Positions 1-64,000 of a stretch of 64,000 nt of DNA are shown here, piece by piece. The notes under the pieces were generated by a model that saw only the letters and a program-made list of their open reading frames with translations, did not search any database and was not told where the DNA came from. The DNA lies in contig OZ024741.1 in assembly GCA_964016885.1 (NCBI GenBank), positions 301,444,001 to 301,508,000 of the forward strand. The letters are read 5' to 3'. The position numbers and the translations under genes are program-made. Within the stretch, counting starts at the first letter, position 1. The number at the start of each line of letters is the position of its first letter. Origin of the DNA: Eledone cirrhosa (lineage: Eukaryota).

Positions 1-29
1 CGTAAAATATCAGCGTATAGTTCGTACTA

Positions 30-1985
30 TCCGTTAGGGTATAATGTGAGGCTGTAATACAGGAAAGTTTTATACAATTTATGTTTACAAGCCGAAATTG
101 CCTCAGATATTTTGTTTAAGATGTGGTCTTTGGCGTAGAGTATATCCAGGGCCTCAGCGGCGCAGAGGTCACATGGTCTTTTATTTCCGTTATACGATCT
201 AGCCCTAGCTAGGATCTCCCAGTGTAACTTTTATTGGGTGTGGTTGTCTTTTAGACTCCAGATATAAGCTGAAAGTGACGTCATATTCCTTCTTCAAGGG
301 TTAAGAAAAGAATGGGTATGCATGTAAAGATTCTGCTTGAATCTATTGGCGGTTAACCCTATGTAGGCCTTACGGGACGTGGGTGTTTCAACCTTACATC
401 TGTAGACAATGTTATTAGAGAGGCATTTCCCGGATAGGGGGCAGTCAACCCGATTCCTACAATTACAGTTAGTACTAACTACAGGGTTGCACGTGTTTCT
501 ACGGCTAGGTAGTTTAGCTAAATTTGAAGCTGTGATGTTATGTGCAAGGTTAGGAGTCGCAGAGTAAGAAATTTTAATAGTATTTCTATTAAAAATTTTA
601 TTATGTTTATGTGTAAGGAAAAATGCTTCATAATAAGGGAGAGAAAGATCTTAGCTAATGGTGTGGCCACCTCCATATTATATGGTGGGTTATACCATAT
701 AATGCGTCGGGTTCTATTTCTTCTAGGTCTATTATCGTACTCAGTATATGCTACCTTATCGACAAATCCACTCCGATCAAGAGCTTCATTGTAATATGTG
801 GAATGGTCGTTGAAAATATGCTCGTTAGTAGATAGAAGGGAAAGCCTCAAAGAAACGTTTCTTACCAGGTTCTTGGTTATGCTGGCAGGATGGTTAGAAT
901 ACTTACTTTTGTAATTAAGCGTATCATTCGGCTTTCTATACGGGGAATGCAAGCCATTCCATAAATTGACGGTAACGTCGAGGTAATTGACGACCGAGAG
1001 GTTGGCCTCAAACTGTATGGAGAGGTTGAAGCCTTTAAAGAAGGCTGTGAGTTCTTTTCTGAACTTGTCGCAAGCACTTTGTCATGTTCAAAAGATCGTC
1101 ATCAAGGTATAAACCACCGCCCACGTTGGGGAATTCTTCCTTGATAGAGAAAAGAAGGAAAAGGCCGATAAGATCAGTAACCTCCGCAGAATCGCTGGCG
1201 CCCATACTCACGTCGAATGGTGTACTATTAGATTTTTTAATCCAAATAGAGTCGTCGAAATTAATCAGTGACTTACGGGCATTGAGGATGACATCAACTT
1301 CGAAATCCCTAACCACTCTGAGTGTTTTAGCGAATTGATAGCTCTAAGAAGAAGTGGTAAAGTGATGGAGGTGTAGTAATTATTGATGTCGAATTGGATA
1401 AAACGGCAAAGTTCCTTTTTGCATATGCCGTTGAACCAATCAATCACCGCGAAAGAATTGTTGCACAGTGCAAGAGGGGCCAAACTTCTAATTTCAGGTA
1501 TAATTCTATCTAAAATCCTTTTACTAAGTCTACCTAAATCGGACTTTGTAGGGTTAATAAGCCGAATAGAGGGGTTGTTTCGGAAATTGGATTTGTGATA
1601 CTTCAGGGTAAAGTGGGGAGAAATAGGGTCCAGAGGTTCAGTCCGGTCCAGGATGTTGAGATCAGAGGTGAATTTAAACGCAGCATCGTTGATTTCATTA
1701 ATGACGCCCCGATTAGTTTTACGGTAATCCTTAGTTATAGCATTATGTAGCAGTTGATGTTAAGTACTGCGCTCCACTTGATATAGATTGCCAGTTTTGT
1801 CGGAATGGACGTGCACGCCATTAGAATCCTTAATAGAACGAATAATATTCTTCAGGTCCTGCTGCAAGGAATTGCTCCTACTCCGAAATTTGATACTCCG
1901 TATGAGTTCCAAGACATCATTTTCGAAGGGTAGCAATGCTGGGTTACTCGGAGAGTTATTGCCAGACAACATCTCCGTGAACACC
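30..1985 (-). mobile_element. Degenerate Naiad-type Penelope-like retroelement (RT + linker + GIY-YIG endonuclease), frameshifted
   Basis: Minus-strand ORF pieces read FIQFDINNYY, FDVSMGASDSAEVTDLIGLF, GLYLDDDL and IIWYNPPYN. Further translation by eye gives CNCRNRVDCPLSGKC, YIGLTANRFK and RPCDLCAAE. Confidence 0.9.
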
Positions 1986-1999
1986 TAATAGAATATTAG

Positions 2000-2228
2000 T
2001 CTACGACGTCATTTATACCATAAACGTGGCGTATTATCTTCGTTTTTTTCCGTTCTTTGCCAGAGAACGTTTCCACGAACCAAAGTATCGTCTTCCTGTC
2101 TTCCTTCGGTTGCAACGTTTTTTGAAATATTTACTTCTGCGTTCACAGATTGGCTTTGTTAGTTTCAGAAGATCCAGTTAAGGGTGAAAGCAGCGATTCT
2201 TTACTTAAACTTTAATCTGTTATCTTAA
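2000..2228 (+). repeat. Probable inverted pLTR of the 30-1985 element with degenerate hammerhead-like motif
   Basis: CAGAAGA-tccagttaagggt-GAAA at 2166-2189 resembles CTGAGGA-tccgttaaggt-GAAA at 7016-7037. It lies at the truncated 5' end of the element and ends in (TA)n. The matching arm would be outside the window. Confidence 0.35.
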
Positions 2229-2242
2229 TATATATATATATA

Positions 2243-2937
2243 TACAATGAAGAAAGACAAACACAGATATATACATATATGCGTTCAAATCACAAGCGAG
2301 GTAAACCGCCAGGGTAAAGAAAATACCGACTAAAGATAATACGGTTCACAAAACTCAATTAAAAGGATAAATTAAGATTTACAAACCGATTATGATAACT
2401 ATCAACATCCAGATAGTTTTGGGTAGAACTGTTTCGCAATCGGTGAATAGGGTTAAAGAACCGATGCTTTTAAATGTTCGGATCAATAATCACTCCACAA
2501 CTAAATTTCTCAGAAGACTATATAATGCACGTGTGTTAAGAAGAAAAAACGCATATGGTATAGCGTGCCTAGTGGGTCGAATAGAACGTAAGCTACTAAA
2601 AATTAGCAGCAAAAACCATTCAACATATTAAAAGCTCAACAAAAGCATAGGAGCTCAATTTATCAAAAGTATATATATAGAGTTAAAAACTCACAATACT
2701 CCCTTATAATCAAAATAGCTCAAGGAAAAGATTTTCCGAAACTTATAATACAATAGAGACAAACAGATATATTCATATGTGCGTCCAAATCACAAGGGAC
2801 GTAAAACAGCAGGATGAAATAAAATACTGACTAAAGATAATACGGTTCACAAAACTCAATTAAAAGGATAAATTAAGATTTACAAACCGATTATGATAAC
2901 TTTTAACATCCAGGCAGGTTTGGTTAGAACTGTTTTT
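2243..2937 (-). repeat. Non-coding 501-bp tandem unit (about 1.4 copies) with decayed hammerhead
   Basis: aaataccgactaaagataatacgg at 2321 recurs at 2822. The minus strand has gcatcgg...ccgattgc-GAAA-cag...ctatc/ctgcc-tggatgtt, but the CTGANGA core is decayed. Confidence 0.6.
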
Positions 2938-2942
2938 TAATT

Positions 2943-3021
2943 CATATCGCTATACCTACTCTACATCTCCCCATGCATTGAGTACTCCCATGATTAGTGG
3001 TCTGAGCACTGCACACACACA

Positions 3022-3072
<51 letters not shown>

Positions 3073-3295
3073 ACTATATATATATATAGTGAGAGAGAGA
3101 GCCAGTTTGTATGTGTGTGTGTGCAGTGCTGAGACCGCTAATCATGGGAGTACTCAATACATGGTGAGATGCAGAGTAGGTATAGAGATGTGTAAAATCC
3201 CGAAAGCAGTTTTGGGTTGTGTGTTCATTAAGCCTTTACAGGACTACTCCCTCGTAAAGGCTTGCTGAACACGGAGCCTGGAATTTTACATATCT
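2943..3295. repeat. Nested inverted fragments of a PLE-type 3' tail
   Basis: 2943-3030 is inverted at about 3095-3192, and 3187-3295 forms a second hairpin. Shares ctactct...attgagtactc with the Naiad tails at 38270-38300 and 53535-53570. Confidence 0.6.
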
Positions 3296-3303
3296 CTCTC
3301 TCT

Positions 3304-3622
<319 letters not shown>

Positions 3623-3624
<2 letters not shown>

Positions 3625-4830
3625 ATAAAATTAGTCCTTCATCAGTGATCTTCCAACCTTCATTGGTATTTCTTCGCTTTAAAGATCATATACCTCTGGT
3701 TGGCGCGAGCAATAACTAAAAAAAGTTATTGGGACACGTAAAATAGGGTGAAGCGAGTGAGACATGTAAACAAACATAGTTGGTAATGCAACGGAAAGAT
3801 AGGAAGAGGAGAAACAAGTCCGTGATATATATGAACTTAAGTTCGGTGAAATCATAGACGAGAGGTAAAGACCATCTGACATGGGCGAGATGTGAGCGAG
3901 AAAAGGATTTCACACAGGTCAAACGGAGGAAGTGAGAGAGGGGGAGAAGCAGAAAGTGAGTGAGTGAAAGGGCGAGGAAGAGGCCAGCTGAGAGAGAGTG
4001 ACTGGCTATACCTCTGGTTGGTGTGAGCAATAACTAAAAAGAAGTTATTGGGACACGTAACATAGGGTGAAGCGAGCGAGACATGTAAACAAACGGAGAT
4101 GGTAATGCAACGGAAAGATAGGAAAAGGAGAAACAAGTCCGTGATATCTATGAACTTAAGTTCGGTGAAATCATAGACGAGAGGTAAAGAACAACCGACC
4201 TGGGTGAGATGTGAACGAGAAAAGGATTTCACACAGGACAAACGGGAGGAAGTGAGAGAGAGGGAGAAGCAGAGAGTGAGTGAGTGAAAGTGTAAGGAAG
4301 AGGCCAGCCGAGAGAGAGCGACCGGCAGAGGAGGTAAAAAGAAGGTGAGAGATACAGAGAAAGGGGAAGCAGTAAGAAAGAAACAGACAGGTCGCAGCGG
4401 AGGAAAAAATATAAATATATGAAAAACGGCATGCTGCGTGGTTGCACATGGGTTACATATGAATAAAATTAGTCCCTCACCAGTGATCTTCCAACCTTCA
4501 TTGGTATTTCTTCGCTTTTAAAGATCATATACTTCTGGTTGGTGCAAGCAATAACTAAAAAAAAATTATTGGGACACGTAAAATAGGGTGAAGCGAGTGA
4601 GACATGTAAACAAACATAGTTGGTAATGCAACGGAAAGATAGGAAGAGGAGAAACAAGTCCGTGATATCTATGAACTTAAGTTCGGTGAAATCATAGACG
4701 AGAGGTAAAGACCATCCGACCTGGGTGAGATGTGAGCGAGAAAAGGATTTCACACAGGTCAAACGGGAGGAAGTGAGAGAGAGGGAGAAGCAGAGAGTGA
4801 GTGAGTGAAAGTGTGAGGAAGAGGCCAGCC
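3623..4830. repeat. Three-copy complex tandem repeat (shared core about 300 bp), family unidentified
   Basis: The core ctctggttgg...tgaacttaagttcggtgaaatcatagacgagagg...gaagaggccagc recurs at about 3695, 4012 and 4533. The head segment at 3623 recurs at 4463. Confidence 0.85.
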
Positions 4831-4895
4831 GTGTGAGAGCACTCAGTCCATGGGGCGAGTTAGGTAGAAGTGGTTACACAACAGTTAGTTCACCA

Positions 4896-4938
4896 TACCG
4901 AGAACAATTGTTTCACCTTAGCAGATCCTCAGCTCGTA
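4896..4938 (-). ncRNA. Minimal type I hammerhead ribozyme (GUU triplet)
   Basis: tacGAG-CTGAGGA-tctgctaaggt-GAAAC-aatt-GTT-CTCggta, with stem I cgag/ctcg and palindromic stem III CAATTG. Confidence 0.75.
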
Positions 4939-7009
4939 ATGGACATGGTTATACGGAACAGGAGGGACAACCGTACGAATGCCCATGCGCAGAAACCGTC
5001 GGTTCACACAGGTAATACTAAAAAGCGTGTGAGAGGTGTAAGGGAGATAACTGCGAAAGTCCGAAAAGTTTCTAGTTGATAAGAAAATACCACTTTCGAC
5101 AACATCACTTTCCGCCACCTGGCCCATAACGCTATTACTTCCAAATATAAGAAAGCTAACCCTATGACCTACCACGACATTAATACAGAAGTCAAAGAAC
5201 TTGCCGCCGCTCTTAAGGTAGATAAGAAGCTCAATCTCTACCTAAGAGGGAGGCGTCCCTCACCCTGAAAGATAACAAGGTAAACTTTACTTCTAACCCC
5301 ACATGTAGACTAATAAACCCGGCACGCACAGATATGTGACTAGTCAGTAAGGCCATACTTAGAAACATAGTTAAGACCATTAGGACCAAGTCCAACCTTT
5401 CCCAGTGGGAGAACAGCGACTCCGTAATTAAGTGGTTCAACTCCTTCAAATCCAAAAAAACGAAGTTCACGCAGTTCGACATTGTTGATTTTTACCCGTC
5501 GATCTCAGAGACCCTGTTAAACAAAGCGTTGGACTTCGCTACCACTTACACTACCGTCGATGGTTTAGACAGGGAAATCATCGCTCACTGCCGGAAAACC
5601 CTCCACTGCCGGAAAACGACTGAGTAGCCTGGGCAAAAAAGTCAACAACTTCAGACCTATTCCACGCCTCCATGGGATCGTTTGACAGTGCTGACGTATG
5701 CGACTTGCTTGGCCTATTTATTTTAGATATATTACGTGTTAGATTCCCGGACTTCCACACGGGAATATACCGCGACGACGGACTGACCTTATCGAGCCAT
5801 AAAAGTGTTCACGACCTCGACCGGTTTAAAAAAGATGAGCTTCTATCTTCATTGAGTTAGGACTTAGGATAACAGTAGCTACCAACCTCTCTAGCGTAGA
5901 TTTCTTAGACATTAATTTAGACCTTCGCACACACACCTACAGACCCTTACATAAGCTAAACGAAAAACTCAATTACATTCACAAGGACTCATGCCACCCT
6001 CCCACTGTTTTTAGAAACTTCGTAAATAATATCAGTACTAGAATCTCAAACCTCTCATCTAATAAGGCTATCTTTGACAGGGCAGCGCCCTACTATAACA
6101 CGGCGTTAGCTAACAACGGCTTCTCACAACCTATCACTTACTCTCCCACTATCAACAACAGCAATAAGAAAAGTAAGCGTAACAATAGACAAACTATCTG
6201 GTTCTCTCCTCCCTTCTCACTCAACGTTAAAACCAATGTAGGCCAAAAATGTCTAGCCCTCTTAGATAAACACTTTCCCATAAGCCATAAATACCGCTCC
6301 ATCTTTAACCGACACAAATAAAAACTAGGACACTCCTGCACTAAGAACATGAAGGCCCACATCACCAACAGCCCTAAGAGCAACATCCTACCAGGGTGCT
6401 CTTGCCGTAAGCCCGAAGCTTGTCCCCTTCAACAACAATGCAACACACCCGCTGTAATTTATGAAGCTGTGGTCACTTCCAACCGACACAATCTACCACA
6501 GGAGATCAAATCCTATGTGAGTATGGCGGAGGGCCGATTTAAGGAACGCTTCCTGAACCACCAGTCGACCTTTAGGTACCCGGATAGACGTTCATCCACG
6601 AAACTCGCGAGCCACGTATGGTCCCTCAAGGACTCAAGTATATACTACTCCATTCAATGGAAAGCCATCACTAAGCCCAAGCCATACGCAAGGGGAAATC
6701 CGTCGCGTGGATTATGTATTGATGAACGAATAAATATTGTAAAGAGATTATGCAATAGTGATTGCCTTAACACGAGAAATGAATTCTTCACACGTTGTCC
6801 ACACGTCTCGAAACACCTCTTACATAATACAAAGCTCCGGATTGAATTACAACATCCTAATTTTCTTATCAACTAGAAACTTTTCGGACTTTTGCAGTTA
6901 TCTCCCTTACACCTCTCGCACGCTTTTTAGTATTGCCTGTGTGAAGTGACGGTTTCTGCGCATGCGCGTTCGTACGGTTGTCCTTCCTGTTCCGTATAAC
7001 CATGTCCAT

Positions 7010-7052
7010 TACCAGCTGAGGATCCGTTAAGGTGAAACAATTGTTCTCAGTA
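7010..7052 (+). ncRNA. Minimal type I hammerhead ribozyme in 3' pLTR
   Basis: taccag-CTGAGGA-tccgttaaggt-GAAAC-aatt-GTT-ctcagta. Stem I is partly mutated relative to the 4896 copy. Confidence 0.7.
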
Positions 7053-7085
7053 TGGTGAACTTACTGTTGTGTAACCACTTATATA

Positions 7086-7143
<58 letters not shown>

Positions 7144-7147
<4 letters not shown>

Positions 7148-7350
7148 AACGAGTAGGACCCCGACGGCTGAGCTCAAGCCGTTTCGACGGCTAATTCTGG
7201 ACTACTAATTAGTCCAGAATTAGCCGTCGAAACGGCTTGAGCGCAGCCGTCGGGGTCCTACTCGTTCCTATTACCCACTCTACTACCCTAAGTATTGAGT
7301 AGTTTGGTGCGTTAGGGTCCATCTGGTTCCTTACCACATTTCCTTCGTTT
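7144..7350 (+). mobile_element. Miniature inverted pLTR pair of the main Naiad family (both arms truncated inside HHR stem II)
   Basis: A roughly 60-bp inverted repeat centred on ctaat, followed by the roughly 80-bp family tail. Flanked by (TA)n on both sides. Confidence 0.85.
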
Positions 7351-7370
7351 TATATATATATATATATATA

Positions 7371-8276
<906 letters not shown>

Positions 8277-8909
8277 TGTGTGTGTGTGTGTGTGTGTATA
8301 TAATCTCCCCACCTATCCTACTCCTCTCCGAAGGATTTACTTGCTCCGACGTTTACAGTTTACATGTCTGCTATATGGTCATACATAGACCTATTATATG
8401 ATTGCGAAGCGATCTAATTTATCAAGCGGTTTTAATGTTGATATATTCGAAACTAGAATATTAAATTTGCATGGCATGTTGTATTTCATTTTAGCATTGG
8501 CGTGATAAGAGCTCTAACATAGGATTATTAGTCATAAAGAACACTAAGAAATAAATGTCAATGAATTATGTTCTGTATATCTTTTAGGACTGTGATTTAT
8601 CTACGTGTTCTAGCTTAGAGTGTTATTTGAAAATATGTATTTTCCATAATCATGTTCATAATGAATACTTCAGAAGACTGAAATGATTTTTCATCTAAAA
8701 AGTAAACTCTAATCATTATTATAAAAGTTTAGTTTTCCATTTTATTATTCATTAATCATAGCCTTCTTCGTATCTTCCTTTACGTAGGCGACAAGTGAAA
8801 CATAAAACCATCCTCAAGCGTCTTCCATTATGCGGACGTTCTTATAATTCCCAAAACATAATTTTAACCATTATGATATTTAACCATATTCCCTTATCAC
8901 AAAAAAAAT

Positions 8910-9315
<406 letters not shown>

Positions 9316-9419
9316 CGTTATCACTCAATGAACGAGCAAATCTCAACTTAAATGTGCAAATTTTACTTATTTATTTATTTATTTAATTGTTTAATTATTT
9401 ATATGTAGAAAGTTTTCTG

Positions 9420-9890
9420 CAATGAATCCCTAAATGGGATCCGACACGCAGCGAAAGGTTTTCTGACAAATTTCGCAATCGTGTCTAGAGTGTATTCAAG
9501 GTAAAGAGTTCTTCGCTGAATTAACCCCATCTCTGTGGTTTTTATAATGTTTCTTAATGCCACCGGATAATTTGTAACTTTTTTGGCAGATCTGACATAC
9601 AAAGTTTGTGTTCAATTCATATGCAAAATTTGGTTTATATTGTGCGATCTTAAATGGGATTCCAAACCAGCATTTGATACGCATACCCTATTATTACAAT
9701 GTGACTAATGAAAAAGTCTAACAACGTTATTTTCAACAAGGGAGAATGTGTCCTGTGTTCATGCAGCCCTTTTGAATTCAGCATATCTAACATATTTCTC
9801 CTTAAAATGATCAACACTCTATTTTATCCTGCATCGCCAACCTGTCTTGTCATGAGCTTTCGCTTCCCAGTTTATACAATTTAACCACAC
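9420..9890 (-). pseudogene. RTE-like LINE C-terminus with C2H2-type zinc-finger relics
   Basis: Translation by eye gives INWEAKAHDKTGWRCRIK, then FVCQICQKSYKLSGGIKKHYKNH and CEICQKTF, typical of RTE ORF ends. Contains stops. Confidence 0.55.
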
Positions 9891-10059
9891 ACAAGTACAT
9901 CTTGTACACGTGTTCAATCTCAGTCTACATCTCTCTAAAGTATTTCCAATCATATTATAAAATACAAATCAAAATCTAAATGAAAATGAATGGAAATAAG
10001 GACTTGGAAACCAAGGATCATGAACTCCGGCTCGGCAGGTCTCCCAGAAAACCATACCC

Positions 10060-10610
10060 TGGCTACGATCATCAGCCTGCTACTGTGGAAATCATAAAGT
10101 TAATGGAAATATATATATCGACGGTATGTTTCCATGTAACCGATTACCAGCCATACAGATCTGGTGTGGCTGGATAAATTCCAAATAAGTGTACAAATAC
10201 TGCAGCTTCAGTGACATTTTGTATCCCATAATTCTATAACTCTCAAGTATGTCTTCAATAAGATATTTGTAATTCTCCGCGTTATTCGTACCCCAAAACG
10301 TTGTTGAATGCATTCGAAACTCTTTTCTCCACCTCGCTGACTTTTGTATCCAGAGATTTGAATCCAATCATGTACCTCACATATGGCCCGACAAACATCA
10401 GTAGAAGGTTTGCTTCTACCAACTTCGAAGGCATTGATTATATGTCAGTATGGGCTTCATCATTGCAATCTATGGCTGTGGCGAATTGTTCTTTTTTTCT
10501 TTCCAAGCCCAGTTGTATGTGGAGCAGAAATAAAAGGATTTTCTCCACGGGTACAAGTGAATCGGACTTTACATCTTCGGTGATTGGCTTGAGGACAGGT
10601 AACATTTACT
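10060..10610 (-). pseudogene. DNA transposase relic, Chapaev3/CMC-like
   Basis: KILLFLLHIQLGL...FVGPYVR and ENYKYLIEDILESYRIMGYKMSLKLQYLYTYLEF match a recalled LHIKLGL / FVGPQIR / MSLKxHFLHSHLDF motif series. The superfamily assignment is from memory. Confidence 0.55.
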
Positions 10611-11244
10611 ATTCCTGTTTGACATATTATAATGTCTATCTAATGATATATTCGTTATGTCTATTTCTACTACCACTTAAGCACAAAACGAAACGAAGCT
10701 TCGGATTTCTATACTGCAAGAACCCAAACATTTTGAAACCACCATAGCCATCTCAATTGTAGTCAACGTATTTGTTATTTTTTAAACTAAACAATAACAT
10801 TTTTGTGTTTCAAGTATACGACGTGATCAACATATATAGGTAGCTACTGATTGTCACTGTGAAGCAATATTTCTTTTAGACTGTTAATGTTATTAACGAA
10901 TGGAGATCACTGATTGGTCCAGTGTCTAAAACTAATTGCTTAGATGAGATATTTTAATTCAGTACAGAAGCACAACTACTAGGTCAATGAAGAGGGGTGG
11001 AGAAAAGCGGCACGCCATGTTCTGTTCTTCGAAGGTTTTACCGTTGTATCCAATACTTCCTTTTTTTCCAATCTGGACACACGTAGTTCTGCACCAGAAC
11101 TGCGTTGCGTGAGCATGGCCTTTTCTTTTTTCTTTCGCTTCAGCATATGCAGAAAGGAACCTAAGTATTTGAAAGGACTAAAACGTCATGTTTGTGCCAC
11201 TCAAATGTCAAGGGATGGCAAATCTCGACACCAAGATGCAGCCA

Positions 11245-11492
11245 ATATGCATGTGTGTATGCATGTATGTATGTATGTATGTATGTATGTATGTATGTAT
11301 GCATGTATGTATGTATGTATGTATGTATGTATGTATGTATGTATGTATGTATGCATATATGCATGTATGTACATATATGCAAGTATGTATGTATATATAT
11401 ATGTATGTATATATGTATGTGTATATATGCATGTATGTGTGTATGCATGTATGTATGTATATATATGCATGTATGTATGTATGCATGTATAT
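11245..11492. repeat. (ATGT)n tetranucleotide microsatellite
   Basis: Directly visible. Confidence 0.95.
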
Positions 11493-13109
11493 ATCATTTT
11501 ACTAATTTAGCATTTGGGATTATTCACATGAGTATGCGGTTCAGTCCTCCCGATCTTCATCATGGTCTGACATTTCGGTGTCAACTTCATCTGTTAAATC
11601 CCAAGTTGGAGAAACTGGAATTAGCAATTATTCTCCACACAGCAATGGTACAGTTGAAAAGGCCTGTTTGGCTACAAATTTTTCTTCCTATCTTGTAATT
11701 CTTTAAAATTAGATATGTCTGTCGTACAGAAATAGCAGTCATTTTGATTGTTTGTAAATTCTGGCCAGATTCTCGGAATAGGAATGGCATCTCTCTTCTG
11801 CTATCAGATCTCTAGAGCATATTTGCTGCTACCAGAGATATGAAGAGACCATGGCTTGCTTGATCTCCAATGTGAGTGCCGATTTCCTTTTCATATTTAA
11901 TATAATATTTGATACATTGCGGGTTTGATGTAATTTCCACACACATAACAAAAGAATTCAATTAATATCTTGCAGTGCCTAGAAACCATCATTGTACTCT
12001 ATCAAACAGAAAAATTAATGCCAAGTAGTCAATGGAAATGAATGTTACATATAAAGAATATTGAAACGCTTTGTGATTCTCCTTTTAATTTTTCTCTTAC
12101 ACAACCCTTACAGCTTTCGAAATATAACTTGTTTGAATTCTTGTAAAATACTGATCTGAAATACAATCTACAATAGAATGTTTCAGCGCAATAAAAATAC
12201 ATCATCAAATATTATAAATTTATTAGCACGCTGCTTCCTCATGCCTGCTTAAACAGTCTATTGTTTAACGTTCTATTAATTGAACCTCATTATTATATGG
12301 CGTATTGTCTCTATGAATATTTTAACAAATTAGCATTAGTAATGTCTACTATTTCTACTTAGAAACAGAAGTCTGATACGAGTTTAATTTCAACAAAGTC
12401 AATCTTACACAAGAATATAATATTTCTATATAACCACAAAATATTGATTCTGTTATGCAAGGGAGTTTACCATCGTTTTTAGCGTGATGGACATACAAAG
12501 AACAAAGATTTTAATAAAACAATTTTTCTTCGCAAAGGGACCTTACAAATAAATGTTATAGAAACTTTATCAAAACTATCCTAAGTATAGGTTAATACGA
12601 GAAAACAACTTAATTATAAAATTATTTAAATTATGTGTAAATACCAGTGTATTATATTTTGCTTATATTATGGTATAGTATTTTACATTATATTATACGA
12701 TACCATACAATAATATTTCGTAGCATAATATAGCATAATTATACTAGCAATCGAGGCGATTTTCTTATACGTTATATAATATATATATATATATATATAT
12801 GGGGAATGTTGCCAAATCAGACTTGCTCACGTTTGGTTCACAAGCCCCTATTGCATTTACGTTTTAATTTTGAACATGCAACAGGTTGTACTGGGTACAT
12901 ATTACCAGTAGGGCTTGAGAGCCACATAACACACACAGATACACACAAACACACATATATACACACTCACAAACACGCATACACACACATACATATCTAT
13001 TTACATAAATATATATATATAGGATCGATCGACTTTCGTCAAATCGGACCGAGGAAACAATGTTTTCGTCGGTCTTTCCAGTTGCTAATACTATCTATCG
13101 GTCGCAACT

Positions 13110-13255
13110 CCAGGTAGAAGTAGCAACGTGAAATAAAGTGTCTTGCTCAAGGACATAACGCATCGCCCGGTCCAGGAATCGAACGCACAACCTCAAGATT
13201 GGGAATCCAATTTTCTAGATTGGGAATCCAATTTTCTAACCACTGAGCCACACAC
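13110..13255 (-). mobile_element. tRNA-derived CORE-type SINE fragment
   Basis: Reverse complement has A box TGGCTCAGTGG, B box GTTCGATTCC and core TGTCCTTGAGCAAGACACTTTATTTCAC. There is an internal roughly 21-bp tandem duplication. Confidence 0.75.
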
Positions 13256-13315
13256 ATTCACTATATATGTGTATATATATATATATATGTGTGTGTGTAT
13301 ATATATATATATATA

Positions 13316-13349
<34 letters not shown>

Positions 13350-13535
13350 GATAAATCTACCAAGAGTTTACGGTAGTGTCCAATCCGTATGAAGAACTCA
13401 ATGTATTCCGGATATCATGGAAAGAAGAGATGTAATGAAAATCCACTTTCGGTGAAAGATAAACGGTATACAGAGTCAAGATAAAATATTAAACAAATAA
13501 TGAATAAAACAATTCCTTATATTAAACAAAAAAAG

Positions 13536-13690
13536 TTCATTATTTAACGATCGTTTCTAGGGTATATATGTGTTATAATTGGTATGCATATTCAACAGAT
13601 CTATGTACAAAATTATACAAAATTATACAAATTATCAAGATTAAATATACATACCTAACACATATATACGCCGTCTTCAGAAATAATGAA
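13536..13690 (-). ncRNA. Hammerhead ribozyme with about 116-nt stem II insertion
   Basis: Mirror copy of 22877-23031. Confidence 0.8.
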
Positions 13691-14509
13691 GTATATTTAT
13701 TGATAATAACAACAATTCAAAATATCAGTTCAAAATTGACCAATGAAAACACAAAGGGTTAAAAGCAGTTCGGTGTGTGTATATACATGTAAAATCCTTA
13801 CACATATTTTACAAAAATGTGTGTATAATTTGTATACGCATACTAAAAAGATGGATGCAAACACAAAATTTCAAGGTTAATATCTCTGTAAGCTTAATGC
13901 GCTGATAAGATGTGCATTGATACTTATGGAGTCAAGCATATAAATATATTTTTTCATACTCACACATATCAGTATAATCACACATACATGCGCGTATATG
14001 CCTAAATATACACATAACCACGAACATACAAACACACACACTCCCCCACTCACATTTATATATGTGGATATAAAATCATAAGCACATAGAAATTAAATCA
14101 CTCACATAAAACACTGGCACACACATTTCAAGATCAAGATACAGAAATTAGGTGGGAGGGGGGGAGGAGGGGGAAGGGTCAGTATTCAATTGTCTGAGCA
14201 GACTGCCTAATATAAATGTATCTATAAATTAAGAAAAATAAAAAAATAAAACAATAAAATATAAAATAATATACATACACATACAGATATATATACACAC
14301 ATACATACATGTACGCGCACATAGAGATATTTACGCATACACATATACACACATACATATACAGTCATACACACACATACACTTACACGAACATACACAT
14401 ACACATATAAAAAGATATATATATACACACACACACGCGCAACACATACACACATACACATATATATAAAAAATAGATAATAAAGATATATATCCATATA
14501 TATATATAT

Positions 14510-14578
<69 letters not shown>

Positions 14579-14667
14579 TATACACATACATACACATACA
14601 TCTAAATATACATACACATACATACACACATACATGTACATACATGTACATACATATACGCACATCG

Positions 14668-14713
<46 letters not shown>

Positions 14714-15530
14714 TCACATAGACATATAGATACATACACACACAACTTACATACTCACGTATATATATATATATATAGATGTACCTTCATACATAGAATT
14801 AGATATATAATCATACATACATATGCACCTACTTATACTCATATATATAAATATATACGCTTCCATATATATGTATATACATAAAAAACAATACAACCTC
14901 ACCAAACTCAGACATACAAATAAAAATAATAATAAAAAGGCATATGTATATACATACACACACGCATTAATAGAGATATATATATATATACACATACATA
15001 CACACATATATATATATACACACATATATATACACATACATATATATATACATATACATATATATATATATATACACACACATAGACTCATACATATATA
15101 TATATATATATATATATAAACATATATATCCACACACTCATACCACCATAAATACACATACAAACACCCACATGCATATATATATATATATATCTATATA
15201 CACATACGTATATATATATACATATATATACATATATATATATATATACACACACATAAAAAACAGACATGCACATATATATATATATATATATATTTTA
15301 TTACCCTTATATATACACACATTACATATACATACACAACCTCACTTATACACATATACACATAAGTTATATTATAATAATAAAGAATAATATACATATA
15401 TATATATACATATACATATATATATATATATATATATACATACATACATACACATACATACATACACATAAATATATATATACATAAATACACACATACG
15501 AATAAAGATATATATTCACACATAGACACC

Positions 15531-15567
<37 letters not shown>

Positions 15568-16770
15568 ATATACATATATACACATATATATATATATATA
15601 TATATACACATACACACACACACACACACACAGACACACATACACACTCACATATATATATATATGTGTGTATGTGTGTGTGCGCACATACACATATATA
15701 CACACACACATACAAACACACACAAACACATACATATGCATACGTGCACACACACACACATATATCACATAGATACGAAGATAAACATATAAATAGAGAG
15801 ACATACATATATATACACAACACACATATACATACACATACATACACGCATATACATATACATACATATATACACATATATATATTCCTATATATACAAG
15901 CATACACATACATACACATATATACACATATATACACATATACATACAACACATTCACATACACATACATATATAATGCATATATATACATATATATACA
16001 TACATATGTATGTACAATCATATATACACACACAATCTTACATTCATATTTGCATGCTCATATATGTATTTTTATATTTAGATATAAATACCCAAATCTA
16101 TATAGACACCTACCTACACATATATTCATACATAGACGCTTACAAATACAGATGATAATAGTATGGGGGAAAGGGGGGGTTTGGAGAAGGGGATCAAAGT
16201 AAATATATGTTTCGAGAAACATATAATATTTTCCGTATCTTAATTCAATGTATGTTCTTACATATTTTCAGTGCTAGGAAATACGAAATCTATGCATCTC
16301 AAAATAAATAAGTATACCATTAATCATATGTTAACTAAACCAAAGATAGTCAACATATTGATTTCTAAGGTGTAAATTAGTTAGGTTTATAATATTTGAA
16401 GCAGAATTTTGAAGTCAAACAGTAGTAGATTATTAATTACAGTATAACTAAATTAAAGTTAATAACGTTATGGTATCAATATTAGGAGATGAATTTAGTA
16501 ATAGGGAAAAGAAACCCAAATAAAAATAAAATAAAGTATTACATCGGTAGTAGCATATAAATTATATGTTAACTAAATTAAAAATTATATATTTATTTCA
16601 ATAGTATACGTTAATTAGTATATGTTAATTAGGTATACAATACATAAAGCAGATATTGTATTTCATCAATAGCATAATATAATTATATGCAAATAGAAAT
16701 CAAAATTAATACGCATACATATACATATACATACACATACACATATACATACATATACACACATATATAC

Positions 16771-16801
<31 letters not shown>

Positions 16802-17326
16802 CACATATATACATACATACAGATACACATACACAACACACACATATACATACTCATATACATATACATATCTTTTTCAAAAAATTGCACAGAATATTAA
16901 CTAGGTATATATCCAAAACACATCCCATTCTATGATTACATGACATTCTGCAATTCGTCTGTATAAGGATACTAATTTTAAGCAAATTAAAATTAAAATT
17001 TTTAGGTTGATTAAAACTAAAACCAAATAATAAATATATTTCCAAAATGTATATTAATTAGGTCTATAATACTAAAAATTATTTCTCCGTCATTGGAAAC
17101 ATGATATTATTTTGCTATATTTTATCTGTAAAAGAATTATAATAAAAGGTTTAAATAAATTAAAATTAATCTATAAATTAAATTACTAAGTATATATTAG
17201 TAATATTTAAAGGTTTTTCACAATTTATGATTACATAATATTTTCTCATCTGTAATAAAATATTAATTAAATTAAATTTATAGGTTAACTAACATTTAAA
17301 TTAAATTAATATCTAGAATAATGTTA

Positions 17327-18860
17327 TTAATTAGGTTTATAATATTTAAATGTTTTTTTTAGTTTATGATTACACGATATAATTAATTCCTGTCGTTTAT
17401 TTAATAAGATATCCTTAGACTTCATTATTTCAAATAGTTCTTGGGAACATAATCTACATTCCTTTCTATTATTTTGATAAGGGGTGGCTCTTTTGAGCAC
17501 ACTCCAGGTCAAATCATATTTTATATTCTTATTTTTATAACTATTGATTTTTTCTGCTAGAGATGTTGTATTAGCCAGTGCGGCATTTTTAAAACTATGC
17601 TTGTGGGTATTAAACCTTGTCTTAAAATTGTTAGAGGTAGCTCCTATATATGAGCAAATAGAATCTTTAGTTTTAACATTACATTTATAGACTATGTTGT
17701 TAACAAGACAATTCCCTTTTAATGGGCAGTTTGTTTTGTTTCTACAGTTACATCCTTTCGTTAATTCTGTATTTGAGGAGATATTATTGTTAATTTGATG
17801 TACTGGTGGTATACTTATGGTTTTCTTACATTTATATGCATTATATGCACTTATATTTTGTTTTATGTTATTTGTTGTAGAGTATGAGAATTTAACTGTA
17901 GACCTATTTAAGATTTGATGGTATTTGTGGTTTGGCGGGAAGTTTTTCTCAAGGATATAAAAAAATTTTTTAGCAATATTATCCTTAACTTGTAAATTAA
18001 AAGGAGCATTATACCAAGTAACTCGTCTATTACGGTTTCTATGTTGTTTATTATTTTTATTATTTTTATAGGTTGTATCATGATTTTTACTAGGAGGATT
18101 AATGTTAATGATCTCACCACAACTATTTTTAGTTATATTTGTAGATTTAGGTGTTTTATCTTTTTTATTAGGAGTTTTATTATTAATATTTATTATAGTT
18201 GTATGATGAGTAGTTTTTTGAGGGTTACTATACTTTATATTAGAAGATTTAGTATTTTGGGGTATATTGTGGGTGGCATTTAGGTGTGTACTTTTCATTT
18301 GGTGTTTGTTGGTAATATTATGCTGTATGTTTTCAGTATTTTTAGTAGAAGGTATATACTCTAATCTATTTTTGTGGCCACTTCTATCTAGAGCTTCATT
18401 ATAAAAGGTCGCATTTTTATCAAATACATCTTGGTTAGAAGAAAGGTTAGAAATTCTAAGTGATATATTATATGCAAGGTTTTTAAGGATAGATTTAGGG
18501 TGATTAGATTGTGAGTGTATGTAATGTAAGTTTTGGTTAGGTTTATGGTAAGGTTGGTATATACCCGTAGCTAAATCTAAAGTTATATCTAGGAAATTTA
18601 CTACTTTACTTGTTTTTTCAAAAGTAATATTAAGATTATAATAGTCTTTAAGGAAAGTTCTAATATGTTTTTTGTTTTTTTCGATTTCTGAAAGGCTAAG
18701 GTTGTTAGAAAGAAGAAGACAGTCATCACGATATAAACCACCTTTGAGGTGGGGAAAAGAGGCATTTATGTTGAAAAGGAGAAAGAGGCCCACAAGATCA
18801 GTAATTTGGGCGGAATCGCTTGAACCCATAGTAATATCAAAAAGATTACTGTATGTGTTT
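17327..18860 (-). CDS. 5'-truncated but uninterrupted Naiad RT (C-terminal part) + GIY-YIG endonuclease
   Basis: 518-aa ORF with FDITMGSSDSAQITDLVGLF, GLYRDDCL, VNFLDITLDL, WYNAPF, CNCRNKTNCPLKGNC, VYKC...YIGAT..FKTRFNTH, CRLC and LLNKRQE. The listed start lies in the inverted arm and is not genuine. Confidence 0.9.
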
Positions 18861-18861
18861 T

Positions 18862-19250
18862 GGAATTGTCTTGTTAACAACATAGTCTATAAATGTAATG
18901 TTAAAACTAAAGATTCTATTTGCTCATATATAGGAGCTACCTCTAACAATTTTAAGACAAGGTTTAATACCCACAAGCATAGTTTTAAAAATGCCGCACT
19001 GGCTAATACAACATCTCTAGCAGAAAAAATCAATAGTTATAAAAATAAGAATATAAAATATGATTTGACCTGGAGTGTGCTCAAAAGAGCCACCCCTTAT
19101 CAAAATAATAGAAAGGAATGTAGATTATGTTCCCAAGAACTATTTGAAATAATGAAGTCTAAGGATATCTTATTAAATAAACGACAGGAATTAATTATAT
19201 CGTGTAATCATAAACTAAAAAAAACATTTAAATATTATAAACCTAATTAA
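18862..19250 (+). pseudogene. Inverted duplicate of the GIY-YIG domain (start of inverted arm)
   Basis: Translation is identical to the C-terminus of 17327-18883, from NCLVNNIVYKC to FKYYKPN. Confidence 0.92.
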
Positions 19251-19775
19251 TAACATTATTCTAGATATTAATTTAATTTAAATGTTAGTTAACCTATAAA
19301 TTTAATTTAATTAATATTTTATTACAGATGAGAAAATATTATGTAATCATAAATTGTGAAAAACCTTTAAATATTACTAATATATACTTAGTAATTTAAT
19401 TTATAGATTAATTTTAATTTATTTAAACCTTTTATTATAATTCTTTTACAGATAAAATATAGCAAAATAATATCATGTTTCCAATGACGGAGAAATAATT
19501 TTTAGTATTATAGACCTAATTAATATACATTTTGGAAATATATTTATTATTTGGTTTTAGTTTTAATCAACCTAAAAATTTTAATTTTAATTTGCTTAAA
19601 ATTAGTATCCTTATACAGACGAATTGCAGAATGTCATGTAATCATAGAATGGGATGTGTTTTGGATATATACCTAGTTAATATTCTGTGCAATTTTTTGA
19701 AAAAGATATGTATATGTATATGAGTATGTATATGTGTGTGTTGTGTATGTGTATCTGTATGTATGTATATATGTG

Positions 19776-19818
<43 letters not shown>

Positions 19819-21857
19819 GTGTATATGTATGTATATGTGTATGTGTATGTATATGTATATGTATGCGTATTAATTTTGATTTCTATTTGCATATAATTAT
19901 ATTATGCTATTGATGAAATACAATATCTGCTTTATGTATTGTATACCTAATTAACATATACTAATTAACGTATACTATTGAAATAAATATATAATTTTTA
20001 ATTTAGTTAACATATAATTTATATGCTACTACCGATGTAATACTTTATTTTATTTTTATTTGGGTTTCTTTTCCCTATTACTAAATTCATCTCCTAATAT
20101 TGATACCATAACGTTATTAACTTTAATTTAGTTATACTGTAATTAATAATCTACTACTGTTTGACTTCAAAATTCTGCTTCAAATATTATAAACCTAACT
20201 AATTTACACCTTAGAAATCAATATGTTGACTATCTTTGGTTTAGTTAACATATGATTAATGGTATACTTATTTATTTTGAGATGCATAGATTTCGTATTT
20301 CCTAGCACTGAAAATATGTAAGAACATACATTGAATTAAGATACGGAAAATATTATATGTTTCTCGAAACATATATTTACTTTGATCCCCTTCTCCAAAC
20401 CCCCCCTTTCCCCCATACTATTATCATCTGTATTTGTAAGCGTCTATGTATGAATATATGTGTAGGTAGGTGTCTATATAGATTTGGGTATTTATATCTA
20501 AATATAAAAATACATATATGAGCATGCAAATATGAATGTAAGATTGTGTGTGTATATATGATTGTACATACATATGTATGTATATATATGTATATATATG
20601 CATTATATATGTATGTGTATGTGAATGTGTTGTATGTATATGTGTATATATGTGTATATATGTGTATGTATGTGTATGCTTGTATATATAGGAATATATA
20701 TATGTGTATATATGTATGTATATGTATATGCGTGTATGTATGTGTATGTATATGTGTGTTGTGTATATATATGTATGTCTCTCTATTTATATGTTTATCT
20801 TCGTATCTATGTGATATATGTGTGTGTGTGTGCACGTATGCATATGTATGTGTTTGTGTGTGTTTGTATGTGTGTGTGTATATATGTGTATGTGCGCACA
20901 CACACATACACATATATATATATATATGTGAGTGTGTATGTGTGTCTGTGTGTGTGTGTGTGTGTGTATGTGTATATATATATATATATATATATGTGTA
21001 TATATGTATATAGATATATATATATATATATATATGTAGGTGTCTATGTGTGAATATATATCTTTATTCGTATGTGTGTATTTATGTATGTATATATTTA
21101 TGTGTATGTATGTATGTGTATGTATGTATGTATATATATATATATATATATATGTATATGTATATATATATATGTATATTATTCTTTATTATTATAATAT
21201 AACTTATGTGTATATGTGTATAAGTGAGGTTGTGTATGTATATGTAATGTGTGTATATATAAGGGTAATAAAATATATATATATATATATATATGTGCAT
21301 GTCTGTTTTTTATGTGTGTGTATATATATATATATATGTATATATATGTATATATATATACGTGTGTGTATATAGATATATATATATATATATGCATGTG
21401 GGTGTTTGTATGTGTATTTATGGTGGTATGAGTGTGTGGATATATATGTTTATATATATATATATATATATATATGTATGAGTCTATGTGTGTGTATATA
21501 TATATATATATGTATATGTATATATATATGTATGTGTATATATATGTGTGTATATATATATATATGTGTGTATGTATGTGTATATATATATATATCTCTA
21601 TTAATGCGTGTGTGTATGTATATACATATGCCTTTTTATTATTATTTTTATTTGTATGTCTGAGTTTGGTGAGGTTGTATTGTTTTTTATGTATATACAT
21701 ATATATGGAAGCGTATATATTTATATATATGAGTATAAGTAGGTGCATATGTATGTATGATTATATATCTAATTCTATGTATGAAGGTACATCTATATAT
21801 ATATATATATACGTGAGTATGTAAGTTGTGTGTGTATGTATCTATATGTCTATGTGA

Positions 21858-21903
<46 letters not shown>

Positions 21904-21992
21904 CGATGTGCGTATATGTATGTACATGTATGTACATGTATGTGTGTATGTATGTGTATGTATATTTAGATGTATGTGTATGTATGTGTATA

Positions 21993-22057
<65 letters not shown>

Positions 22058-22876
22058 ATATATATATATATGGATATATATCTTTATTATCTATTTTTTA
22101 TATATATGTGTATGTGTGTATGTGTTGCGCGTGTGTGTGTGTATATATATATCTTTTTATATGTGTATGTGTATGTTCGTGTAAGTGTATGTGTGTGTAT
22201 GACTGTATATGTATGTGTGTATATGTGTATGCGTAAATATCTCTATGTGCGCGTACATGTATGTATGTGTGTATATATATCTGTATGTGTATGTATATTA
22301 TTTTATATTTTATTGTTTTATTTTTTTATTTTTCTTAATTTATAGATACATTTATATTAGGCAGTCTGCTCAGACAATTGAATACTGACCCTTCCCCCTC
22401 CTCCCCCCCTCCCACCTAATTTCTGTATCTTGATCTTGAAATGTGTGTGCCAGTGTTTTATGTGAGTGATTTAATTTCTATGTGCTTATGATTTTATATC
22501 CACATATATAAATGTGAGTGGGGGAGTGTGTGTGTTTGTATGTTCGTGGTTATGTGTATATTTAGGCATATACGCGCATGTATGTGTGATTATACTGATA
22601 TGTGTGAGTATGAAAAAATATATTTATATGCTTGACTCCATAAGTATCAATGCACATCTTATCAGCGCATTAAGCTTACAGAGATATTAACCTTGAAATT
22701 TTGTGTTTGCATCCATCTTTTTAGTATGCGTATACAAATTATACACACATTTTTGTAAAATATGTGTAAGGATTTTACATGTATATACACACACCGAACT
22801 GCTTTTAACCCTTTGTGTTTTCATTGGTCAATTTTGAACTGATATTTTGAATTGTTGTTATTATCAATAAATATAC

Positions 22877-23031
22877 TTCATTATTTCTGAAGACGGCGTA
22901 TATATGTGTTAGGTATGTATATTTAATCTTGATAATTTGTATAATTTTGTATAATTTTGTACATAGATCTGTTGAATATGCATACCAATTATAACACATA
23001 TATACCCTAGAAACGATCGTTAAATAATGAA
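22877..23031 (+). ncRNA. Hammerhead ribozyme with about 116-nt stem II insertion (GUU triplet)
   Basis: ttcattattt-CTGAAGA-cggcgtatatatgtgtta...taacacatatatacccta-GAAAC-gatc-GTT-aaataatgaa. Stem I is a perfect 10 bp and stem III is the palindrome CGATCG. Confidence 0.8.
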
Positions 23032-23077
23032 CTTTTTTTGTTTAATATAAGGAATTGTTTTATTCATTATTTGTTTA

Positions 23078-23352
<275 letters not shown>

Positions 23353-24247
23353 GTTATCTATGTTGGAAACCTTGCGAGAGATAGAATAAGTTATAGAAAC
23401 CTGAAAAAGATTTCCAGGTTTGATTACATTGATTGTGCATTGAAATGCTTATCTAAAGCACAATCTATTACCTCCCTGTCTATATACGTAAAAACTGCAA
23501 CACCGAAGCTACTGGACGCAGATTGTAAAGATCAATGTTCATATTAAGTAAAATCTGTTATTTGAATATTTCATATGTAGTTCTTCATGAAGTAATTCAA
23601 AGTTACAATAATCTACAAATACACCGCTTTATCATAAATACATTAGTGTGTTAAACCGTTTTTAAAGACATGATGCTTTAATTTGAGGAATATGTTTCAG
23701 TTAAACCTTGTTGGTGCAATTCTTTAATCAAAGTTATGCAAGCTGTGATCATACAGTCGTTCTAGGGGTAAGTTCCTCTACACAAACTATGACGTCTTAC
23801 TTCGTCGAGTTTTAGTGCTATTTCTAGCAGATCAGCTGAAGACATTGACTCGTACACACTGGTTCATAATAGGCATAATTATTATATCTTTCAGCGCCTG
23901 AACAGGCTTGATTAAAAACTTATTTCCATACGTTTTGGGGTTTTAGAACATGAATTTACATAAATGATGTCATATATGCTCAAAGGAACAAACAAATCAG
24001 TTATTAAACTTCGTAAAGACGTGGTCATTTTGAAATCGTGTAGCAGGATAGAAGACTTAAGCTGCTACTGACGATAATAGGTGAGAGATTTCCGTGACAA
24101 GCACTATAAAAAAATATACATATGAAGATTTCAGGTACATAGTATTTGTCAATATTTTCATCGCTGAGGAACACGTTTATGAAAAACATATACGAGTAAG
24201 CCACCTGTACGACAATATAATAAATATACTCACAAGGTAGAAAAAAC

Positions 24248-24417
24248 TGGAGGGTCGGATGCCATCCTTTGCATCATAGAGTTACGGCCCTTTGCGGTCT
24301 GAGTTCAAATCCTGCCGAAGTTAACTTTGCCTTTCATTCTTATGGGGTCGATAAAATAAAATACCAGTAATGCACTGGTATAATTGCCGGCCTTGTGCCA
24401 AAAGTAGAAACAATTAT
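24248..24417 (+). mobile_element. Deu/Nin-type tRNA SINE
   Basis: GAGTTCAAATCC...CTTTGCCTTTCATTCTTATGGGGTCGATAAAAT...GTAGAAACAATT. Confidence 0.85.
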
Positions 24418-24993
24418 TACTCTCTCATACTTTAACGAAACTAATTTGCAGGTCTTTGAGTAAAACATTTAGCAAGTATAAACCCACAATAAATAGTTCA
24501 TTAACAATCTCTTGATCATACGCGTACCATCACCAGAACATTATTGCACGTAGATCACAAAATACATAATTTCAAACATTTCAATACAATGAAAATGAAG
24601 AAAGTGAAATTGAGGAAATTATTTCTCAATGCTGAATGTGAATAATTAAGCAATGTAAATAAAATTGTGAATAAAAATTAAGATTTTTAATATATTTCGA
24701 CTTTAGCATTGTTTCTAATGTAAAATTTTGAAACACATTTTGGCATTTTTTCTACTCAATTTAGCATAACATTTTTATTTTATATTAGCATCACCATTTT
24801 TTTGGATAGTTAGGTCTCGCAGAGCATACCACAACGACAAATCGGCATATTCATGAAGCCAATTATATGTATATATGTGTGTGTGTGTTAAATCCGAATA
24901 TCGATTAAAGTTGTTTATCATCTTTTTATTAAATTTACTGGGATTTTCATATATTCTGGCATGTTTACATGCCTATATAGTAGATATGTGTAC

Positions 24994-25363
<370 letters not shown>

Positions 25364-25364
25364 C

Positions 25365-25415
<51 letters not shown>

Positions 25416-25699
25416 TGCATATATATGTATATATATATATAGAGAGAGAGAAATATATATATTTTATACATACATATATATATATGTCGTCAGCAGAAAA
25501 TGAACACAAAGGCTGGTATATAAGACCAACAGACTCTATTTCGTCATGAAATTTCACACATTAATATGTTAGTGCACTTTTAATCCCAGTTTGTACAACA
25601 GGCTCGAAGCCCTCACTGTTGGTAAGATGCTTGTGAGATGATAATGCAATAAAGAATTAATAGGAAATTCTACTGGTGTCTTTCAACAAAAACAGATTT

Positions 25700-27060
25700 A
25701 AATACATAAAAATGGTGATGCTAATATAAAATAAAAATGTTATGCTAAATTGAGTAGACAAAATGCCAAAATGTGTTTCAAAATTTTACATTAGAAACAA
25801 TGCTAAAGTCGAAATATATTAAAAATCTTAATTTTTATTCACAATTGTATTTACATTGCTTAATTATTCACATTCAGCATTGAGAAATAATTTCCTCAAT
25901 TTCACTTTCTTCATTTTCAGCTTCAACCTCTGGTCTTGATGTTTGTATACATCAAAGGTCTCAATCTTATTAAATATAGCTTTTGGAATGTCAAAGGTTT
26001 TGAAGCATTTGTCATATCTTTTTAGGCCATATTTTACAGAGAGTATTGACCCAAACACTGAAAGCTGCATTTTGCTTTCCAGTTTTGATTTGATTATACT
26101 CATGCTGTTAAACAACCGATATAATTCAGCAGTTTAGTTTGACAACATAAATAGATTAATGGCAAATTTTGCAACATCTCTAAAGGGATTTCCTTCAGTG
26201 TCATTTTTATAATCGAAAACTTCTAACCGGAATGCCTCAGTATTAGATGTATTTGTCCATTTAACTAAATGGATGCTACTAAATTGAATTTGAATTGAAG
26301 CAATGTTTTCTGTATTTAAAGACAGGCGAATTAAGCTCTTTTAATCTTTCAAAGTATTCTCTACAGAAAAAAACATTTGATATTCCTCAATATATTTAAG
26401 TTTTTTGTCAAACGTTGCTTGGGCTCTTTATAAAGTGAGAGTAAAAAATTTGCTCTTTTACGAATATTATTTTCTTCGGTAACTGTTAAAATTTTCTTGA
26501 TCATCAATTCTGCTATCTTTCATTCGAAACTGTAGCCTAAATTTGGTTTAGGATTAAAACATTTTTCAATATAAGCATCAGCATCAAGAGGATCATTTCT
26601 ATCATATTAGCAACAGATTTGATCAAATTTGAAATATCTTCAAGTAATTTTGTTTTGTCAACAGTGTTTGATTGAAACAGTTTAGTCACTTTCTGAACAT
26701 ATTTTAAAATTGGATGCAAAAATAAAAAGCATAGTTCCTTCCTAGAATCACAAACCATAAAGTGCTATAAAGCAGTTTTCTTTCGTAGTTTGGAAGTGAG
26801 TTTATAGTTCTAACCATTAGCTTAACAACCGATTCCAATGACTAGTTCCAAGTCTCCTAGTTGCACAAAAATTCACACTCTTTAAGGGCTCCTTATCATA
26901 GATAGCAAAGTGATGTTTCTTGTAGGCCTTGTCTAGTTGAAAAATGGAAAGACCATTTATAGGTTTCGGATACTAAACATTCTAAGTTTCTGGGCAGCCA
27001 TTCGACACAATCATGGGATGCTGCCGACTGTAAAGAATGACATACACATTTAAATAGAAA
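25700..27060 (-). pseudogene. hAT-like DNA transposase relic
   Basis: Minus strand reads KCVCHSLQSAAS...LPRNLECLVSETYKW (CxxH motif) and LCFLFLHPILKYVQKVTKLFQSN, with many stops and frameshifts. Confidence 0.65.
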
Positions 27061-28044
27061 TAATGATGGAACTTGTAAAGTACTGGTATCGAGTTAAGCG
27101 ACTTTCCCCTACCCGAAAATTGCTGGCCTTGTGCCTATGTTAGAAACAATTGAAATGATGAGGAGAATAAGAGAAATAAAGACTATAACAATGGAATTGC
27201 GGTGATAATACCAAGGATTATAATTCTTTTAATAACAATGGTAATGGTGACAATCACAATAATGACACAGAGGTGCATTGTTACTGTAATTCCGTTATGA
27301 TAAAAACATCAACTGCAACAGCAATGAAAATAAGCCCAACTTCAACAAAAGTAACAGCGAATACAATAGCACTAACAAACCAACTTATCTAACTCTTCTG
27401 AATAAGAACAAATGCAAAACAATAATCGGGAAAGAAAAGAACGTGAAAATGATAAAATATTGATAATTATAAAATTCTCCCTTGATAATCTGACTTGAAA
27501 TTTTAGAAATTAAAATATCGAAATTGAAATGTTTTGTGTAAAACGAACTGAAAGCTATCATCTACTTGATAATCAGTATTCTTCTAAGGTGTTTTTAAAC
27601 AAATTCAATGTATTGATCAAACTGTATTTATGATTAAATTCTGAAAAATGTAATATTCATATCAACAAGCGTACAAAAGCATTAGGTCTAGACGAATTTA
27701 CTTTATTATTCCGGTTTTGTTTTAAGAAGTGGACTAAAGATAAAATATAACAAAGATAAATTAATATAGAAACACAAAGACTAATCTAAAATATGATAAC
27801 GAAAAGTATTGTTAAATTTTTTCGTTGAGAATCGTGGTATTTCTTTTCACTGCGCATGTGTCGTAGAGAAAGTAGATCTGCTGAAAATCAAAATACATTC
27901 ACTTTTATGAATCTGAAATGTTTTCACTATTCTGTTGAAATTAAGATGCATAGTTTACTTCGTTGTTTTTTTTGTTTTTTTTTTGTTTTTTTTTACTTAT
28001 TATGTCTGAATGAAATAGATGTCATTATTGTTGCTTTTATAAGG

Positions 28045-28266
28045 GCAGTTGATTTGCAGTATCAGTAGAGCGTCGGACCCCATGATTTGCGACATAGAGT
28101 CACAGCCCTTTACGTTCTGATTACAAATCCCGTCGAGGTTAGCTTTACTTTTCATCCTTGTGAGGTCGATAAAATAAAGTACTGGAAATGCACTGGAGTC
28201 GATTTAATCGACTTTCCCTTCCCATTCAAATTGCTGGCCTTGTGCCTAAAGTAGAAACAATTATTA
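28045..28266 (+). mobile_element. Deu/Nin-type tRNA SINE (diverged)
   Basis: ctttcatccttgtgaggtcgataaaataaagtac...ttgctggccttgtgcctaaagtagaaacaatt. Confidence 0.8.
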
Positions 28267-28649
28267 TAGCTTTCATAGCATCATGCATAGAGAAGAAATT
28301 TCCAAGAAATATTCAAATAGTTATTCGAAATAAACATTTTTCGTGGTTTCTAAATGTTTACTGTCAGTAGAATTCCAATTTACTTAAAGAACAAAATAAA
28401 GTACCTCCTCCGTTAGGAATGATATGTCTAGGAAACGTTTCATGTAAGTATTTAAATTATGATTTCGGGCATCTATTTTTCAAAGGCAGTTTAATACTAT
28501 CAGAATGGCAAATCCTTGTGTTGGCCTCTACCAATGAAAGAGAAATATTAAAATATGTAAAGGAAATATGTCGTCAAGCCACTTAAATGACCAGAAATAA
28601 ATATTTTGTGAAATAACAAGTGACATAATTTTTTATTATAGTAGCATTA

Positions 28650-29415
28650 ATATACATCACCTCGTGTAGGCAGTCGTTGATGAACTGCCTAGCGCCGTAT
28701 GTGGCTCATGAAACCCACTAGCTCCGCAGACAACAAACACTACAGAGATTAGATCACCACCTATTTTAGAGGCGACGGATCTGAAGATGACTCTGGTAGT
28801 AAACCTTCTGAAGACTTTACCCATTGCAGAGCGATCATGTTGGTCAAACAGTAGAGGTCTAAGCTATAAGGGACCATGGCACTCTTAATGAACCGGTTAG
28901 TAAGCGTATGCATCAGGTGTCGCCTGGTCATATCAATGAGGGGAGACATCAAGTCTTTCAGGTGACCAGGTCAGAGATCATCGGTCTCTCCGCTTCTGCT
29001 GTCGGGGAAATATATCATGGCGGGCAAGATTTCTACTTTCAGGCCACATATAGTGGATGAGGATAAGGTGGAGGTGTGGGTTTCAAGTCAGTGAGTAGTT
29101 GAGTATGCTTGAGCGAAAGAGCAGTCAATACCTCCACGGTTGAGTAGATAACAGTGTCACCGGAGGAGATTTCTCTGTCAGCGGCCGAGACATTACCCTC
29201 CATTAGTTTGGCATTTACGTGGTCGTGTAAATGGTTTGAGCTAGCATCAGTAGTGGAGGCCACGGGCATGTATAGGAACTGAGGGTAGTGTGGCTGAGCA
29301 TACGGAATGAGCGCCTGACTGAAGGTCGAAATATTGACTTTGACTAATGCCGCTGCCGACAGGCCAGCTCGACGGTCAACACAGCTGGGCTGTGGATTGT
29401 TCGGAGTCAATCCAT
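28650..29415 (-). pseudogene. CRE-like (RLE-type) non-LTR retrotransposon RT N-terminal relic
   Basis: KLMEGNVSAADREISS...VLTALSLKH and FPDSRSGETDDL*PGHLKDL resemble the SxGGPDGLRPxHLKDL motif. Confidence 0.6.
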
Positions 29416-30643
29416 TTTGTGGATGTGAAGAATAAATTTAATATTCTTTTAAGATTTGAAAGTGTCTTTGGTTTTACATCATTCTTTACTTGCGCATTAA
29501 ACAGATAAGGATCTGCAAGAAAGAAAAATTAAATCTCTTCTTCTAAGTTTTATGAATTTTTTTCCAATGTTATTTGTTGTGCTTTGTTTAAGGATAATTA
29601 TTAAATAGTGAACAGAGTAAATAATAAATAGATATGTTTAGATAGAAAGAGGATCCTTGGGCAGTAATATATTTTTATTTCACATATATTCTATTTTGTC
29701 TAACCCATGTGTGGCCTCTATATTTCAGAGTATCATTAAAACGTTGAAATACATCAAACGTGTTTCGAAGCAAAATAATACATTTTGTACAAAAGTTGAA
29801 TCCTTTTCCCTTAATTCATTATTACATATAAATTGTTTACTTCTGTATATGAAACAAATCAAATTGAGAAAATTGAAAGCATTTCAATTAATAGCGCAGA
29901 AAAACATAAAATAACGGCTAAAATTATTTACTAGAAATCAAGAAACCAAGAATAAATTGATCTAGCAACTGGATTAAATATAATTATAAGCATTTCATCT
30001 AGCTTCATATGTCACTCGTTTTATTGAATATACACAAAACACAACTCTCAGCAGAAATATACTTATGGATTAGAAAATATACATCGTCAAAATATATTCA
30101 AACCGTGTATCACGTCAATGATACAAAAGTGCTATTATGTTGCAAGTTTCATTTCCTTATTTTGTTATTACTTGAAGTACATTAACAATTAAAGAAACAT
30201 GTGATTTCATTCGCTAAATCATTGCATGTTGATAACTTCAAAATGCAACGTTATTTTAATTCATCACCTCTTATCTGAATGCATTAATTGTATTTCAAAA
30301 TCAAACCTAGCAATTGAAACTATATCGAGTTGAATAAAAACTATATTAATTTGAAATATTCTTTAGGGCAAAAGTACTGATAAAAATACTAATAATATTA
30401 GAAGCATAAGGAACTTTTAGCAAAAGTGATTTTAACTTTAGCACATGGATTTAATTGGGTTTATATGATTACATGTTCATGACGAATTTCCACAAAACTG
30501 ATTATTTTTTCGTGGACCTGAAAATAAAGGAGAGAGAATTCACACGAAATACTAACTAACAGCATAGAGATATGAAAATATATATCAGATGGCATTTAAT
30601 CTTGGGTCACAACTTGTAATTAAATTCCAACTTTACTGCCATT

Positions 30644-30682
<39 letters not shown>

Positions 30683-30800
30683 TGTGTGTGTGTGTGTGTG
30701 TGTAGAAATTTCGTATTTCTAAAGGAGTACGGTTTTAGGAAGCCGTAGCTATGCAAACACCGGGGGGCTAACGCCTCTGGTGGTGTCCAGCAGAAGCAAG

Positions 30801-30855
30801 GGGGACAACCGTCTATGCATTTCAGGCTTGACTGGCCTTCGCCAGGACGATCCCT
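30801..30855 (-). ncRNA. Minimal hammerhead (core mutated CTGGCGA)
   Basis: gggatcgtc-CTGGCGA-aggc-cagtcaa-gcct-GAAAT-gc-ATA-gacggttgtccc. Confidence 0.65.
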
Positions 30856-31154
30856 CCCACCGCTTGCGACTGCTAGACTTGAAAACAGCCGAGAATATGT
30901 AGTTTTCTCGTCTGTGTAAATGAGGTGATTAATCTCATTTGCATATGAAGCTGCATAAGTTGGCTCAATTTATCATAGAAAAGAAATAAGATATCGCTTC
31001 AAGCATAGCTTTATACAATATGTTTAGAAATTTCGTATACGTTGAGCCAACTTATGCAGCTTGATATGCAAATGCGATTAATCACCTCATTTACACAGAC
31101 GAGAAAACTATATATTCTCGGCTGTTTTCAAGTCCAGCAGTCGCAAGAGGTGGG

Positions 31155-31208
31155 GGGATCCTCTGACGAAGGCCAATCAAGCCTGAAATGCATAGACGGT
31201 TGTCCCCC
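31155..31208 (+). ncRNA. Minimal hammerhead (AUA triplet, palindromic ATGCAT stem III)
   Basis: gatcct-CTGACGA-aggc-caatcaa-gcct-GAAAT-gc-ATA-gacggtt. The core is intact here, while stem I is intact in the other arm. Confidence 0.7.
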
Positions 31209-31346
31209 TTGCTTCTGCTGGACACCAACAGAGGGCGTTAGCCCCTCGGTGTTTGCATAGCTACGGCTTCCGAAAACCGTATTTCTTTAGAAATACGAAA
31301 TTTCTATACATATTGTATAAAGCAATGCTTGAAGCGAAATCTTATC

Positions 31347-31400
<54 letters not shown>

Positions 31401-31415
31401 AATAAGATTTCGCTT

Positions 31416-31485
<70 letters not shown>

Positions 31486-31919
31486 TGATGGTAGCTATGA
31501 TGCTTCCATAAGCGGTATGCCGGTTGAGCACTCTATGTTCTTACAGAACAGACTGTGATATAATGTAAAACGAAAAATCAGTGATGCATCTGAACTCAAT
31601 GTATTGTGTGTTACAACTGTTTCGCCGGCAGACAGCTCGAGACACGATCATTGTATGGATCTGTCTGATTCTGGACCTGCATGTTCGTCGGACACTTGCA
31701 ATAATTTCGGATCAAATTTTCTCACTGTGGTGTTATCGTCAAAAAACATCTTCCTCGCTTGTCCTGCTGTTGGCTGTTGTTTTTCTACGTCATCATAAAT
31801 TCTGGCCAATAGTTTCTGTCACACTGGCCATCAGCTGTCCCTCCGCCTGACACACTTCAATGAATCCATGCTGGGTTTGGTATTTCACAAGTCCACTCGC
31901 GCGCTCACACACATATACA

Positions 31920-31996
<77 letters not shown>

Positions 31997-32000
<4 letters not shown>

Positions 32001-33955
32001 ATGAGAGCGCAAAGAAAGAAAGCAGGGCCATAGAAAACATTAAAGCAAACCCTAAGGCCTTCTTTAAATTTGCAAAAGAAACTGCCTCGGTACACTGCAA
32101 GATTGGGCCACACTTCCATACAGAAGCTTCATTAACCGAGAATCCCCAAGAGATATGTGAAATACTGAACGAACTACAAAAGTGTGTTCACATCTCCACT
32201 GAGGCACATGCAAATAACAAAGCCAGAGGAGTTATTTGATGCCACAACACTACATGAAGAAATGGCGACCATCAACCATATAGACATAACGGAGGAGGAT
32301 GTGGTATACGCCATAGATGAAATTAGAACAGACTCAGCTGCTGGACCTGATGGATTCCCAGCAGTCCTCTTAAAAACATTTAAGCGGGCGTTAGCAACAC
32401 CACTGAAGATGTTCTTCAGAAGCTCCTTGGCTAGCGGTATACTACCCAGGAAGCTGAAAGAAGGCACAATATGCCCTATCCATAAAGGAGGTAGCAGAGC
32501 GGAGGCCAAAAACTATAGGCCAGTCTCCCTGACGTCGCATATCAGTAAAGTCATGGAGCGAGTCGTCAGAAAGAAATTGATCACTTTCCTCGAGGAAAAT
32601 GACCGCCTGACTAGCACGCAGCATGGCTTCCGCCCAGGAAGAAGCTGCCTTACACAGCTGCTACATCACTACGACTGGGTACTGAAACAACTGCTAGACA
32701 GCTCACATGTGGACGTGATATATCTTGACTTTGCGAAGGCTTTTACAAGGTCGACCACGGAATGATATGTCACAAACTACAGGGACTCGGCATAAGTGGA
32801 AAAGTAGGTGAGTGGCTGAATGACTTCTTAAAGGACAGAAGCCAGACAGTCGCAGCAAACCTCAAAGGAAACATCAATAACAAGGGACAGTCCTGGGACC
32901 ACTACAGTTTTGGGTGGCTCTCTCAGACATGCCCTCTGTAGTACATACAACATCCCTCACTAGCTATGCTGATGACACTAAGGTAGCACAGGCAATCAAA
33001 GAACCGGCTGACGCTGCCCTTTTACAACAAGATCTGGATGCCATATACAAATGGGCGGAAGAAAACAACATGCAGTTTAATGCTGGCAAATTCCAAGCCC
33101 TACATTACAAACCTGCAAACACAAATACAGTACTACACAGTTACGCAGGACCAGGAGGGACCGATATGCCCGTGTCGAAATATCGATACGAGATCTGGGC
33201 ATAGACATGAGCGATGATGCATCTTTTTCTTCACACATCATGAAAGTGGCGACAATGTGCAGACGGCTCGCTGGCTGGATCTTGAGGACTTTCCGGACAA
33301 GATACCGAGACACCATGTTGACACTATGGAGGACATTTGTCCTAATCCGCCTGGACTATTGCTCCCAGTTGTGGTCACCCCATAGTGTCAGACTAACCAC
33401 GGAGCTTGAGGCAATCCAGCGAAGCTACACCAAAAGGATTGCTACGATGAAGGAGACAAGCTACTGGGAGAGGCTAAAAGAACTGAACCTCTACTCCTTG
33501 GAACGAAGACTGGAGAGATACGCAGTGATCTACATGTGGAAAATCCTGGAGGGACTAGCACCAAACTTTGGCATTGGGAGCTGGACCAACCGTCGAACAG
33601 GACGTCACTGTGTGGTGCCAAAGGTCCCGTCTTCCACATCTAGAATAAGGAGCAGGTATTGCAATAGCCTGGGATTCAAGGGCCCTCAACTCTTCAATAA
33701 GCTGCCGAGGGATCTGAGAGATTTACATGGTGTGGAGGTGGATCTTTTCAAGAAACATCTCGACACCTTGCTATCCAGGATCCCGGATGAGCCCACAGCA
33801 AGGCACGAGGGAAACTTAAGGGCAGCAGCAACAAACTCCCTCTTACACCAGTGGCCAACCAATACAGGCTGGAGATAAAATGTGTAGCAACAAGGGCGGT
33901 ACCCCAGCATGGCCTCAGTCGGATGGCTGGAACAGATGAAAGAGTAAAAAAGAAT
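31997..33955 (+). mobile_element. 5'-truncated CR1-group LINE (RT ORF2, frameshifted)
   Basis: SAAGPDG, NYRPVSLTS, QHGFRPGRSCLTQL, VIYLDFAKAF, YADD, RLDYCSQLWSP and LYSLERR motifs. The 3' UTR ends ccccagcatggcc...aaagagtaaaaaagaat. Confidence 0.92.
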
Positions 33956-34525
33956 ATATACACACACACACATACACACACACACAACCATATAAATAAC
34001 AACATACGCGTCCACAGACGTCTGCCTACATGCCCACGTACATCAGCTCTCACACACACAAACACGCACACACACACACACACGCACACGCATACATGCG
34101 CACACACATGCATACGCGTATATCTACTCGTATACACAAACACGTACAGACATACATAGACACGCACATACACACACGTGTCCGTATGTACAGGCACAAA
34201 GACAGACTCGCTCCCAAACACACATAAATGCGTGTACACACACATAAATGTACACACAAACAAGCCCTTACCCTACATATATATATATATATACACATAT
34301 ATATATATCTTTCTGTGTGTGTGTGTAGAATCGATATAAAAAGACACTGTCTAAAATAGTTTTTTACTTTGATTTCTCGTTAACAAAATGGCTGTCGGAT
34401 ATGCAACTATAATATTAACCACGACAAAATACAACCATCATGCTGTTAATAGTATAATTATCGCTTTCCTTAGAAGGGTTATTCATATCTAAATTACATT
34501 GAGTTCTAATAGGGTTAAAAGTTCT

Positions 34526-34621
<96 letters not shown>

Positions 34622-34899
34622 CTGTATGCGAAATGTCAACGAGGTAAAGCAACACAGTGAAAAAATACCCTATAAAGATATATATATTAGTTTTGCGCTT
34701 GATATAGCAGGGAAAGTGTCTTAACGAATCAGAGGATAGAATGAGAAATAGAAGAAATAGAAAGACAGCCGGGAGTAAGAAGTGGAAGAAAGAGAAAAAA
34801 TGGAAAAATACTTTTTACGGGATTAGTACTCGCGTGTATATAATCCACGTTTATTAGAAATTGTTTCTCGCGCTTTGTCAGCCTGTCTGTCTCTCGCTC

Positions 34900-35131
<232 letters not shown>

Positions 35132-35706
35132 ACTAGAAATATTGATTGACATATATATATATATCTAAAATAAACATATGAAACAATCACAGGGAATAAT
35201 TTGTAAAAGTGTGTAAGTACACATAGCTAGGTAGGTAACTCATTAAATTTTAACTAGAACTTTAAATATAGATACCTTATAAATTGATTAATCTTCCTTG
35301 TATATATTTCATTAAAGAAATATATTTCACCATTAATCGATTGGTAAACCACAGTAGCCAAATTCCGTATTTTCAACAAGGGAGAAGATTTAACTATCTG
35401 TGTTTACACAGCAAATTCAAATCTGCGAATGACTAGCAGCACGTGTTGCATTTTTTTAAAATACACACAATCGTACCAGCTTCATCCCAGTGGCGTGAAT
35501 AGGGTTATCGACAACTAGAAATAGCAGCCGACTCTTTTCAACTGAGTTAGCTCTACAATTAAGGGGCCGTATATATATCCAACATTAAATTAAGGGTGTC
35601 ATGTCAGAGAGACATGCGCCATATCTACTGTAGAATATGCTCCAAGATTCCAATGAATAGATCCGAGCATTTTATATCAAGATTTAACTATCTGTGTTTA
35701 CCCATC

Positions 35707-35756
35707 ACAGGACTAGAACTGATGATTTCTCTTGAATGAAACAGTTCTAGTCCTGT
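35707..35756 (+). ncRNA. Hammerhead-like motif with 12-bp stem I and truncated stem III
   Basis: acaggactagaa-CTGATGA-tttctcttgaat-GAAA-cag-ttctagtcctgt, followed by (TA)n about 25 bp later. Confidence 0.55.
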
Positions 35757-35776
35757 AGAAGCCATATATGTTAAAC

Positions 35777-35828
<52 letters not shown>

Positions 35829-36215
35829 GAAGTGCACCAAGCAGCCGAAGTGTACGATAAAGTTATATCTGTAAATATATAGAGTGAGTAGCCGAGTCTA
35901 CGCCAAGTAAGACAATAATGTTTACTACCATGACTAACTCCGAGCTCTAATGCCACATTTGTTTGACAACCATAGTAGTCGCGGCAACCTTTATATGTTA
36001 TATTTATTAAATTGATGATATTGTTTTTAGTCTTATAAATTTCATACGGTTTATTCAAATATTGAACATATATAAGCAAATAAAGTTACATTGAAAGTAA
36101 AGTTACATTGAATATTTAACTGTCTTTTGTGGTTATGACAACGGAAAAGGGAGGGAAAGGCGGCGGCTCTAGTGTCACAGAAGAATGGAGAGGGCGAGGG
36201 TGATGGGCACTGGGC

Positions 36216-36465
36216 CTAGGGCGCGGTGGTATTGAGGCTGCGCGCCGCGGACAAGACCGCAAAAGCATTCCTGCGGACAATGTTCAGAGACACCTGCTGC
36301 AACAGCCACCCCACCACATGGTACTCCTTCCTCAGACAGGCCGCTGACATTCCGATCTTGCGGGGGAACTCAGAAGTACGGGGTCCAAGTACGCCTGAAG
36401 TCTCGACATCGACAGGGGCGAAGAGGAAGCAGCCGGACAATCCCCGGTATGCTTGACGCATGAAG
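36216..36465 (-). pseudogene. CRE-like retrotransposon restriction-like endonuclease C-terminus
   Basis: RQAYRGL...FAPVDVETSGVLG...LLQQVSLNIVRRNAFAVL. A related copy is at 56190-56375. Confidence 0.7.
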
Positions 36466-37515
36466 AGGTGTACCTATGTTGATATAAGATACGGTATCTT
36501 GTAATAGATAGTTGTAATCTTCGCAATCTAACCGATTGTTTTTACGTCGATCCTGTGAAAAGGTGAGATCAAAATTGAACAAAAGCAGCGACGATGGAAT
36601 TGTACTAAAGAGAACATGTTTCGTGATACTGAAAATTACATTGTACCTGTATTTCATGAAAAGCTTTAGAAATGTTCGATTTTATATGAGGCATGACAAT
36701 AACTTCTGATAATCTTTCCTATTAGAATTTGATATGAATGGAATAGTTGAAGCAAGAGAACTTGTGGTTTAGAAATATGATTGAAGAGTAGCAAGATCAC
36801 ATTGAATTCTTTGTCAAAATCTACTTTGCTATGCAGATAGAGTGCATATACTATTGAAACGACAGAAAAGCACTCAGTACATAGAGGAGAATATATAAAT
36901 TTCATTTATTTGAAGCGGAAGTTTCACCTAGCTTTTCCGCAACTTTTCACATTTAAACACATACACACGCACACACACGCGCGCGCGCGCGCGTGTGTGT
37001 GTGTTTATGTATGTATATGCGTCTGTACAATATATGTGTTTAAATTAAATTTAATGTATATGTAATCACAATTCTTAAATGATGTACCACGCAGAAAAAA
37101 AGTCAAGCGTAAGCACACTTTTCGGCCTTTCCTTATACACAGAGAAATATAACTCCTATCTATTAATTTGATATAGCATGTCGTGTTCAACAGATCACAA
37201 CGTCCCTATTCTTCCACATCTGAAATAATCTTATAGCAGTCGTTATTTATGTACATAAATGTTTTTCATATAAGGAATTATCTTCTTAAAGGAAAACACA
37301 TCAAATAAGAAGAGCCACTTCAAATGCATTTTATAGTGCTTCACATCAATAATATATATATGTATATATATTTATATATACATATAAATTAAATGATGAG
37401 AAAAAACTAATTCTGGGAGTATAAACAAGATAGACGAACATTTTTTTCTAACTACGCTTATATATACATCTCCCTACCATGGCTTTATGCCGGTAGAAGA
37501 GACTTTAATTTATTA

Positions 37516-37594
<79 letters not shown>

Positions 37595-38024
37595 GGGGGT
37601 AGATAGAGAAATAGCAAAGGTAAAGTTATACAAAGCTCAAAAGAAAGTAGAGAAATATATATGACAGTATATAATTGCCACGTCTTTTCAAAATTAGCTC
37701 AATGTGTTTATATATGACTGTATATACCAATGTCTATGTATAGTTATTCGTTATCTGGATTGTTTCATGACATTTTCAAAACATTGGATGTACAACTCCC
37801 TTGAGTTATAAGGAATTCAATATGATTTAAAAGATGTTTCCATCTATATACTTGCTTATATATAGAGAGAGAAGGGGGAGGGAGAGAGAGAGAGAGTGAG
37901 ACAGAAAGAAAATTACAAAATTATTATTTAAAACATCACAATCCAGAAAAATGGGAATAACAATTACTGCATAACACTGACACATGTTTCATCGTATGTG
38001 TTTCATATCAGTCTAGGATCGCTA

Positions 38025-38345
<321 letters not shown>

Positions 38346-38389
38346 ATATATATATATATATATATATATAACCAATTACAACACCTGAC

Positions 38390-38447
38390 ATATATGGGTA
38401 CTCAAGTTTCGTTGGTTTGCCACTCCAACTCATTCGGCCTGCTATAT
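38390..38447 (-). ncRNA. Decayed hammerhead-like motif
   Basis: gg-CCGAATGA-gttgg-agtggcaaa-ccaac-GAAAC-ttga-GTA-cc. Stem II is perfect but the core is altered. Adjacent to (TA)n. Confidence 0.45.
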
Positions 38448-38599
38448 TGGGAAGATTCTTGATAGTATAGGATAGTTCTAAGGGCAGGTGATATGTAATT
38501 ATTCTCAGTATGTATAGCATGAGGGTTGTGATTTGCTGGTGACAGAAAAATACGAAACAGGAATAGGCAAATTATTGTTTTTTGCGTACTGTTGAATGA

Positions 38600-38800
38600 A
38601 CCTCCGTCGGTTTTGACGATGAGTATTTCACATGTTTGATTAACGGAACAGTCTGCTCGTGAAATTAATATCTAAGTAGCCAAACATTCCACAAACACGT
38701 ACACCCTGAATGTAGTTCTCAGGAAAATTCCTCATGACACCATATCTAACAAGTATGTCTACATTGAATTTTACCAACTGAGTGGACTGGTGCAACTTGT
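38600..38800 (-). mobile_element. SINE 3' part (family related to 46075-46402)
   Basis: ctccgtcggttttgacgatgag...aacggaacagtctgctcgtgaaattaa matches the reverse of the 46330-46402 tail. Confidence 0.55.
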
Positions 38801-39059
38801 GATAAAGTGGCTTGCTGAAAGACTAAACAACTTTTTTCCATTCAGATGGGTTTTCTTAAACCCAACTAACAGACTAATTCTATGTAGCCAAATACGGCGT
38901 AAGCACATGTTACTATATATATATATATATATAAATCTAAGGCGGGTAAAATTCCCGAGATCCATGGACGAGTTCTCTCCAGCGGTCTCTGTCCCTCATT
39001 ATCGCTGCCATATCCTGCATCTCCAACAGACCAGTGTCTGTCCTTAGGGCATCAACATA

Positions 39060-39146
<87 letters not shown>

Positions 39147-39466
39147 ATGGATCAGTAAGTCCTCTTGGAGTCCTAAGGTATTGTGCTAGGCAACGTAAAG
39201 CTTGCTGCAATCTAACCCATATCTAGGTCTAAATCCAGTCGATTTTTCCAAGAGACGAGAGAATGATAGAGTAGTAGAGAGAAATAAACATATATGTGGA
39301 ATCGATCACGTACTCGACTTTTGTTAACGATCCCGAAGATATGAAAGGTGAAGTATACTTCGGGGGGTATTGAACCCAAAGCGTAGATAGCAGGAACCAG
39401 TATTGTTAACTTTGCATATTACTTTCTCACAATTTTGACAATTCACCGTCTGAAATGAATATATAT

Positions 39467-39715
39467 ATTAGAAATATAAGCTTTCACCGTATTTTTGACT
39501 AAAGAAATGTTTAGCCTGATAGTGGGTTTTAGAACCGTCAGAGAAAAATAGAAAAAGATGAGTATTGATGTACGTCAATACTCATCTTTTTCCATTTTTC
39601 TCTGAGGGTTCTAAACCCCACTATCAGGCTAAATATTTCTTTAGTCAAAAATACGGTGAGATCTTATATTTCTAATTTCAAACTCGCTCAGTGTTTCAAA
39701 ACATACTTACTTGAA
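39467..39715. repeat. About 100-bp inverted repeat plus short tail, probable miniature pLTR pair
   Basis: 39467-39568 is inverted at 39575-39676 with a 6-nt spacer. There is a roughly 40-bp extension, then (TA)n. Confidence 0.7.
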
Positions 39716-39720
39716 TATAT

Positions 39721-39793
<73 letters not shown>

Positions 39794-39884
39794 CGAAGGA
39801 AATGTGGTAAGGAACCAGGTGGACCATAACGCACCAAAGTACTCAATACTTAGGGTAGTAGAGTGGGTAATAGGAACGAGTAGG

Positions 39885-39980
39885 ACCCCGACGGCTGAGC
39901 TCAAGCCGTTTCGACGGCTAATTCTGGACTAAATGAAAATGTTTATCCTGGTATATGAATAGCCGAGCTTCTCAGGGGGT
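39885..39980 (-). ncRNA. Hammerhead variant (core CUGAGAA, long stem II loop, GUC)
   Basis: acccc-CTGAGAA-gctcggcta...tagccgtc-GAAA-cggc-ttgagctca-gcc-GTC-ggggt. Confidence 0.7.
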
Positions 39981-42585
39981 AATTCCATATATGGTAAAAG
40001 TGATTGTCACAAGGATTGGTCAAAAGTTTGTTGTTGAGACACATAATTCTATCATAGCAATTTGTGGAAGGAAGGGGTAGCTGAACCTGCCAGTAGAAGA
40101 AAGAGGGAGAGGGGGTGGAGGAAACCCAGTCGTGTGTTGATAGTGCCAACTACAGCAGGGCAGGAGGTCAAGGAAGTATACTAGGGAGGGGAGGGGGGAA
40201 ATCGAAACAATAAGTAAAACAATATGGGGTAAATATATAGAAAAATACCGAGAATGTTAAAAAACAATTAAATATAAAAAATAAAAAAACATTTCTGGTT
40301 ACTATTCCCTAAGGACAGCCATCAAGTCTCTCACTGGTACTGCTAGACTATAGAAAAGTTTACTAGGTGGGACGGAATTATAATGAGACCCTTTTAAGAG
40401 GTAGTAGTAATCAACCGAGTATATCTTACGGTGACGGGTCAACAAGTGGGGGGCCAAAATACTAAAGAAACTACCACGAAATAATAATTCAGAGTCCCGA
40501 GACTAATACGAAATAATTGTTTCTACCCTAGGCACAAGGCCAGCAACCACCCAGTGCAAAAAATAAACTAATACGAAATAATAATTCAGAATCTCGAAAA
40601 AGAAAACTAATACTATCTCTAAGGGTGCCGCTACGATACAAAAATTCTAGTCAAACTACATAAATGCCCGTACGAAGTATATGAAAAGTTTGATACGGAA
40701 AATGAATTCAGAATCCCCCCCCCCCAAAAAAAAAATACTGATATACGAGAAATTAAAGCAAAGATACCACTAAGAAATGTAGAAAGCACGGGAAAGGGGC
40801 AGCCATCGGATAAGAAAGCAAGTATCCGGGGTCTATAACATCTGCTATAAAAAGCGGAGTCGGCCAATTCTATCATAGAATAGGGGAAGGGGCTGGAGGT
40901 ACTGAGGCTACAAAGGACCGAGGGGCTGCCTCGGGTGGGCGAGAAAGTGAAAAAGACGACGACAAAGAAAGAGGACTGGGGTGGAAGGACTAGGAAGGGA
41001 TGGGGGAAGAAGGAAATATAAAGGAAGCGATAAAAAGATATAAAAGAAGATCTTACGTCTACCTTTTCAAGCAGGGGTTACCCATTACAAAGTCGGCAAG
41101 TGGGGTGTTACAGCCCTTGTCTACCCCCCCCCCCCCTCCCCCGGGTCATTATGGGGTTTGAGGGCGGGGTAAATCCTACGCAATCTGTGTTTGCATGCAG
41201 TTACCAGTTCGTCTTTCTTGTTTAGGAGTTGGTCCGTCGAAAACGGCATTTGTAAAGTTTCCTCCGAGCATAAATTGCACGGACGGCGTCCTCCCGTATA
41301 AGAGTTGGCTCTGGACATGAAGCTCCAAGTGAGATCATAGGTAATATTGTTATCCTTGAGGTCCCAGATGTGGCCCGAAAGTGTGGTGGCGTGACGCCGG
41401 GCCGGGTTTCGGAAGGTATGTCTGTGTTGGTATAGCCGGGTCTTGAAGTCACATGCGGTTAATCCTATATAAGCTTTGTTGGAGGTGTCCGTCCTCACGT
41501 TGCACTGCTATGTCACATTACGATCTCTGCATCTGTTGTCGAGGGGGCAAATGGATCCATCAGGACAGTTGCACCTCCTGGTCGGCTCTCCGCTGCTATT
41601 TAGGTTATTTCTTCCATAGGGGTTGAGTTTTTTGTTGTTAGAGGAGACGATGTTTTGTGCAAAGTTTGGTGTGGTGCTGTAGGAGAGTTTGATGGTATTT
41701 TTGTTAATTATGTTGTGGTAGCGGTGTTGTAGTGGGAAGTGTTTTTCGATGAGCCTAAAGAAGATTTTCCCGATAGTTGTCACCTCGGCGTTGTAGGGAG
41801 GATTGAACCATGTTACATTGCGCGAGCGGCGGTGGGGGTGGGGGATTCTTAATTAATTTTCCGTATCAAATTTTTCATATACTTCGTACGAGCATTTATG
41901 TAGTTTGCACTAGAATTTTTGTATCGTAGCGGCACCCTTAGAGATAGTATTAGTTTTCTTTTTCGGGATTCTGAATTATTATTTCGTATTAGTTTATTTT
42001 TTGCACTGGGTGGTTGCTGGCCTTGTGCCTAGGGTAGAAACAATTAATTCGTATTAGTCTCGGGACTCTGAATTATTATTTCGTGGTAGTTTCTTTAGTA
42101 TTCCCCCCCCCCCCACACTTGTTGACCCGTCACCGTAAGATATACTCGGTTGATTACTACTACCTCTTAAAAGGGTCTCATTATAATTCCATCACACCTA
42201 GTAAACTTTTCTATAGTCTAGCAGTACCAGTAAGAGACTTGATGGCTGTCCTTAGGGAATAGTAACCAGAAATGGTTTTTTTCTTTTTATATTTAATTGT
42301 TTTTTTAACATTCTCGGTATTTTTCTATATATTTACCCCATATTGTTTTACTTATTGTTTCGATTTCCCCCCTCCCCCTCCCTAGTATACTTCCTTGACC
42401 TCCTGCCCTGCTGTAGTTGGCACTATCAACGCACGACTGGGTTTCCTCCACCCCCTCTCCCTCTTTCTTCTACTGGCAGGTTCAGCTACCCCTTCCTTCC
42501 ACAAATTGCCATCATAGAATTATGTGTCTCAACAACAAACCTTTGACCAATCTTTGTGACAATCACTTTTACCATATATGGAATT

Positions 42586-42681
42586 ACCCTCTGAGAAGCT
42601 TGGCTATTCATATACCAGGATAAACATTTTCATTTAGTCCAGAATTAGCCGTCGAAACGGCTTGAGCTCAGCCGTCGGGGT
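42586..42681 (+). ncRNA. Hammerhead variant (core CUGAGAA), inverted-arm copy
   Basis: accct-CTGAGAA-gcttggcta...tagccgtc-GAAA-cggc...gcc-GTC-ggggt. Confidence 0.68.
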
Positions 42682-42717
42682 CCTACTCGTTCCTATATAT
42701 ATATATATATATATATA

Positions 42718-43193
42718 TTTCGTTTCTGAATTTGTTTAGCAAGATTCTTTATCTGAAAACGTGTGTTGAAACCGATATTGTTATGCTTTGGGAGGGTCAT
42801 GTTGCCAATAACAAACACACGCACCAGTCGCTTTCAATTAAATTTATTATAAATTAAATTTATAAATTTCCGGTTGGTTGGTTGGTTCCACAACCAGACG
42901 ATTGTTCATATATTGTCAAAGTTCTTTCGTCACACATTCTGTGTTTTTCTGCCTCTCCTTTGTTCTGTCCTACGCCAAAAGAGAGGCACAAAAACAAAGA
43001 AAAGAATCCTCAGTCACTGAATAGGTCACATAATGTGTGACGAAAGAACTTTGACAATATATGAACAATCTTCTGGTTGTGGAACCAACCAACCAACCGG
43101 AAATTTATAAATTTAATTTATAGTAAATTGAAGTGAAAGCAACTGGTGCGTGTGTTTCTTATTGGCAACATGACCCCCCCAAAGCATAACAAT
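42718..43193. mobile_element. Solo inverted pLTR pair (family of 60544-61690) with mutated HHR at 43012-43055
   Basis: Arm 42776-42935 is inverted at 43033-43193, with a tail at 42718-42775. HHR reads agtca-CTGAATA-ggtcaca-taatg-tgtgac-GAAAG-aa-CTT-tgac. Confidence 0.82.
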
Positions 43194-43214
43194 ATATATA
43201 TAGATATATATATA

Positions 43215-43665
43215 CATTCTTCTTCTATACATCCATTTCCTGTGTCATGATGAAGTCCTACTCCAGCTCACCCTGTGTAGCATTGCCGTCTGAATTTCAC
43301 AGCCCGGTGTCATTTTCAAGAACATCCTTCAGCGTTGTAGTTAGTCTCCCAACTTGTCTGTACGCATCAGGTTTTCAGAAAATGACCCTGCTAACAGGTT
43401 CATTGTGACGTTTTATATGTCCGGCTAATGTGACCCTCCTACTCCTTATGGTGTCAAAAGGGCGAATGTGGGAGCTGTAGAGCGATTTGTTTGTTACGTG
43501 TGTTCTTCAGGATATGTTCTTGCCTATTCTCAGCAAGAATAGGCAAGAACATTTTTTTGTTCATGACTCACATCCGTAGAGGAGTATGAACTCAACTGTT
43601 GCTTTGAAAAGCCTCATTTGTTTGGTACTCTTGATCGGAGACACCCATATCTTTGACAGGGAGTG
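43215..43665 (-). pseudogene. RTE-clade LINE 3' fragment
   Basis: LSKIWVSPI...MRLFKATVEFILLYGCES, LAGHIKRHNEP and VGRLTTT motifs. Confidence 0.65.
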
Positions 43666-43683
43666 TATGTATGTATATATATA

Positions 43684-43889
43684 TAGGAAAAGAGTCAGGA
43701 CCTCAACGGCTGAGCTCCGGCCTTTTCGACACTAGATCCGAACAGTTCTGATTTAACTGTCGAAACAGTCGCCGGAGCTCAGCCGACGGGGTCCTGACTC
43801 GTTTCCTATTACCCACTCTACTACCCTAAGTATCGATCGAGTACTCTGGTGCGTTATAGTACACCTGTTTTCTTACCACTCTTTCTTTG

Positions 43890-43891
<2 letters not shown>
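43684..43891 (+). mobile_element. Miniature inverted pLTR pair, diverged subfamily of the main Naiad family
   Basis: gagtcaggacc..cggctgagctccggc is inverted at 43770-43808. Tail reads ttacccactctactaccctaagtat. Flanked by (TA)n. Confidence 0.78.
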
Positions 43892-43961
<70 letters not shown>

Positions 43962-44013
43962 GACGTAAAATAAGAAAATTTTAAAAATTAAAAATTAACT
44001 TACTAAAATTTTC

Positions 44014-44095
44014 ACTCCAACTAATTAGTTTCTGTAATGGGATAAATATAGTTACACAATATAACTATCGAGAATTCATTACGTCCTCAGGGAGT
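44014..44095 (-). ncRNA. Hammerhead ribozyme with extended stem II (GUU triplet)
   Basis: actcc-CTGAGGA-cgtaatg...atagtta-tattgtg-taactat...cattaca-GAAAC-taatta-GTT-ggagt. Confidence 0.8.
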
Positions 44096-44702
44096 CTATT
44101 CTCAGCTAAGTTCCCAAGCAATGCGCGGACACTAGGAACCCATATAAAAATAATAATTCAGTGGATGGAATAAGCTAGCGAGGACTAAATTCCATAGCAC
44201 TGAAAAAGTTCACTGCCTCTGGTCAGTGGCAGATTCTAAAGAATCAATCACGTGACACTGAGGTTAGTCAGTTAGGAGTGGGGTAGTATTATGACAAGAG
44301 CCTACTACTACTACTATGAATTAGCAGTAGATTTGGCAAGTTTGCTCAACAAATAATTTGGAGATAAATATAGAGAATTAGTACATCTACCAACATATGC
44401 GTACAGATGTACACTAATGCTAGCAAATATATAAGTTATGTCAAAGAACCTAGGTGGTTCTATGCAGGAGGATGCAGAACAATTATATGAAAGACGTAAA
44501 ATAAGAAAATTTTAAAAATTAAAAATTAACTTACTAAAATTTTCACGTGATTGATTCTTTAGAATCTGCCACTGACCAGGGGCAGTGAACTTGTTCAGTG
44601 CTATGGAATTTAGTCCTCGCTAGCTTATTCCATCCACTGAATTATTATTTTTATATGGGTTCCTAGTATCCGTGCATTGCCTGGGAACTTAGCTGAGAAT
44701 AG

Positions 44703-44784
44703 ACTCCCTGGGGACGTAATGAATTCTCGATAGTTATATTGTGTAACTATATTTATCCCATTACAGAAACTAATTAGTTGGAGT
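44703..44784 (+). ncRNA. Inverted-arm copy of the same hammerhead, core mutated (CTGGGGA)
   Basis: Same stems as 44014-44095 with an A6G change. Confidence 0.65.
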
Positions 44785-44983
44785 GAAAATTTTAGTAAGT
44801 AAGTTAATTTTTAATTTTTAAAATTTTCTTATTTTCCGTCTTTCATATAATTGTTCTGCATCCCCCTGCATAGAACCACCTAGGTACTTTGGCATAACTT
44901 ATATATTTGCTAACATTAGTGTACATCTGTACGCATATGTTGGTAGATGTACTAATTCTATATATATATATATATATTCATAC

Positions 44984-45058
<75 letters not shown>

Positions 45059-46074
45059 TTGAAACACTGAAAGGTAAGCTCAAATTTCATGTAGGTAATC
45101 CATTAAAAAGCCATGCCATTTCCGGAAAGTGGATGTTTTAGTTTATTTCTTCTATAAAAATATTATTAAATATATACATAGGACAATATTCACATCAAAT
45201 CAACTCCCGCATATATATTATGAAAACAACATTAATTCCATTCAAAGGGACTGTATAATATCTACTTCGATAAAGTAATGGCATATTTTCGGTTTTATAA
45301 CTTGGAGATGGCAAAGTAAATATGTATCTCATTAGTTTTACAGCACATGTATTTCTGATTCCTTTTATTTCGTCATAGAATAAATGAACTCTACTTGCAA
45401 TCCCACGTGGCTTGGTGTACCTAGATGGTGGAAAGCGTTTACGAGAGAAGGGGGAAGAGACAAAGGTGAGAGAGAGAATAACAAGTGAATAAGAGCGACG
45501 GAAAGAAAGACAAGGAAAAGGAGAAAAGAATTATTCCGTGTATTTTGCTTTTCTCCAACCGATATGTTATAGATCCACTAGAATATTTATCTATTATTCT
45601 ATTAAAGCAACAAACCGGGTGTTATCTCTAATAAGCTCCTTGGGTCTTTGGGAAGCCTAAACCTGCATTTTCGTTACTGATATCTAAAAGGCAATTACGA
45701 ATGTGGTGCCTTTGAAAACGCCATAGCAAATCGCTTGTTCCAATAATTGAATTATACTTTTTTCTACCAGGTTGATATCACCATAACTATACTTCTTAAA
45801 TCCTAATTACAAATATCTATCTAAAGGCAATAGAGAGAACACTTTTCATATTGCGGGCCCCCATATAATATTTGAGACCTATGCTAAGAATATGAAAACA
45901 ATTGCTATCAGAGCAAAAACAATGAAACCTTTCCTAATTACATTTCAATTGCAATATAATAATTATTTCCTTTAATTTAAAGGAAGATGTATCATAAACA
46001 TTGATTTTAAAGTTGTTACATTTTCTTAATAATAAAAATTAAGAATATTTCTCGAAAGGTGAACGCAATATATC

Positions 46075-46402
46075 CGACGAATGGTTAAGAGGCTCGCTTC
46101 GCAATCATTAGATCACAGTTTCTATCCAAATACGTGGCGACTTGGGCCAGTGTCATTTACTATAGACTCGAGTTGACCCATGCCTTGTGAGTAAAATTGG
46201 GTAGACTGAAATTATTTGGGAGTTCGTCAGATGGATTGTATCTGTAATTCAAAGACAAAATCTTATCATACTGTTAAACGCTGAATCTCCATGAGAATTT
46301 CATTAAGCTTCGATGTTCTAAGCCGCCTACACTTTAATTCCACGGGAAGGCTTTTTCCATTGATATAACTTCTGAAGCACTTGTCATCGAAACCTATGGA
46401 GT
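46075..46402 (+). mobile_element. Old CORE-type tRNA SINE
   Basis: tggttaagaggctcgcttcgcaatcat head and acttgggccagtgtcatttactatag core-like segment. The tail is shared with 38600-38800. Confidence 0.55.
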
Positions 46403-47437
46403 TCTATTGATTGTTAGGGAAAATATATTTTAAATAAAATCCATCTATCTTTAATATGCCCCTATTCCGTATCCCTTTCTCGCTATCACTCCCTACTTTC
46501 CTCTCTAAATAATCCCCGATATCCTGCATAGTTTTTTTTTTTTTATTTACGAAATATATTTCAGCGTGCGTCAAAAAGTAATCTACTGTTAGTGCAGTAT
46601 ATTTCAATTATTATATTCATCTTTAAATGACTAAGCCGTACATGAAATAAAATATTTACAACTAGCAATATCATATCCCTTAGATCTAGCAATATCATAT
46701 CCCTTAGATCTAGCTCACACAACGTTCATTCCCTCTATACAAAGTTTATTTATAGGCAGTCACTCATCATGTAATATCCACCGATTCTCATTCATACATT
46801 CCATTCTAAAACTTCACTCCAGCCCGTAAATCTAAATGGTACTCAATAATCCAACTTATTAAACGTTTATACATAAATATGTCTCTTCTATTTTTCAGCT
46901 ATATGACCCCAGTTTATATTTAATCATTTAAAAATATTTGTCTAGACACCAACACAAGAATGATAAATCGATACGCTACCGTAACTAATTGCTCTGTCAC
47001 TAATGATTATGAGGTTATTTTAAAATAAACTTCGTATATTGACACTTAAATATAATGTTCTTCCCATACCTTTAGAGCTAGATAACAATGACATGACGCT
47101 ATATGTAATAATAGCATTCATCGTCGAAGCTTTAAAAAATGATATGTTAATAAAAATGTCTGATAAATATGAGATTAACATTGATGAAAATAGTGTACTA
47201 ATAACGTCAGCATATATGGATGTAATGCTGCAATCATTTAAGGATAATATGTAATTAAAAACATATACAAATTATGTAACGTGATGTTCATTATTTTAAA
47301 CACACATACATTATTTCTTCAGTTAAATTAATATGATACAATATTCATAGAATGATGAGGGAAAATCAAAGTAAGAATAGCTGTTAAAACAGCAAACTGC
47401 TGTCAATAACAGCGTCGGATAAAAATTACTAATATTA

Positions 47438-47627
47438 TGTGGGTGAATTGGCAGTATCGGTAGAGGGTTGGACGCCATGCTTTCTAGCATAGTTACGTCC
47501 CTTTACATTCTGAGTTCAAATCCCGCCGAGGTTAACTCTGCCTTTCATCCTTACGGGGTCGATAAAATAAAGTACCAGTAATGTACTGGGTAATTGCTGG
47601 CCTTGTGCCTAAAGTAGAAACAATTAT
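47438..47627 (+). mobile_element. Full-length Deu/Nin-type tRNA SINE
   Basis: A-box-like TGGCAGTATCGG, B box GAGTTCAAATCC, conserved core and tail. Confidence 0.88.
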
Positions 47628-48443
47628 GTGGTCTTCTCCATTAAATTGTGCGAACCAACAGCTGGTCTGAGAGCTGAAGAGATCAAGGGATGTGTGTTAT
47701 CTTGTCTCGTTCATTTACTTCCTTTATTTATTTATTCCTCTCACTTCTGCAAGCCAACACACTTGTAGCCACTGTTTTCTGTCCTTTCGGTAAATTTTAC
47801 CCGACGCTATCATTGACGGCATTTTGCTGCTTTAATATTCTTGCGTTGCGTTCTTCTCATTATTCTATGAATACAGCCGCGCTCCATCTCGGTCTTCGAG
47901 ACAACATTGTTGATACAATACTTTTTTTTCAGTATTTCAGTAACAATAATTGTTTCTACTTTTGGCAGAAGGCCAGCAACTTTAATAGACTGCAGTGCAT
48001 TACTGACACTTTATTTTTTCAACCCAGGCAAAGCTAACTTCGAGAGAGATTTCAACTTAAAAAGATAAGGGCCGTAACTATATGCCACAAAGCATATTTT
48101 CCGACATCCTACAAAAACCTTCCAATCCAAAAACTTCAATAACAATAAGGAGTAGATGTCATCGCATATTTCATTGAAAAAATCAACTATGGACGCTAAA
48201 GAAGTAACTGACAATAAAATGTATGACTCACTGTTTTTCTATATTTTCACTCCTGAAATCCATATAATAATCAAATCACGATTTCATTGGAAAAGATAAT
48301 TCAGTTGGTCTGTCGATACATTCTACGTGCAATGAATAAAGATGTGGAAGAAGAAAAATCTTACAGCAATAGCGAAAAGGAAAAAGGAAATTATATATAT
48401 GTGTGTGTGTGTGCGCGTGATACATGTGTATATAAATATATAT

Positions 48444-48545
<102 letters not shown>

Positions 48546-48629
48546 TATATATATGTATATATGTATACATACATATATGTATACAGACGTACAGTAGTGT
48601 TATATATATACATACATGCACACATATAT

Positions 48630-49170
48630 ATATGTTCGTATGGATTCACCAAACATTATTATAATGTTCGGTGTGTTTGTAAACAAACATCCCGTATAAA
48701 GCCGCGGTGTCTAGCAACCACCGTTGCTCGTTTGTTCAACACTGACAAAGGAACGCTGTACTAGTTCCAAGCTTGTTAGCTATCGTCAGCAACGTATACC
48801 TTCCTGCCAGATTGTTGAACGTCCGAAATTATATACTTTCCTTATGCATATTAACGGCTAAATAGTCCAATTTGCATATCGAATGGGTTAATCGGCCGGG
48901 TGCGCCGAAAACGATAAACGGAAAAAATGAAACGCTTATCGTTTTCGGTGCACCCGGCCGATTAACCCACTCGATATGCAAATTGGGCTACTCAGCCGTT
49001 AATATGCATAACGAAAGTATATACTTTCAGACGTTCAATCATCTGGCAGGAAGGTATACGTTGCTTACGATAGCTAATAAGCTTGAAACTAGTACAGCGT
49101 TCCTTTGTCAGTGTTTTACAAACGAGCAACGGTGGTTGCTAGACACTGCGTCGGGCAGTAACACACTACA
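48630..49170. mobile_element. Solo inverted pLTR pair with hammerheads at 48753-48795 (-) and 49058-49100 (+)
   Basis: Arms 48704-48918 and 48936-49150. Consensus is acgttg-CTGACGA-tagct-aaca-agctt-GAAAC-ta-GTA-cagcgt, and each arm carries a different core mutation. Confidence 0.82.
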
Positions 49171-49699
49171 ATATATATATATATATATAATTAATTCGAA
49201 TATGTGTATATAATTAATTTGAGTATGTATTGGTTAATTACCGACACTTCAGTATGCTCGGTAGAGCACTGAATAGCCAAAACAGCCATGGCTGAATTCC
49301 TTATTACAATTTCTAACATATTAAACACATATATACATATATTTATGTATATTTTCGTGTTGAAATATGTTTGTTTACGAGCCTTCTAGACCACACTGCA
49401 GATAGTTTTAATCAATTCCAATTGAAATTAAATGGAGGGATAAATGTTGAATTGAAATATTGAAGCAAATATTGAGGCAAATATTGGAACAATTGTTTAT
49501 ATTTGACACTTGTAAAGAATAAGTTAAACGATGCACGAAATCATGGAATACACACTAACAACTACGATGCAGACTACCGTACTGAATATGCTCTGAAGGC
49601 ATCAACAAATGCACCATCGCATTAATCTAATGTTCCTGTCAACATCTTTAGAAAGAGATGGAATAAAAACCTTCTGACAAAGCAAGTGCAGGAGCATAA

Positions 49700-49890
49700 A
49701 TAATTGTTTCTACTTTAGGCACAAGGCCAGCAATTACCCAGTGTATTACTGGTACTTTATTTTATCGACCCTGTAAGGATGAAAGGCAAAGTCAACCTCG
49801 GCGGGATTTGAACTCAGATCGTAAAGGGACGTAACTATGCTGGAAAGCATGGCGTCCGACTCTCTACCGATACTGCCAATCCACCGCCCT
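49700..49890 (-). mobile_element. Full-length Deu/Nin-type SINE with target-site duplication
   Basis: Family motifs are present, and tgcaggagcataaataat is repeated on both sides. Confidence 0.9.
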
Positions 49891-50129
49891 TTATGCAGGA
49901 GCATAAATAATGATGATTATTGTGTGTTTTTAAGAATCATTATTTATGCTCCTGCACTTGCTTTGTTCTGATTCAGCAAAGAAAATACAATGCTACAATA
50001 GAATATGGATTATTGGTCTTCTTCGCCCACTTATTCCGTAGAGTGTCGTTGGGGCAGAGTCCTCAAACACTCCTTCTAGTTGGTCATATCAGAAGCAACC
50101 GCTTCCAACTGATCAGGCCAAGGGACACC

Positions 50130-51080
50130 AGGAAGCAATTAATTCAAAAGAGATGAACAAACAGTTTTCTGACGTCCATCCCTCTGTCTGTCTGTCGTTG
50201 TGTCTGTCTATCATTGACACAATCACCTGTCTCACGCTGCATGAGCAGCCATGCTTTTAGATGCTATCCAAACCATCTTGCTCGGGGTCAAACTTAGGGT
50301 CTCCTGCCGGTTGGTTTTGCTCGTAATATCTGCCCGGCGATTTTTTCCTAAAACATTATAACCACATGTCCGTACTATCGGCGTATTGATCACTCATTTT
50401 AGAGAAGTAGCAGCTCTATCTGGAGCGACTCTCTGATCTCCAAGTTACGCTCTCTATCGAATTACGTTACTCTAGAGACCCTTCGGAGGAAACCCATTCC
50501 GGCCGCATGTATTCTTGATTGTATTCCTTCGGTCATTACCCAAGATTCATGACCATAGGTACTTGTTGGCACGAAACCGAATCTACCTCTCTTCTTCTGA
50601 TGCCTGAATTCTGGGATCTTTCAATTTGCACCAGGTCCTGCAATTCTTGCATTTAATTCAACTCCTGCTTTCCATCATTTTTTAACACGACCCAAAGTTA
50701 CTTGAACTTCTCCATCTACTTCAGTGGAATTCCCCCTCACATGTTGAGTGCATTTTGCAGGCATCCTGGAGAGAGAGAGAGGGTAGAAAGAGAGAGAGAA
50801 AGAGAGGCAGAGAGTGTGTGTGTATGTTTGCGTGTGTGTGTGTGTGCGCGCGCGCGCGTGGGTTGGGGGGGGGGTTCAGTCTTTGCAGTCCTGATCCTTA
50901 TTCCTGCCGTACAGGAGTCGGCAGCAAACCTATCAAGTGCATGTCGGAGTAGTATCATATCGTCCGCAAATTCCAGCCGACTGATCCTACATCCACCAGT
51001 CTCAATACCACTTCCGCAAGGCGGCACATATTAAACCTGTCTATGAAGTTTATGAACAGGAGAGATGAGTGTCCGCACCC
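50130..51080 (-). pseudogene. RTE-clade LINE RT relic interrupted by a microsatellite
   Basis: RISRLEFADDMIL and VPTSTYGHESWVMT...AAGMGFLRRV motifs. Confidence 0.82.
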
Positions 51081-51496
51081 TTAGTTTTTTTATGTTGATG
51101 ATGGGAAAGAAGATATGGCATTTCTTAGGGCTTACTTTAATTCGTCTGTTAGGATCCGAATTTCTTGGTGTTGTATTAAAGTAGCTGGGCAGCTACTTCT
51201 AGAGAATAATGTGAGGGTATGATGGTGCTAGTGCTTGTTATGTCTTAGACTGAGAAAGAATGCCAGCACCCACATATTTTGCTGTCGCTCTGAGACTGGG
51301 GAGGGAGATGGAGAAAAGAAAATATGACTAAAGGGTTGCTACAGTAAAATGGCATTGTACCAGGATATTGAGAACAGATACATATGTTTACAGAGCAGTC
51401 AAATAACCCCAACACACTGATGGGTTATGTGGTAGTCTGAAACCAAGTAACAGATGAACTGCATATGGAGTTGTATATATATAGGGAAAAAGTATG

Positions 51497-51592
51497 ACCC
51501 CGACGGCAGAGCTCAAGCCGTTTCGACGGCTATTTCTGGACTAAATTAGAATTTTTAGCCTGGTGAATAAATAGCCGAACTTGTCAAGGGGA
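51497..51592 (-). ncRNA. Hammerhead with U3-A8 core (UUGACAA)
   Basis: tcccc-TTGACAA-gttcggctattt...aaatagccgtc-GAAA-cggc-ttgagctct-gcc-GTC-ggggt. Confidence 0.75.
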
Positions 51593-53420
51593 TACTTCCT
51601 TATATGGGAAGATTGTAGTTGTCAAGAGGATTGGTTAAAATTCGTTGTAAACACAAATAAGTCTATCATGGCATTTGGTGGGAGGTAGGGTGGCTGAACT
51701 TGCCTGTAGAACAATAGGGGAGTGAGTGGAGCGGTCAAGCGTTGAAAGTGATATGTATACAGCAGATTCTAAGGATAGTGTATGAAGTGGAGGAGGGAGG
51801 TTATAGAATAGGTAAATCGAATGAGAGTAGGAGACAATAAAAGATAATAGAAAGAAATAAAAAATATATATAAAATTAGATAGTGAGAAATGAATTTAAA
51901 AAATCATAATGCTATCTTACAATTACAGGTTAATAAGTTGAGAATAGAAAAAACTTGTAGAAATTGAGTAGTAACAAAACTAAAGGGGTTTAACACAACT
52001 GCTATAAGTAGTTAGTAAAACGTATTCGGCCAACAAAAAGCTCAACCCCTATGGAAGAAATAACCTAGACATCAGTGGAGAGCCGACCTGGAGGTGTAAC
52101 TGTCCTGATAGATCCATGTTCCCCCTCAACAACAGATGCCGAGAACCAGTGCAACGTGAGGACGGACACCTCCAACAAAGCTTATATAGGATTAACCGCT
52201 TGTGACTTCAAGACCCGGCTCTACCAACACCGCCATTCTTTCCGAAACCCGGTCCAGCGACATGCCACTACACTTTCGAGCCACATCTGTGACCTCACAG
52301 ACAATAATATAACCTACAATCTCGCTTGGAGCTTACTGTCCAGAGCTAACTCTTACACGGGAGGACGCCGTCCGTGTAACTTATGCTCGGAGGAAACATT
52401 ACAAATGCTGTTTTCGAAGGACCAACTCCTAAACAAGAAAGACGAACTGGTAACCGCTACAAACACAGATTGCGTAGGACTTACCTCGCCCTCAAACACC
52501 ATAACGACCCGGGTGGGTAGACAAGGGCTGATACCCCCCACTTGCCGATTTTGTAAGGGGAAACCCCTACTTACATAGGTAGACGTACCTTTTTTCTTTT
52601 CCTCTACGTTTCCTTCTCCCCCCCCCCCCCCCATCTCATCCTATCAGATCCTTCCACCCCCGATCTTCCTCGTCTGTTTTTCACATTTCGCCTACCCCGA
52701 TGCAGCTCATCGGTCCTCTGTAGCCTCGGTACCCCCACCCCAGTAATTTTAAGATAGAACTGGCTGATTACGCTTTATTTATAGCAGATGTGTTAGACCC
52801 CTCTAATTTCTTCTTTTTTGTTACTACTCCATTTCTACAATCTCTAAATTTCTTATTTAGTATTATTTTTTTCTCAACTTATTAACCTGTAATGTAAGAT
52901 AGCATTGGCTGATTACGCTTTACTATTTATAGCAGCTGTGCTAGACCCCCTTAAAGCTTGCTTTAAAAAATGTTTTCACTACTTACTACAATCTCTTACT
53001 TAGTATTCTTTCCCATTCTCTACATATACTTTTCTATAGCTTAGCAATCCCTACTTATAGCAGCTGTTTATAGACTCTACTGTTTCTGTTTTTTTATTCA
53101 TTTCTCACTATCAACATTTTTTTATATATTTATTATTTTTTTATTCTTATTTTTATTTTACTTCCTTTCGACTTACCTATTCTTTCAACTCCCTCCTCCT
53201 TTTCTCCAGTACAATTTTTCGACTTTTCATACTTTATCCTTAGAATCTGCCGTATAGATTTCACTTTCAACACCTGACTGGTTTTCTTCACTCCCTCTTT
53301 GTTATACCGGCAAGTTCAGCCACCCCTACCTCCCACCAAATGCCATGTTAGATTTATTTGTCTTTATAACAAAGTTTAACCAATCCTCTTGACAATTACT
53401 ATCTTCCCATATAAGGAAGT

Positions 53421-53516
53421 ACCCCTTGATAAGTTTGGCTATTTATTTACCAGGCTAAAAATTCTTACTTAGTCCAGAAATAGCCGTCGAAACGGCTTGA
53501 GCTCTGCCGTCGGGGT
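53421..53516 (+). ncRNA. Hammerhead with U3-A8 core (UUGAUAA)
   Basis: acccc-TTGATAA-gtttggctattt...aaatagccgtc-GAAA-cggc-ttgagctct-gcc-GTC-ggggt. Confidence 0.75.
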
Positions 53517-53796
53517 CATACATTTTCCTATTACCCACTCTACTACCCTAAGTATTGAGTACTCTGGTGCGTTATGGTCCATCTAGTTCCTTACCACAAC
53601 TCCTTCGTTATATATATATTATATATATATATATATTATATATATATATATTATATATACATATATATTATATATACATATATATTATATATATATATAT
53701 ATTATATATATATATTATATATATATCTCTATATATATATATTATGCGCATACGCACACACACACATATATATAAATATACTCACACATATGTACG

Positions 53797-53825
<29 letters not shown>

Positions 53826-53829
<4 letters not shown>

Positions 53830-54142
53830 GCAAATAAACGAGTCCGATTTGAAGCTGTGCCGTGCCGGTGACCGATCGTCACCTGTTTGTTCAACACTGG
53901 CTTTGAGGAACAATCAACATGTTTCTGGGTCTTAACCCTTCATCAGTACTGTATACCTCTCTGCCAATGTGTTGAACGGTTCAAAATATATAGTATTCTC
54001 TTAAGTATACATCGGGTGAGTAGCCGGTGTTGAACAAACAGGTGACGGTCGCTCACCAACACGGCTCAGTTTTAAATCGGGCCGTTTGCTTACAAACGAA
54101 TCGAACATTATTATTAATGTTCGTTATAACCCACACGTACAT
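53826..54142. mobile_element. Solo inverted pLTR pair related to 48630-49170
   Basis: cgtcacctgtttgttcaacactggct is inverted at 54021-54048. Shares gtttgttcaacactg and the tail cgaacattat...tacgtacat with the 48.6-kb family. Confidence 0.78.
53905..53959 (-). ncRNA. Minimal hammerhead with canonical CUGAUGA core (GUU triplet)
   Basis: gaggtatacagta-CTGATGA-agggt-taag-accca-GAAAC-at-GTT-gattgttcctc. Confidence 0.75.
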
Positions 54143-54167
54143 ATGTATATGTATATATATATATATT

Positions 54168-54292
<125 letters not shown>

Positions 54293-55339
54293 CGTTTTGA
54301 TGGAATTGTTGGTATGATAGTTTCAATGCAAAGAATAATACCAGTATTGTGTTGTTACGATGTTTATTTTATTATAACAATATTCAATTTGAACATTGAA
54401 TGATAAAATCTATAACGTGAAATATTCGTACAATAAGCTGGTGTCTCTTCGAGCCACGTAAATACAAGTATCACAGAATACGATATAATATAATTTGTAT
54501 TGTATCTGAAAGATACAATATGACAGACAGAAATTGTGAATGTAAAATACAAATAGTGTGTGTGCGTATTAGTAACGTTCTTGTTTTAGCAGTGGTAGTA
54601 TTCAATCAGCCAGGCGGGAATGGCATGTGAGAAATTAATGGACAGACTAGTTTTTCGTGAAGGGAGATTTGACAGCGTCGGTGAATACCTCCTTTCTTGT
54701 CTGTAGTCTCACTTTTTCTTTTCTTTGAAATTTCTTTGAGATAAGAATGTTATCGCTCTTACTAGGAAGCTTGTAGAATTGTTGTTGTTGTTGTTGCTAT
54801 CGAAGCGAAGTCACAGTAAATCTTCAGTAGAATCGAAGTCGAGCGTTGAAGAGCTTAGAGTCACCAATATGCAAGTCACGTCTGACGCCATAGTGTGGTG
54901 AGAAAGGCTGTGAGTAGAGGAGTACTTGGTGATAGCCATTTTGAAATACTGCTAATTTTTTTTATTTTTAAGGAATATTCCGTACTTAAATATTCCTCCG
55001 TCGGGGGTCACCATTTTAGCAGAAAAATAATATTATGCCTACATGGCATAATATTAAAAAGTAAGAATATATGTTATTGTTGTTATTTGTTATAGTGAGA
55101 AATGTAACGTTTGTTAAGTGAGAGAGGGGCAAAGTTAACAAAATTAAGAGTTTTAAGAAGTAAAGAAAAAGCGCTGTGCCGGGCCAAAGGAGGCCGACAG
55201 GCCAAAGTGAAAATCTCACTGTCACATGATTGCGTATTCACCTTTCAGAGTCCAAAGCAGCAAGAGAGCGAATTTTGAAGCGTCGCGGGAATTTTTCCCT
55301 CTAGGCGGAAGTCGAGATACATTCTCCTACGCTGGTAGC

Positions 55340-55485
55340 GATTGGCTAAACTGAGCCTTTATGGTCTGAGTTTAAATCCTGCCAGGGTTAACTTTGCCTT
55401 TCATCTTTACGGGGTCGATAAAATAGAGTACCAGTAATGCACTGGGATAATTGCTGGCCTTGTGCCAAAAGAAGAAATAATTATT
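55340..55485 (+). mobile_element. Deu/Nin-type SINE (internally deleted)
   Basis: gagtttaaatcctgccagggttaactttgcctttcatc...ttgctggccttgtgccaaaag. Confidence 0.8.
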
Positions 55486-55513
55486 ATTAATGTTCGATAT
55501 AACCCATACGTAC

Positions 55514-55629
<116 letters not shown>

Positions 55630-55698
55630 ATTATGCATACTTACATTTATGTATTGGCTGTGTTAGGGCGAGAAATAAAATTATAATTTTATTTATAT

Positions 55699-55815
<117 letters not shown>

Positions 55816-56189
55816 CGTTTTTCAATATATAAAGGGAAAATATAGACTTTTGAAAATGAAAATAATTTGATATAAATTCATATATGAATGTCGTTTCGTT
55901 GAGAACGGAAGAAATTAAGGAAAATATTATCAGTTTAATATTCGTATATCAGCAATAATTGCCATTGTTATACCCGACCTAATTTTCTGGACACTATCGT
56001 TTGTGAATCTGCGTCTTGAAAATACTTGGAAAATTATATTCTATTTTTATTTGGTTAAAAATAATGGAAAAGAAAGTACCATTAAAAATTACTATAAATT
56101 TCATAAATGAGAGGAAAAGGAGGCGATGAACAAGGACTACTAGACAAAGGAAGAAAGAAAGGGGGAGGGGAGATGGTGACAGATTCTAC

Positions 56190-56375
56190 ACCTAGGTTAG
56201 AGCGGTGTTTCGGCTGCGCCCTGTGGACAAAATGGCAAATGCCACCGCCACCCCATCTCACAGGGCTTCTTCCTCAGACTAGCTGCTATCGATCCGATTT
56301 CACGCAGGGGTTTAGCTGTGCTGTGTCCGAGAACGCCTGAGGTCCAGACAGCGACCGGTGCAAAATATCTTGGAA
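56190..56375 (-). pseudogene. CRE-like RLE C-terminal relic
   Basis: FAPVAVWTSGVLGHSTAKPLREIGSIAASLRK is homologous to 36216-36465. Confidence 0.62.
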
Positions 56376-57602
56376 AATATTTGCTGAATAACTGTGAAAA
56401 CTAATTTTGATAAAACCACAGTGTGAATAATTGTGTTTTTATATAACTGCTCAAAAGAATATATATTTGTTTATTATTCCTATTTAGACAACGTCCTTTT
56501 GTTTATTATTCCTATTTAGACAACATCCTGGTGTAATACAAACCTAGTTTAGTCTACATTACATAACAAACACCCAAAAAATATCTATCAATCTTGATCA
56601 AAGCAAAACGTTTAACATGTTTTAGTATGTACTTTCGGCAAGCTCCATAACAATTTTTTAGCACTTTCAGTCTAGTTGGAGTTTAGTTTGGACATGTATA
56701 CTTAGTGGTTTATAACAAAGCTATATCTTTTATGGAGAGAAATGATTGAGTAATATAGTTATCTAATTGTGGAATACGATAGAATATTGAAGGAAGAGAT
56801 CAGATTGCATCGCATGGCCTTGTAACATTTTCTGGTCAGCTGAAAGGTATGTTTCATGCACAATATGGGCGGCAGCAGCACCGTTACAGATTCACAGTGC
56901 AGTGTGCAGACCTCCTTGAGACGGCGAATGTCTCAGACTTCGAAACATTAATTTTCATTCGTTTGCCGTAATATACTGAAAGAGACCTCTTCTTGGTGAT
57001 ATGAATCACTGGTTTTACTCGGCTGGCATACACACATATCCAACCGCATACGCACACTTCTTCTCATTACAGTTATAACTTAAATTGATTGAAAATTATT
57101 TTCGACTAACCAATCTAATACGATAACCTGCTCTTAATTATGTTCTTCATGGAGGGATAACCCATGGAAATATTCTAATGTCATTATTTTAATTTGTCGA
57201 ATCATTGAATTATTTTCACACGAATTACTATATCTATTAATCCTGCTAAGGCTTTGATAGCATTGTAGTCTTGCAACGTAAAACACGTCTGCAGATGTCG
57301 CCACTCCTAAATATCAGACCTATTCACACAGCAACATATCTCCATATCATATTCCCTTGATTGAAATTTCGGCAGTCCTCTCACGCGTCACGTATCAGAT
57401 TAAATTTCATTAACACTAATGATTTGCTTGCCATAATGGTTGTAATATCAATTGATTAAATATTATATTCAGCTGACCAATTTATCTTTGACTTCCTACA
57501 TTTAACTATATTTTCTTCAGGCATAAGGCACACTTGGGGGAAATTCCTTGTTCCACATATATATATATATATATTATATATATAATTTATATATATATAT
57601 AT

Positions 57603-57637
<35 letters not shown>

Positions 57638-58087
57638 ATATGTGTGTGTGTATGGAGAGAGAGAGAGAGAGAAATATTGAGAGGTATACACATTATTTCA
57701 TATAGTGGGGCGCAATATTTATCGTGTGGTTGGAAAGATCTATGCATAATAATGAGGTCCTGGGTTTGGGAACCTGGTGTTGCTGTTGTTATTGTTTTTT
57801 TTTGTGTGTTTTTTTATTATACACTCACCTTGTGCGATAAATTGGGCAAATGACGGATATCAGTCCGTTTGACAGTAGCTGTAATTCAAAAGACACACTT
57901 TGTTACATGTTATGTCAATGTTTCTATATCAGAATTACGTTAAACTTATCCACACATGTCTACTCTGTACGCTTCTTGTATGTGTAGCTTGTTAACTTTA
58001 TTAAATAATTGGACACTCATAGGACGAACCAGGTGGTAGACATACTCTCTCTTTCTCTCTCCCTCTCTCTCTCTCTCTTTCTCTCTT

Positions 58088-58185
<98 letters not shown>

Positions 58186-59136
58186 GACTTTGATGATTTC
58201 TTTTGAATGAGACAGTTCAAGTCACCACCCATAGCATGATTATTGATATTCCTTCGTACATATTCCTTTATTACTCTTGAAATATGTTTCACCAATATAT
58301 AGTATAGTTCAATAGTCAATCAAGGATCTTCAGCGAAGGAAATTGAGCTATCTGAACTTACACGCATGAGATACAAAGCAAGGACTAACGGAAGACGCAC
58401 GTGGTTTGTGGAAAACCGGCAGAGCAGAACCGGTGAGTGACAGACTATATATATATATATATATATAAGGGAACAAAGAATCAGTGTTGCATCATATACA
58501 TATTTAATTACATATTACATATTTTTCACTTGTGATCAGCTTGAGGAATGATCGATTAATGATCGATCCTGACACTGGAATCAGAGGCTCCGCAGACATG
58601 TGTTAACATGTAGACTCGTGTCTAAGAATGGTTGGATATTTAAGTCCGAGATTATCATGTCTTGCAGACACCACCGGGAATGCACTTTTTCCGCGTTTAA
58701 CTTTCCCAGATAGGAGCTTAACAAGTGCTTGGTGCATGTAGACAACGGGAGTCAGGCCCACCCGTGCACTGGGGTGGCCCTGCGTTTTGTTGAACACCTG
58801 AACCAGCCTTTGAGCCCACTCTGCATGTACAACTTAGCACATATTAGAAGGCATACATACGCAAGGACATTCCCATGTACGTACTACGTACTCGTACATA
58901 AAATCTAACACAACGTAAAATGTATGTGTATAGGCACACGCACACATACGCAATCACACCATATGGGCACATACCGAACTTGATCATACATCCTTGCTTT
59001 CGGAAAATTCCTTTCCATGGTCGGCTATGTCCTCTCTACAGAGAACCGTCAGCCAGATTCTATTTGAAATCAGCCTAGACTTTCACTACTCCTGTCGCTT
59101 CTCCAACTTATCAATCTATATTATTTTTTTTAAAAC

Positions 59137-59464
59137 TGAGTTCAAATCCCGCCGAGGTTAACTTTGCCTTTCATCCTTACTGGGTCGATAAAATAAATGA
59201 CCAGTAATGCACTGGGTAATTGCTGGCCTTGTGTCAAAAGTAGAAACAATTATTTTTTTTAACTGGAAAGGGCGGTGGATTGGCAATATCGGTAGAGGGT
59301 CGGACGCCATGCTTTGCAGCAAAGAGTTACGGCCCTTTATGGTCTGAGTTCAAATCCCGCCGAGGTTAACTTTGCCTTTCATCCTTACGGGGGTTGATAA
59401 AATAAAGTACCAGTAATAAACTGTGATAACTGCTGACCTTGTGCCAAAAGTAGAAACAATTATT
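59137..59464 (+). mobile_element. Two tandem Deu/Nin-type SINEs (truncated 59137-59253; full 59270-59464)
   Basis: Family motifs are present, and attattttt(t)aa(aa)ctg occurs before, between and after the copies. Confidence 0.88.
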
Positions 59465-59694
59465 TTTTTAAAAACTGTATTATGTTTTCATTCTAACACA
59501 GTATTATGTTTGTATGATTTCTTCTACACTTATATCTGTGTGTGTGTGTGTAAGTATATATGTGTGTATGTATATGTGCTTGTATGTATGTGTGTACGTG
59601 CGTGTGAGTGTGTGTGTATGTATGTGGCTATGTGTCTATATAGGTGTGACTGTATGTGTTTGTGTATGTGCAGGAGACAGAGTGTGTGTGCATA

Positions 59695-59752
<58 letters not shown>

Positions 59753-60054
59753 TATATATGTGCGTATATATGTGCATATATATGTGTGTGTATGTAAGTG
59801 TATATATATAAACGTATATAAACGTGCGCGTTTTTATATTCTTTATATTTGTATATGTGCGCTAGTATTTGCCTGGACTACCACTGTATCGTTTTCATTT
59901 TATTTTTATTTTCGCCATTTTTCATTTACTATTTTTATTTATAATTTTTATTTTTTTTATTATTTATTATTTATTATTTATTATTTATTATTTATTATTT
60001 ATTATTTATATTTAATCATATATATATATATATATATAATATATGTCATTGGCA

Positions 60055-60415
60055 GTATAGGCAGAGAGTCTATTTCAAAGAAGGACAACGTTTTATAGTA
60101 AAACACGATTTCACATGTGCATCGGAAAATCTAATATATGGATTAACTTGCTCAGGTTGTCGAGAACAATACATAGGCCAGACCAAAAACAGCCTCCGCC
60201 AACGCATGACTGTCCATAGATCCCAAATTAAAATACGGGAATACAGGAAAATACCACTGAGTGAACACATTGATACCTGTGCCGCCCAAAATCATCCCAA
60301 CTTCAGAATCTTTCCCCTCTACAAATTTAAAGATAATGCCACCCACACCCAGCGCATCAGCAAGGAATCTTACTTCATTAACAAATACGGACCCCGTCTA
60401 AACCCTTCTCCCTAA
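60055..60415 (+). pseudogene. GIY-YIG endonuclease 3' fragment of a second PLE clade (Neptune-like)
   Basis: FTCASENLIYGLTCSGCREQYIGQTKNSLRQRMTVHRSQI...[14 protein letters not shown]. Confidence 0.8.
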
Positions 60416-60479
60416 GACGAACCCACAACATACACACGTCAACATACATACCTACATCAGCACACATCTCTACAAAAAA

Positions 60480-60543
<64 letters not shown>

Positions 60544-60549
<6 letters not shown>

Positions 60550-61690
60550 ACACTTTGGGAGGGTCATGCTGCCAATAAGAAACACACGCACCAGTTGCTT
60601 TCACTTCAATTTAATTTATTAAATATTTATAAATTTACAAATTTATAAATTTCTGGTTGGTTGGTTGGTTCCACAACCAGATAGTTGTTTATATATATAT
60701 AGTCATAGTTCTTTCGTCACACACTCTGTGACCTCTTCAGTGACTGGGGATTTCTTTCTTCGTTTCTGTGCCTTTCCTTTCTTCTATCCTACGCCATTTT
60801 GTTTGTGTGTGGGTTGCGTGCTCAGTTTGCGCATGCGCCACATCCGGGTGTCTGTGTGTGTTTGTGTTCATTTTTCTATTTTTCTATTTATATTTTTCTA
60901 TTTGTTTGTTTATTTATTTATTTATTTATTGTTGGTTGGTTGTTTGTTCTATGTGTGTGTGTGTTTTCATTTTGTCTTGTGTGTGTTTTCATTTTGTGTG
61001 TGTTTTCAATTGTAAGTTGTTTGTTCTATGTGTGTGTGTGTTTTCATTTTGTCCTTAATTGTAAGTTGTGATGTTGCTGTTCCACTCATATTTTCTATTT
61101 AATTTTGGTTTTAATTCTTTTATGCTTACTGCCTCTGTAATTTGCCTAAACATTGCGTCTTTCTTGTGTGTGGATTCTATTTTTATTTCTATGCTCTCTA
61201 ATTTACCCCTGTGTTCTATCTTAGCATGTTGGTAGAGCACAGATGATTCTTTACTATCTTGGAGGTCTCGCCAGTGTTCATTTATTCGTTCCCCTATACT
61301 ACGAGCTGTCTCACCTATGTACACTACATTTTTGTTTCTACATTGTCCTTCAGTACATCTTATGCTATATACTACATTTCTAGTTTTACAGTTAATATGG
61401 GGGCTTATTTTACAGGTTATACATTTCTTATCTATACATGAGGGTCTTTGGAACGGGTATGTCTTGCTAATAAGTGTTTTTACGGAGGTACCAGGTCTTT
61501 CTACTATCTTAATATTGAGATTATGTTTCTTTAGGGCCCTTCTAAATTTGTAGGCTAGTTCGCCTCTAGGGGTTGTATTGATGAACAATATTTTCTTATT
61601 GGCAGCATGACCCTCCCAAAGTGTAACAATATCGGTTTCAACACGCGATTTCAGATAAAGAATCTTGCTAAACAAATTCAGAAACGAAAT
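60544..61690 (-). mobile_element. 5'-truncated PLE (GIY-YIG ORF 61055 to about 61590) with pLTR and short inverted tail-bearing arm 61593-61690
   Basis: CKTRNVVYSIRC...VYIGETARSIGERINEH...RQITEAVSI...LNRKYEW. The inverted repeat covers gttacactttgggagggtcatgctgccaataagaa. Confidence 0.88.
60701..60745 (-). ncRNA. Minimal hammerhead (CUA triplet)
   Basis: agtca-CTGAAGA-ggtcaca-gagtg-tgtgac-GAAAG-aa-CTA-tgact. Confidence 0.75.
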
Positions 61691-61702
61691 ATATACATAT
61701 AT

Positions 61703-61756
<54 letters not shown>

Positions 61757-62286
61757 ATATATGTATATATATATATTGTGAATATATGTATATATATATA
61801 TATATAGTGAGTATCATTTCACACCTTTTATTGTTAAGATGTTTGATGTTCTATTAAGAGAACCGATTTTACTGAAAAAATCGAATAATGTACACCATTT
61901 TACCAGGGGGAAAAAAATACTGGTCCACCCACAAACACACACACACACATACACATATATATATATACACACACACACACACATACACACGCGTACATTA
62001 ACATACAAAGAGACTTATACGCACACACACACACACACATCTCCAAATAAGACAAAAGCTGAAAAACATCTTTTGACATGCTAAAATACCCCCCACTGCT
62101 TACAGACACATTCCTACTGACCATCCCTGCTACCACGAATTACTCTGCTACACACACACACACACACACACTTATCTTAATAGCCATTTGACACACATCC
62201 CTGCTAATCATTATCACAACATCGAACACCTTACTACTACTACTACACACACACACACACATATTTGTTGTGAAAGAGTCATTTCT

Positions 62287-62533
62287 CAGTCTTGGCGCAA
62301 AATCAATTTTTTATTCACATGACCTCTACCGACCAATCAAAATTGTTTTGACCACAAGAATTTTTGCAAACACCAAGTAGCGCTGGAGCCACTTTTTTAA
62401 CATAAAAACAGTCTTGGCGCAAAATCAATTTTTTACATTCACATGACCTCTACCGACCAATCAAAATTGTTTTGACCACAAGAATTTTTGCAACACCAAA
62501 GTAGCGCTGGAGCCACTTTTTTAACATAAAACA
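62287..62533. repeat. About 122-bp tandem duplication
   Basis: cagtcttggcgcaaaatcaattttt...ggagccacttttttaacataaaa occurs twice. Confidence 0.9.
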
Positions 62534-62789
62534 GGTAGAATTCCCAAAACTAATCAGATCAGAGCAAACAACACGGACACTCTATCTCAAAATTATTTTT
62601 GAAAAGCATTTAGAAATGCGCAACCGGTAAAAACTTAAAAACTTAAAACCACAACTGAATACTAACCCATACAATTACTAATACTCTTTTATTCCTAATT
62701 AAACCATTTTTCAACTGTGAACAATTTGTCAGCATTTTCTATTCCGTTTACCAATATATAATAACTTGTGTGTTACACCTCTATTCTTT

Positions 62790-62857
<68 letters not shown>

Positions 62858-62861
<4 letters not shown>

Positions 62862-64000
62862 AAAATGTATGACCTCGACGGCAGAGCTCAAGCAGTTTCT
62901 ACAGCTATTTCTGGATTAAATTAGAATTTTTAGCCTGGTGAATAAATAGCCGAACTTATCAAGGGGGTACTTCCTTATATGGGAAGATTGTAGTTGTCAA
63001 GAGGATTGGTTAAAATTTGTTGTAAACACAAATAAGTCCATCATGGCATTTGGTGGGAGGTAGGGTGGCTGTACTTGCCTGTAGAACAATAGGGGAGTGA
63101 GTGGAACGGTCAAGCATTGAAAGTGATATGTATCCAGCAGATTCTAAGGATAGTGTATGAAATGGAGGAGGGAGGTTATAGAATAGGTAATTCGAATGAG
63201 AGTAGGAGACAATAAAAGATAATAGAAAGAAATAAAAAAATATATAAAATATAAAAATAGATAGTGAGAAATGAATAAAAAAAATCACAATGCTAACTTA
63301 CAATTACAGGTTAATAAGTTGAGAATCGAAAAAACTTGTAGAAATTGAGTAGTAACAAAACTGATACAAAATTAAAGGGATCGAACACATCTGCTATAAG
63401 TAGTTAGTAAAACATAATCAGCCAATTCTATCTTAAAATTACAGGGGTGGGGGAACTGATGCTACAGAGGCCCGAAGGGCTGCATCGGGGTAGGCGAAAG
63501 GGGAAAAGAAGACGAGGAAGAAAATAAGGGGTGGAAGGAAGTGATAGGATGAGACAGGGGGAAGAAGACAAAGAAGTAAAGAAAGTGATACATCTACCTA
63601 TGTAAGCTGGGGTTTCCCCTAACTTATTCGGCAAGTGGGGCGGTATGCGCCCTTGTCTACCCACCCGAGTCGTTATGGTGTTTGAGAGCAAGGTAAATCC
63701 TACGCAATCTTTTTTGCATGCGGTTACCAGTTCGTCTTTTTTGTTTAGGAGTTGGTCCTTCGAAAACATCATTTGTAATGTTTCCTCCGAACATAAGTTA
63801 CAGGGACGGCGTCCATCCGTGTAAAAGTTAACTCTGGACTGAAAGCTCCAAGTGAGATTGTAGGTTATATTATCATCTTGGAGGTCCCAGATGTGGCCCA
63901 AAAGTGTAGTGGCATGTCGCCGGAGTGGGTTTCGGAAAGTATACTCGGTGTTGGTAGAGCCAGGTCTTGAAGTCACACGCGGTTAATCCTATATAAGCTT
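62858..64000 (-). mobile_element. Naiad PLE (GIY-YIG + tail-less pLTR with U3-A8 hammerhead at 62872-62968), continuing beyond the window
   Basis: FRNPLRRHATTL, CNLCSEE and LLNKKDEL motifs, and ccccc-TTGATAA-gttcggcta. Ends at (TA)n. Confidence 0.9.

Follow-up and report, generated by a model that had tools for sequence, protein, structure and literature searches.

A non-coding 322-nt hammerhead repeat pair in Eledone cirrhosa, probably set down by a borrowed Penelope-like reverse transcriptase-endonuclease copying an RNA circle once from each cut end

Circular RNAs of animal retrozymes are abundant, and in the passages of the literature available to us the enzyme that copies them and the use of the circle as template are proposed rather than demonstrated. 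A locus of Eledone cirrhosa, within a 64,000-nt stretch of contig OZ024741.1 (the window, to which all positions refer), raises the question of what template and what enzyme could leave two inverted copies of one small hammerhead repeat, each about a unit long. The answer to which we incline, with moderate confidence, is that a non-coding 322-nt hammerhead repeat borrowed the reverse transcriptase (RT)-endonuclease of a Penelope-like element (PLE), which would have copied an RNA circle once from each cut end. The observed part of this is a cyclic unit, a conserved hammerhead, 3' ends lying 50 nt apart, two arm lengths and a set of common subfamily letters; the best reading of the unit is that of a putative non-autonomous PLE, in kind an animal retrozyme, whose insertion was by twin priming.

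The first arm lies on the minus strand (30703-31038) and is made of one 322-nt unit plus 14 nt, stopping at what is here called 3' site 1. The same 14-nt word stands at its 3' end (30703-30716) and its 5' end (31025-31038) at a spacing of 322 nt, as the first-pass annotation had noticed, and a direct repeat of at least 14 nt appeared in none of 100 shuffles of this arm. Read in minus-strand order the arm runs through the 14 nt, a 50-nt tail (30975-31024) that spans the two 3' end sites and is here arm-internal, the 6 nt of the tail-to-body junction (30969-30974), the body, a type I hammerhead (30807-30852, predicted cut after 30814) and the 14 nt again. The second arm (31036-31356, plus strand) has another order, body first and tail last, and ends in (AT)n at 3' site 2, the tail end; its hammerhead is at 31156-31202 and its tail at 31307-31356, terminal at this end only. 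It had been taken for a near-full unit in a different permutation; the permutation holds, and the arm is a full unit, 321 nt from 31036 or 316 nt from 31041, being readable from 31036 in that five of the six letters there match the family. The plus arm is opened 50 nt further on than the minus arm, and the alignment of the two falls into blocks of 251/267 (94%) and 59/64 (92%) identical positions. They meet head to head on an 8-nt palindrome (31034-31041), overlapping by 3 nt (31036-31038), and at 1.04 units per arm, inverted, the locus has no two consecutive head-to-tail units.

Both arms end in microsatellite, (AT)n then (GT)n on the left (30644-30702) and, in the same order, on the right (31421-31484), an arrangement shared by 7 of the 79 (AT)n runs in the window; because the flanks are microsatellite a target-site duplication is unreadable. 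Beyond the plus arm comes an (AT)n run (31357-31396) and then a 24-nt inverted tail-end piece (31397-31420, minus) facing the same (AT)n as the plus arm, and so the span first given, 30703-31420, keeps its coordinates and is refined in that its last 24 nt are a separate piece. This piece carries the family letter at a place where the plus arm has a private one, and may belong to the same event or have entered this (AT)n as a second, tiny insertion. At the other end, the letters that come next in the element itself may have seeded the (CA)n at 30676-30702, which follows the minus arm; 132 reads of the run called X5 below show CA there as a family variant.

The unit has a GC content of 0.44 and no ORF, the longest ATG-started frame being 27 aa in sense and 34 aa in antisense with circular reading included, which bears out the early observation that the tail joins the body without an ORF. 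No further copy of it was found within the 64-kb window. The predicted folds of both arms are stable (z of -4.1 to -5.3, none of 60 shuffles as low, about 60% paired), and the antisense strand folds as low as the sense strand. In both arms an exact octamer, ATGCAAAT, is present (30937-30944, minus; 31066-31073, plus) some 90 nt upstream of the hammerhead core and followed by a TCACC word. With eight other such octamers in the window about 0.04 would be expected per unit by hand arithmetic, and the octamer is a weak lead to a possible internal promoter; newt satellite 2 reportedly uses an snRNA-type promoter, in the part of that literature available.

What kind of insertion this is can be approached from PLEs, whose insertions are described as having an inverted arm and a tail at one end (Arkhipova 2013, PMC3846280; Craig 2021, PMC8557442), the one-sided tail being described as peculiar to them in the passages at hand. 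According to the accessible parts of a study of an anole PLE (Frangieh 2024, PMC11167929), its protein cleaves AT-rich DNA on both strands and extends them, and reverse transcription starts at two internal sites, the stretch between which becomes the tail. As far as these three sources go, EN+ PLE insertions resemble the present one in their head-to-head arms with slight overlap and a junction palindrome, in the tail at one end with a hammerhead upstream of it, and in the AT-rich or microsatellite target. The locus has the inverted head-to-head copy, centred on its palindrome, the one-sided tail and the AT-rich target, and its two 3' ends, 111 and 161 nt past the predicted cut, both close on a similar short motif. 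It differs from those insertions in that there is no ORF and the unit's own start is what follows the tail, in a tail of 50 nt (30-40 nt is given as usual for PLEs), and in a hammerhead that is canonical rather than minimal. An RT-EN ORF next to the repeat or the tail, as coding PLEs have, is absent, the tail returning to the body here and in other copies, and no DNA similarity of the unit to coding PLE remnants was found in the window (E up to 1). Overall the sequence supports a PLE anatomy for the insertion, and the inverted-arm signature of PLEs that had been proposed for it stands, with its head-to-head arms, one-sided tail, palindrome and (TA)n target.

Whether this anatomy belongs to a family or to one accident was addressed with public sequencing runs aligned to 30703-31041 (339 nt, likeness 80), four of the seven listed for the unit, none of the seven being on record as RNA. 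X1 and X2 are contigs from one sample, X4 contigs from the same study, its kind of run unrecorded, and X5 raw RAD reads from another study; their organism is likely the species of the window, the best share of words being 0.39, as about 3% private change predicts. The interval is covered by 4247 records in X1, 4386 in X2, 43 in X4 and 1839 reads in X5, most at 90-99% identity, and since thousands of differing contigs fall on 339 nt the family must have many copies, although run depth on the unit is not copy number. The tail-to-body junction (30968/30969) is bridged by at least 31 letters on each side in 4 of the 24 records listed (X1 no. 8, X2 no. 16, X4 nos. 23 and 24; 8831 others stand beside these 24), and among raw X5 reads over 30969 the family letter is in 222 of 247, from about 53 starts. 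In X1 the depth is 69 thousand at 30969 and 44 thousand at 30974, within the range of other bins of the unit. Joints going back 322, 315 or 313 occur among the joints listed, the 322 in both X1 and X2; no listed record spans the whole unit, and tandem arrays and permuted monomers look alike in these records. These data support a unit that is cyclic across the family and a junction that is not private to the locus, and the earlier thought that the junction might be unique here fails among the rows listed, where it is bridged elsewhere and appears as a common form.

The same records bear on the proposal that a long coding PLE left the arms as remnants of its terminal repeat, in which case the joining of tail to body would be a minor or local rearrangement. 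Coding PLEs, in the passages available, usually leave as debris truncated terminal repeats that are inverted and carry a tail, and a longer relative may exist, since in a 569-nt X4 contig (record 22, 82% identity) the match stops exactly at 30968; 626 loose ends lie beyond the 24 listed. Yet none of those 24 amounts to a different, dominant sequence lying upstream of where the body starts, the junction is bridged in listed records or reads of three of the four runs, from two studies, its X1 depth is of the same order as in the rest of the unit, and no ORF follows the tail, unlike in two studied PLEs, where, as far as their descriptions go, the tail leads into the ORF's start. A coding-PLE origin of the arms is on these grounds improbable.

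At 30975 loose ends pass into (AT)n in 21 and 29 contigs, a further 263 reads leave the unit there into other flank, and in X4 one contig terminates in (AT)n at 30705; by these the tail end is a fixed 3' end in other copies. This speaks against an origin at the DNA level and without a PLE, by which a piece of satellite would have been inverted through fold-back repair or recombination, or a LINE would have twin-primed the insertion. The flanking microsatellites are unstable, the junction is a short palindrome and a LINE-type RT remnant (Pfam RVT_1) lies 0.7 kb away, all of which would suit such an origin. However the arms overlap in sequence and differ in permutation, and so are not fold-back copies. 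LINE twin priming yields non-overlapping arms, and the one-sided tail is described, in the sources at hand, as a PLE peculiarity, so that an origin of this sort seems quite improbable. That one arm was copied from the other by fold-back is rejected by their different permutations. A further X5 loose end at 31020 (107 reads) continues into a sequence that may be the start of a Helitron-type element, which it resembles.

A mis-joined or collapsed repeat in the assembly has also to be weighed, as inverted PLE structures are known, from the passages seen, to trouble assemblies, and all four runs have almost no depth at 31039-31041, the junction bin specific to the locus. Over 320 aligned columns the arms show 21 substitutions and 3 gaps against each other, whereas an artefactual palindrome would be identical, and this disfavours an artefact. 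Arms and family were compared over 32 of the 40 listed rows (the eight omitted each having less than 2% in X1; 76 further rows stand outside the list). In 9 of the 21 substitutions it is the plus arm that agrees with the family (98-100% of X1 depth), and in the remaining 12 it carries a letter other than the majority one of the family among the rows listed; at family-polymorphic sites among the rows compared the arms agree at 12 of 13, minority letters included. Each arm therefore has private changes and yet shares subfamily letters with the other, from which it follows that both come from one subfamily and decayed afterwards, and the decay since insertion would be about 3-4% per arm. An assembly artefact is by this evidence most improbable.

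A scan of both strands of the window finds hammerheads of this type only twice, at 30845 (minus) and 31163 (plus). The one in the minus arm has seven helix-I and four helix-II pairs, but a core reading CUGGCGA; the one in the plus arm has the core CUGACGA, but its helix I is broken down to 1 pair. The arms had been said to give an intact hammerhead jointly, and they do, the minus arm supplying helices I and II and the plus arm the core. The minus core letter at 30842 deviates from the family majority, 99% of X1 depth there having the letter that restores CUGACGA, and at 30850 91% of the depth gives a C-G in place of a U-G in helix I. A sister hammerhead with the core CUGAUGA can be read from the loose ends at 30823 (50 and 55 contigs); in it three of the four helix-II pairs are exchanged for other pairs and the 7-nt loop is nearly identical, and in X5 the partners 30836 and 30826 both vary (225/509 and 180/517, unphased). 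A covarying helix II with a conserved core is a pattern of selection and suggests that the fold is maintained. As a side observation, the sister family (30823-30824) and the 569-nt X4 contig are candidates for the terminal repeats of an autonomous partner.

With a helix I of 6-7 bp, a helix II of 4 bp without bulge and a weak palindromic helix III of 1-2 bp, the predicted architecture is the canonical animal type I and not the minimal PLE kind with its long bulged helix II. Position 1.7 is a U and loop 2 is closed by an A, which agrees with the known hammerhead tertiary contact. The minimal kind is that described for PLE hammerheads in the accessible part of Cervera and de la Pena 2014 (PMC4209133). 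Taken singly, helix III does not form in computation, whilst between two molecules it reaches -6.7 kcal/mol, so that cutting would need two hammerheads in one sense; the dimer-dependent HHR_Amex1 of the 331-nt axolotl retrozyme has the same need (PMC7229834, as far as seen). Rfam gives no match at gathering score in the window, and at a low threshold over 30600-31500 50 weak matches with no hammerhead among them; a miRNA hairpin, as the best of these weak matches would have it, is rejected, the models matching the inverted arms. The exact hammerhead pattern has no match in viral contigs and none in prokaryotic genomes. Two metagenome matches are rejected as relatives, sitting in contigs of 57% GC that are unlike the unit outside the pattern; they are near-identical to one another (L001 3732-3768, plus; L002 4001-4037, minus) and fit in core and helix II with no evident helix I.

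The geometry of the arms is where the nature of the template comes in. With family letters the plus arm begins at 31036, right after the tail-end position, and so amounts to one unit less one net gap. The two starts are 50 nt apart and each cDNA ends about one lap, within 15 nt, from its own start, for which the chance in both arms is 0.007-0.001 if truncation is uniform up to 400-1000 nt, a rough and post hoc figure from one locus. The 5' ends differ by 64 nt, which disfavours a fixed 5' start, and a linear RNA opened at the hammerhead cut is rejected as sole template since both arms cross the cut site. Given the tail-to-body junction the template must be head-to-tail, either a circle or a linear tandem transcript, and the one-lap arms favour the circle although a linear tandem transcript also fits. 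That the locus preserves, as a cast in genomic DNA, a circular RNA caught under reverse transcription, with the PLE enzyme priming both cut ends at the two start sites of the circle and each cDNA making one lap, is a possibility we hold tentatively and short of an even chance. To call the locus direct footprint evidence of PLE-driven mobilisation, as had been done, is too strong for one locus when the linear tandem transcript gives the same junction, and the three other opposite-strand joints, all unit-internal, among the 15 listed (36 others stand outside) do not fall at one lap and so count against the circle.

Quite how the circular route could run may be set out step by step. Head-to-tail source copies elsewhere would be transcribed, two hammerheads would pair via the palindromic helix III and cut, and the monomer would be ligated into a circle. 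A PLE protein might then cut both strands in a (TA)n tract, one cDNA starting at site 1 and one at site 2, each stalling when it meets its own start, that is its own primer end, after which the cDNA ends would be joined through the 3-nt overlap as microhomology.

The same mini-PLE and PLE enzyme could instead have used a linear template, an uncut head-to-tail transcript or template-jumped monomers, with stalling at the next protein-bound start site upstream. In the available text of the anole study (PMC11167929) hammerhead cutting is dispensable in vitro, no RNA ends are found at the cut site and the main substrate is RNA that has not been processed; partial tandems are a standard feature of PLEs in the passages seen, and non-autonomous Chlamys elements such as MRC1 form head-to-tail copies without canonical hammerheads (Craig 2021, PMC8557442, in part). 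The unbroken crossing of the predicted cut site by both arms suits this template as well. Against it, nothing obvious on a linear RNA stops both cDNAs within 15 nt of one lap, by the rough chance given above, and the hammerhead is canonical, not the minimal PLE kind, and conserved with covariation. We regard the linear template as rather unlikely, and the circle copied once from each cut end stays the preferred reading.

On that preferred reading the fate of the inserted copy is a separate matter. Both hammerheads are damaged, they lie on opposite strands and helix III works in the dimer only, and so the locus would give no circle, the copy being a predicted dead end and not a circle source. 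A read-through RNA across it would by computation form one long hairpin, 87% paired. The retrozyme traits of a type I hammerhead (by family majority), a non-coding unit of 150-450 nt, GC below 50% and a self-paired RNA (computed) are all present; two consecutive head-to-tail hammerhead units are not, and for lack of these the locus is not filed as an active retrozyme but at most as a solo derivative. The first-pass annotation's retrozyme or circular RNA candidate survives in its cyclic unit and covarying hammerhead, and falls as regards the locus itself being a source of circles. It counts against the circle that only one of nine frog retrozyme dimers was cut in vitro in the part seen of Li, Clavereau, Pollet 2026 (bioRxiv 10.64898/2026.07.22.740005).

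Among known systems the closest are the metazoan non-LTR retrozymes (Cervera and de la Pena 2020, PMC7229834), which in the accessible passages have units of 331 nt in axolotl and 350-390 nt in mussel, against 322 nt here. Both they and the present unit (GC 44%) lack an ORF, have a type I hammerhead of canonical form whose palindromic helix III is 1-2 bp long, pair stably with themselves and are cyclic units in many copies; they differ in that the locus is head-to-head with no tandem array. Those passages describe no inverted arm and tail for retrozyme insertions and name PLEs as a candidate mobiliser. In the portion of Li 2026 available, retrozyme monomers are solo units derived from PLE terminal repeats, and like our unit they are dispersed hammerhead repeats tied to PLEs; the evidence there is co-occurrence and homology to frog pLTRs, whereas here it is insertion anatomy with no partner pLTR found in the window, and the mechanism of mobilisation is stated there as open. 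A circular template was already proposed along with the PLE hammerheads (PMC4209133, in part). Chlamys MRC1 is likewise a non-coding PLE passenger with head-to-tail copies, but it is algal, the Chlamys elements are mostly without canonical hammerheads, and its 3' end resembles an autonomous partner, of which none was found here in the window (PMC8557442, as far as available). Passages of PMC7761336, PMC5680766, PMC9940879 and PMC2220036 were drawn on as well. In the accessible passages of this literature, with Repbase and most subscription papers outside its compass, neither unit-length arms nor a unit of retrozyme type having a tail and an inverted arm are described.

The link of retrozymes to PLEs is thus already in print, and the one-lap geometry is a testable extra on a known kind. 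A cyclic unit with a PLE tail, an inverted arm and one-unit arms from two starts turns the question into a simple count on the assembly, and one that bears on the role of the hammerhead in the PLE cycle. If the template is a circle, the arm lengths across family copies would reveal template topology from DNA alone and provide the missing mechanistic link between retrozyme circles and PLEs; if the arm-length count fails, this would be an ordinary non-autonomous PLE family.

Elsewhere in the window there are other PLE-like remains. Pfam GIY-YIG is found in two of ten window proteins tested, from PLE-like ORF remnants, and a 519-aa frame resembles RT/GIY-YIG clusters. A 4.2-kb inverted repeat of 99.5% identity (13481-17715 and 18862-23086) holds a PLE-like ORF (17327-18886, minus) and an inverted truncated copy of it, and after each of them comes the same non-coding DNA, rich in microsatellites, for about 3.8 kb; this may be an artefact of the assembly or else a PLE that inserted recently and has a very long 3' extension. 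At 60703-60748 (minus) a minimal PLE-type hammerhead with a bulged 6-bp helix II ends in (AT)n at the 3' end of a GIY-YIG ORF remnant (61055-61702), and at 7016-7040 (plus), downstream of a PLE-like remnant (5839-6876), hammerhead core boxes stand 11 nt apart shortly before (AT)n, with unconvincing helices. The motifs at 60740 and 7016 were considered as the hammerhead of a partner PLE and rejected for their other architectures. The LINE-type remnant near the locus is a broken reverse transcriptase at 32169-33878 (plus; E 1.3e-08).

Follow-up and report, generated by a model that had tools for sequence, protein, structure and literature searches.

A Penelope-like element of Eledone cirrhosa with arms of two different subfamilies

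A Penelope-like element (PLE) of Eledone cirrhosa carries two pLTR arms that belong to different subfamilies. This copy, E1, occupies positions 51482–53609 of the window (the whole 64-kb stretch of DNA analysed here); it is 5′-truncated, is set in (TA)n and bears marks of the Hydra clade. Its inverted left arm, L, is of subfamily B and its forward right arm, R, is of subfamily A, and two different templates are thus represented in one structure. In the assembled sequence this mismatch is genuine, and far larger than chance would give. The reading that we favour, to which we give an even chance, is a single integration in (TA)n, in which the two cut ends were each extended on a different RNA (A on the right, B on the left) and the products were then joined.

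Layout of the element and its relatives in the window

The surrounding window consists of microsatellite-rich eukaryotic DNA. E1 is flanked by TA on both sides: on the left by a target remnant of (TA)5, read directly from the sequence at 51474–51483, and on the right by an equally evident TA-rich microsatellite at 53610–53825. Between them lie the tail-less inverted arm L (51482–52033, minus strand), assigned to subfamily B by its identities to R and to a second copy, E2, by a tree of arms and by a contig of sequencing run X1; a decayed and 5′-truncated ORF end (52031–52505, plus strand) with a CxCX5C linker and a GIY-YIG endonuclease; the 3′ UTR/pLTR (52506–53530, plus strand), which is of type A from about 52761 onward; and a tail of 79 nt (53531–53609, plus strand), present on the forward arm only. 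The tail end of the element falls at 53609, and the tail-less end at 53530 is mirrored at 51482. The right pLTR contains an old internal duplication with its second unit starting at about 52886, most of which is missing from subfamily B.

A BLAST comparison of 51470–53620 with the window returned five further copies of the family, E2–E6. E3 (39790–42696, minus strand) is the control copy with matched arms, which are identical at 833 of 857 positions and have a long subtype-specific block in common. E4 (7143–7359), E5 (38147–38353) and E6 (43676–43890), all located by BLAST, have short arms; those of E4 agree at 61 of 62 positions, and those of E5 (50/60) and E6 (53/60) both have shared type marks but are too short for a firm call. 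The other two-armed copies, four of the five in the window, are matched, and E1 is the exception. The 79-nt tail recurs in E3–E6, and every one of the five tailed copies has a tail-less inverted arm, all of these arms starting at one site. TA repeats adjoin all five tailed ends and five of the six tail-less ends, the left end of E5 adjoining a GA repeat.

E2 (62858–64000, minus strand), recognised by BLAST and in the core alignment, is a tail-less copy of subfamily B that leaves the window at its end. The first-pass annotation had treated 62858–63420 as a separate element, a description that probably does not hold: the start of E2 is the tail-less end, as in all the inverted arms found here, and the copy is cut off at 64000, so that it too is probably an inverted arm. 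The window contains two subfamily B copies (51482–52033 and 62858–64000), each a tail-less end, and no tailed B copy; at n = 2 this is possibly chance, and B could serve mainly as an arm template. Derived changes in inverted and tailed arms number 3 and 1, respectively, in the E3 core (4 ambiguous) and 15 and 7 in the outer parts of five copies, counts that are too small to use. Exact-pattern scans of metagenome contigs, prokaryote genomes and viral contigs yielded no more copies of the family.

Several other repeats populate the window. There are six unrelated inverted-repeat structures with arms 89–98% alike (4865–5088/6860–7083, 24590–24807/25702–25919, 43999–44255/44543–44799, 30703–31306, 39467–39676 and 48703–49150), a tandem duplication of ~122 nt at 97% identity (62287–62407 and 62409–62531) and a dispersed repeat of ~180 nt at no fewer than, and thus at least, eight loci (3410–3581, 24250–24418, 28022–28265, 47442–47627, 47930–48129, 49698–49892, 55356–55488 and 59136–59467).

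Mismatch between the two arms

In the core alignment, L is identical to E2 at 393 of 414 columns (94.9%) and to its own partner R at 352 of 409 (86.1%), and E2 is identical to R at 348 of 408. The corresponding gapped BLAST values are 91.7% over 577 nt for L and E2, and 81.1% over 454 nt for L and R. Among 68 variable sites in the three-way comparison, 48 unite L with E2, 11 unite L with R, 8 unite E2 with R and one differs in all three; the support of 48 against 11 sites has p = 1e-6. Three blocks of R are missing from both L and E2, of 20 nt (about 52846–52865), 177 nt (about 52908–53084) and 25 nt (about 53199–53223). A tree of five arms groups L and E2 with support of 100/100 and rejects L and R as sisters (p-AU 0.0011). 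In the same core, the arms of the control copy E3 agree at 388 of 396 columns (Fisher p = 9e-11 against E1).

These results bear out the first-pass annotation in its main observations, namely that the copy at 62858 resembles the left arm more than the arm's own partner does, that the partners are not each other's closest relatives and that they differ by a block of some 20 nt and a longer internal segment, to which the 25-nt block can be added. Its wording that the match is 'almost base for base' was a little strong for these identities, and its span of about 52790–53530 for the right arm began too late, the homology to L starting at about 52761.

From that point on, the forward arm of E1 differs from both L and E2. 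L is of B type throughout, from the diagnostic site farthest out (51545) as far as the junction; the outer ~60 nt of the arms are uninformative, A and B types being near-identical there (64/66, 97%). A third template at a seam near 52908 was considered and rejected. The duplicated unit begins at about 52886 and L and E2 retain its first ~25 nt, so that subfamily B merely lacks 177 nt of an older duplication.

The inner junction

Comparison with the continuations of E2 and E3 places the junction of arm and body at 52031–52033, a correction of the earlier position of about 52020. The two parts meet in a 3-nt overlap, CAA, which is common to both and comes without target DNA or filler. The junction of E3 is likewise without TA, and the X1 contig has a loose end at 52031 with the family's normal upstream letters. 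Signs of two insertions, in the form of (TA)n or filler, are absent from this point, and a TSD is unreadable in (TA)n.

Two independent insertions at one TA tract would mean that an A copy was in place first and that a tail-less B copy subsequently inserted against its 5′ end in head-to-head orientation, with loss of the target DNA and of whatever arm the A copy originally had. Such targeting is in the nature of the family, every end of which seen here lies at (TA)n apart from the left end of E5; B is abundant in the contigs; and a faint sign that the left arm is younger comes from the near-fixed differences from the family, of which L seems to have fewer than the body (5 against 12 per ~550 nt, among the 40 rows listed of 406). 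However, the junction holds neither TA nor a remnant, no proven solo tail-less copy is present in the window (E2 being incomplete), and all five tailed copies have an arm, so that the A arm of E1 would have had to be lost. We regard this history as very improbable.

Read data and the assembly

Reads and contigs of four of the eight listed runs (X1, X3, X4 and X6) were compared with 51200–53610; X3 and X4 stem from one sample, which is possibly the source of the assembly. Contigs of X3 and X4 cover 51200–51503 with one other letter, at depths of 7.4 and 7.3, and extend from the left flank 21 nt into the arm. They confirm the insertion at this place, but not its subfamily, as they end inside sequence common to A and B. 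An X1 contig matches 51606–51895 (290 nt of L) with two other letters and one gap. Summed contig depth, which gives no copy number, is 20,000–48,000 in B-specific bins against 100–670 in A-specific bins, and the raw reads of X6 point the same way, with B over A. At body sites such as 52089, 52233, 52324 and 53348 no X3 or X4 contig has the letter of the window, which is neither support nor refutation since contigs drop rare variants. An allele with an empty site did not appear in the comparison with 51200–53610.

The 15 joints listed of 451 in X3 and X4 contigs are all from short two-armed copies, with the forward part starting at 53471–53477 or close by (53481, 53485). This stretch lies inside helix II of the putative ribozyme, and E4 and E5 start there too; it may be a hot spot of 5′ truncation, perhaps reflecting RNA structure.

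Among the 24 pieces listed of 52,169, no contig crosses the inner junction (52033), a result that would fit an assembly error in which two loci were joined within the ORF or the ribozyme, where A and B are alike. Runs X3–X5 moreover contain only 0.49–0.54 of sampled words, and a 4-kb inverted duplication elsewhere in the window, at 99.7–100% identity, could itself be an artefact. Yet an overlap of 3 nt is not what an assembler would use to join sequences, changes specific to this copy occur all along the body, and the left flank junction is present in independent contigs; a mis-join is thus very unlikely. The duplication in question (4.2 kb; 13481–17715 and 18862–23086, with a 1146-nt spacer and the identity given above in its unique parts) does not belong to the PLE family, and is either an artefact of the assembly or a fold-back duplication of very recent origin.

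The body of E1 and possible recombination after insertion

Relative to E3, the ORF of E1 has deletions of 14 nt and 1 nt. In 322 ORF columns, E1 has 10 changes of its own (8 non-synonymous), E2 has 19 (7 synonymous) and E3 has 23 (16 synonymous). Judged on its letters, the ORF of E1 carries almost no lineage signal and cannot be typed as A or B, which leaves room for a later crossover within 52031–52760. The higher difference between E1 and E2 in the ORF (31/322 against 21/414, p = 0.02) was tried as a means of typing the body and was rejected, being mostly non-synonymous decay.

A matched B/B or A/A copy could have been altered after its insertion in one of three ways: crossover in the ORF with a neighbouring copy, with deletion of the interval; gene conversion of the right arm, reaching from ORF to ribozyme; or break repair of the left arm from a B donor. 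Exchanges of this kind would find ~730 nt of close homology in the untyped ORF, outer 66 nt that are 97% alike, a dense family with six copies in 64 kb and a B type that is far commoner in the contigs. Against this, replacement of the left arm would have taken place without homology at the inner end, since the B type reaches the junction; replacement of the right arm would have to bridge 14% divergence and a 177-nt indel, with the scarcer type as donor; and two events are required. Nor do the ages of the parts differ detectably: own changes number 8/380 in L, at most 11/380 in R (an upper bound) and 10/322 in the ORF (p = 0.64 and 0.48, with low power). Recombination is unlikely on this evidence, although it carries more weight than any other alternative.

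The end branch of E2 (type B) is 0.040 and that of the type A arm R is 0.023. Given the longer branch of E2, B existed when the A copy E1 was made, if rates are equal, and the two subfamilies probably overlapped in time.

A proposed single integration on two templates

The layout of E1 is exactly that of all five tailed copies in the window, and this speaks for a single integration. In the proposed sequence of events, both ends of a cut in (TA)n would be primed in the course of one event; the right end would be extended on A RNA from the tail site, and the left end on B RNA from the tail-less site, or by way of a template switch within the ORF, from A RNA to B RNA; the two products would then be end-joined by microhomology at the 3-nt overlap. 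To bring the RNAs together, no more would be needed than a protein dimer or a pair of RNPs at the same break. The available text of PMC11167929 describes a PLE protein that in vitro cleaves both strands and extends them, with two internal start sites, one at each limit of the tail; dimerisation of the protein is predicted there. For LINE-1, nine two-RNA insertions of both orientations are described in the accessible part of PMC11702581, and opposite-orientation insertions from two RNAs also appear in that of PMC13174262.

The earlier claim that the two arms were templated by two RNA molecules is upheld as regards the templates, because the subfamilies differ, and the use of two RNA molecules within one integration is the likeliest single reading; one RNA with two unlike pLTRs, or an exchange in the ORF at a later time, would yield an identical sequence. 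A general two-RNA (dimer) mechanism, which the same annotation had drawn from it, cannot be established from one example, and four of the five two-armed copies in the window are matched.

The same ends and junction are predicted if E1 was made from one RNA with two unlike pLTRs. This RNA would come from a mixed tandem, with a B pLTR upstream of an A element, and the upstream pLTR would serve as template for the tail-less arm, the downstream pLTR for the tailed arm. PLEs are found in partial tandems and have been proposed to insert into their own pLTR (PMC11167929, in its available text), and this origin would also explain why arms usually match. However, it requires an earlier mixing event as well as long upstream copies, the arms measuring 860 nt in E3 and probably >1140 nt in E2, and none of the six window copies is a mixed tandem; we consider it rather unlikely.

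The hammerhead-like motif

The pLTR contains a hammerhead-like motif in which a five-pair helix III bears GAGCTC in its loop. In the left arm, the motif lies at 51497–51593 (minus strand), with a U3–A8 core, a long helix II and loop III GAGCTC at 51509–51514 (single fold, z −2.58). In the right arm, it lies at 53421–53516 (plus strand), with the core at 53426–53432, GAAA at 53489–53492, the palindrome at 53499–53504 and a predicted cut after 53511 (single fold, z −1.22). Core letters and helices I–III are present in the single folds of both E1 arms, but not in those of E2 and E3. The hammerhead helices did not reappear in a consensus fold of five copies, in which 0 of 25 pairs were compensatory, and a search of Rfam gave no hammerhead hits.

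The GAGCTC palindrome is retained in nine of ten pattern-matched arms and in an eleventh arm, and the neighbouring loop letters vary by subtype. It is identical in subfamilies A and B, and with helix III the same in both, mixed A–B pairs would be possible. Co-folding of helix III hairpins (A–A, B–B, A–B and A–E3, −28 to −35 kcal/mol) was rejected as evidence of pairing, as such values are generic to palindromic hairpins. The GAGCUC loop resembles the dimer loops of retroviral genomes. Pairing of two RNAs through the hammerhead loop would be conceivable, but we hold it to be unlikely. PLE hammerheads with palindromic loop 3 and U3–A8 cores are described in the available text of PMC4209133, where dimers are proposed for self-cleavage and not for reverse transcription.

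A bolder proposal would extend this pairing to the family as a whole. Inverted pLTRs would normally be made by a two-RNA particle, composed of a tail-site RNA and a tail-less-site RNA and held together by the invariant GAGCUC loop (two letters, the six-letter palindrome and one letter). If so, arms would mostly match as few source loci would be expressed per cell, and E1 would be a heterodimer. This proposal strikes us as distinctly unlikely.

Clade membership

The CxCX5C linker reads CNCPDGSIC in E3, where it aligns with homologues, and CNCPDRSMF in E1, where the last cysteine has decayed. The CCHH cysteine pair between GIY and YIG is absent: E3 has ~12 residues there with one non-conserved C, and all four homologues are without C. 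CxxC and CxH motifs surround a conserved E and N (CNLC, E190, N204 and CKH), and are invariant columns in the homologue alignment. Twelve database proteins match at 35–44%, and the three longer of the four aligned homologues (37–44% identity over the EN part) have RWR/RWK and DKT motifs. Pfam returned no families for two window proteins, and likewise none for four further proteins. No RT is left in the window copies, and membership of the Hydra clade therefore rests on the endonuclease end. According to the available text of PMC8557442, PLEs of this clade have a CxCX5C linker, no CCHH, CxxC/CxH motifs and insertions almost always in (TA)n. An assignment to Neptune or Nematis PLEs was rejected on motifs, neither a CX2-5CxxC linker nor CCHH being found.

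Comparison with known systems

Among PLEs, inverted pLTRs and tails are the usual state of affairs, and LINE-1 is already known to undergo twin priming on two RNAs. Alone, E1 is a curiosity of a known kind. As a mosaic it is genuine and unambiguous, and it gives good reason to look across the whole genome, but it is one case, for which rival explanations are still live. An arm from another subfamily would come neither from self-priming nor from re-copying of the same pLTR. The family appears to be very abundant, with several well-separated subfamilies, and the share of mismatched insertions together with their pairing pattern would offer a direct and cheap test between one RNA and two.

The closest likeness is to the Hydra-clade PLEs (Craig et al., 2021, PMC8557442), with the same GIY-YIG/CxCX5C end and (TA)n target and, as described there for PLEs in general, a tail on one end and an inverted 5′-truncated arm. 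E1 differs from them in its tail of 79 nt, against 30–40 nt, and in its hammerhead-like motif with a U3–A8 core and a long helix II. The available text of that study makes no mention of arms from different subfamilies, and leaves the formation of inverted arms to in vitro studies still to come. A PLE insertion whose arms differ in subfamily was not found in the literature searched, in so far as that literature, with few subscription papers among it, was accessible.

Pen2a_Av of Adineta vaga likewise has a forward tailed copy with an adjacent tail-less inverted pLTR (PMC3846280, available text). Its inversions are explained there by self-priming at junction palindromes, whereas the junction of E1 is a 3-nt overlap; self-priming copies the element's own sequence, and so cannot yield an arm of a different subfamily if E1 arose in one event. 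PAc, a Poseidon element of Anolis, shares with E1 the two internal start sites that bound the tail, an AT-rich target, the extension of both strands and a predicted dimer, but belongs to a different clade, and inverted arms and the number of RNAs are not addressed in the accessible text (PMC11167929).

Finally, LINE-1 twin priming (PMC11702581; PMC13174262, both in their available text) likewise gives two parts in opposite orientation, which are attributed to the extension of opposite DNA ends on separate templates and to joining by microhomology or through untemplated letters. In LINE-1, priming of the second end happens only occasionally, mostly with an unrelated RNA as partner. In the family of E1, by contrast, both products start at fixed internal pLTR sites of one family, and the inverted arm is the rule (5/5).
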